Shown here piece by piece: positions 1 through 36,561 of a stretch of 36,561 bases of DNA (within the stretch, counting starts at the first letter, position 1; each line of letters begins with the position of its first letter). This DNA is from Eubacteriales bacterium (GTDB lineage Bacteria > Bacillota > Clostridia > Oscillospirales > CAG-272). The stretch lies in the NCBI GenBank assembly GCA_045657645.1, contig JAZOTL010000021.1, positions 1 to 36,561 on the forward strand, in the 5' to 3' direction. The notes below the pieces were generated by a model that saw only the letters and a list, made by a program, of their open reading frames with translations, made no database searches and was not told the DNA's origin. The position numbers and the translations under genes are program-made.

Positions 1-21
1 ATTTGGGAAGGCTTTTTTCTC

Positions 22-203
22 ATCCTTTGTAAAAAAGCTTGGCAAAAACCACCTTGCGGTGGAGCCATAATCGCGTGAAGTTTAGTTTGAACATAAAATC
101 TGTAGCACGAAAGGTGAGGTTTTTACAAACCCATTATTAAAAGCTTAATGTTTTGAATTAAATTGTTCCTTTAGGTGCTCGGATATTTTGTCTACATATT
201 ACT
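22..203 (-). repeat. Mosaic intergenic repeat, copy A (minus orientation, modules M1-M2-M3-M4)
   Basis: The reverse complement (RC) of 131-185 (ccgagcacctaaaggaacaatttaattcaaaacatt...) matches 17768-17811 (+) and the RC of 36356-36400. The RC of 49-130 aligns almost base for base with 9735-9829 (+), including the hairpin CCACC-GCAA-GGTGG (49-62). Positions 24-49 match 36324-36349. Confidence 0.7.
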
Positions 204-236
204 AAAGCCTTCCCAATAATTCGGGAAGGCTTTTTT
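204..236. terminator. Rho-independent terminator hairpin (gccttccc-N8-gggaaggc followed by T6)
   Basis: Stem 207-214 pairs with 223-230, and the T-run is 231-236. The same right arm plus T-run (gggaaggcttttttct) recurs at 5-20, and a near-identical hairpin occurs at 17717-17743. It lies downstream of pflA on the opposite strand. Confidence 0.6.
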
Positions 237-284
237 CTAAAATTTTATGCTACATATTTTGAGTTTATATTAAACTCCACGCAT

Positions 285-1046
285 TTACGTGGTTTTCTTT
301 TTATTAAAAATAGTTTTATAAAAAGCGTTAAGTATGGTGGTTTTAGCTTTGGCGGCCTCATCACCTGTTGCGGCGGGTACGTCCTTTAGGGGATATTCTA
401 TGCCAAGCTTTTCGTACTTATTAACACCAAGGGTGTGATAGGGCAGTACGTCAAGAGCCTTAACGTTAGTAAGCGAGCCTATAAAGCACCCCAGGGCTGT
501 GAGCTGCTTTTGACTGTCTGTAACACCGGGTACAAGCACGTGGCGCACCCAAATGGGCATCTTTTTTGCTTCAAGATATCTTGCAAAATCAAGTATGCCT
601 TCGTTTGGCATACCGGTAAGCTCTTTATGTTCAGCGCTATCAATATGCTTAATATCCAGCATAACAAGATCACATACATCCATAAGCTTATCAAGCTTAT
701 GGGTAAACTCTGTATTTTTAGCGTTATACAAAGCACCCGAGGTATCTATACAGGTATGGATACCCTTTTCTTTTGCAAGGGTAAAAAGCTCTGTTACAAA
801 GTCAATCTGCATGAGGGGTTCTCCCCCTGTAACGGTTATGCCGCCGTTGGAATAAAAGGAACGGTTTTTTTCAAACTGTGCCAAAATTTCCGCAACCGTC
901 ATCTCATTGCCCGTACCGGGCTCCCAGGTATCGGGGTTGTGGCAATACTTACATCTTAAGGGGCAACCCTGCAAAAACACCACAAAACGAATTCCGGGAC
1001 CGTCAACGGTCCCGAAACTTTCTATGGAATGAATATATCCCTTCAT
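285..1046 (-). CDS. pflA: Pyruvate formate-lyase activating enzyme (radical SAM glycyl-radical activase)
   Basis: 253 aa. The N-terminus GTVDGPGIRFVVFLQGCPLRCKYCHNPDTW carries the CX3CX2C radical-SAM motif. Its start lies 1 nt after the stop of the glycyl-radical ORF. Confidence 0.93.
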   Translation of the reverse strand: MKGYIHSIESFGTVDGPGIRFVVFLQGCPLRCKYCHNPDTWEPGTGNEMTVAEILAQFEKNRSFYSNGGITVTGGEPLMQIDFVTELFTLAKEKGIHTCIDTSGALYNAKNTEFTHKLDKLMDVCDLVMLDIKHIDSAEHKELTGMPNEGILDFARYLEAKKMPIWVRHVLVPGVTDSQKQLTALGCFIGSLTNVKALDVLPYHTLGVNKYEKLGIEYPLKDVPAATGDEAAKAKTTILNAFYKTIFNKKKTT

Positions 1047-1047
1047 A

Positions 1048-1290
1048 TTAGATCTGGTCGTGGAAGGTACGGGAAATAACCTCGTCCTGCTGTTCCTTTG
1101 TGAGCTTTATGAAGTTTACTGCGTAACCGCTTACTCTTACGGTAAGCTGGGGATATCTTTCAGGGTGTGCCTGTGCATCAAGGAGAGTTTCCTTGGTGAA
1201 CACATTTACGTTAAGGTGGTGTCCGCCCTTCTGAACGTAACCGTCAAGAAGAGTTACCAGGTTATCTATCTGATTCTGTGTTGCCTTCAT
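1048..1290 (-). CDS. Stand-alone glycyl-radical domain protein (PFL C-terminal module, GrcA/YfiD-like)
   Basis: 80 aa. GGHHLNVNV...[23 protein letters not shown] is the PFL C-terminal glycyl-radical fingerprint. The ATG overlaps the upstream stop (TAATG), and GAGGAGG sits 7 nt upstream. Confidence 0.85.
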
Positions 1291-3398
1291 TATTGTTCCT
1301 CCTCTACGTCAAGGGATTCAAAAAGTGTGGGTGAGAAGCAAGCGCCGTTGCCGCAATCTATATCAACGTCTATATCGCCTGCAAAAATCTTATCCTCTTT
1401 ACCAAGTGCACCGGGGATTACAGAGAAGGTATTGGAAATACCGTCCTGAGCATCGATAAAGGGAAGCTTGGAAACAGAAGCAAGGGATGCAACAGCACCG
1501 TTTGTATCTCTGCGATGCATGGGGTTAGCACCGGGAGCAAATGCCTCGCCTGCCTTACGGCCGTCGGGAGTAGAGCCTGTAGCCTTACCGTATACAACGT
1601 TTGATGTGATTGTAAGGATAGAGGTTGTAGGAATACTGCGGCGGTAGGTGTGATTCTTTCTTACGTGCTCCATAAAGATGTGAACTATATCACGTGCGAT
1701 AGAGTCAACGCGGTCATCGTCGTTACCGTATTTGGGGAAGTCACCCTCTACGGCGTAGTCAACTGCAAGACCCTGTTCATCACGAATAACCTTAACCTTT
1801 GCATACTTGATTGCAGAAAGGGAGTCTGCAACAACGGAAAGACCTGCAATACCTGTAGCAAACCATCTTGTAACGTTCTTATCGTGAAGCGCCATCTGGA
1901 GCTTTTCGTAGCAGTACTTATCGTGCATATAGTGGATAACGTTGAGGGTGTTTACATAAACCTCTGCAAGCCATCTCATCATTGCATCATACTTGCGCAT
2001 TACTTCGTCATAATCGAGGTATTCGCTTGTGATTGCCTGGAATTCAGGACCTACCTGCTTCTTGGTTATCTCGTCCTTACCACCGTTTATAGCGTAAAGC
2101 AAGCACTTTGCAAGGTTTGCTCTTGCGCCGAAGAACTGCATTTCCTTACCAACACGCATAGATGATACACAGCAAGCAATTGCATAGTCATCACCGTGGG
2201 TAAATCTCATAAGGTCATCATTTTCATACTGTATAGAAGAGGTTTCGATAGAAATCTTTGCACAGTATTTCTTGAAGTTTTCAGGAAGATTTACAGACCA
2301 AAGTACTGTAAGGTTAGGCTCGGGTGAGGGGCCAAGGTTGTTAAGAGTGTGCAGGTAACGGTAGGACATCTTTGTTACCATGTGTCTGCCGTCGATTGCA
2401 ACACCGCCGATAGACTCTGTTACCCACTGGGGGTCACCGGAGAAGAGTGCGTTGTACTCGGGAGTACGGGCAAACTTTACAAGACGGAGCTTCATAATGA
2501 AATGGTCGATCATTTCCTGAATTTCGCTCTCGGTGTAAATACCCTTCTTCAAGTCTCTTTCAGCGTATATATCAAGGAAGGTGGAGGTACGTCCAAGGGA
2601 CATTGCAGCACCGTTCTGTTCCTTGATTGCAGCAAGGTAACCAAAGTAGAGCCACTGGATAGCTTCCTTTGTATCTCTTGCGGGCTTGGAAATATCATAG
2701 CCGTAGCTTGCTGCCATTTCCTTTAACTGGCCAAGGGCACGAATCTGCTCTGCCAATTCCTCACGCTCACGGATTATCTCGGAATACATTGCGGAACGGG
2801 TAGTTTCCTTCTGTTCCATCTTATCCTCGATAAGTCTGTCAACACCGTAAAGCGCAACACGGCGGTAGTCACCGATTATACGGCCACGGCCGTAAGCATC
2901 GGGAAGACCTGTGATTATGTGGCTGCTGCGGCAAGCACGCATTTCAGGGGTGTAAACGTCAAATACACCTGCGTTGTGGGTCTTGCGGTGTACGCTGAAG
3001 AACTCCTTCAAGTGGGAATCTATCTCGTAACCGTTATCCTTACAAGCCTTTTCTGCGGTTCTGATACCACCGTAAGGCATAAATGCACGCTTAAAGGGCT
3101 TGTCTGTCTGGAAGCCTACTATCTTTTCCTTATCCTTATCAAGGTAACCGGGGCCGTGAGAAGTAATTGTGGAAATAATATCGGTATCCATATCAAGAAC
3201 ACCGCCTGCCTCAATTTCCTTCTTGGAAAGTTCGCTTACCTGATCCCAAAGAGCAAGTGTATCTTCGGTAGCTTCACAAAGGAAGTCCTCATTACCGTCA
3301 TAGGGTGTAAAATTATGTCTAATAAAACTGCGAACGTGGACATCATTCATCCAAGTTCCTTCTTCAAAGCCTTCCCAGGCTTCAAATGAATACTTCAT
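1290..3398 (-). CDS. pflB: Pyruvate formate-lyase catalytic core lacking the glycyl-radical C-terminal domain
   Basis: 702 aa. It is PflB-like throughout ([22 protein letters not shown]; active-site [11 protein letters not shown]; GANPMHRRD). It ends with a non-homologous 32-aa acidic tail instead of the RVSGYAV region. Confidence 0.9.
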
Positions 3399-3449
3399 AT
3401 ATATATTCTCCTTTCATAGGCATATTATTTATTTTTTTACCAGTACAAT

Positions 3450-3478
3450 AGTATATCACTAATTAATAATATTTTCAA
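3450..3478 (-). promoter_or_regulatory. SigA-type promoter for the pfl operon
   Basis: On the minus strand it reads TTGAAA, a 17-nt spacer, then TATACT, with a TGn extended -10 (gTGaTATACT). It sits about 50 nt upstream of the pflB ATG. Confidence 0.55.
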
Positions 3479-3675
3479 TAGTAATTTACTCCCAAAATAT
3501 TAATATTTTTATAAAAAATTATGTTATTTTTTTAATTGCGACCCCTTTTGAATTGCCTATCCCCTTACTTTTCCATTAATCATCTTTTGAAGCAAAAAAA
3601 CATCATAAAAATACCTGCACGCAATGACAAAGTTATCAGAGGCTTTGGGATAATCTTATTATACAAATTAAAAGG

Positions 3676-6081
3676 ATGGATAAAGAAATGGATAACAAAA
3701 AATCAAAAGACGTATGGTCCCGCAGAGCTTTGGCGGGAATTGAAGGAATAAAGCGAAAGACAAAGACCTTTTTTGAAAGGTATGTTACCGTAGAGGGTAC
3801 TGCCGACGAAATAAAGCAGGAAGCAAAGTACAGGCTTAACTACGCATCCCTTGGTGTGGCCTTGGGGCTTTTGGCCTTCTTTTTAGCCAGGGGTACTTTC
3901 CCCTTTTCGGTTCGCCCCATGGGCGCCGCCCTTATGTGCGCCGCCACCGCTTACACCCCCTTTATATACGTGGGGCTTGTAATAGCATCAATTTTTGAAA
4001 ATAACACCTTAATATACTTTGTTACATATACTGTGGGCTTTGTACTGCGCTTTGCAGGCAGTTATCTTTTTTCAAAAAACAAGCAAGAGCTTTTTTATTA
4101 TGACGGCATAGTTATAAAGGCCCTTTGCGCCACCGTTATGATGTTTGTTTGTGGGGCAGGAAGCTGTGTTGCCGGGGGATTTTTATATTACGACCTTTTC
4201 GGCGCTCTTTTAGGTATTGTGTGCGCCCCCGTGCTTGTTTACCTGTATTCCGGTGTTTTCGATAAGAAGGCCCGCTTTACCGCCCTGCACGATGCAGGCA
4301 CTGCTGCCCTTATGGCATCCCTTGTTTTTGCCCTTAGGGATATGCAGCTTTTCGGCTTTTCCCTTGGGGCGGTGGCGGCATTCGGGCTTTCGCTGTATAT
4401 TTCAAAGGAATGCGGTATGCTGCGGGGAGGCATTATAGGGCTTATTTGCGGCCTTGCATATAATATGCTTTACGCTCCGCTTTTTGCAATCTCCGCTCTG
4501 GTTTCAGGACTTTTCTGGAAAACGGGAACGGTGGCGGCAAGTATTGCGGCGCTGCTGGGCGGTGTGTTTTACGGTGTATATGCAGGGGGCTTTGGCACCC
4601 TGCGCACCCTTGCGCCGGATCTTCTTTGCGCAACTCTCATATTTACCCCTCTTGCAAATATGGAGCTCCTGCCCCTGCCAACACTTTACCGTGGGGGTAC
4701 AAGTGCAGGTATAGCACAAGCCAAGGAAACTGTAGCAAGCCAGAGCCTGCGAGGAACAAACCTTAAGCTTAAAAACATTTCGGATGCAATGACCACCCTT
4801 GCGGGCATATTTCATAAGCTTTCAAACGCAGAAAAGAAGCCGGAGCTTAAACGCACGGCACAGCGTTGCCGGGATTGTTTTTTTGAGCATTGTAACAAAT
4901 GCGCTTCCTACGATATATGCTGGGATGATAAATACCCCGAATCGGAAGCAACGCTTCGGGATATTGCCATAGAGGTTTATGAAGGCGCCCTTGCCACAAA
5001 AGCATCCCTTGCCGCTACCCCCTTTGAGGATTGCCCCTGCATTGACGATATACTAAAGGATATCAACAACGCCTACGCAAAGGAGCTTTCCGAGGCTCTT
5101 GAGGGGAACAAGGCAGAGATTTTTGCCGTAGACTATAACGCTATGTCTGCTTTGTTAAACGAAGCCATAAACGAAAACGCACGGGAGTATGAAATTGACG
5201 AAGCTCTTACCTCAAGACTGAAAAACGCCGCCCGATACCTTAATTTTACCTCCCATACCCTTTGCGTATACGGAAAAAGACGAAAAAAGATAATTGCCTC
5301 CGGGGTGGACCTTGCAAGGGTAAAGCTTGGCGTTGAGGAAATACGCCGCAGCTTTGAAAGGGTTATAGGCGCGCCCCTTACCGGGCCTGCCTTTTCGGTG
5401 GAAGGGGGCAACGTTACAATGAGCCTTGCCGCCTCCCCCCTTTACAAATGCGAGTTCTTTTCCCGAAGCGCCAAAAAGCCGGGAGAGGATATTAACGGCG
5501 ACAGCGTTACACACTTTAAAAATAACGAGGAGTATTTTTACACCGTGTTGAGTGACGGTATGGGAAGCGGCAGAGATGCCGCCCTTGCCAGCCGCCTTAC
5601 AGCCGTTTACCTTGAAAAGATGCTTGCTTGCGGAAATAACAAAAGCCAGACCCTTTCTATGCTGAACTCCTTTATTTCACAAAAAAGCAAGGAGTGCTTC
5701 GCAACGGTAGACCTATTAGAGGTAGACCTGCTGACCGGCAAGGCAAGCTTTATAAAAAGCGGGGCCGCAGCCTCTTACATTCTGCGGGGTTCAAGCCTTT
5801 TCAAGATAGCTTCCCAAACAATGCCCATAGGTATAGTAAGAGAGCTGAACGCAGAAGAGGTGACCTTTGAGCTTTTGGATAACGATATTATAGTTATGGT
5901 AAGTGACGGAGTTTCTGCCTGCTTTGAGGACGGGGTGTGGCTTACAGAGCTGCTCACCGAGGGCTGGCGCCGCAAGGACACCCCCGATGATATATGCCTG
6001 CGCATCCTTGACGCCGCCGCGGAGCACAACGGCAGACGGGACGATATGAGCGTTGCCATGATAAAGGTAAGTAAAACGTAA
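3676..6081 (+). CDS. spoIIE: Stage II sporulation protein E (membrane PP2C phosphatase)
   Basis: 801 aa. About 10 hydrophobic N-terminal segments are followed by a central domain and a C-terminal PP2C domain (GDSVTHF...YFYTVLSDGMGSGRDAALAS...VMVSDGV...RRDDMSV). An alternative start is the ATG at 3688. Confidence 0.9.
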   Translation: MDKEMDNKKSKDVWSRRALAGIEGIKRKTKTFFERYVTVEGTADEIKQEAKYRLNYASLGVALGLLAFFLARGTFPFSVRPMGAALMCAATAYTPFIYVGLVIASIFENNTLIYFVTYTVGFVLRFAGSYLFSKNKQELFYYDGIVIKALCATVMMFVCGAGSCVAGGFLYYDLFGALLGIVCAPVLVYLYSGVFDKKARFTALHDAGTAALMASLVFALRDMQLFGFSLGAVAAFGLSLYISKECGMLRGGIIGLICGLAYNMLYAPLFAISALVSGLFWKTGTVAASIAALLGGVFYGVYAGGFGTLRTLAPDLLCATLIFTPLANMELLPLPTLYRGGTSAGIAQAKETVASQSLRGTNLKLKNISDAMTTLAGIFHKLSNAEKKPELKRTAQRCRDCFFEHCNKCASYDICWDDKYPESEATLRDIAIEVYEGALATKASLAATPFEDCPCIDDILKDINNAYAKELSEALEGNKAEIFAVDYNAMSALLNEAINENAREYEIDEALTSRLKNAARYLNFTSHTLCVYGKRRKKIIASGVDLARVKLGVEEIRRSFERVIGAPLTGPAFSVEGGNVTMSLAASPLYKCEFFSRSAKKPGEDINGDSVTHFKNNEEYFYTVLSDGMGSGRDAALASRLTAVYLEKMLACGNNKSQTLSMLNSFISQKSKECFATVDLLEVDLLTGKASFIKSGAAASYILRGSSLFKIASQTMPIGIVRELNAEEVTFELLDNDIIVMVSDGVSACFEDGVWLTELLTEGWRRKDTPDDICLRILDAAAEHNGRRDDMSVAMIKVSKT

Positions 6082-6084
6082 AAA

Positions 6085-6115
6085 GGAGATACAGCATGTC
6101 TGTATCTCCTTTTTT
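6085..6115. terminator. Bidirectional rho-independent terminator between convergent genes
   Basis: The stem ggagatacag (6085-6094) pairs with ctgtatctcc (6100-6109). T6 follows and A4 precedes. Confidence 0.75.
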
Positions 6116-6159
6116 CAATCATAATATAAGTTTTTGCTTTTGGTTGGACAGCTTACCGC

Positions 6160-7872
6160 TTATTTACCTAACCAGTTGTTTACGTTACCAAAGTAATCAA
6201 ACGCTCCACCTGCAACGTTGGTATAGTCAAATACCATAAGTCCGCCCAGATTAAAACGATTGATGTACTTACACTTTTCCTCGGTAGAACGCATATCGTC
6301 AAAGGAATAAAGATATCCTGTACTGGGGTTATAAAGGCTTACTGCCTTTACCACGTCATCCCAGTAGGTGTAAAATCCATCCATGGAAGCGGTGGGGTCA
6401 TTGTAATTAATGAGGTGGTAAAGCTCGTTTAAGGTTTTGGGCTGATCGGAATTTGCTCTGCCGGGGCAGTACATACCAACGGTACCGTTACCCTGAACAT
6501 CGCTCCACTGCTGAGAGTAAACGCCTGCGCCTACAAGGAGCTTTGAGCGCTGAAGACCTCTTCTAAGGCACTCCTGAATCTGTGCATCGGTTGAACCGCC
6601 TGTATAAACAGGAGGCAGGTTGGGGTTGGAATAAAGAGCGCACTGATTATAGGTCATATCTCTTTCGGAGTGCATATCGTAGTTCATAAGGTTAAAGTAA
6701 TCTACGTAATGCTGAAGCTCCTCAAGGTTGCTGTAAAGGCTGAACACCCAGGTAGAACCGGGCAGAGCCATAGTTATAAGATAATCCTTGCCTGTCTTTT
6801 CTGCAAGCTTATCAAGCTTTGCACGCAAAGAGGTAAGGTAATATTCAAGATTTGCCTGGGGAATGTTGCCTGTAGGGAACTCATAGTCAAAGTCCACACC
6901 GTCAAAATCATACTTTTCCACCAACGCTACGGTTGCGTTAACAAAGGTATCGCAATTAGAATAGGGGTACATCCACTTTTCTATATCTTCACCACCGTTT
7001 GTAGCAATGGTAAGTACGTATTTAAGGTCGGGGTTAACGTATTTGGATTCGCGGCGAATAACGTTCACCCTTGTCATATAGTTTTCGTTAATGGTCTTCT
7101 TAACACCATCTGCGTGAGCAGGCTGGAAGTTAATTATATCAACCTTCGCAAGGTCGTCTATATTAATGGTGCCTGCCGCGTTACAGTACGCAACTACCTT
7201 CTTTTCATTAGGAGTGGTGATACGGTCTATAGCACCGCTGAAATTGTAGAGGAACATAGCCGCATCAGCTCTTGTTACAAGCTGTGTGGGGTACTGGCGG
7301 TTGTTTTCATCAAGGGGTATAAAACCTACCTTGTATGCGTAATCACAAGCATCCTGTGCCCAAGCAGCAGCCTTTGCATTACCACGGTCCATAGTGCGAA
7401 CCTTTTCGTGTGTAAATTCAAGGAGCATACCGTTTACAGAAGCATAGTTCTTCATCATTACGGCAATCTGCTGTCTTGTAATAACGGTGTTGGGGGAGAA
7501 GTTTCCTCCGCCTGTTCCACTCATTATACCCTTTTCTGCCGCCCAAACAGATGTTGCAGCATACCAATCCTTAGCCTTTACGTCCTTAAAGGTATTCTTA
7601 CCTGCATAAGGGGCAAGGTCATCACCGGAAAAGCTTGCCATAAGGGTAGCAAACTGTGCACGGGTAAGGGTCTTTTCGGGGCTGAATTTATTGCCGCCGG
7701 TTCCCTTCATATATCCCTTTTCTATCGCCCAGTTAACAGCCTCATAGTAGTCCGCATAGGGATCAACGTCTATGAAATCGTCAGCTGAGGCTGCACCTGC
7801 AGAAAATATCATACAGGAAAAAAGTGTTGCGCAGCAAAGCAACAACGCTGTTATTTTTTTGAGATTCATCAT
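6160..7872 (-). CDS. Secreted SLH-domain protein with a GH18 (chitinase-like) catalytic domain
   Basis: 570 aa. It has a signal peptide, then three SLH-like repeats (F.DV...W...A...G...G..G..F.P....TR.Q). The GH18 motif DGVDFDYE (DxxDxDxE) is intact. Confidence 0.8.
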   Translation of the reverse strand: MMNLKKITALLLCCATLFSCMIFSAGAASADDFIDVDPYADYYEAVNWAIEKGYMKGTGGNKFSPEKTLTRAQFATLMASFSGDDLAPYAGKNTFKDVKAKDWYAATSVWAAEKGIMSGTGGGNFSPNTVITRQQIAVMMKNYASVNGMLLEFTHEKVRTMDRGNAKAAAWAQDACDYAYKVGFIPLDENNRQYPTQLVTRADAAMFLYNFSGAIDRITTPNEKKVVAYCNAAGTINIDDLAKVDIINFQPAHADGVKKTINENYMTRVNVIRRESKYVNPDLKYVLTIATNGGEDIEKWMYPYSNCDTFVNATVALVEKYDFDGVDFDYEFPTGNIPQANLEYYLTSLRAKLDKLAEKTGKDYLITMALPGSTWVFSLYSNLEELQHYVDYFNLMNYDMHSERDMTYNQCALYSNPNLPPVYTGGSTDAQIQECLRRGLQRSKLLVGAGVYSQQWSDVQGNGTVGMYCPGRANSDQPKTLNELYHLINYNDPTASMDGFYTYWDDVVKAVSLYNPSTGYLYSFDDMRSTEEKCKYINRFNLGGLMVFDYTNVAGGAFDYFGNVNNWLGK

Positions 7873-7963
7873 ATTCGTACCTCTTTTAAAAGTTCGCTCC
7901 GTTGGAGCCTACATACATTCTACAGTATAATTGTTTCCTTTTTATGAATATTGAAATAAATAG

Positions 7964-9691
7964 TTATTCCTTGAATTGGTATTTATACAGCTTTGCGTAA
8001 ATTCCGTCCCTTGAAATAAGCTCCTCGTGGTTTCCACGCTCTGCAATACCCTCTTTGGTAAGCACGATAATATCATCGGCATTTTTAACCGTTGAAAGGC
8101 GGTGGGCAACAACTATTGCGGTTCTTCCCACCAAAAGCTGGTCAAGGGCAGCCTGTATCTGCATTTCGGTTTCATTATCAAGGGCAGAGGTTGCTTCGTC
8201 AAGGATAAGTATTTTGGGGTCCTTTAAGAACACACGGGCAATGGATATTCTCTGCTTTTGTCCGCCCGAAAGCTTTACGCCTCGCTCACCCACCTCGGTA
8301 TCATAGCCCTTTTCAAGGGTCATAATGTAATCGTGAATATTCGCCTTTTTCGCCGCCTCTATTATCTCTTCATCGGTTGCGCCAAATCTGCCGTATTCGA
8401 TATTTTCACGCACGGTTCCGTCAAAAAGGAAAACGTCCTGTGCAACCATACCTATATTGCGGCGCAAGGAAGAGCGCGTAAGGCTTGTTATATCGTTACC
8501 GTCGATGGTAATACTGCCGCCGTCCACCTCATAAAAACGGGGGATAAGGTGGCACATGGTAGTCTTTCCGCCACCGCTTGGGCCTACAAGGGCAACCTTT
8601 GTACCCTGCTTGATATCAAGGGAAAGGCCGTTTATTACCCGTTCCTCTTCTTCATCCGTGCCGTAGCTGAAGCTTACGTCCTTAAAGGAAATATCGCCCC
8701 TTACGTCACAAAGCTCTGTTGCATCGGGTGCGTCAAGCTCCTGGGCCTCATTCATAAGCTCGGAAAAACGCTCCAAGCCCGTAAGTCCGTTCTGGAGCTG
8801 TTCAAAAAAGGCAACCAGCTTGTTAACAGGCTTTAAGAACATTGTTATATAAAGGATAAAGGCAACAAACTCACCTATATCTATCTGCTTGTAGTAGAAG
8901 AAAAGACCGCCGGCACAAAGCACGCAAAGATACAGAAAGTCTGTCATAAAGCCCATTCCCGCAAAGAACTGAGCCATAGACATATAAGCCTTGCGCCTTG
9001 CCTCCTTAAAGGCAGCGTTGGCACGGTCAAAACGGCTTTTTTCGTGCTGTTCCGCAGTATAAGAACGGGAAACGCGCACACCGGATATGGAGGTTTCTAT
9101 ATCCGCATTTATATCCGCAATCTTTTCACGGGATTCCTTAAAGGCACCGTGCATTTTTGTGCGCATACGAAAGGCAAAAAACACGATAAAGGGGAGTATG
9201 GCAAACACTATAAGGGTAAGCCAAAGGTTTATGTTAACAAGCATTATAAAGGAGCCTATGAGCATAATTCCCGAAATAAACAGGTCCTCAGGGCAATGAT
9301 GGGCAAGCTCGGATATCTCCATCAGATCGTTGACTATCCTTGACATAACCGAGCCTGTTTTGTTTTCATCAAAAAAGGAAAAGGGGAGCTTTTCAAGATG
9401 ATAGAAAAGATCTCTTCGCATATCTGCCTGTATACCAACACCCACCATATGACCCCAAAACTGGATTATATAGTTCAGCACCAGCTTTGCAAGGTATATG
9501 GCAAGCAGTACCGCTGACCACACAATAAGCAGGCGCAACTTGCCCTTGGGAACGTAATCGTTAATGATATTCTGAGTTATTACGGGATAGAAAAGGTCGC
9601 ATACCGATACGGCAAGGGCGCAGACCATATCCATAATAAACAGTTTTTTATAAGGCTTATAATAACTAAATACTTTTTTTAATAACTTCAT
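7964..9691 (-). CDS. ABC exporter, fused permease/ATPase (MsbA/type I exporter family)
   Basis: It has 6 TM helices plus an NBD with Walker A GPSGGGKTT, signature LSGGQKQRISIAR and Walker B ILILDEATSALD. I set the start at MKLLKK (9691) because GGGGGAAGAG precedes it. The ORF-track start at 9727 lies inside an upstream hairpin. Confidence 0.9.
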   Translation of the reverse strand: MKLLKKVFSYYKPYKKLFIMDMVCALAVSVCDLFYPVITQNIINDYVPKGKLRLLIVWSAVLLAIYLAKLVLNYIIQFWGHMVGVGIQADMRRDLFYHLEKLPFSFFDENKTGSVMSRIVNDLMEISELAHHCPEDLFISGIMLIGSFIMLVNINLWLTLIVFAILPFIVFFAFRMRTKMHGAFKESREKIADINADIETSISGVRVSRSYTAEQHEKSRFDRANAAFKEARRKAYMSMAQFFAGMGFMTDFLYLCVLCAGGLFFYYKQIDIGEFVAFILYITMFLKPVNKLVAFFEQLQNGLTGLERFSELMNEAQELDAPDATELCDVRGDISFKDVSFSYGTDEEEERVINGLSLDIKQGTKVALVGPSGGGKTTMCHLIPRFYEVDGGSITIDGNDITSLTRSSLRRNIGMVAQDVFLFDGTVRENIEYGRFGATDEEIIEAAKKANIHDYIMTLEKGYDTEVGERGVKLSGGQKQRISIARVFLKDPKILILDEATSALDNETEMQIQAALDQLLVGRTAIVVAHRLSTVKNADDIIVLTKEGIAERGNHEELISRDGIYAKLYKYQFKE

Positions 9692-9701
9692 TTTCTCTTC
9701 C

Positions 9702-9829
9702 CCCGCTTTTTGAAAAAAGCGGGCCAAAAACTTTAATAATCGGTTTGTGCAAACTTTAATGTTCGTGCCACTAATTTTATTCTCAAACCAAACTCCACGA
9801 AGGACGGCACCACCGCAAGGTGGTTTTTC
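9702..9829 (+). repeat. Mosaic intergenic repeat, copy B (A/T-stem hairpin, then the M2 module, then a GNRA-capped hairpin with T5)
   Basis: 9702-9723 is the hairpin cccgcttttt/aaaaagcggg. Positions 9724-9742 (ggccaaaaactttaataatcgg) match 36340-36360. Positions 9735-9829 align with the RC of 49-130. The element ends in accaccGCAAggtggtTTTTT (9809-9828). Confidence 0.7.
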
Positions 9830-9843
9830 AAAAGAGCGTGATA

Positions 9844-10365
9844 TTAGCCGATGGTAGCGATATAAGCCTCCAGTGCTTCTATTGCAAGATTATATACTTC
9901 CATAGTTGTGGTATGGAGCAATGCCAGAACAGCTATGTAGATCAATACAAGGCAAACAAAGCCGATAATTTTCCATATAAGGGCTGCTCTTGAGAAATGC
10001 TTAAGATTTTTGTTCTTTGGAGCAAAGGAAAGTATAAGTGCTACAAGGGCGCCTATAACGGGGATTGCGTAAACAAACATAAGTCCGAAAAATCCAAGGG
10101 TAGATGCCACTCTTTCCTTTTCCACCTGTACAGGGGCGGCCTTGACGGTTTGGGTTTTTACACTTTCTTTCTTTTCAGGCTCTTGTTTTACAGGCTCTTT
10201 TGTTATGGGTTCTTCTTTTACGGGCTCTTCGTTTACCACGATGGTTTCTTCGGGCTGAACAGCGGTTTCATTCACCTGCTCCTCGACTATCTTTGCGCCG
10301 CACTGTGTGCAAAACCTGGTATTGTTTTCAAGCTGGGCTCCGCACTGTGTACAAAACTTTTCCAT
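9844..10365 (-). CDS. Zinc-ribbon domain membrane protein with an E/P/K-rich linker
   Basis: 173 aa. A double CxxC motif (CTQCGAQL...CTQCGAKI) is followed by a repetitive EPVK/EPIT linker and two C-terminal TM helices. Confidence 0.7.
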   Translation of the reverse strand: MEKFCTQCGAQLENNTRFCTQCGAKIVEEQVNETAVQPEETIVVNEEPVKEEPITKEPVKQEPEKKESVKTQTVKAAPVQVEKERVASTLGFFGLMFVYAIPVIGALVALILSFAPKNKNLKHFSRAALIWKIIGFVCLVLIYIAVLALLHTTTMEVYNLAIEALEAYIATIG

Positions 10366-10388
10366 ATATATTTCCTCCTTAGTTTAAA

Positions 10389-10420
10389 TAAAGTCTTGTG
10401 CCAAAAGGAACAAGACTTTC
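10389..10420 (-). terminator. Probable terminator downstream of the EamA gene
   Basis: An 8-bp stem pairs agtcttgt (10392-10399) with acaagact (10410-10417). On the minus strand it is followed by tttattt. Confidence 0.45.
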
Positions 10421-10460
10421 AAGGTTTCTGTTAAAATGATATCACAGCAAGGGTTCTTTG

Positions 10461-11381
10461 TCAAGAATTCCCTTTTCGCTTTTTGGATGCAGGGAGCTTT
10501 ACGTTAAGCAGTACAACGGAGGATATAACAAGAGCTATACCGCAAACAGCGGGAAGATCTACCCCCTGGCCAAAATAGATAAGCCCCACAAGGGTTGCCA
10601 CAACAAGCTCTATGGTTGACATAATGGATGCGTTTGCCGCATCGGTATATTTAAGGCCTATGGTGTAAAGAACGTAGGGTGCAAGGCAGGTAAGCACCGC
10701 CTGTAAAAGCGCATACACCAATATTTTGGGCTGCTCTGCTATCTTTGAAAAAAGCGCAGGAAGATTGCTAAAGGGGAGTACCGCAAGAAAGGCGAAGCAG
10801 AAAGCATAAACGGTAATGGAAAGGGGCTTTGAACCACGCAAAAGGGCAAGGGAGGAGAACACGCTGTAAAGAGCGTAAGAAAAGCCTGCCGCGCAGCCAA
10901 AAAGTATACCGGGTATGGAAACGTTACCCACACCGGACAAAATACCCGAAACCAATGCCGCACCCACAAAGGACGCTATACAGCATATGGTACGCAAAAC
11001 GGTAAGGTGCTGGCGGAAAACAAAGATAGACAGCACTACCACGATTATGGGAGAGGTGTACATAAGCACCGCCGCAACAGAAAGAGAGGTCATGGAGATA
11101 GAATAGAAGTAGAACAGACTGCTTCCCACCATACCCACGGCACCTGCGCCGATATAATATTTTATATTTTTGCGCCTGATTATAAACACATCACGATTAA
11201 ATACAAGCATAAAAGCAAGCATCATTATACAGGTAAATCCAAGGCGCATAACGGTTATCTCCACAGAGCTAACACCAAAAGCTTCAAGATTTTTTACAAA
11301 AAATCCGGTATGCCCCCACAGAAATCCTGCGCCAAGAACAAGCATTATACCCAAAAGGGTCTTTTTTAAGTCAGTTTTCAT
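10461..11381 (-). CDS. EamA/DMT-family transporter
   Basis: 306 aa with about 10 TM helices arranged as two EamA-like halves. There is no soluble domain. Confidence 0.75.
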   Translation of the reverse strand: MKTDLKKTLLGIMLVLGAGFLWGHTGFFVKNLEAFGVSSVEITVMRLGFTCIMMLAFMLVFNRDVFIIRRKNIKYYIGAGAVGMVGSSLFYFYSISMTSLSVAAVLMYTSPIIVVVLSIFVFRQHLTVLRTICCIASFVGAALVSGILSGVGNVSIPGILFGCAAGFSYALYSVFSSLALLRGSKPLSITVYAFCFAFLAVLPFSNLPALFSKIAEQPKILVYALLQAVLTCLAPYVLYTIGLKYTDAANASIMSTIELVVATLVGLIYFGQGVDLPAVCGIALVISSVVLLNVKLPASKKRKGNS

Positions 11382-11445
11382 AGTCTTCCTTCAATTTTAA
11401 AGATAAGTTCTAACCTCAAAAATAATATCACAACCGCAAGGCTTT

Positions 11446-11479
11446 GTCAATCAACATTTGGTAAAACAGGCATAGTATA
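11446..11479 (+). promoter_or_regulatory. Possible mother-cell (SigE/SigK-type) promoter of cotJ
   Basis: CATAGTATA at 11471-11479 fits the CATAnnnTA / CATACA-T type -10 element. The -35 assignment is weak. In Bacillus subtilis cotJ is SigE-dependent. Confidence 0.25.
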
Positions 11480-11527
11480 ATAACGGAAACAATTTTTCCG
11501 CAAAAGAAAATCAAGGAGAATAGAAAA

Positions 11528-11764
11528 TTGGAATACTACAGACAGAATATCTATCCTTACCGCACAGCACCCCGTAATACGCCTTGCTGTAAAAGCGTAA
11601 AGGAACAATGCCTTGACACCGACAAATGCGTCCCCTTGGCTATGGGTTATGTAAAATGGCAGACCTGGCAGGAAATCTACCCCTGCGATAAAGCCCTTAT
11701 GCGGGGCACCTTGTTCTGCCAGCTCGACAAGCCCTTTATGGGGCAAAGGAGGGACTACAGATGA
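11528..11764 (+). CDS. cotJA: Spore coat-associated protein CotJA
   Basis: 78 aa with PLAMGYVKWQTW..IY....AL..GTLF..L..PF, the CotJA signature. It uses a TTG start 9 nt after GGAG and overlaps cotJB by 4 nt (ATGA). Confidence 0.8.
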   Translation: MEYYRQNIYPYRTAPRNTPCCKSVKEQCLDTDKCVPLAMGYVKWQTWQEIYPCDKALMRGTLFCQLDKPFMGQRRDYR

Positions 11765-12021
11765 AGATGAATCAGCGAGAGCAGCTTTTATGGCAGGTAC
11801 AAACGGCAGGCTTCGCCGTATATGAGCTTAATCTGTATTTAGACACCCACCCCTGTGATGCCGAAGCCCTTGAAGCAATGAAAAAATACCGCGAGCAGCT
11901 TGAAAAATGCACAAACGAATACGAAGCCACCTACGGTCCCCTTACGGCAAAGAGCCCCTATGCCTTATGCGACCGTTGGAAATGGACAGATGCTCCCATG
12001 CCTTGGGAAACGGAGGTATAG
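11761..12021 (+). CDS. cotJB: Spore coat protein CotJB
   Basis: 86 aa. LLWQVQTAGFAVYELNLYLDTHP is typical of CotJB. Confidence 0.85.
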   Translation: MKMNQREQLLWQVQTAGFAVYELNLYLDTHPCDAEALEAMKKYREQLEKCTNEYEATYGPLTAKSPYALCDRWKWTDAPMPWETEV

Positions 12022-12024
12022 AAT

Positions 12025-12621
12025 ATGTGGATATATGAGAAAAAACTGCAATTCCCTGTTAAAATAACACGCCCTAATGCCGCGGCCGCAAAGGTTATAA
12101 TAACACAGTTTGGCGGCCCTGATGGCGAGCTTGGCGCATCTATGCGTTATCTTTCACAGCGTTTTTCAATGAAAAACCCCAAGGTTGCAGGCCTGCTTAC
12201 CGATATTGGCACAGAGGAGCTTGCCCACCTTGAAATGGTGTGCGCAATAGTGCGTCAGCTTACAAAAAACCTCTCTGTTGAGGAAATAAAACGGGAGGGC
12301 TTTGATGCCTACTTTGTAGACCATACCGTAGGTGTATGGCCCCAGGCGGCATCGGGTATGCCCTTTTCTTCCGCCACCTTCCAATCCAAGGGCGACCCCA
12401 TAACAGACCTGCACGAGGATATGGGCGCGGAGCAGAAGGCACGCACCACCTATGATAACATAATCCGCCTTGTGGATGACCCGGACGTACTGGAGCCCAT
12501 CCGCTTCCTTCGCCAGCGTGAGATAGTACACTACCAGCGTTTTGGTGAAGCACTGCGTATGGTAACCGACGACCTTGATGCAAAGAACTTCTTCGCTTAT
12601 AATCCAAGCTTTGACAGATAA
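12025..12621 (+). CDS. cotJC: Spore coat protein CotJC (manganese-catalase family)
   Basis: 198 aa. The sequence MWIYEKKLQFPVKI...GGPDGELGASMRYLSQR...EELAHLEM carries the di-metal ferritin-like motifs. Confidence 0.9.
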   Translation: MWIYEKKLQFPVKITRPNAAAAKVIITQFGGPDGELGASMRYLSQRFSMKNPKVAGLLTDIGTEELAHLEMVCAIVRQLTKNLSVEEIKREGFDAYFVDHTVGVWPQAASGMPFSSATFQSKGDPITDLHEDMGAEQKARTTYDNIIRLVDDPDVLEPIRFLRQREIVHYQRFGEALRMVTDDLDAKNFFAYNPSFDR

Positions 12622-12626
12622 CAAAA

Positions 12627-12664
12627 AACGACGATAACCGAATGTTATCGTCGTTCTTTTATTT
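12627..12664 (+). terminator. Rho-independent terminator of cotJABC
   Basis: A 12-bp stem pairs aacgacgataac (12627-12638) with gttatcgtcgtt (12644-12655). It is followed by cttttattt. Confidence 0.8.
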
Positions 12665-12665
12665 C

Positions 12666-12694
12666 TTGACATAATTTTTTTAATATGATATTAT
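12666..12694 (+). promoter_or_regulatory. SigA-type promoter of the oxidoreductase operon
   Basis: TTGACA (12666-12671), a 17-nt spacer, then TATTAT (12689-12694), with a TGn extended -10. Confidence 0.6.
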
Positions 12695-12740
12695 TTTAAT
12701 GTATACATATTTATATTATATAACCCCGAAAGGCAAAAGC

Positions 12741-13829
12741 ATGGATACCAAATTAAAAATTGCCATAATAGGTTGCGGAGGCATAGCCCACGCACATATG
12801 TCCTCATATCTTAAAATGGAGGATGCGCAGGTAGTAGCCCTGTGTGATATAATCCCCGGCAAGGCAGAAAGCTTTGCAAAGGAATTTGAGCTCTGCGACG
12901 TAAAATTCTACACCAACCACAAGGAAATGCTCCAAAAGGAACAGCTTGATGCAGTAAGCATATGCACCTATAACGTAACCCATTGTGAGTGCACGGTAGA
13001 TGCCCTGAAGGCTGGCGTTCACGTTATGCTTGAAAAGCCTATGAGCGTTACCCTTGAAGAGGGTATTGAAATGATGCGCGCAGAAAAGGAAAGCGGCAAG
13101 ATACTTTCCATAGGCTTTCAGCCCCGTTTTGCACCTATGACAAAAACCTTGCGAGATATAGTGCAGGCAGACGAGGTTGGCGAGGTTTATTATATACAAA
13201 CAGGCGGCGGCAGAAGAAGGGGCATACCCAACCGCACCTTTATAGAAAAAAAGACTGCGGGTATAGGAGCCCTTGGTGATATAGGCTGTTACGCCTTAGA
13301 CCTTGTGCTTTATGCCCTGGACTACCCTACCCCTACCACCGTTTCGGCATATAAGTCTGACTTTTTCGGCAAAAGCACCGAATACCAGAAGCCCGAGGAC
13401 GCAAGCCGCTTTGACGTAGACGATTTTGCAGCGGCGTTTATACGCTTTGATACGGGCCTTGTAATTGACTTCCGTATTGCCTGGGCAATGCATATAGACT
13501 CTCCCGGAGATACCATAATGCTTGGCAAAAAGGGCGGCATACGCATACCCGCCACCGACTGCTGGAACTACGGGCCGGGAGGTGACCTTACCATTTACCA
13601 CGACGTTGCAGGAAAACAGGTTGAAACCGTAATTCCTGCCGATATGGATTTTGCAAACAAAAAGGACCTTTTCTACAACAAGATACGATCCTTCCTTGAC
13701 GCAATAAAAACAGGCGGCAAAGCCCCTGTACCCACCTCACAGATCATAAAAAATCAGGCTATTCTTGATGCCATACAGCGTTCCGCAGAGTTGGGACGAG
13801 AGGTTGAGGTAAAAATTCCCGAAGTATAA
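12741..13829 (+). CDS. Gfo/Idh/MocA-family NAD(P)-dependent oxidoreductase
   Basis: The Rossmann N-terminus is KIAIIGCGGIAHAH, followed by EKP and a C-terminal alpha/beta domain. I set the start at MDTKLK (12741); the ORF-track start at 12699 lies within the promoter. Confidence 0.85.
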   Translation: MDTKLKIAIIGCGGIAHAHMSSYLKMEDAQVVALCDIIPGKAESFAKEFELCDVKFYTNHKEMLQKEQLDAVSICTYNVTHCECTVDALKAGVHVMLEKPMSVTLEEGIEMMRAEKESGKILSIGFQPRFAPMTKTLRDIVQADEVGEVYYIQTGGGRRRGIPNRTFIEKKTAGIGALGDIGCYALDLVLYALDYPTPTTVSAYKSDFFGKSTEYQKPEDASRFDVDDFAAAFIRFDTGLVIDFRIAWAMHIDSPGDTIMLGKKGGIRIPATDCWNYGPGGDLTIYHDVAGKQVETVIPADMDFANKKDLFYNKIRSFLDAIKTGGKAPVPTSQIIKNQAILDAIQRSAELGREVEVKIPEV

Positions 13830-13839
13830 GAGGTATTTT

Positions 13840-15153
13840 ATGACTAAAAGAACCATAGCTTACGTTTTGGGCGCACTGATATTGCTTTTTGCAATTCTGC
13901 CCCCTGTTTCTGCTTCCCTTGCCCTTGCTGTATGCCTTATCCCCATACTTGTTTTTGGCACGGAGCTTGCGTTAAGCTACACAAAGCAGGTTAAAAAGGG
14001 CAGATTTTTCTGCGAGGAGATATACATAATAATATCCGCCCTTGCTCTTTTGATCGGGGGCAACCCCGTGCAATCTGCACTTTTATTGCTCCTTGCTTCC
14101 ATTGCCTTTTTCTTTTTCAAAAAGGCGGCAAGGACCTCTGTTATACAGTCCGACCTTTACCTGCCCAAAAGAGCAGTGCTAAAGCACCCCGCAGGAGATA
14201 AGCTGATACTTACAAAGGAGATCGTACCCGGTAATATCATTGAGGTAAAAGAGGGAGATATAGTCCCCTGTGACGGTATTGTAATGTCGGGCGAGGGACT
14301 GCTTGACTACACCAACATCTACGGCCCCGGAGAGCCCTTTGCGGTAAAATTCCAAACCACCTGCCACGCAGGCGGAATACTCCAGCAGGGTAATATTACT
14401 GTCAAGTGCTCCCATCCTATAGAAAATTCATTATACGCAATGATAAATGCCCAATCAAAGAACAGATTGAAGGCATCTGCATACCACAGCTCGGTTAAAA
14501 CTATAGGCTTTATCTTTAAGCTCGCCTTTACTGCCCTTGCCATAGTGGCAACGGTTATATGCGGCATAGTTACAAAAAAGGCAGGTATGGCAATAAACTT
14601 CGGCACCGTTCTGCTGATAGGTGCATCCACTATTTCCTTGGAACGCCCCATAAACACCCTTTACCGTAACGCAATGACCTCGTTAGGTAAAAAGGGCGGT
14701 ATTATCAGCTCGGAAAGCGACCTTGAAGCTTTGGCACAGCTTAAAACCGTTTATCTTGCCCAGCCACCTGCGCAGGAAACCCTTGCACGGCTTGAAGAGC
14801 TCAGGCTTTCGGTGCTTAAAAAGGATATTGGACTTAACACAAACGCCGTATGCTTTACCGCTGAAAGAGAGCTTCGCAATTACAGAGGCAAAAGCCTGCC
14901 TGTTGCACTCGGCTTCTTTTCTCCAAAGGCAGGTGCAGTAATTACCGACGGAAACGTACAAAGGCTTGCAGGAGTGGTACGCTCGGCAAAGAATTTCAAA
15001 ATTCTTCTTACCCAAAATATTATTTGCACCATAACAGAAAAACTGCTTATTATATTACTGCTTTTCTGCGTAACAATTACCCCTGCCGCAGCATTGGTAA
15101 TTGAATTTGCACTTTGGATGCTTTGTATCCTTAACGCTTCCAGACTTGTTTGA
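13840..15153 (+). CDS. Degenerate P-type (P1B-like) ATPase homolog lacking catalytic motifs
   Basis: 437 aa. The actuator-domain-like core is VPGNIIEVKEGDIVPCDGIVMSGEGLLDY. However, TGES is replaced by YGPGEP, CPx by GASTISLERP and DKTGT by YLAQPPA, and there is no GDGxND hinge. Confidence 0.6.
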   Translation: MTKRTIAYVLGALILLFAILPPVSASLALAVCLIPILVFGTELALSYTKQVKKGRFFCEEIYIIISALALLIGGNPVQSALLLLLASIAFFFFKKAARTSVIQSDLYLPKRAVLKHPAGDKLILTKEIVPGNIIEVKEGDIVPCDGIVMSGEGLLDYTNIYGPGEPFAVKFQTTCHAGGILQQGNITVKCSHPIENSLYAMINAQSKNRLKASAYHSSVKTIGFIFKLAFTALAIVATVICGIVTKKAGMAINFGTVLLIGASTISLERPINTLYRNAMTSLGKKGGIISSESDLEALAQLKTVYLAQPPAQETLARLEELRLSVLKKDIGLNTNAVCFTAERELRNYRGKSLPVALGFFSPKAGAVITDGNVQRLAGVVRSAKNFKILLTQNIICTITEKLLIILLLFCVTITPAAALVIEFALWMLCILNASRLV

Positions 15154-16313
15154 TGAGTGAGGTAAGATTCTTGTTAAAACGACATAATTTTTATTATAAG
15201 CTTTTTAGACCTCTTGTAGTTCTCTTCTTAAAAATACGCTTTGGCTATAAGTTCCAGTATGCAAAGAACCTCCCGGATAACTACATAGTGCTTTCAAACC
15301 ACACCACCGACTACGATATGCTTTTCGTGGGTGCCTCATTTAAAAAGCAGATGTACTTTGTGGGAAGCGAGCATATTGCCCGCTGGAAAACCTTATATAA
15401 ATTCATAAAGCACGCCTTTGCACCCATAATGCGTTTAAAGGGTGCCTCTGCAACCTCGGCAATACTTGATATAAAGAGAAAAACCAAAAAGGGAGCTAAC
15501 GTATGTATGTTCCCGGAAGGTGTGCGCAGCTGGGACGGACGTACCTGCCCCATTCTTGAATCCACCGCACAGCTTGTTAAGTCTGCAGGCTGCGGTCTTG
15601 TTACCTACAGAATACAGGGCGGTTATTTTGCAAGCCCTATGTGGGGCGGAGCCTCGGTACGCCGGGGTAGAGTTTACGGCGCACCTGTAAGAGTGTTTAC
15701 AAAAGAGCAGCTTGCGCAGATGACCCCTGAGGAGATATATGAGGTAATAAAGACCGACCTTTGGGAGGATGCCTATGAGCGACAGGAAAGATCCCCTGAA
15801 AAGTACAAGAGTAAAACGGCGGCAGAGCACCTCGAAAATCTCCTGTTCGTTTGCCCCTACTGCCAAAGCAAAGATGGCATTTCTTCAAGCAAAGACAAGG
15901 TAAGCTGCAGTCATTGCGGCAACAGCTTTACATACAATCAATACGGTATGCTTGAGGGAGCGCCCTACACTACAGTAAGGGAACTTTCCGATTGGCAGAA
16001 GAAATGTATTGAACATGATGTTGAAAACAATACAGAATACAGCGCTTCAAACGCAAAGCTGATATCGGTAATAAAGCACCAGGAGACCCCCGTAACCGAG
16101 GGAAAACTGATAATTACTCCCCTTTTTCTCAAATGCGGCAATACCGAATTCCCACTTTCCGACATTACAGACCTTGCAATGCACGGCCAGCACGCAGTAG
16201 TATTTACCGTAGGCAAGCAATACTACGAGCTTAACGTTAACAAAGGGGAAAACGCCCTTAAATTTATGCTTTATTATAACCAAGCTATAAAACAAAAGAA
16301 CGGAGTACAATGA
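15153..16313 (+). CDS. PlsC-family lysophospholipid acyltransferase with a C-terminal zinc-ribbon extension
   Basis: The HX4D motif is NHTTDYD and the FPEGVRS motif is present. The C-terminal CPYCQS...CSHCGN is followed by a roughly 130-aa domain. The ATG at 15153 overlaps the upstream stop (TGATG); the ORF track begins at the TTG at 15150. Confidence 0.8.
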   Translation: MSEVRFLLKRHNFYYKLFRPLVVLFLKIRFGYKFQYAKNLPDNYIVLSNHTTDYDMLFVGASFKKQMYFVGSEHIARWKTLYKFIKHAFAPIMRLKGASATSAILDIKRKTKKGANVCMFPEGVRSWDGRTCPILESTAQLVKSAGCGLVTYRIQGGYFASPMWGGASVRRGRVYGAPVRVFTKEQLAQMTPEEIYEVIKTDLWEDAYERQERSPEKYKSKTAAEHLENLLFVCPYCQSKDGISSSKDKVSCSHCGNSFTYNQYGMLEGAPYTTVRELSDWQKKCIEHDVENNTEYSASNAKLISVIKHQETPVTEGKLIITPLFLKCGNTEFPLSDITDLAMHGQHAVVFTVGKQYYELNVNKGENALKFMLYYNQAIKQKNGVQ

Positions 16314-16314
16314 T

Positions 16315-17688
16315 ATGGATTTTTCAGCAGCTAATACAAACCTATGGAGTCCTGTAGTACAATTAGGTATTATAGCGGGCTTGATACTACTTGCAAACGT
16401 CCTTCGCCGCAAGGTGAAATTTATCAGTACAAGCCTATTGCCTACCGCGGTATTGGCAGGCTTTATTCTGCTTATACTGCGCACCACCAACATTATCAAA
16501 ATAGACACCAACTTTCTTGAGGGAATAACCTACCACGCAATAGCCCTTGGCTTTATTGCATTATCACTGCGTGTTCCCGAAAAGCAGAGCGAGTCAAGTG
16601 CGGCTATGGGCAGCAAAAGCGGGGCATTGATTGTAAGCACCTATCTTGTGCAGGCAATAGTAGGCCTTGTAATATCCCTCGTCCTTGCTTACACCTTTAT
16701 GCCAAACCTTTTTAAGGCAAGCGGAATACTCCTTCCTATGGCATACGGCCAGGGCCCCGGACAAGCAAACAACGTAGGTACCACCTACGAAGCCCTTGGT
16801 ATGACAGGCGGTCGTTGCTTTGGTCTTTCACTTGCGGCAGCGGGTTATCTGTGTGCCTGCGCTGTTGGAGTTGTGTATCTTAACGTACTCAACCGTAAAG
16901 GTAAAATAAACAGAAAATGCGGAAAAAGCGAGGTTTCGGGTTCTGTAACTTTAGATGAATTTCAGGACACAAACGAAATTCCCGTTGCCGAGTCTATAGA
17001 TAAATTCAGCGTACAGGCGGCTCTTGTTTCCCTTCTTTACCTGCTCACTTATCTTTTAACGTTAGGCATAACTACCCTGATTGAAAAATTTGCACCCGGA
17101 CTTGCAAACACAGTTGCGCCGCTGCTTTGGGGATTTAACTTCATTTTAGGTTCCCTTTTGGCGGTAATATGCAGAAGCTTGTTCAAACACCTGCGCCGTT
17201 ATAAAATAATGAACCGCCAGTATCAGAACAACTATCTGCTCAGCCGCATTTCGGGCGTAGCATTTGACTTTATGATAGTTGCGGGTATTGCAAGCATTAA
17301 TATTGAGGACCTTGCAGGTTACCTTGTACCCTTTATCCTTATGGCGGTACTCGGCGGTATTGCCACACATTACTATATCTACTACGTGTGCAAAAAATTA
17401 TATCCCGATTATTTCTACGAAGCTTATTTCTCTATGTTTGGTATGCTTACAGGTACCATAAGCTCCGGCGTACTGCTCCTTCGCGAGGTAGACCCCGAAC
17501 TTAAGACCCCGGCTTCAAACAATCTTGTAACCGGCAGTTCTTTCGGCATCGTGTTCGGTATGCCTATGCTGCTGATAGTAAGCTTTGCACCTAAAGGTAC
17601 TCTGGCCATACTCATTTCCCTTGGTTTAATATTTGTTTATTTACTGGCGCTGCTCTTCATTATGTTTAAACCAACAAAAAAGAAATGA
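16315..17688 (+). CDS. Polytopic membrane transporter, sodium/glutamate symporter (GltS/ESS)-like
   Basis: 457 aa with about 10-12 TM helices. The layout and glycine-rich re-entrant-like segments (AYGQGPGQAN; FGMLTGTISSG) resemble GltS. The start lies 1 nt after the upstream stop, with GGAG 9 nt upstream. Confidence 0.5.
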   Translation: MDFSAANTNLWSPVVQLGIIAGLILLANVLRRKVKFISTSLLPTAVLAGFILLILRTTNIIKIDTNFLEGITYHAIALGFIALSLRVPEKQSESSAAMGSKSGALIVSTYLVQAIVGLVISLVLAYTFMPNLFKASGILLPMAYGQGPGQANNVGTTYEALGMTGGRCFGLSLAAAGYLCACAVGVVYLNVLNRKGKINRKCGKSEVSGSVTLDEFQDTNEIPVAESIDKFSVQAALVSLLYLLTYLLTLGITTLIEKFAPGLANTVAPLLWGFNFILGSLLAVICRSLFKHLRRYKIMNRQYQNNYLLSRISGVAFDFMIVAGIASINIEDLAGYLVPFILMAVLGGIATHYYIYYVCKKLYPDYFYEAYFSMFGMLTGTISSGVLLLREVDPELKTPASNNLVTGSSFGIVFGMPMLLIVSFAPKGTLAILISLGLIFVYLLALLFIMFKPTKKK

Positions 17689-17716
17689 TTTTCGCTGTTA
17701 AATAGTTTTAACTTTA

Positions 17717-17748
17717 AAAGCCTTCCTTTTCAGGAAGGCTTTTATATT
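17717..17748 (+). terminator. Rho-independent terminator of the 4-gene operon
   Basis: aaagccttcc (17717-17726) pairs with ggaaggcttt (17733-17742), followed by a T-run. It is the same hairpin family as 204-236. Confidence 0.75.
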
Positions 17749-17751
17749 TGT

Positions 17752-17855
17752 GCAAATAACATTACCACGCATCTAAAGAAACAGCTAAATTAAAATATAT
17801 AACGGTTATTGCCCCACCGCAAGGTGGTTGTGGCATACTTTTTTTGCAAAAAAAC
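17752..17855 (+). repeat. Mosaic intergenic repeat, copy D (M1-M3-M4, no M2)
   Basis: caaataacattaccacgcatctaaagaaacagctaaattaaaatatataacggttattg matches the RC of about 36356-36412 and the RC of 131-185. CCACC-GCAA-GGTGG lies at 17814-17827. ggcatactttttttgcaaaaaaa parallels the RC of 24-46. Confidence 0.7.
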
Positions 17856-17882
17856 AGGCACGCTTCTAAATGAAGCGTGCCT
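17846..17882 (-). terminator. Rho-independent terminator of the seven-gene ABC operon
   Basis: An 11-bp stem pairs aggcacgcttc (17856-17866) with gaagcgtgcct (17872-17882). On the minus strand it is followed by gTTTTTTT. Confidence 0.8.
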
Positions 17883-17901
17883 TAATTTTAATATTTGGTT
17901 A

Positions 17902-18939
17902 TTAACCTACGATACCCGAACGCTCGATACCCTGAACCATAAACTTCTGACAGAAGAGGTAGATGATTATAAGGGGAGCAATTATAAGCATTGCGCCTGC
18001 GTTACGTACAGCAGCCTCGAACATAGAGGGCGCTACAGAAACGTCAAGGGAGTTAGGCAATGTAATAATACTGGGCATAAGCTGTGTTTTTGTACCAACA
18101 AAGAACAGCTTGGTGTAGAAGTTATCAGTCCACTGCCATGAGAAGGAGAACAGGAATACTGTTATCATCATAGGAACTGACAGGGGAATGATTATCTTAA
18201 TGAAGGTCTCAAAGGGTCCGTAACCGTCAAGGTAAGCAGACTCTTCAAGCTCATCGGGAACGCCGCGGAAATACTGGCGCATCATAAACACATACAAACC
18301 GTTCTTAAAGCCAAGACCTGTGAGTGAGAGCAATGCCAAAGGCCAGAAGGTGTTAAGCATATTGGTTTTGGGAATGGGAATGATGTTAAACACATTCAAT
18401 ACTCCCAACCAGTCAAACTCTTTAAATCTCATAAACATTGAGAACTGTATGGTCTTATGAGGTACGATCATTGTAAGTATAACAAGCGCGAAGAATAATC
18501 CGGAGCCCTTAAACTTAAACTTTGCAAAGCCGTAACCGATAGTAGAGCATATAAAGGTCTGGAGAATACCGCAGCCTATTGAAAGGAGCAGGGTGTTAAA
18601 CAGTGCCGAGAAATATGCATTATCCTTGATAACAGCTTTATAGGTATCAAGGGTAGGATATCTGGGAACAAGCTTTACTGTTGCGTCTATAAAGTCCTTA
18701 CCACTCATAAATGATGAGGATATCTTTGTAAAGAAGGGCATCAGTATTACATATGAAATACCGAGAAGCAGGAGGAATCTTGCAAGCTTCCAGAGCATTT
18801 CTGCAGCGAAGCTTGTCTGGAGATACTTAAGTTTAAAGCGTGTACCTGCAGAGGTACGGTCAAACTCAACGCGTATCTTGTTTTTGGTCTCCTTAGTAAC
18901 CTTAGGAGCGGCATTAGGTGTGTTGTGTACGTTATCCAT
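17902..18939 (-). CDS. Carbohydrate ABC transporter permease (MalG-type), pair 2
   Basis: 345 aa with 6 TM helices and the EAA loop ESAYLDGYGPFETFIKIIIPLSVP. It has a long cytoplasmic N-terminal extension. Confidence 0.85.
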   Translation of the reverse strand: MDNVHNTPNAAPKVTKETKNKIRVEFDRTSAGTRFKLKYLQTSFAAEMLWKLARFLLLLGISYVILMPFFTKISSSFMSGKDFIDATVKLVPRYPTLDTYKAVIKDNAYFSALFNTLLLSIGCGILQTFICSTIGYGFAKFKFKGSGLFFALVILTMIVPHKTIQFSMFMRFKEFDWLGVLNVFNIIPIPKTNMLNTFWPLALLSLTGLGFKNGLYVFMMRQYFRGVPDELEESAYLDGYGPFETFIKIIIPLSVPMMITVFLFSFSWQWTDNFYTKLFFVGTKTQLMPSIITLPNSLDVSVAPSMFEAAVRNAGAMLIIAPLIIIYLFCQKFMVQGIERSGIVG

Positions 18940-18951
18940 TTTTACCCCTCC

Positions 18952-19917
18952 TTAATCTCTTCTCTGATAGAATATGTAAACCGAAAGAATACCTGATACA
19001 GCAGCTATTATTGCAATAACTATGAGGAAGTATATCCACGCCATTGCAGAGGAAAGCTCCTGTCCGCCCGCGCTGTTGTATACGCTTGAAATATAGCGCA
19101 TAACAGTATTGGTAGATGAGGTAAACGCATCGATTACCGTGTAGATGGCATTAACCAAAATCATAGGGCTTACCATAGGAATGGTTATCTTCCAGAAAGA
19201 CTCCCAGCCGGATGCACCGTCGATGTTACAGGACTCGTATATCGCAGGGGATATAGACTGAAGACCTGCAAGGAAGATAAGCATCTGAACGCCTGAACGG
19301 TTAATGATATCGTAAATGTTGTTCATTATGTTTACAACGTAGGTGGTAAGCTCTGTACCAACCTTCATTGAATTAAACATCCACTGTATATCGGTTGCAG
19401 CTACGATGCTGTTTACAGCATCGGAACCGCTACCGGTATCTATAGAAGACGTTGTATCCGACATATATGCGGAAAGTGAGTTGGAGGAGTCTATTTCTCC
19501 AATAAGACCGGTACACAGTATAACGGGAATAAAGAATATTGCACGGAATACTGCGCGGCCGAACATCTTTTGGTTAAGAAGCACCGCCATAAACAGCGAG
19601 AATATAACAATTGCAGGGATATCAAAGAGCAAGCTCTTGATACCTGTTACAAGTGTCTGGTTAAACTCGGGGTCTACGGTAAGAGCCTCAGTATAGTTTG
19701 CCAAACCAACGAATTTAAGTGCATATCCGCCCTCGGGATGAATACTTACGTCAGAAAAACTGAAGTGTATGGAGTTAACTATGATGGGGGCGTATATGAA
19801 GAAAAGACCGATTAAGAAGGGAAGAATAAATAACCAACCGCTTCTTGCCTTGCGGGCATCAAGTGATGCTATCTTTGCTCTGCTCTTTTTAGGAGCTGAT
19901 TTAACTGCATTATTCAC
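18952..19917 (-). CDS. Carbohydrate ABC transporter permease (MalF-type), pair 2
   Basis: 321 aa with the EAA loop ESCNIDGASGWESFWKITIPMVSP. A large extracytoplasmic loop lies between TM3 and TM4. Confidence 0.85.
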   Translation of the reverse strand: MNNAVKSAPKKSRAKIASLDARKARSGWLFILPFLIGLFFIYAPIIVNSIHFSFSDVSIHPEGGYALKFVGLANYTEALTVDPEFNQTLVTGIKSLLFDIPAIVIFSLFMAVLLNQKMFGRAVFRAIFFIPVILCTGLIGEIDSSNSLSAYMSDTTSSIDTGSGSDAVNSIVAATDIQWMFNSMKVGTELTTYVVNIMNNIYDIINRSGVQMLIFLAGLQSISPAIYESCNIDGASGWESFWKITIPMVSPMILVNAIYTVIDAFTSSTNTVMRYISSVYNSAGGQELSSAMAWIYFLIVIAIIAAVSGILSVYIFYQRRD

Positions 19918-19933
19918 TTTATTCTTCCTCCTT

Positions 19934-22900
19934 TCAGCCTATTCTTACGTAGTCAAGAGCTTCTATAGTATAACCCTCAACTGTTACATCATATCTGTTG
20001 TAGTTAAGTATAAACTGTGTACCGTTTTCATATGTTACGCGAACCAAGGTTCCGTCGGTAACAGCGTACTTAACGTTTACAGCAGCAATTGCCTCTTCTT
20101 CGGTAAGGCCTGCCTTTACATACTCGGCAACTGTCATCTTATCAGCTTCAAGCTCTGCTGCTTCAGCCACACGAACACCGGAAAGGAACTCGTGGTTTAC
20201 AATAGCGCTTGCGCGAAGATCCTTTGTTACCTCGTTAAGCTCGGTATATATTTCTACCAGGTCTTCAAACCAGATATCGTATTCAACCGAGTAGTATTTA
20301 GCAAGGTCCTTATCATCCTTAAGCAAAGGAGTGTTCTGGTATGAAAGTGTGAAGTAGAGATCGGAACCGTTCTCTATCATCTTAAGCTTTTCATATCCGC
20401 TGTCGCTTGCCATATTTGTAGGATCGCCTGCAAAATCAACAAATCCGTGAAGCACCAAGCCCATAAAGGGAACCGAGCGGTTTGCCTTTGTATAGTGGCT
20501 GGAGTCAAGGGGTGCGTTGAGGATAACGTCAGCATACTTCCAGGTGAAGGCGTTACCGCCGTCTACCATAACGCTGTCATAATCCTTATTTGCAGTTTCA
20601 AGCAGATTAGATACTACAGACTTACTATCCTCTCTGTCATAGAAATCATCGTCATCAAAGTCGGAATTAAGATCGGTACCCAAAGTAGAAAGGGAGATGC
20701 CGCTCTTACCAAGCTTTGTGAGATCCTCGGTCACCTTATCATAGAAACCGGGGAATGCAGCGGGAGATACGTTTACAAGACCTGTGGTCATTGACTGCTG
20801 ATAGGAGCTGTAGTAACGGCGCTGTGTGGTATATCTTTCGTCGATAGCCTTAGCAGCATCGTTCTTTGCCTTGTAGCCGTCAAAGGATTCGTCCTTTCCT
20901 ACGTAGGAAAGATCGAATTCAGGATAAAGGGTAATTCCCTTTTCCTTTGCGTATTTAACGAATTCGGTATAGCCCTTATCGCCGCCTACTGCCTTTTCAA
21001 AGCTTGCCTCGGTGGGAACACCGGGCTTCATACCGCCGTTAACAAAGCCTGTAAGGCGGAAGTTTACGTTGTTTATACCCTTTTCGTTAAGCTCACCACT
21101 CATAGTCTTCAAATCCTCGAAGGTGGTGAGAGCTTCGTATACTGTTACGGGAACGGAAAGGAAGGTACCGTCTGTTTCAACAGCACCGAAGGATTCGATA
21201 TAAAGAGGAATATCCTTTTCATTCTCTTCCTTTTGTACAAGAACTTCCTTTTCTATAAGGTAGTCACGGTAAGCCTTTGCCATACCCATATAGCTTACGG
21301 GGTAATACTCGGCAATGCCGTTTTCCTCAGCCTTTGCCTTATCGGTAAGCATTACTATACGCATACGGTAGCTACCGGTATACTTGTTATCAGCAAAGAT
21401 TGTAAGGTCTGTATCATCACCTACTGCAACTGCGTCCGAAAGGTTATAGGTATCGGATGCCTTGGGGCTGTATTCTGCGTATACAGAATTATATCTGTGC
21501 TGTGTACCGCCGCTTGCAGCGATGAGGGATGCCATAGAGTCACCCTCTTCAATAATAGCAAGGAAGCCTCTATCCATTGTTACGGGGGTATAGGATTCTG
21601 CTACTGTTTCTTCGTGAGCGGGGATAACGTTTCCTTCCTCGTCAACAGATTCGGGAATTAATTTTGTGGAAACTACGGCAGACTGACCGGCATAGTGTTC
21701 AACAACACCGTATACGGGCATTCTGAGAGTTTCGGTCTTAAGTGCACCGGAGGCTATTTCGTGATATGCATAGTCCTCACCGTACATCTTTCTCTTAATG
21801 TTAAGGGATGTACCCTTGAGCTGCTGGAAATCGAACAGCGCGCCGCTACCGTCGGGGTAGAAGCTGTAACCGCCGCCTGCCTGCTCGTTAGAGCCTGCAC
21901 CCAGATAAGGAAGCACCTTTACAGAGGTAAGGGTGTATTCGTCCTCATCATAACGGATGCTGTTTGCAGGAAGACGAATGGAAAGTCCGTTTTCGTCAAG
22001 GATATATTCCAGTGCCATCTTAAACAGCGGAGGAGCCTTCTTTACCGATGTGTAACCGGTCATAGAATGGTCTTCTTCAAGGGCTGCAAAGTTGTACTTG
22101 GGGCAGTGCTCCTTGATAATATCCTCAACCTCTCCGATAGATCTGTCGCTTTCATCAGAGCTTGTATCGAATACGTATATAGCCATCTTTTCAGCTATAG
22201 GATACTGCTGCTGATACTTTTCACGAACCGAATCCTGGAGCTTTTCGTCATTAAGGTCTATAAGGGTATAGTAGCTGGCAATCTTATTTGCCTGGAATCC
22301 GGAAGCGATATTGTTAAGTATCTGCTCCTCAAAGCGGGATTTTTCTATAAGCATAGGAACAAGGTATCTTGTTTCCTCTTCACCAATAGAATACTCTACT
22401 CTTATACCGTTTTTAAGGCCCTTAAATCTTATCTGTGATTTGATAGCTGCATCATAACAGCTGTTCATGCTCTTATCAGCGCCGGAGGAATCAACGTAAG
22501 TGATAAGAAGCTGGGAGATAAGCTGCTGCTTTATCTCTTCGGAGGAAGCGCTGGATGCAAGGTCATAGGGATTTGTGAAAAGCACCTCACCTGTTGCAAC
22601 GTTCTTTAACGCCACCTCGCCTGTGCCTGCACTGTAATAAAGCTGATAGCCGTAAGCTTCATACTTCATTTCCATATTTGCAAGCTTTTCCTCTATTGAA
22701 CCGTATACAGCGTCGGGTGCAAGGTAGTTTTTGAAGAAAATATCCTCAGGCTTTACCTTGCCGTCCTCTTCTTCGGAATCGGCATCTTCTGCGTTTTCCT
22801 CTGTATCGGTGATCTCTGCGTCATCTGTACCCACTGTAGTATCTACATCTTCTTCATCTGCAAATACCGCAAGGCTAAATGAACCTAAAACCATCATTAT

Positions 22901-22948
22901 GGCAAGGATCAGAGATAAAAATCTTTTTGTGATATTCAGTTTGTTCAT
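19934..22948 (-). CDS. Large secreted protein of unknown function (possibly the family databases label DUF5696; glycosidase-like by inference)
   Basis: 1004 aa. The signal peptide (...GSFSLAVFADEED) is followed by an acidic linker. I recognised no catalytic motif. The DUF5696 assignment is from memory of gene neighbourhoods and is unverified. Confidence 0.5.
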   Translation of the reverse strand: MNKLNITKRFLSLILAIMMVLGSFSLAVFADEEDVDTTVGTDDAEITDTEENAEDADSEEEDGKVKPEDIFFKNYLAPDAVYGSIEEKLANMEMKYEAYGYQLYYSAGTGEVALKNVATGEVLFTNPYDLASSASSEEIKQQLISQLLITYVDSSGADKSMNSCYDAAIKSQIRFKGLKNGIRVEYSIGEEETRYLVPMLIEKSRFEEQILNNIASGFQANKIASYYTLIDLNDEKLQDSVREKYQQQYPIAEKMAIYVFDTSSDESDRSIGEVEDIIKEHCPKYNFAALEEDHSMTGYTSVKKAPPLFKMALEYILDENGLSIRLPANSIRYDEDEYTLTSVKVLPYLGAGSNEQAGGGYSFYPDGSGALFDFQQLKGTSLNIKRKMYGEDYAYHEIASGALKTETLRMPVYGVVEHYAGQSAVVSTKLIPESVDEEGNVIPAHEETVAESYTPVTMDRGFLAIIEEGDSMASLIAASGGTQHRYNSVYAEYSPKASDTYNLSDAVAVGDDTDLTIFADNKYTGSYRMRIVMLTDKAKAEENGIAEYYPVSYMGMAKAYRDYLIEKEVLVQKEENEKDIPLYIESFGAVETDGTFLSVPVTVYEALTTFEDLKTMSGELNEKGINNVNFRLTGFVNGGMKPGVPTEASFEKAVGGDKGYTEFVKYAKEKGITLYPEFDLSYVGKDESFDGYKAKNDAAKAIDERYTTQRRYYSSYQQSMTTGLVNVSPAAFPGFYDKVTEDLTKLGKSGISLSTLGTDLNSDFDDDDFYDREDSKSVVSNLLETANKDYDSVMVDGGNAFTWKYADVILNAPLDSSHYTKANRSVPFMGLVLHGFVDFAGDPTNMASDSGYEKLKMIENGSDLYFTLSYQNTPLLKDDKDLAKYYSVEYDIWFEDLVEIYTELNEVTKDLRASAIVNHEFLSGVRVAEAAELEADKMTVAEYVKAGLTEEEAIAAVNVKYAVTDGTLVRVTYENGTQFILNYNRYDVTVEGYTIEALDYVRIG

Positions 22949-22969
22949 TTTATCTTACCTCCTTGCCTA

Positions 22970-25123
22970 CTACATTCTAAATGAAATTTCCGTTACTATA
23001 CTTGTAACAAATCCTACTATCTTCTGGAGAAGACCTGTAAAGAGAAGTCCTATGAACATTATAAATGCCACACCAACTATTGTTCCAAGACAAGTTACCA
23101 CGTTAACACCAAGGGAATAACCGTGTGTCACGAGCATTCCAAAGAATACCATTATAGCAACCCACGCCCAAGCAATGGTAACTAAGAGAGAAACAAGGCC
23201 GGCCTCGTTAAGAGAGAAAATGTGAGTAAGAAGAACGGAAGGTATTACAAGCAGGGGCAGGGGCGCAAGTGAATAGCCTACTGCTATATATACGTCCTTG
23301 TAGCTGCCTTCACCATCACAAAGAGTGGTAAGACACCAGTTAGCGGTAACCCAAAGGAATACCGGCATTACAATGGAAACTGCCTGTACAAATACAGAGC
23401 TTGTTATACCTGTGGGGTTAAACAGATAAGCCTGACCAACTGCCTGATATGTAAATGCAAGAGCTGCAAGTACAAGCCAGAAGGTAGCACCGCGTACCGA
23501 ACCACGTTTTTCGTGCTTCAGATCCCAGAAGCCGTCAAAGGGATGGCCGAACAGATGGAATGCATACAGCACTTCTTCCTTGAAGGAACGTCTGCCGCTC
23601 TTGAGGATAGCGCCGTCGTTTACCTTGTTTACCCATTTAAAGAACTTGGAAAGAACAAATACTATTGCGATAACCGCTACGGGAACAACAAGCACGTACT
23701 TTGATATCCATTCCTTACGGTATTCCTGGAACGCCTTGGAATATCCATCGGTATCATATGCATACTTGTAATACTCCATAGCATCCTCCCACTGACCGCT
23801 GCGGTAGTATGCGTTACCGATACCAACGTAAGCGGCGTCAAAGTTACCGTTTCTCTGGAGTATCTTTTCCCAGTCCTCAACTGCGGCGTCATAATTACGC
23901 TCGTTATCGTTATGGAGCGCATTTATAAGGATGTCGCCGTATTCGGTTCTCTCGTAAACTGTGATATTGGTAGATAAGCCCTTATCAAGAAGCAAGAGCT
24001 TTGAGCCCTGATACGTAAGAGCCTCTGCTGTTTCGATGTTACCAAGCATTTCGCCCTTATCACCGAAAACAAACAGCAATCTTCCGTATGCATCATAGGT
24101 GTATACCTTGGAACGCTTTTCATCAAGGATGGACCAGGTTCCCTCTTCACCCATAGCAACGTCGATTATCTTGGAAGCACCGGTGATAACGTTGTCGTCC
24201 TTGGAATCCCAGATTACAGAAACCTCACCGCCGGGGCCGAAGAAGCCGCTTCGTGCCATTACGTCATCACCTGAAGAGTTAAGCTTCTTTACAGGTGAGT
24301 GAGCACTGCTCTTGCCTTCAATTGCAGCCTGCTGGTCAGCTTCTGCAATGTTGGAGCTTGTAACGAATACAAAGCCCTCTTCGTCGATTGTAATATTGTT
24401 ATACTCTGTAGAAAGGTAGGAAGCAGTCTGTGCTCTCTGTTCAGCAGTCATAAACTGGAGCCAGATAAGCTCTGCAGCGTTTACAGAAACCTGCTGTGCA
24501 CCCAGATAACACTGGAAGCTTCCGTCTTCCTTAAGAACTATAACACCTTCGTATGTTGTAGAAGATACGATATACATATTGCCTATGCTGTCAACTGCAA
24601 GAGCAACAGGCTTATAGATAGAGTCGGAACGCATAATATCTGCGCTGGGCTCTTCAACTATGTGGTGGAAATTACCCAAACGGTCAAAAACAACGATACG
24701 GCTGTTCTCGGTATCTGCAACATAGATGAACTGCTCTGTTACATACATACCGCTGGGGCTTTCAAGAGAGTCCGGAACTCCCTGGTCATTGTAGAAGCTC
24801 ATACCGAACTCAAGCTTGAACTTGTAATACTTATCAAGCATTAAGATACGGTTGTTTCCACGGTCAACGATATAAACGTTTTCCTCTTTATCGGTAACCA
24901 TATCAGCGGGGTCGTTGAGTGTGTCAAGACCGCTGGGGGCTGCCGCAAGGTTCATATCTGCCGGTGTTACCTGCCTGTCCGGGGTATATCCATCGGGGGA
25001 ATCCACAGGGAAACCATCGATGGAATATGTGTAGGACTTATATGCTGCTGCATAGCTGGAAAATGAGCCCAGCAGCATAATAAAGCACATGAGGACAGTG
25101 ATAAATGAAATAAATCTCTTCAT
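22970..25123 (-). CDS. NHL-repeat beta-propeller / TPR / Yip1-domain membrane protein
   Basis: 717 aa. After the signal peptide come about 6 NHL-like blades (YIVDRGNNRILMLD; YVADTENSRIVVFDRLGNF; MYIVSS...GVIVL). These are followed by TPR-like helices (GIGNAYYRSGQWEDAMEYYKYAY), one TM helix, and a 5-TM Yip1-like C-terminus. Confidence 0.7.
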   Translation of the reverse strand: MKRFISFITVLMCFIMLLGSFSSYAAAYKSYTYSIDGFPVDSPDGYTPDRQVTPADMNLAAAPSGLDTLNDPADMVTDKEENVYIVDRGNNRILMLDKYYKFKLEFGMSFYNDQGVPDSLESPSGMYVTEQFIYVADTENSRIVVFDRLGNFHHIVEEPSADIMRSDSIYKPVALAVDSIGNMYIVSSTTYEGVIVLKEDGSFQCYLGAQQVSVNAAELIWLQFMTAEQRAQTASYLSTEYNNITIDEEGFVFVTSSNIAEADQQAAIEGKSSAHSPVKKLNSSGDDVMARSGFFGPGGEVSVIWDSKDDNVITGASKIIDVAMGEEGTWSILDEKRSKVYTYDAYGRLLFVFGDKGEMLGNIETAEALTYQGSKLLLLDKGLSTNITVYERTEYGDILINALHNDNERNYDAAVEDWEKILQRNGNFDAAYVGIGNAYYRSGQWEDAMEYYKYAYDTDGYSKAFQEYRKEWISKYVLVVPVAVIAIVFVLSKFFKWVNKVNDGAILKSGRRSFKEEVLYAFHLFGHPFDGFWDLKHEKRGSVRGATFWLVLAALAFTYQAVGQAYLFNPTGITSSVFVQAVSIVMPVFLWVTANWCLTTLCDGEGSYKDVYIAVGYSLAPLPLLVIPSVLLTHIFSLNEAGLVSLLVTIAWAWVAIMVFFGMLVTHGYSLGVNVVTCLGTIVGVAFIMFIGLLFTGLLQKIVGFVTSIVTEISFRM

Positions 25124-25141
25124 TATATATTACTAACCTCC

Positions 25142-26023
25142 TTAGTCCTTCATACCCGAAGAAGCCATTGTTTCAACGATCTGGCTCTGGTTAACAACGA
25201 ATACGATTATCGGTACGCTCATCATAAGCACGGAACCTGCTGTTGCCGCACCAACGCTTGTACCTGCCGCTGCTGTGATCTGTGCAACCGCAGAGTTAAA
25301 GGTTTTGAGCTGTTCACTCCATACGTATACGGAAGCACCTGCGTTCCATACCTGCTGGAATGTTGTAACTATAAGGGTAAGCCATGCGGGCTTTACCAGG
25401 GGCATCGCTATCTTCCAATATATATAAAGCTCCTTTGCGCCGTCGATACGCGCTGCCTCGATCATCTCATCGGAAATACCGTCATCGATAAAGTTCTTCA
25501 TAAGGTAAAGACCAAGGGTGGATGCCCATACGGGAAGAATTGAGATGGAGTAGGTGTTAAGCATACCTACCTTACAGTAGATGATGAAGTTATATGTACC
25601 TGTAATGGTAGAACCTATCATCAGGGAGTAAACTATAAGGTCGTTCATCCACTTGTAACCGGGCATACGGATCTTGGAAAGAGCGTATGCGGTCATGGAA
25701 CCGAAAAGCAGGGCACCAAAGGTAGATGCTACCGAGATATATACTGTATTGAAGATATATCTGGAGATAGGAACCCAGGTCTGGTTCATATTGGTGAACA
25801 GGTCGATATAGTTTTTGAAGGTGGGCTTCATTACGTAGAACTTAGGGGGTGTGATGGAAAGCTCACCAAGGGGTTTAAAGGATGTAATGAGTGCGTTGTA
25901 CATAGGAAGGAACATAAGCACGCCCAGGACAACCAGCATTACTGTAATAGCTGTATCGCCGCCAACGGAACGGTTAAGTACGACCTTATGTTTTCTGACA
26001 CGTAATCTTTTTTCTCTTGCCAT
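25142..26023 (-). CDS. Carbohydrate ABC transporter permease (MalG-type), pair 1
   Basis: 293 aa with the EAA loop EAARIDGAKELYIYWKIAMPLVKP. Its start lies 1 nt after the upstream stop. Confidence 0.88.
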   Translation of the reverse strand: MAREKRLRVRKHKVVLNRSVGGDTAITVMLVVLGVLMFLPMYNALITSFKPLGELSITPPKFYVMKPTFKNYIDLFTNMNQTWVPISRYIFNTVYISVASTFGALLFGSMTAYALSKIRMPGYKWMNDLIVYSLMIGSTITGTYNFIIYCKVGMLNTYSISILPVWASTLGLYLMKNFIDDGISDEMIEAARIDGAKELYIYWKIAMPLVKPAWLTLIVTTFQQVWNAGASVYVWSEQLKTFNSAVAQITAAAGTSVGAATAGSVLMMSVPIIVFVVNQSQIVETMASSGMKD

Positions 26024-26024
26024 A

Positions 26025-26996
26025 CTACTGTCCCACCTTTGCCAACATTTTGTTTATAAGCTTATTTGCACCGAAGCACAGAATAAACATTACAAGTGCG
26101 ATAGCCGAAGCATAACCAAACTCAAAACGAGTGGTCATATACTCTGCAAGGTGATGATTAAGTGTCCATGCACAGTAGTTTACCGAAGGGGTACCGCAAA
26201 GCTGAGTTACGATAGTACCGAAACTGAAGGCACTGGTAATAGACATTACCGCACCGAACATCAGCATAGATTTCATATTGGGAAGTGTGATAAACCACAC
26301 CTCCTGCCATCTGTTTTTAATTCCGTCAACCGCGCCTGCCTCGTACTGGCTTCTGTCGATAGCCTGAAGACCTGCGATAAATGACAGGAAGGACATACCC
26401 AAGCTGGTCCAGATGGAAATAAAGATCATCAGGGGTACGATATAGGTTTCATCCTGGAACCAAAGTATAGGCTCTGTGATAAGACCAAGCTTCATCATCC
26501 AACCGTTTGCGTATCCGTAGATATCATTTTTAAATATAAGCTGGAAGATGGGCACAGCACCGCCGGAAATACCGGGGGCATAGAATATAAATGTAACTAA
26601 TGCACGAAGCTTCGGAGGAAGCTCGTTAATAAACCAAGCGAGTATAAAACTCAAGAGGAAGGATGCGGGACCTGTGGTTACAGCGAATATAAGTGTATTC
26701 TTTAAAGCTGTTATAAACAGGTCGTCATCCAAAAACATTCTGATAAAGTTATCAAATCCGATGAACTGCGGCCAGGTAAACATATCAAAGGATGTAAAGC
26801 CCAGCAGTATGGAAAGGATAACCGGCAGCACGGTGAAGATGCAGAACATTATCATAAAGGGAGCGATCATAAAGTAACCGGCTCTTGTTCTCTTCATCTC
26901 ACTGCGTGTGTACTGCCATTTAGTCATATCTTTTTTTGAGATAGGCTCTTTAGACTTTCTCGGCTTGGTACTCTTTTTTACAGCAGTATCTTGCAT
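26025..26996 (-). CDS. Carbohydrate ABC transporter permease (MalF-type), pair 1
   Basis: 323 aa with the EAA loop EAGAVDGIKNRWQEVWFITLPNMKS. Confidence 0.88.
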   Translation of the reverse strand: MQDTAVKKSTKPRKSKEPISKKDMTKWQYTRSEMKRTRAGYFMIAPFMIMFCIFTVLPVILSILLGFTSFDMFTWPQFIGFDNFIRMFLDDDLFITALKNTLIFAVTTGPASFLLSFILAWFINELPPKLRALVTFIFYAPGISGGAVPIFQLIFKNDIYGYANGWMMKLGLITEPILWFQDETYIVPLMIFISIWTSLGMSFLSFIAGLQAIDRSQYEAGAVDGIKNRWQEVWFITLPNMKSMLMFGAVMSITSAFSFGTIVTQLCGTPSVNYCAWTLNHHLAEYMTTRFEFGYASAIALVMFILCFGANKLINKMLAKVGQ

Positions 26997-27039
26997 GAGT
27001 AAATTCTCCTTCTTTACTTATTTTTCAGATGAATTACTG

Positions 27040-30000
27040 TCAGTCTTCCTTTTGACCGGACTTATCGTCCTTATCATAGGAAATCTCGTTGTAGTCCAAA
27101 CCGAATTCTTTACGCTTACGCGTTAATTCCTTATTCATATAGGATATCTGCTCAAGCATTGCATCAGCAGGGTTCTGTCCGTCGTTATACGCATTAAGGA
27201 AAGCAAACTGTACGTACTGGGTAAGAATGTAGGAACCGGGATATTCGGGAACTGCATCTACCTGCCCAAGCATTGATGCTATAGCAGCGCGCTCCTGCTC
27301 GGTCCACTTCTGTGCCAGAAGTACCTGTGTATTCGCGGTAGAGAACTTATTTGTAGGCATTGTAACCGCAATATTTTCTCTTGCCTGTCTTTGCTGAGAA
27401 TCAGCACCGCAGTACCACTTGATGTATTCCCAAGCAGCTTCGGGATCCTCACCGCCACGGGGGATGATCATTGCCTGAGTATTTACTGTTGCGGTACGGT
27501 TGATACTTCCGTCCTCACGAACGGTACCGATTGCGGGAGCCATCTGCCACAAGCCTCTTATATCATAGAATGCCATAAGCTGGTTGTAGGTTGTAATAGC
27601 GTCCTCGGCTACCATTATGGGAACCTCACCTGTACGGAAACGGGTTATATCATAAGCTACGGGGCAGCTGTACTTCTGGAACATTTCGCACATTGTTTTG
27701 AATGCAGAAAGTGAAACCTTATCGTCAAGGTTTACTGCCTTACCGTTATCCTTGTACATATTTCCGCCCTCCTGCTGATATACAAAGAGCTGTGTACCAA
27801 CAAGACCGTTAGGCAAGCCAACGTCCATATTATTATTAAGAAGTGCGGGCATACAAGCAAGCAGCTCGTCCCAGGACTGGGGTGCCTCAATACCAAGCTC
27901 TGCAAGTACGTCAAGTCTGTAGAAGGTCATAGGAACTATGATGTTGGTAGGTACACCGTAGGTATGCCAGTTGTCCGGGTCGTTTTTACCAACCATAGTC
28001 AGCTTATCCTTAAGGGGCGCCGGGTACTGGGCCATAACTTCATCAAAGCCCTCGTAATTTTCAAGGGGAAGAAGTGCAGTACGCATACCAAACGTGATGG
28101 TATTTGCCGAATCCATAAAGGAAACGTCAGGACCAATGCCTGCCAGTATCGCCTCGGTAAGACCCGCGGTAATAACCTTGATTCGTAGGCTTATGCCGGA
28201 ATCGGGTGTAAAGTAGTTATCCACCAGATATCTGTATATAAGCATAGACTCACGGTCGGATATCGCCCACATTTCAATTTCGCGCTTTGTAGTGGTGTTA
28301 GCATCATCAGAGAAACCGATTGTGGTATAGTCCATTGTGAAGCTGGCAACAAAGGCCTTGCACTCAAACCACGCCTTTTCAAAGCCGTTTGATACGGCAC
28401 GGGGCAGCTTTGCATCTGCTGCGGCAAATACAAAGAAGTCAAGCTTAAGGGGCTGTGCCAGTGCTGAATATAACCAGTCACTAAGTGAAATTATATAGTT
28501 TTTAAACGTCAGGAAGTTGGGGGCTATTTCGTATTCGTTAAGCGCCATCTTTTCATAGAGCTCCGCTATCGTGTGAAGGGTGTTTGTCATATCGCCCTTC
28601 TCGCCTGTCATTTCGACAATGGATTCCTCTATGTCATACAGCTCGTTTGCTGCATTTGCTATTGTAACAATATGCTCGGGAACAAGTCTCTGGAAGCCGT
28701 AGTCACGGTTGGAGTCCGGCACGGGACCTGTTATCTTAAGCATTTCCTGATATGCAAAGTTAAGGTCGTTGATAAGCTCCTTGATACGGTAAACGTACTG
28801 CTCCATATCGCCAAGCACTATCTCCAGCTCAACAACGTTTGTTCCCTTTTCAAGGTAGAACAGGTATGTATCTTCACCGTTGGTAGCGTAAGAGCTCTGG
28901 AAGCCTGTTTCAAAGGGGAAACGCAGGTAGCTTGCTTCGCGGAACTGTATCTCGTTGTTTATCTTCACACGTCTTGAAGTAAACATACCGATCTGTGTGT
29001 TCTGACGGAAGCGGAATGAAAGTGAGTAAAGTCCTGTTTCGGGAGCTTCTACCTCATACTTCATCCAGTTGTTCGCAGTTGCGTTATCAAGAAGATTATA
29101 TCTGATCTGCGCGGGATGCTGGGGAATACTGATGGAAGATGTTCTGTCATTACTGGGAATAACGTTCTGTACGGAAACGCTTGTGGGGTTCTCCGCCTGT
29201 ACGATTATTCTTTCGTCACCTGTGTATTCCTTAACGCCCTTCTTCTTCATCTCCTTGAGGAAATCCTCGTAGCTTATTTCCTCTTCGTAAGGATAGAAGC
29301 GCAGGGAGTGTATTACCATCTGCTCGCGGTTGGAAGTAAGGGTTATGGTGTGCTCGCCCTCGGTAAAATATACCTGGAGGGGGTCGATCTCGTAACCCAG
29401 CCAGTCACGCATATAGTAGGTCTGCCATTCGGGCACCTCCCAACGGCGGGGACGGGTATCGTTACCGTTCTTGTCGTTGATGAAGGACTTGGTTTCTACC
29501 TTTTCCTTGCCGTCCTCAAAGTATACGGTGCTTTCAAGGAGCACCTCTTCACCGTTTTTATCGGTTTCATACTCATACTCCCAGGTACGGGGGAAGTAAA
29601 GATATCTTGCTTCAGAGAAGGGCATTTCGCCGTCCACGTACATCATACGCTCGATGGTGGTGGATATCTCGGTTGCATCGGTATCGTCCACAACAACGGA
29701 TGCGTATGTAAGTTCGATAGCGTATCTGCCTTCTGCGGGTACGTCTATCTTGAGTACGGTATTACCGGAATCGGGGGTAACAAGAACCTTATCGGTTATG
29801 CTGCCGTCACCGTAAACGGAACCGTCTTCAATAGTGGACTTTACTGTGGAAGCCGCATCGTCATATGCATCTGCCGCATATACGATAAACTCCTCCTCCT
29901 TGTAGTCCTTGCCTTCGTGGAGCTTTGTGTACTCATCGTAGGACACAGCGTTACCAAGCTTAAGAATGGCCTCTGCATCATACTCGAAGACATAATCATC

Positions 30001-30135
30001 CGCAGCGCCTGTAATATCTGTGCCTGCTGCGGGCTCGTTTTCATCTGCGAATACGCCGGTGGTCAGTGACAGGCTGCCCATAAGCATTATTACCGCCAAT
30101 AAAAACGACAGGATTCTTTTGATCCCATGCTTCAT
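27040..30135 (-). CDS. Giant extracellular solute-binding protein with two N-terminal CBM-like beta-sandwich modules
   Basis: 1031 aa. The signal peptide has no lipobox Cys. Two related modules share the pattern P..G.Y...L.......V....F.EA.YL.FP. A helical linker is followed by a C-terminal family-1 SBP fold (YGVPTNIIVPMTFYRLDVLAELGIEAPQSWDELL). Confidence 0.75.
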   Translation of the reverse strand: MKHGIKRILSFLLAVIMLMGSLSLTTGVFADENEPAAGTDITGAADDYVFEYDAEAILKLGNAVSYDEYTKLHEGKDYKEEEFIVYAADAYDDAASTVKSTIEDGSVYGDGSITDKVLVTPDSGNTVLKIDVPAEGRYAIELTYASVVVDDTDATEISTTIERMMYVDGEMPFSEARYLYFPRTWEYEYETDKNGEEVLLESTVYFEDGKEKVETKSFINDKNGNDTRPRRWEVPEWQTYYMRDWLGYEIDPLQVYFTEGEHTITLTSNREQMVIHSLRFYPYEEEISYEDFLKEMKKKGVKEYTGDERIIVQAENPTSVSVQNVIPSNDRTSSISIPQHPAQIRYNLLDNATANNWMKYEVEAPETGLYSLSFRFRQNTQIGMFTSRRVKINNEIQFREASYLRFPFETGFQSSYATNGEDTYLFYLEKGTNVVELEIVLGDMEQYVYRIKELINDLNFAYQEMLKITGPVPDSNRDYGFQRLVPEHIVTIANAANELYDIEESIVEMTGEKGDMTNTLHTIAELYEKMALNEYEIAPNFLTFKNYIISLSDWLYSALAQPLKLDFFVFAAADAKLPRAVSNGFEKAWFECKAFVASFTMDYTTIGFSDDANTTTKREIEMWAISDRESMLIYRYLVDNYFTPDSGISLRIKVITAGLTEAILAGIGPDVSFMDSANTITFGMRTALLPLENYEGFDEVMAQYPAPLKDKLTMVGKNDPDNWHTYGVPTNIIVPMTFYRLDVLAELGIEAPQSWDELLACMPALLNNNMDVGLPNGLVGTQLFVYQQEGGNMYKDNGKAVNLDDKVSLSAFKTMCEMFQKYSCPVAYDITRFRTGEVPIMVAEDAITTYNQLMAFYDIRGLWQMAPAIGTVREDGSINRTATVNTQAMIIPRGGEDPEAAWEYIKWYCGADSQQRQARENIAVTMPTNKFSTANTQVLLAQKWTEQERAAIASMLGQVDAVPEYPGSYILTQYVQFAFLNAYNDGQNPADAMLEQISYMNKELTRKRKEFGLDYNEISYDKDDKSGQKED

Positions 30136-30218
30136 TTTTTCTACCTCCTAACGGAATGCTTGTCAATGTAAGAAAACCTCTAAAAGAGGACGACAAACCC
30201 GACGGGTACCCCGATTTT

Positions 30219-30249
30219 AAAAAAATCAGGCACCCGCCAAGCAGGGTGC
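30219..30249 (-). terminator. Terminator-like hairpin inside the 5' leader of the ABC operon (candidate attenuator)
   Basis: On the minus strand it reads gcacccTgc-ttg-gcgggtgc (30249 down to 30230), then ctga and T7 (30225 down to 30219). It sits about 45-75 nt downstream of the predicted -10 and about 85 nt upstream of the ATG. Confidence 0.4.
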
Positions 30250-30299
30250 GCACATCAGTTGAAATATGCACAATTTTCTTTCATTTTTTACTGTATAAT

Positions 30300-30328
30300 A
30301 TAATACCACGGCTGCCTTTAAATGTCAA
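30300..30328 (-). promoter_or_regulatory. SigA-type promoter of the seven-gene ABC operon
   Basis: On the minus strand it reads TTGACA (30328 down to 30323), a 17-nt spacer, then TATTAT (30305 down to 30300), with a TGn extended -10 (gTGgTATTAT). Confidence 0.6.
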
Positions 30329-30715
30329 GTACGCACTTTAATTGTCGCCTTATGTCATAAGCCTTCGCAGGCAATTTTGTAACTTGTTTTTGAACCGATT
30401 TTCAGATACAAAAAAATCATCTTTTCGGGGAATGAAAATGTTTTTTGAACAAGAGTAAAAAATCAGTCGGTGAATTTGAAAACATTTTGCAAAATTACCC
30501 CTCTTTTTCCTGCGGTTTGTGAATTTTTTTGATATATTTTGTTAACTTTTTGTTTTCAGGTTGCCACAATTTAAAAAATTTGACCCGACAAAAAAGTTCA
30601 AAATTTTTGTGCACTTTTCACAAAATTCGCATAGGATTTTTTTACACTATAAATATATTAGATTTTTCCTTATTTATGCAAAGTTTTGTGAAAAAGCCTT
30701 AATGTTCACACACAA

Positions 30716-30744
30716 TTGACACATAAACGAAAAGATAGTATAAT
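30716..30744 (+). promoter_or_regulatory. Consensus SigA promoter of the HD-nucleotidase gene
   Basis: A perfect TTGACA (30716-30721), a 17-nt spacer, then a perfect TATAAT (30739-30744). Confidence 0.7.
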
Positions 30745-30778
30745 AAATGCACCCCTTTAGATGACAGGAGAAGATAGT

Positions 30779-31357
30779 ATGAAAAACGCATTTTACCCCA
30801 TGGTGTTCCGCCAGAAGCATATCATAAGATGGGGTCTTATGAGAAATATAGATAAGGAATCATTAAGCGAGCACTCCTATAACGTAGCGGTACTTGCCCA
30901 CGCCCTCTGCCTTATAGGAAACAGGTATTTTAACAAAAACCTCAACGCCGACAGAGCCGCAAGCCTTGCTCTTTTCCATGACGTAACCGAGGTGTATACA
31001 GGAGATATGCCCACCCCCGCAAAATACTATAACGAGGATATGCGCCGCAACTATAAGGTTATAGAAGAAAATGCGGTAAGCCAGCTTTTATCAAAGCTCC
31101 CCGAAGATCTTGTCCCCGATTACGAGCCCCTTTTGCGTGAAGCGGATAAAGAGCTTTACCCCTACGTAAAGGCGGCAGACAAACTGGATGCTTACATTAA
31201 GTGCATTGATGAGTGCAAGTGCAATAACGCGGAGTTTAAAAGTGCTGCAAAGACCACGTATAACGCCCTTCTCTCCTACAAGCTACCCGAGCTTGAATAT
31301 TTTATGGAGCACTTCCTCCCCGCCTTTTCCGAAGACCTTGATACACTGCAAAAGTAA
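30779..31357 (+). CDS. yfbR: HD-domain 5'-deoxynucleotidase (YfbR-like)
   Basis: The sequence is RWGLMRN...ESLSEHSYNVAVLAHAL...LFHDVTEVYTGDMPTP, carrying the HD motif. I set the start at MKNAFY (GGAG 8 nt upstream); the ORF track begins at 30761. Confidence 0.8.
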   Translation: MKNAFYPMVFRQKHIIRWGLMRNIDKESLSEHSYNVAVLAHALCLIGNRYFNKNLNADRAASLALFHDVTEVYTGDMPTPAKYYNEDMRRNYKVIEENAVSQLLSKLPEDLVPDYEPLLREADKELYPYVKAADKLDAYIKCIDECKCNNAEFKSAAKTTYNALLSYKLPELEYFMEHFLPAFSEDLDTLQK

Positions 31358-31365
31358 ATATAAAC

Positions 31366-31396
31366 GTAAAAACACCCTGCATTTTGCAGGGTGTTT
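31366..31396. terminator. Bidirectional rho-independent terminator
   Basis: A 10-bp stem pairs acaccctgca (31370-31379) with tgcagggtgt (31383-31392). It is flanked by A5 and T4 and lies between convergent genes. Confidence 0.75.
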
Positions 31397-31407
31397 TCTA
31401 TTTCTGT

Positions 31408-32217
31408 TTATTTCTTATATACCGCAATCTCAAAGCAAACCTCTGTTGTAAGGCTTTCAAGCTTATCCAGCTTTGCAATATCCTCCTTTGAGGTTTTATG
31501 TGAATAGGGAGTCATGGAAAACAGGTCCTTTATCTCCTTATTTGAGTTAAGGTGTATGGTGTAGTCAAGGCTCTGCCTTGCTGCGAGGGTAAAGCCTTCA
31601 AGGGCAAAATCATCAAGGGTGTTTTCGTAGGGCTCATCGTACACGGCAGCTTTAAGGGACCACAGGTGACGGGCACCGGGGCCTGCAATAACAAGATGAC
31701 CGCCGGGCTTTAATACCCGCAAAAACTCTTCTTTTGCCATAGGGGAAAAGACCGAAAGCACTCCATCAACGCTGTTATCCGCCAAAGGCAGGGCGTAAAC
31801 GCTGGCACAAGCCGTTTGTGCCGCCTTAAAATGCCTTGCGCCAAAGCGGGTGGCTTCCTTTGAAACGTCCACGCATATAAACTGTGCGCCGATATCCTTT
31901 TCCAAAAGGCGGTCGCCTATATACTTACTGTAGTAACAGTCACCGCAGCCTGCATCAAGAAGGATATCTCCTTTTTTTGAAAAGCCGCAAAACTGCTCTG
32001 AAATTGCATCGGCAAGGCTTTGATAATAACCCTTAGATAAAAAATCCTGTCTTGCTTTTATCATTTCACGGCTGTCACCGTGATTACCTCCACCGCCCGA
32101 AAGCAGATTTACGTATCCGTATTTTGAGATATCAAATGTATGGCGGTTTTGGCAAACAAGGCTTTTTTCCTTTTGCACCAAGGGCTCTTTACATACAGGG
32201 CATATGAATTTATCCAT
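31408..32217 (-). CDS. rlmA: RlmA-like SAM-dependent (23S rRNA m1G) methyltransferase with an N-terminal zinc ribbon
   Basis: The N-terminus is FICPVCKEPL...LVCQNRHTFDISKYGYVNLL and the SAM motif is LLDAGCGDCYY. The start at MDKF (32217) overlaps the upstream gene by 8 nt, with AAGGA about 9 nt upstream. Confidence 0.7.
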   Translation of the reverse strand: MDKFICPVCKEPLVQKEKSLVCQNRHTFDISKYGYVNLLSGGGGNHGDSREMIKARQDFLSKGYYQSLADAISEQFCGFSKKGDILLDAGCGDCYYSKYIGDRLLEKDIGAQFICVDVSKEATRFGARHFKAAQTACASVYALPLADNSVDGVLSVFSPMAKEEFLRVLKPGGHLVIAGPGARHLWSLKAAVYDEPYENTLDDFALEGFTLAARQSLDYTIHLNSNKEIKDLFSMTPYSHKTSKEDIAKLDKLESLTTEVCFEIAVYKK

Positions 32218-33372
32218 TTTTATCATTCCTTTTATCAAGCAGCTTGGCAATAAGGGGTCGCTTTACCTTAAGAGCCCCTTTCGGGCAGAACTCCTGACAG
32301 CAAAAACAACAAATACAGCTGCTCCTGTCAATTACCGCCCTTTTATCCCGTATGGTTATTGCCTTTGCAGGGCATATATCACGGCAAACACCGCAACCAA
32401 CACATTCCTCCGATTTAAGGTGGGGTCTGGAGCGAAGGGCGCTTTCCATAAACTTATACACAAACCTTCCCCAAAAGCCCTCTTTATTGCTGAAAACAAT
32501 GCTCTTGCGCTGTTCTACAAGCTTATAATCGGGTATTTTAAGAGAGCTTATATCTCCGTACACCTTAAGCTCCTCTACCAACGCGGGGCAAAGACCGCGG
32601 CGCACAGCACAAGCAAGGGTCGGGGCATCCTTGACCCCAAGACCGATAATTTGTGCACCCACAAGGTCTGCCTTATGGGGAGAAGCAGAAGCTATTATTG
32701 CCCCTATATGACGAGGCGTACCCATTGTGGGGCCGTTACCCTCCATACCGTCTATAGCGTCAACTATAGTAAGGGTAGGCTTAAAATGCTCCACTATATC
32801 CACTATAACCGAAGCAAATTTATCATAATCGGGGTATTTAAAGTGATATTCAGGCTTTACCGTTCCGGGAACTGCGCCAAAAAAGTTCTTTGCCCCGCAG
32901 GACATACTCATCATACCGTGGGTCTTAAGCTTGCAAAAGTTTATAAGCACATCGCACTTATCAAGCCAAGCGGTATATTTGAACTCTTTCAGCGTTTCGG
33001 CGTTTTTACAAAGGGTTTCCTTTTCCGAAAAATCCTGATTAAGGCTTACCCCTTCCCCCTCAAGGGCTTTCATCCCGGAGGCTGAATATATGCGGTTTAC
33101 GTAAAGAGAGCTATAAAGACCGCCGGGGCTGTCGCCTATTATGACCCTTGCTCCCTTTTGGCGTAGCATTGCACAAAGCTCTGCCACAAGGGCAGGGTGG
33201 GTGGTCACAGCCTTTTCAGGCTTTGCCCCTGCCACAAGGTTGACCTTTATTCCAACGGTCATACCAGGCTTAACAGCGTTAAGTCCGCCAACTGCATCAA
33301 TTGCTTCGCTAAGGGCAGGGCGTATATTTTCTATACTGTAGTCGGGGCATTTTATACAAGCAACGTCGTACA

Positions 33373-33373
<1 letters not shown>
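32210..33373 (-). CDS. DUF362-domain protein with a C-terminal 2x[4Fe-4S] ferredoxin domain
   Basis: 387 aa. The N-terminal 300 aa are DUF362-like (VGIKVNLV...; IIGDSPGG). The C-terminus carries CVGCGVCRDICP and CICCFCCQEFCP. The ATG overlaps the GH2 stop (TGATG). Confidence 0.75.
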
Positions 33374-36540
<3,167 letters not shown>

Positions 36541-36561
36541 ATATATAGAACACTTAAACAT

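Follow-up and report, generated by a model that had tools for sequence, protein, structure and literature searches.

The window, a 36,561-nucleotide stretch of DNA from a Eubacteriales bacterium (contig JAZOTL010000021.1, positions 1 to 36,561), carries on its minus strand a pyruvate formate-lyase (PFL) whose body and glycyl-radical segment are encoded by two separate open reading frames, followed by the gene for the PFL activating enzyme, PflA (Table 1). The stop codon of the core (TAA, 1292..1290) and the start codon of the small ORF (ATG, 1290..1288) share one base in the sequence TAATG, and the junction, read from core to small ORF, is ...gacgtaGAGGAGGaacaaTAATGaag. An earlier note, made by reading the sequence, had described a 702-aa PFL core with a Cys–Cys site and a 32-aa acidic tail, a GAGGAGG within the EEE codons of that tail, a start inside the core's stop codon, a TGA seven codons upstream of this start and pflA one nucleotide beyond the small ORF; all of these features lie where it placed them. 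The TGA occupies 1311..1309 and bounds an open frame of 86 aa, and base 1047 is the sole spacer between the small-ORF stop and the pflA ATG. A scan detected no terminator between the three genes. The promoter-like match upstream of the core is weak evidence, as the scan returned no more sites than expected from shuffled sequence. The pflA product scored 308.7 bits against TIGR02493 (cut-off 231.75) and has the radical-SAM cysteines C28-x3-C32-x2-C35 (CxxxCxxC). Related loci are similarly arranged: a PflA-like ORF lies no more than 400 nt after the small subunit in 61 of 77, mostly within about 10 nt.

Table 1 Features of the split PFL locus, in coordinates of the window
Feature	Coordinates	Strand	Description and basis
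pflB core	3398..1290	minus	702-aa PFL body without glycyl-radical loop; ORF list; coordinates include the TAA stop
Glycyl-radical subunit (GrcA3 family)	1290..1048	minus	80-aa ORF
pflA	1046..285	minus	253 aa, PFL activating enzyme, radical SAM
Catalytic Cys409-Cys410 codons (IACCVSS)	2169..2174	minus	Computed position
32-aa tail, residues 671-702, after ...ALGKEDK	1293..1388	minus	Acidic strand-like stretch, Cys682-x4-Cys687, PTLF-x2-LD, acidic end
Shine-Dalgarno-like GAGGAGG	1304..1298	minus	Read from sequence; 7 nt 5' of the small-ORF ATG, within the EEE-tail codons
Promoter-like site TTGAAA-17-TATACT with TG extension	3450..3478	minus	Consensus scan; about 50 nt 5' of the core ATG

The core matched the PFL model TIGR01255 with 1092.9 bits (cut-off 994.2) over profile positions 1–664 of 744, and Pfam assigned it PF02901 (737.6 bits) together with the first half of PF01228. 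Its best matches among PDB sequences included 38lb_A and E. coli PFL (1h16). Cys409 and Cys410, the counterparts of E. coli C418 and C419, were invariant across 61 aligned cores. Aligned to E. coli PflB, the core reaches residue 681, and both the profile and the PDB-sequence alignment place its end ahead of strand β-10 and the glycine loop; the radical glycine motif RVSGYAV is not on the core polypeptide but on the separate 80-aa ORF. The small ORF begins at E. coli residue 683 and aligns as far as residue 756, matching TIGR01255 positions 662–743 and PF01228 positions 49–106, so that the two ORFs jointly span the entire PFL model and no homologous part is missing. Its share of PFL comprises, by homology, the first helix, strand β-10, the glycine loop and the C-terminal helix, and the radical glycine is G55 (codon 1128..1126), within RVSGYAVNF, a motif that was invariant in 25 aligned small subunits. 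The identification of the small ORF as the missing PFL C-terminus was therefore correct, as was the claim that roughly 100 nt had been added at the junction without loss of homologous residues: compared with E. coli PflB, the extra material amounts to about 30 tail codons and 8 N-terminal codons of the small ORF, or about 110 nt.

The small ORF belongs to a family curated by NCBIfam as 'autonomous glycyl radical cofactor GrcA3' (NF038360, a 78-position model of type 'exception'), which it matched with 166.9 bits (cut-off 158) over model positions 2–78. Thousands of proteins of 80 aa in public data share about 90% identity or more with it, and the near-identical ones are named GrcA or GrcA3. 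The model name and its short name, 'rad_fix', imply a repair factor, although the protein at split loci sits behind a core that has no radical domain. Free-standing RVSGYAV chains that are activated by PflA and complete a loop-less PFL body are known from GrcA/YfiD and phage T4 Y06I (PMC13450708, PMC8683613), and the 80-aa protein could be supposed to act in the same way, solely repairing complete PFL that has been damaged by oxygen. It too is a free-standing glycine-loop chain with homology to GrcA (91.2 bits against TIGR04365, 102 bits against the GrcA2 model), and it aligned to residues 68–125, the structured part, of the YfiD structure (PDB 6owr). However, its TIGR04365 score falls below the cut-off of 170 and covers only positions 66–125 of 126. 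YfiD has 127 aa, including a disordered N-terminus of 60 residues that is needed for activation, whereas the 80-aa GrcA3 chain lacks this region and has only 8 residues before the PFL-aligned part. Moreover, E. coli possesses a complete 760-aa PflB, on which YfiD acts only after oxygen cleavage, but this assembly has no complete PFL to repair and the adjoining core stops before strand β-10 and the glycine loop.

The split gene was the only true PFL in every genome checked, the present one being a metagenome-assembled genome (MAG) of 154 contigs and 1.54 Mb with an estimated completeness of 90% (congeners, 1.9–2.6 Mb). The missing sequence could hold a second PFL, though it probably does not. 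In this assembly the truncated core was the single PF02901 match, and the only other Gly_radical match was NrdD. A second intact pflB, which the earlier note had named as grounds for abandoning its reading, was found neither here nor in three isolate genomes: in the complete chromosome of Sellimonas caecigallum JCM 35759, in Ruminococcus sp. 210702-SL.1.03 and in Clostridiales bacterium COT073, the split PFL was the only TIGR01255 match over the cut-off. Congeners otherwise encoded only distant paralogous glycyl-radical enzymes (at most 373 bits, versus about 725 bits). A role purely as a spare part is thus very unlikely, and because the core, here and in relatives, has no radical domain of its own, the GrcA3 chain would be an obligate subunit.

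Comparison with orthologues, which the earlier note had called for, found the split and the acidic tail conserved throughout the genus and far beyond. All 10 same-genus genomes have the split, and in each of them, as well as in G036, a short free-standing ORF scored above the GrcA3 cut-off. In other genera of the family, PFL is a fused protein of 746–767 aa. Across an order-wide sample, the split occurred in 27 of 401 genomes and 16 of 178 genera. Among the best 80 species-representative loci by match, 77 were split, including cultured isolates and one complete chromosome. The split forms constitute one clade that crosses phyla (SH-aLRT 97), and the split PFL is, by sequence comparison, a widespread and horizontally spread operon type that is common in gut anaerobes.

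This distribution bears on the idea that a recent insertion or rearrangement of about 100 nt broke pflB and left two decaying remnants. Compared with fused PFLs, the junction does resemble an insertion carrying a stop, a Shine-Dalgarno sequence and a start, and the core of one relative (L018) contains an extra frame break. Nevertheless, the split is common to more than 70 species within the one clade, and it is the only PFL of cultured isolates. Selection also argues against decay: among 37 sequences, synonymous sites were saturated (pS 0.72–0.78), yet pN was 0.055 for the small subunit and 0.109 for the last 115 core residues, and the tail had a pN of 0.224 against a saturated pS of 0.78. Core, small subunit and tail are all under purifying selection, and we consider a pseudogene highly improbable.

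The junction itself varies among relatives. The small ORF follows the core at distances between −1 and about 400 nt and in any of the three frame relations, and some loci have a third ORF between the two; judged from these relatives, the tight TAATG coupling is a local detail. Programmed frameshifting or stop read-through that yields a single full-length PFL might be read into the one-base overlap in the window, or into five relatives (L027, L035, L038, L069 and L077) in which both ORFs share a frame and are separated by a single stop. Such recoding is hard to reconcile with frame and spacing that are not conserved and with intervening ORFs. In addition, every small ORF that was read has its own ATG, save that of L007, those inspected are preceded by an SD-like sequence, and a search of positions 1000–3500 returned no Rfam family at E ≤ 1 and no frameshift-type element at the junction. 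We therefore regard recoding, too, as most improbable. There is next to no chance that a frameshift or indel error fakes the split. Fragmented though the source MAG is, more than 70 other species show the split in independent assemblies; the architecture recurs, together with the tail motif, across many studies and hosts, in isolates and in a complete chromosome (NZ_CP173660.1, locus L047), and the 30-plus extra codons are conserved sequence rather than an indel.

The layout is therefore real and conserved, and the comparative evidence indicates that the split PFL is probably functional. Taking homology, structural modelling and the analogy to known systems together, the locus very likely encodes a functional, obligately two-chain PFL as an operon of core, small subunit and activase. 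The earlier note had suggested that PFL is run constitutively as a two-subunit enzyme with the radical on a small, replaceable, PflA-activated chain; all the comparative evidence fits this proposal, with the qualification that the arrangement is widespread rather than special to this organism. Read-through translation of the L035 locus (core, stop as Q, small subunit) gave an AlphaFold2 model with a pTM of 0.84 that superposed on E. coli PFL (2pfl_A) with TM scores of 0.89/0.92 and an r.m.s.d. of 2.8 Å, so the two parts from this relative, joined into a single chain, are predicted to adopt the PFL fold.

We infer the following course for assembly, trans activation, equimolar synthesis and the replacement of small chains damaged by oxygen. 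The core, which ends short of the final strand of the barrel, the glycine loop and the C-terminal helix, would contribute the substrate site and the Cys409/Cys410 pair; the 80-aa GrcA3-type chain would supply exactly the missing elements in trans. PflA would abstract a hydrogen from Gly55 of the small chain, and docking would complete the barrel and bring the radical beside Cys409/410, allowing pyruvate and CoA to be converted to acetyl-CoA and formate. Oxygen inactivates PFL irreversibly, through backbone cleavage at the radical glycine. With the vulnerable part confined to a 9-kDa chain, resynthesis or exchange could proceed without remaking the 79-kDa body, and the TAATG overlap could promote 1:1 synthesis of the two chains.

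An engineered counterpart exists in E. coli, where tPFL(1–695) combined with truncYfiD(61–127) reached wild-type activity once activated, but the pair bound and was activated poorly (Andorfer et al. 2021, PMC8683613). The engineered body likewise lacks strand β-10, the glycine loop and the C-terminal helix, and is cut at almost the same place as the natural one; in nature the cut falls some 15 residues closer to the N-terminus, near E. coli residue 682, and the small chain adds the preceding helix. E. coli residues 696–733 form a recognition element, in place of which the natural split PFL has a different, conserved tail. Given the poor binding and activation of the engineered pair, efficient function here would need adaptations.

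The split arrangement is already known under the curated name GrcA3, and it apparently has a deposited structure. The best PDB matches of the core were two entries named 'Formate acetyltransferase', 38lb (739 residues, 1142.9 bits) and 38la (687 residues, 1096.8 bits). Whereas 38la ends at ALGK, the sequence of 38lb runs on beyond ...ALGK as a tail with cysteine, GNVMFGECDMCEM..., unlike that of the window in sequence. With this tail and no match to the small subunit, 38lb looks, by its sequence, like a tailed PFL core that is truncated by nature. Both entries are absent from a structure library running to 8 April 2026 and are therefore recent deposits. A full-text search found no paper describing a natively split PFL, the literature search none tied to the GrcA3 family or to 38lb/38la, and no expression, protein or activity reports on any split PFL were found; a June 2026 review of glycyl radical enzymes covers spare parts of the YfiD type only (PMC13450708). 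Benzylsuccinate synthase (αβγ) and 4-hydroxyphenylacetate decarboxylase likewise have small accessory chains beside the genes for catalytic subunit and activase, but there the radical glycine is on the large subunit and the small ones are Fe–S or regulatory (PMC13450708), whereas here the radical would be on the small chain. An interruption by an intron or intein, as in phage T4 nrdD/sunY, was rejected: there was no Rfam match, the added segment measures just some 110 nt, and the ORFs have a stop or a start of their own. A split intein was likewise rejected on size: the tail has just 32 aa, and the small ORF has just 8 residues ahead of its PFL-homologous stretch.

In many fermenting microbes of the gut and rumen, PFL is the central enzyme for turning pyruvate into formate. 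Under current annotation, the core passes for an ordinary formate acetyltransferase and the small chain for a repair factor, and automated metabolic reconstructions may as a result miss that the enzyme needs the small gene, or mark the core as a truncated protein. A natural PFL with its radical on a disposable 9-kDa chain would offer a ready system for studying the access of the activase to the glycine loop, the docking of the radical domain into the barrel and the means by which anaerobes at oxic interfaces keep down the cost of oxygen damage.

The 32-aa tail, which has no counterpart in E. coli PflB, is, by its sequence conservation, a conserved cysteine module and more than a carrier of the Shine-Dalgarno sequence. 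Its motif is kept both within the genus and in a clade of 26 rows. In other split-PFL loci, a separate mini-protein has a C-terminus homologous to the tail (hhalign probability 95.4%, E 1.7 × 10−8), and neither the tail nor the Cys-bearing half of this protein is covered by a Pfam or NCBIfam family. Tentatively, and with more doubt than confidence, we propose a possible third functional part of split PFLs, a conserved acidic Cys-pair module of the form C-x(2-5)-(A)C-x-x-P-[TN]-L...D/E-rich. It could help the radical subunit to dock, or keep its place, by analogy with E. coli residues 696–733 in YfiD binding; another possibility is a switch, sensitive to redox state or metals, through which exposure to oxygen would bring about the release of a damaged radical chain. 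AlphaFold2 assigned the tail a pLDDT below 50 both in the L035 read-through model of core and small chain and in a model of the window's core alone, and so gave it no confident position. We also considered whether the tail's Cys hairpin might be a glycine loop that had degenerated, but dropped the notion, as a profile of the tails had no similarity to GrcA3 (E 0.66). The module takes three forms: the core's own tail, as in this genome; in other lineages, the C-terminal half of a separate mini-protein of 57–86 aa, the N-terminal half of which is a copy of the first helix and strand of GrcA3; and, in one fused PFL from Treponemataceae, a Cys pair of different sequence (CMSC) at the equivalent place of the in-frame linker.

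Judged by its profile matches, the large ORF (the core) is a true pyruvate formate-lyase (PFL). It scored 737.6 bits against Pfam PFL-like, also matched the first half of Gly_radical, carries the catalytic pair Cys409-Cys410 and exceeded the cut-off of the NCBIfam equivalog TIGR01255 (1092.9 versus 994.2 bits), with the match confined to profile positions 1-664 of 744. The small ORF spans positions 662-743 of the same profile and the second half of Gly_radical. Aligned with E. coli PFL, the core extends to residue 681 and the small ORF corresponds to residues 683-756, with its radical glycine at G55 within RVSGYAVNF. Its scores mark the small chain as a member of the curated GrcA3 family, as it passed the cut-off of NF038360 ('autonomous glycyl radical cofactor GrcA3'; 166.9 versus 158 bits) and fell below those of GrcA (91.2 versus 170 bits) and GrcA2 (102.5 versus 145 bits). 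The following ORF is PflA by TIGR02493, with a CxxxCxxC cluster motif. Relative to a fused, single-chain PFL, the surplus consists of the core's 32-aa tail, which for most of its length has no PFL counterpart, and, at the N-terminus of the small chain, about 8 residues.

Features of the window, with coordinates, strand and basis of assignment
Feature	Position	Strand	Basis
PFL core, 702 aa	3398..1290	-	ORF call
Small glycyl-radical ORF, 80 aa	1290..1048	-	ORF call
pflA, 253 aa	1046..285	-	ORF call; TIGR02493 308.7 bits
SpoIIE	3676-6081	+	
GH18 chitinase-like protein with SLH domains	6160-7872	-	
Mn-catalase-family protein, possibly spore-coat CotJC-like	12025-12621	+	PF05067

The three ORFs are closely packed on the minus strand (window 285-3398). 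At the core/small-ORF junction (...gacgtaGAGGAGGaacaaTAATGaag), the core TAA (1292..1290) shares one base with the small-ORF ATG (1290..1288), GAGGAGG lies 7 nt 5' of this ATG (1304..1298), and the small-ORF frame is closed by a TGA seven codons upstream (1311..1309); a 1-base gap separates the small-ORF stop from the pflA ATG. Re-reading the ORFs and junction from the sequence bore out every such detail listed in the earlier note, which had proposed a natively split, two-subunit PFL. A hairpin with a 13-bp stem (AGTTTCGGGACCG-TTGA-CGGTCCCGGAATT; window 990-1019, minus strand) within the pflA 5' coding region overlaps the conserved GTVDGPGIRF motif and is probably a by-product of pflA codons.

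The split is shared throughout the genus. Among 40 relatives scanned, a short free-standing ORF scoring over the GrcA3 cut-off (open frame 82-96 aa) occurred in every one of the genus's 10 genomes and in a single genome from a different family, and other genera of the family had fused PFLs of 746-767 aa. In the eight relatives whose intact junctions were read (seven of the genus and genome G036), the tail on which the core ended invariably had the same pattern, and the small ORF followed it, showing that both the split and the tail described in the earlier note are conserved. Congener G003 is likewise split, with a small ORF lacking an ATG; at its locus (L007, contig C87, around 1465-1500), the usual start site is replaced by an open frame (YRRIRGINYESNSNQIDNLV...) and there is a 13-nt overlap between the small ORF and the end of the core; either a non-canonical start or an assembly error may be responsible. 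In an even, order-wide sample, the split was found in 27 of 401 genomes, spread over about nine families and 16 of 178 genera. When each species was represented by a single genome, a scan yielded about 600 candidates; of the best 80, 77 were split, and these came from Acutalibacteraceae, Oscillospiraceae, Lachnospiraceae (Blautia, Dorea and Sellimonas), Ruminococcus, Erysipelotrichaceae, Spirochaetota, Melainabacteria and one Slackia MAG. Cultured isolates are represented among the carriers, as is Sellimonas caecigallum JCM 35759 with its complete chromosome. Proteins of 80 aa with about 90% identity or more number in the thousands in the protein database, where NCBI has labelled some of them GrcA or GrcA3.

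A second, intact PFL could in principle carry the function. The window's assembly (1.54 Mb in 154 contigs) contains a single PFL-like gene and NrdD as its only other glycyl-radical protein; its completeness of about 90% may be an optimistic estimate, given congeners of 1.9-2.6 Mb, which weakens statements of absence from this genome. Three isolate genomes likewise had no TIGR01255 match over the cut-off other than the split gene, which the small ORF adjoins, and these findings together speak against a second PFL. Neither an absence of the split from close relatives nor a second intact pflB, both named in the earlier note as refuting outcomes, was observed. Congeners (93-98% complete) have extra glycyl-radical enzymes that are distant paralogues, reaching at most 373 bits on PF02901 over part of the profile, versus roughly 725 bits scored by the split PFL. 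In five genomes of the genus (G004:C33, G005:C27, G006:C14, G007:C64 and G009:C193), one such convergent gene lies about 0.6 kb past pflA, with a 723-732-aa frame scoring about 285-325 bits on PF02901, and is not a true PFL. The window contig ends 284 nt beyond pflA, short of that site, and no counterpart was found elsewhere in the window's assembly.

A programmed frameshift or read-through could also join the two ORFs, but their spacing (-1 to about 400 nt) and relative frame differ among relatives, which argues against either; no Rfam family was found at the junction. Across 37 sequences, synonymous sites were saturated (pS 0.72-0.78) and non-synonymous differences came to 0.055 for the small chain, 0.109 for the core's last 115 residues and 0.224 for the tail, indicative of purifying selection on all three, with looser constraint on the tail. 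A broken gene or artefact is ruled out by this selection together with the wide distribution. In one Clostridia MAG (L018:1379-3500, JAZRHH010000023.1), the core frame is broken by a TGA after 591 aa and resumes in another frame (MHTRDTHGAV...CSNGACSSPTLFEGLDTK), reflecting either a MAG frameshift error or a genuinely decayed copy.

Structure models are consistent with a fold shared between the chains. For a related locus, L035, we modelled a 788-aa read-through protein (the core, its TAA taken as Q, one further codon and the small subunit) with a 136-row alignment. The model (pTM 0.84, mean pLDDT 79) superposed on E. coli PFL (2pfl_A; TM 0.89/0.92, rmsd 2.8 A), indicating that core and small chain jointly make up the complete PFL fold; across its tail (residues 668-708), pLDDT was about 30. 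Modelled on its own, the window's core reached pTM 0.83, with pLDDT under 50 at residues 652-702 and at the Cys loop. Neither model places the tail reliably.

The split's conservation and the absence of another PFL make the earlier note's two-subunit reading very probable, with assembly and activity predicted from sequence. One transcript would yield core and small chain, probably in about equal amounts in the window's operon given the TAATG overlap; PflA would activate the small chain by forming its radical at G55; once docked, that chain would supply the missing strand, loop and helix, and the complex would act as an ordinary PFL. A presumed advantage is that oxygen cleavage would then require replacement of only the 9-kDa chain. 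E. coli offers an experimental precedent: PFL(1-695) with YfiD(61-127) had wild-type activity once activated, with poor binding and activation, and PFL residues 696-733 are the recognition element for YfiD (PMC8683613).

The tail itself is a module rather than filler. Three classes of tail can be told apart: that of the window, a Lachnospiraceae type (...FELEPDCACCEPN...) and a short acidic type without cysteine. In the short acidic class, 18 loci (L045, L053, L060-L062, L065, L067, L068, L071, L075, L079, L082, L086, L087, L089, L090, L093 and L095) have an additional ORF of 57-86 aa lying between the core and the small subunit. At its N-terminus, about 30 residues of this extra ORF correspond by homology to GrcA3's first helix and strand (hhalign probability 96.2%, E 2.5e-9) and match NF038360 positions 2-30; over its C-terminal part, the homology is to core tails, the window's among them (probability 95.4%, E 1.7e-8). 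The tails showed no similarity to the glycine loop itself, and a Pfam/NCBIfam search returned no family for the Cys module. By analogy, we hypothesize that the conserved tail or mini-protein could serve in recognition or as a placeholder; the Cys module may even act as a third functional part of split PFLs, though this is less likely than not.

We built a tree from the homologous part of 80 cores, a sample picked by small-subunit similarity, in which split forms are therefore over-represented. One clade (SH-aLRT 97) held all 67 split forms and two fused ones, and eleven fused PFLs of the same family and order fell outside it. Rows from other phyla were scattered inside this clade, which shows horizontal movement of the operon. 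The window lies in a 26-row clade (SH-aLRT 99) sharing the tail pattern C-x3-AC-x2-PTLF-x2-LD. Both fused forms nested within the larger clade have the look of secondary fusions. In a Treponemataceae MAG (L052:1365-3722, JAZRJV010000003.1), a 786-aa fused PFL carries between ALGK and the radical domain an in-frame linker of about 45 residues with a Cys pair (...NYGNCMSCDTATIM...), and looks like a secondary fusion of the split operon or an intermediate form. In a Eubacteriales MAG (L088:1500-3728), a canonical-looking 743-aa fused PFL without insert is sister (SH-aLRT 96) to L087, a split form with the extra ORF, which suggests re-fusion with module loss, or recombination with a fused gene.

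The split PFL is already a widely annotated kind. In a 2026 copy of the PDB, the best matches to the core are two 'formate acetyltransferase' entries: 38lb (739 residues), which continues past ALGK into a Cys-containing tail without a radical domain, and 38la (687 residues), which ends at ALGK. Both are missing from a structure library ending 8 April 2026 and are therefore recent deposits. Full-text literature searches turned up no paper describing a natively split PFL, and the spare parts mentioned in a June 2026 superfamily review are of the YfiD type only. Databases, and evidently at least one laboratory, thus already know of the arrangement, which is undescribed in the literature searched. 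The neighbouring SpoIIE, GH18/SLH and Mn-catalase-family genes mark the organism as a spore-forming member of Clostridia with some oxygen-related equipment.

Follow-up and report, generated by a model that had tools for sequence, protein, structure and literature searches.

The seven genes transcribed from one strand of this 36,561-nucleotide window (the whole stretch of DNA that was analyzed) probably form a two-module CUT1-type ABC system for the capture, trimming and import of an extracellular glycan, a reading to which we assign a probability of about 0.55. The argument draws on which genes are present, on their strict synteny and predicted folds, on the division of the genes into two co-varying blocks and on the carbohydrate-related contexts of relatives. 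An initial annotation had proposed a composite, uncharacterized glycan-import operon; the conservation and the importer parts hold, but the single shared receptor is not supported.

Operon organization and transcription signals

Seven minus-strand open reading frames occupy positions 30135-17902 (Table 1), and their intergenic gaps of 43, 1, 18, 21, 16 and 12 nt reproduce those annotated initially, as do the single consensus-like promoter upstream and the strong terminator downstream. The promoter (30328-30300) is near-consensus and the top-scoring minus-strand site 5' of the first gene. Promoter-like sites show no excess across the operon region (25 versus 25.8 in shuffled sequences), and a second one (10/12 matches) lies within the Yip1 gene. 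The only strong terminator (17882-17856) follows the last gene and is bidirectional, being common to the operon and the convergent plus-strand genes; weak terminator-like hairpins occur inside open reading frames.

The 5' leader, measured from the inferred transcription start site, folds far more stably than its shuffled versions (-55.5 versus -36.6 +/- 3.7 kcal/mol; z = -5.1), and its terminator-like hairpin overlaps an alternative, longer one. The leader may act as an attenuator. A search of the leader against Rfam matched no family, and three related loci (L001, L004 and L007) carry a hairpin at the equivalent position, with folding z-scores that are not significant.

Table 1. Coordinates of the operon's genes and associated sequence elements in the window.
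Feature	Position	Strand	Basis
Sigma-70-type promoter	30300..30328	-	TTGACA-17 nt-TATTAT + upstream TG; 11/12 matches
Structured 5' leader, ~158 nt	30136..30293	-	terminator-like hairpin 30249-30230 + U-run
Secreted binding protein, 1031 aa	27040..30135	-	Pfam SBP_bac_1/8; AF2 model; Foldseek
Permease P1, MalF/UgpA type	26025..26996	-	Pfam BPD_transp_1; six predicted TM; EAA loop
Permease P2, MalG/UgpE type	25142..26023	-	Pfam BPD_transp_1; EAA loop
NHL-TPR-Yip1 protein, 717 aa	22970..25123	-	Pfam NHL, TPR, Yip1; hydropathy
Yip1 multi-TM domain	23051-23554		
Secreted DUF5696 protein, 1004 aa	19934..22948	-	Pfam DUF5696, E=4e-151
LNSDF motif of DUF5696 protein	20657-20671	-	invariant; Asp = D763
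Permease P3, MalF/UgpA type	18952..19917	-	Pfam BPD_transp_1; EAA loop
Permease P4, MalG/UgpE type	17902..18939	-	Pfam BPD_transp_1; EAA loop
Intrinsic terminator	17856..17882	-	11-bp stem, 7 G-C pairs, T-run

Conservation and genomic context

Every one of the 71 related loci with enough sequence for a complete comparison shows the same gene order and strand. The order persists down to 24% binding-protein identity, spans Clostridia, Paenibacillus and one metagenome-assembled genome of Bacilli, and is kept by the distant loci L084-L089, L091 and L092. The recurrence in Paenibacillus and Clostridia that had been put forward initially is thereby verified, and the arrangement, far from being unique to this genome, is found in many gut and soil Firmicutes. 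It could be argued that the transporters and the large genes, two of each, are unrelated and adjoin one another by chance, or that they are transcribed separately, as the 10/12 promoter-like site in the Yip1 gene and the weak internal hairpins might suggest, but such an arrangement is hard to reconcile with gaps of 1-43 nt, with a sole strong terminator after the last gene and with the uniform order of the relatives. Chance adjacency is excluded by that recurrence of order and strand, and the proposal as a whole is extremely improbable.

The neighbors of the cassette in relatives include two GH123 genes with a fucosidase (GH29) and a two-component system; GH16 and GH36; NAGPA, NanE and GHL10; GH3, two GH16 and GH94; and a two-component system with a small binding protein. 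Because these adjoining CAZymes vary so widely by lineage, no substrate can be named. In gut Clostridia the flanks consist of housekeeping genes (NifS/NifU, a tRNA synthetase, carbamoyl-phosphate synthase), and neither a further CAZyme nor a regulator accompanies the cassette. This setting, together with the near-consensus promoter and the wall-related neighbors of some relatives (NAGPA, SASA and a CHAP/lysozyme protein), would suit a system that recycles, remodels or senses the cell's own envelope glycopolymer instead of foraging for nutrients. Other relatives, however, sit in loci typical of foraging, where sugar-sensing two-component systems accompany GH16/GH3/GH94 or GH123/GH29 enzymes, and the binding protein is the fastest-evolving member of the operon (mean p-distance 0.53), which fits varied external substrates; an envelope role is thus quite unlikely.

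Permeases and the MalE-like receptor

All four permeases clear the Pfam cut-off for BPD_transp_1, have legible EAA loops and find their best NCBIfam matches in UgpA/MalF or UgpE/MalG/GlcU, confirming the two MalF/MalG-type pairs originally annotated. The combination that marks the membrane subunits of type I importers, BPD_transp_1 plus EAA loop, is therefore present twice. In P3, TM3 and TM4 are additionally separated by a long loop rich in Ser, Thr and Asp.

These two pairs are accompanied by one MalE-like extracytoplasmic binding protein. The Pfam SBP_bac_1/8 match is confined to residues 648-930 of its 1031, and the AF2 model (pLDDT 86.7) predicts, after a signal peptide and a disordered acidic linker, two beta-sandwiches (80-440), then a helical bundle (442-560) and finally a MalE-like domain (560-1010). 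Foldseek places the cycloisomaltooligosaccharide-binding protein 9xf5 first (E=3.5e-17), with MalE and GacH next; the C-terminal half of the model reaches TM-scores of 0.75-0.79 against these three, and 9xf5 is also matched at the sequence level (E=1.5e-9). The label "giant CBM-SBP" given to this protein initially is thus accurate for its solute-binding domain only. The N-terminal region of the window copy yields a sole match of the kind, to Golvesin_C at E=0.013, and homologs match CBM_35 or Golvesin_C at 12-28 bits, under the Pfam cut-offs of 28 and 31.6; a CBM35/CBM6-like module is accordingly not supported, no match exceeding the Pfam gathering score. With two predicted beta-sandwiches and sub-threshold matches, a carbohydrate-binding module is not established.

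The binding protein and the DUF5696 protein do have, as annotated, similar signal peptides and acidic linkers, and both lack a lipobox Cys. Their signal peptides read LMGS and VLGS, respectively, and among homologs just 5 of 58 binding proteins and 5 of 52 DUF5696 proteins have a lipobox-like Cys, so that these are traits across both families. A conventional lipoprotein-anchored Gram-positive SBP was discarded as a description, there being no Cys at the signal-peptide cleavage site. Since lipobox Cys is rare, these anchorless secreted proteins need another route of retention. The signal peptides could themselves be uncleaved anchors, in which case a dock would be unnecessary.

Two co-varying blocks

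Correlation of distance matrices separates the binding protein, P1 and P2 from the NHL-TPR-Yip1 protein, the DUF5696 protein, P3 and P4. Members of one block have partial correlations of 0.48-0.81, against -0.59 to 0.17 for members of different blocks, and this 3+4 split, which is stable in subsamples, ranks first among all 35 possible partitions. The pattern bears directly on the initial proposal that one CBM-bearing receptor feeds both translocons, with the DUF5696 protein as a processing enzyme and the Yip1 protein as a general scaffold. That the operon holds a single solute-binding fold and that its seven genes are strictly co-inherited speak for such sharing. Yet the binding protein tracks P1 and P2 only, its background-corrected values against P3 and P4 being -0.50 and -0.59, whereas P3 and P4 vary in step with the Yip1 and DUF5696 proteins; moreover, P1/P3 and P2/P4 are only 26% and 20% identical, which makes a common docking surface unlikely. 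Judged from these sequence distances, the two blocks argue against one receptor for both translocons, and we regard a shared receptor as unlikely. Instead of physical partnership, recombination with a breakpoint between P2 and the Yip1 gene could also account for the co-variation.

Under the two-module reading, module 1 (binding protein, P1 and P2) would be a canonical importer whose receptor has two beta-sandwiches and a helical bundle ahead of the MalE-like domain, the latter passing an oligosaccharide to P1-P2. Module 2 would be a second translocon, P3-P4, that evolved with the NHL-TPR-Yip1 and DUF5696 proteins and not with the binding protein.

The NHL-TPR-Yip1 membrane protein

The 717-aa protein is predicted to have, behind its signal peptide, an NHL beta-propeller outside the cell (residues ~60-400), TPRs (408-460) and, after a TM helix (477-495), a Yip1 domain (524-691) that contains hydrophobic segments. 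Its Pfam scores for NHL (40.2 bits) and Yip1 (40.6 bits; cut-off 28.6) both exceed the cut-offs, sequence searches of the PDB match the PknD sensor propeller and TPRs, and more than 2300 homologs have the same architecture. In L085, L088, L091 and L092 the Yip1 domain is adjacent to the NHL propeller and TPR instead of fused. With propeller and TPR facing outward and the Yip1 domain in the membrane, this protein would keep the secreted proteins, which lack an anchor, at the membrane and would couple them to P3-P4.

We know of no precedent for a Yip1 accessory in an ABC importer, and to that extent the earlier view that Yip1 proteins lack an established role in ABC import stands; an ABC accessory precedent does exist on the exporter side. 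YknW, a Yip1-domain accessory of the Bacillus YknWXYZ exporter, modulates assembly of that ABC transporter (PMC4887032). Both are Yip1 membrane proteins encoded with an ABC transporter as accessories. The partners of YknW, however, are an exporter of the MacB type and a membrane fusion protein; those of the present protein are type I importer permeases, and an extracellular NHL propeller with TPR is attached to its Yip1 domain or, in the four loci just named, lies next to it. Neither an FtsX/MacB permease nor a membrane fusion protein was found in the operon or its relatives, where the partners are BPD_transp_1 permeases.

The DUF5696 protein

The AF2 model of the DUF5696 protein, a confident one (pLDDT 82.7, pTM 0.81), predicts an N-terminal beta-sandwich and a (beta/alpha)8 barrel resembling those of GH129 and GH101. 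Foldseek retrieved GH129 (5opq, E=3e-26; 5wzp, E=4e-19) and GH101 (~1e-13), with target-normalized TM-scores of 0.66-0.73 and identities of 10-13%. A search with the single sequence gave no match, and a 52-sequence DUF5696 profile found one match in the PDB, the GH129 enzyme NagBb, at E=1.2; membership of these families is therefore not supported by sequence. Structure and profile searches of the large proteins, which the initial annotation had recommended, thus return MalE-like and GH129/GH101-like folds but no sequence placement in GH129/GH101, and the resemblance to these alpha-glycosidases is one of fold only. The searchable literature contains no mention of DUF5696 or PF18952.

The position directly after strand beta-4 of such barrels is the usual site of the nucleophile. 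In the model it is occupied by D763, within the strongest motif of the family, G-T/S-D-L-N-S-D-F, which is invariant in 52 close homologs. D763 is present in 52/52 of these and in 4 of 5 distant copies (His in L088), making it a candidate nucleophile. D/E796 is a candidate acid/base; it is conserved in the close family only, and three of the five distant copies have Ser or Leu there. The resemblance of the predicted fold to GH129/GH101 makes it plausible, as initially suggested, that the DUF5696 protein acts as a processing enzyme outside the cell, with catalysis a prediction of the model.

Compared with the retaining alpha-glycosidases of GH129 (NagBb, ZgGH129) and GH101 (EngBF, SpGH101), it has the same predicted fold and the invariant Asp after beta-4. 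It differs in lacking significant sequence similarity, in being ~350 residues longer, in its variable candidate acid/base and in contexts that include beta-glucan-type loci.

An alternative is that the DUF5696 protein is a non-enzymatic, glycosidase-fold binding or "lid" protein that substitutes, together with the NHL propeller, for the SBP of P3-P4. Module 2 indeed has no SBP fold, the Yip1 and DUF5696 genes fill the usual SBP gene slot before the permeases, the candidate acid/base is lost in distant copies, where D763 is once His, and co-variation with P3/P4 is close. The invariance of the motif at the canonical nucleophile position and the fact that the fold relatives are all active hydrolases nevertheless render a purely binding role improbable. 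In the favored two-module system, the secreted, glycosidase-like protein would cut the captured glycan, and the products would enter via one or both translocons.

Energy supply and regulation

No ATPase gene and no regulator gene was found across the 36.5-kb window, in line with the first annotation of the operon, but some relatives encode them nearby: an MsmK/UgpC-type ATPase lies ~1.5 kb upstream in L001 and L007, in L085 and L091 two LolD/MacB-like ATPase genes stand directly upstream, and a dCache histidine kinase with an AraC-type response regulator is encoded in L084 and L092. The missing ATPase and regulator are thus a trait of this lineage, not of the system. Energy would come from an ATPase encoded elsewhere, of MsmK type in close relatives and from the two dedicated ATPases in one distant subfamily.

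Relation to known glycan-uptake systems

The operon resembles CUT1 (TC 3.A.1.1) importers that use a shared MsmK/MsmX ATPase in its MalF/MalG-type pairs, its MalE-like domain, the absence of an ATPase from the operon and the UgpC/MalK-type ATPase near the cassette of a close relative. It departs from them in having four permease genes instead of two, a binding protein ~600 residues longer and without a lipid anchor, two large extra proteins that are always present and, in the distant subfamily, the pair of LolD/MacB-like ATPase genes instead.

With the Sus-like systems of Bacteroidota and Gram-positive PULs the likeness is by analogy only: surface glycan binding, a surface enzyme with an amylase-like barrel and a transporter occur together, and the core cassette stands beside different CAZymes in different lineages. 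There is no SusC/SusD homology here, and ABC permeases serve a single membrane. A Gram-positive PUL is usually defined by an enzyme, a transporter and a regulator; the window falls outside this definition for want of a regulator, whereas L084 and L092 have one.

A bolder extension, which we hold as tentative and rather doubtful, is that module 2 represents a new class of ABC importer without a classical SBP, in which the glycosidase-fold protein, docked at the membrane, and the propeller-Yip1 protein capture or cleave a polymer and pass the product directly to a dedicated translocon. If this were true, the seven-gene cassette would be a general glycan-uptake platform of Firmicutes, Sus-like in logic, and bacterial Yip1 would be a general ABC coupling subunit for importers and exporters alike.

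Conservation and Spread of the Cassette

The seven minus-strand ORFs lie where the initial annotation placed them, in the order SBP-P1-P2-Yip1-DUF5696-P3-P4 (SBP, 1031-aa binding protein; P1 to P4, permeases; Yip1, 717-aa membrane protein; DUF5696, 1004-aa secreted protein) and with intergenic gaps of 43, 1, 18, 21, 16 and 12 nt, and its domain calls for these proteins were borne out by Pfam. When the seven window proteins were compared by tblastn with fetched loci, this order was found on a single strand in every locus with enough sequence, the complete set being present in 71 loci (window included). Distant cassettes found via the binding protein keep the order at identities down to 24%, among them those of the cultured carrier Paenibacillus sp. 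LHD-117, two Ruminiclostridium-like loci, a Bacilli MAG and further loci. The recurrence in Paenibacillus and Clostridia mentioned in the initial annotation is upheld. In the clustered database, strong homologs of the DUF5696 protein number more than 1,200, and a DUF5696 profile search returned 5,636 clusters at 50% identity. When one genome per species was scanned, at least 584 species proved to have a relative, all of the best 80 matches being MAGs of gut or rumen Clostridia. A contig assigned to an archaeal MAG (Methanocorpusculum sp. isolate RGIG8706) also carries a complete clostridial-type cassette (L021), most likely through a binning error. Among 608 flanking ORFs clustered, no consistently linked eighth gene was found, and the clusters obtained (NifS, NifU, ROK kinase) reflect lineage synteny only. 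Neither DUF5696 nor PF18952 is mentioned in any searchable paper, and literature searches that also covered the Yip1 family returned none on this system.

Two Evolutionary Units in One Operon

For the 71 complete cassettes, per-protein alignments were converted to pairwise distance matrices and these were correlated, both raw and as partial correlations from which the shared background had been removed. Correlations are high within Yip1, DUF5696, P3 and P4 (raw 0.94-0.97; partial 0.63-0.81) and within SBP, P1 and P2 (raw 0.89-0.91; partial 0.48-0.65), as against 0.74-0.89 (partial -0.59 to 0.17) between the two groups. This division ranks first of all 35 possible 3+4 partitions and is robust to dropping the distant loci, to dropping the clade that contains the window and to halving the set at random. 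The pattern is block-like and does not decay with distance: the adjacent P2 and Yip1 are uncorrelated, and Yip1 and P4, 5 kb apart, are correlated. Co-adaptation of partner proteins fits such blocks, as does block exchange with a breakpoint between the P2 and Yip1 genes; under either process, the operon is made up of two evolutionary units. The earlier proposal that one receptor serves both translocons is not supported by this analysis, in which the binding protein groups with P1-P2 and not with P3-P4.

All four permeases carry BPD_transp_1 (Pfam) and a readable EAA loop, the best NCBIfam matches being UgpA/MalF for P1 and P3 and UgpE/MalG/GlcU for P2 and P4. With identities as low as 26% between P1 and P3 and 20% between P2 and P4, the pairs are old paralogues and not the outcome of a recent duplication.

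Binding Protein

Pfam assigns SBP_bac_1/8 to residues 648-930 only of the binding protein, for which a confident model (pLDDT 86.7) predicts several further parts (see table). Sequence and fold searches place the MalE-like domain nearest to a cycloisomaltooligosaccharide-binding protein, MalE and GacH. The sandwiches match CBM_35/Golvesin_C below threshold only; such matches recur among homologs (Pfam scan of eight alignment members), and the "CBM" label of the initial annotation is therefore plausible, not established. The binding protein is also the fastest-evolving component (mean p-distance 0.53 vs 0.33 for P1/P2 in the 71 complete cassettes), which fits a shared platform whose specificity varies.

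DUF5696 Protein

DUF5696 is recognized in the 1004-aa protein at E=4e-151 (Pfam). Its model (pLDDT 82.7, pTM 0.81) retrieved GH129 enzymes in Foldseek (5opq, E 3e-26, TM-score to target 0.66; 5wzp, E 4e-19, 0.73), followed by GH101 entries (E about 1e-13) and, with weaker E, GH36 entries. Single-sequence searches of PDB and NCBIfam gave nothing usable, and the sole PDB match of a 52-sequence DUF5696 profile was the same GH129 enzyme at an insignificant E=1.2. Because the profile match is no better than this, the predicted likeness to GH129 is one of fold, not of family, and the protein is left outside GH129 and GH101, for which the sequence criterion fails.

The top-conserved motif of DUF5696, G-T/S-D-L-N-S-D-F, directly follows predicted strand beta-4, after which GH13-like barrels place their nucleophile. 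D763, which belongs to it, does not vary among 52 homologs and is replaced by His in one of five distant copies; position 796, after beta-5, is acidic in the close family and substituted in three of the five. D/E796 had been picked as the acid/base from spacing and strand position and was downgraded, since distant copies lack it. Taking conservation and substitutions together, catalysis is likely but putative. In six relatives (L047, L058, L064, L068, L078, L081), P3 lies 1-2.6 kb farther from the DUF5696 match. Many family members measure 1,200-2,500 aa, lengths that suggest frequent long C-terminal extensions.

Yip1 Protein and Anchoring

Pfam recognizes NHL, TPR and Yip1 in the 717-aa protein. 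Behind its signal peptide comes an extracellular propeller of the NHL type, akin to the PknD sensor domain, and this leads through a TPR region and a TM helix into the Yip1 domain. In four of the distant loci (L085, L088, L091, L092), the NHL/TPR and Yip1 parts are separate adjacent genes. In the database call P0227 (706 aa), translation begins 11 codons after the first ATG. As homologs of 710-717 aa align across the full 717 residues, the upstream start is the more probable. Among bacterial Yip1 proteins, only YknW has been studied; it modulates how an ABC exporter complex is assembled (PMC4887032).

Neither the binding protein nor the DUF5696 protein has a lipobox Cys, a sortase signal or another anchor, and this holds across both families. 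The signal peptides of these two proteins and of the Yip1 protein share a lipobox-like L-x-G-S, and a few homologs have Cys at this site (e.g., VSAC, IAGC). L-x-G-S thus resembles a former lipobox from which the Cys has disappeared.

Features of the window and of two related loci
Feature	Locus or protein	Position	Strand	Details
Promoter	window	30328-30300	minus	TTGACA-17-TATTAT + TG; sequence read
5' leader	window	30136-30293	minus	158 nt; fold z = -5.1 vs shuffled sequence
Terminator	window	17882-17856		11-bp
Signal peptide, binding protein	window	30061-30135	minus	L-x-G-S
Signal peptide, Yip1 protein	window	25048-25123	minus	L-x-G-S
Signal peptide, DUF5696 protein	window	22873-22948	minus	L-x-G-S
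Alternative starts, Yip1 protein	window	25091-25123	minus	717 aa or P0227 (706 aa)
Four-gene run	window	12699-17688	plus	convergent on operon terminator
PFL-like glycyl-radical enzyme + radical-SAM activase; SLH-anchored GH18 protein	window	285-3398 and 6160-7872
SpoIIE	window	3676-6081
ATPase gene pair	L085	8032-9765		upstream of binding-protein gene
ATPase gene pair	L091	8249-9921		upstream of binding-protein gene
Signal peptide, then acidic linker	binding protein			predicted; linker disordered
Beta-sandwiches	binding protein	residues 80-285 and 305-440		predicted
Helical bundle	binding protein	residues 442-560		predicted
MalE-like domain	binding protein	residues 560-1010		predicted

Expression and Genomic Surroundings

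Promoter-like sites are no more frequent in the operon region than in shuffled sequence, and the Yip1 gene contains one internal site (10/12). Within the leader, a longer, alternative hairpin overlaps one that is terminator-like and has a U-run, an arrangement that could form an attenuator. An Rfam scan matched no family to the leader, and a cre-site search of promoter and leader found none. Relatives show a hairpin at an equivalent position, in which a GCCCGUUGGGU-like 3' arm is conserved; conservation overall is weak.

The operon is flanked by YfbR-like HD, RlmA, DUF362, GH2 and oxidoreductase/acyltransferase genes, none of them transport-related. An odd four-gene run encodes a GFO/IDH/MocA oxidoreductase, a 437-aa protein whose sole domain is of the E1-E2 ATPase actuator type, an acyltransferase and a 457-aa hydrophobic protein without Pfam or NCBIfam match. 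Elsewhere, the PFL-like enzyme with its activase, the SLH-anchored GH18 protein and SpoIIE identify the host as a Firmicute that forms spores and has an S-layer.

ATPases and Regulators

Neither an importer-type ATPase nor a regulator was found in the window; the absence pointed out by the initial annotation is thus real there but is a lineage trait, since relatives carry one or the other. Two close relatives of the window, L001 and L007, encode a UgpC/MalK-type ATPase just past the same YfbR-like neighbour. In one distant subfamily, represented by L085 and L091, two different ATPase genes (233-244 aa and 317-320 aa, overlapping in L091) directly precede the binding-protein gene; their products, the longer with a C-terminal extension of ~90 residues, are nearest to the exporter-like LolD/MacB type, yet stand beside type I importer permeases. 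L084 and L092 carry a dCache histidine kinase, an AraC-type response regulator and a small extra binding protein, the usual sugar-sensing arrangement.

Substrate

The fold relatives of DUF5696 cleave alpha-linked, mostly galacto-configured sugars, and the nearest binding-domain relatives bind alpha-glucans, in both cases at 10-20% identity. As indications of substrate, both were too weak, and they were dropped because the neighbouring CAZymes vary between lineages (GH123 + GH29; GH16 + GH36; NAGPA, NanE + GHL10; GH3, GH16 + GH94; SASA). In most gut Clostridia, zero CAZymes adjoin the cassette.

Proposed Mechanism and Implications

The operon would work like a glycan utilisation locus based on a CUT1 importer, from which it differs in its doubled permease set, in a giant binding protein without lipid anchor, in an ATPase and regulator that are missing from the operon or are of unusual type, and in two obligatory accessory proteins without a described import role. 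SBP, P1 and P2 (module 1) would constitute a CUT1 importer of canonical type whose receptor is enlarged and lacks an anchor. The remaining four proteins (module 2) would provide a second translocon, P3-P4, partnered by a secreted glycosidase-like protein and by the propeller-TPR-Yip1 membrane protein. The most plausible task of this membrane protein would be to hold the secreted components and link them to P3-P4. We put the probability that module 2 is a truly new importer type at about one in four.

The capture and import of complex glycans are far less understood in single-membrane gut Firmicutes than in the Sus paradigm of Bacteroidota. Because Paenibacillus sp. LHD-117 is a cultured carrier, the proposal is directly testable. 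Should module 2 function as outlined above, it would represent a new coupling of an extracellular enzyme to an ABC translocon, and for bacterial Yip1 domains as well as for DUF5696 a role in import would be defined for the first time.
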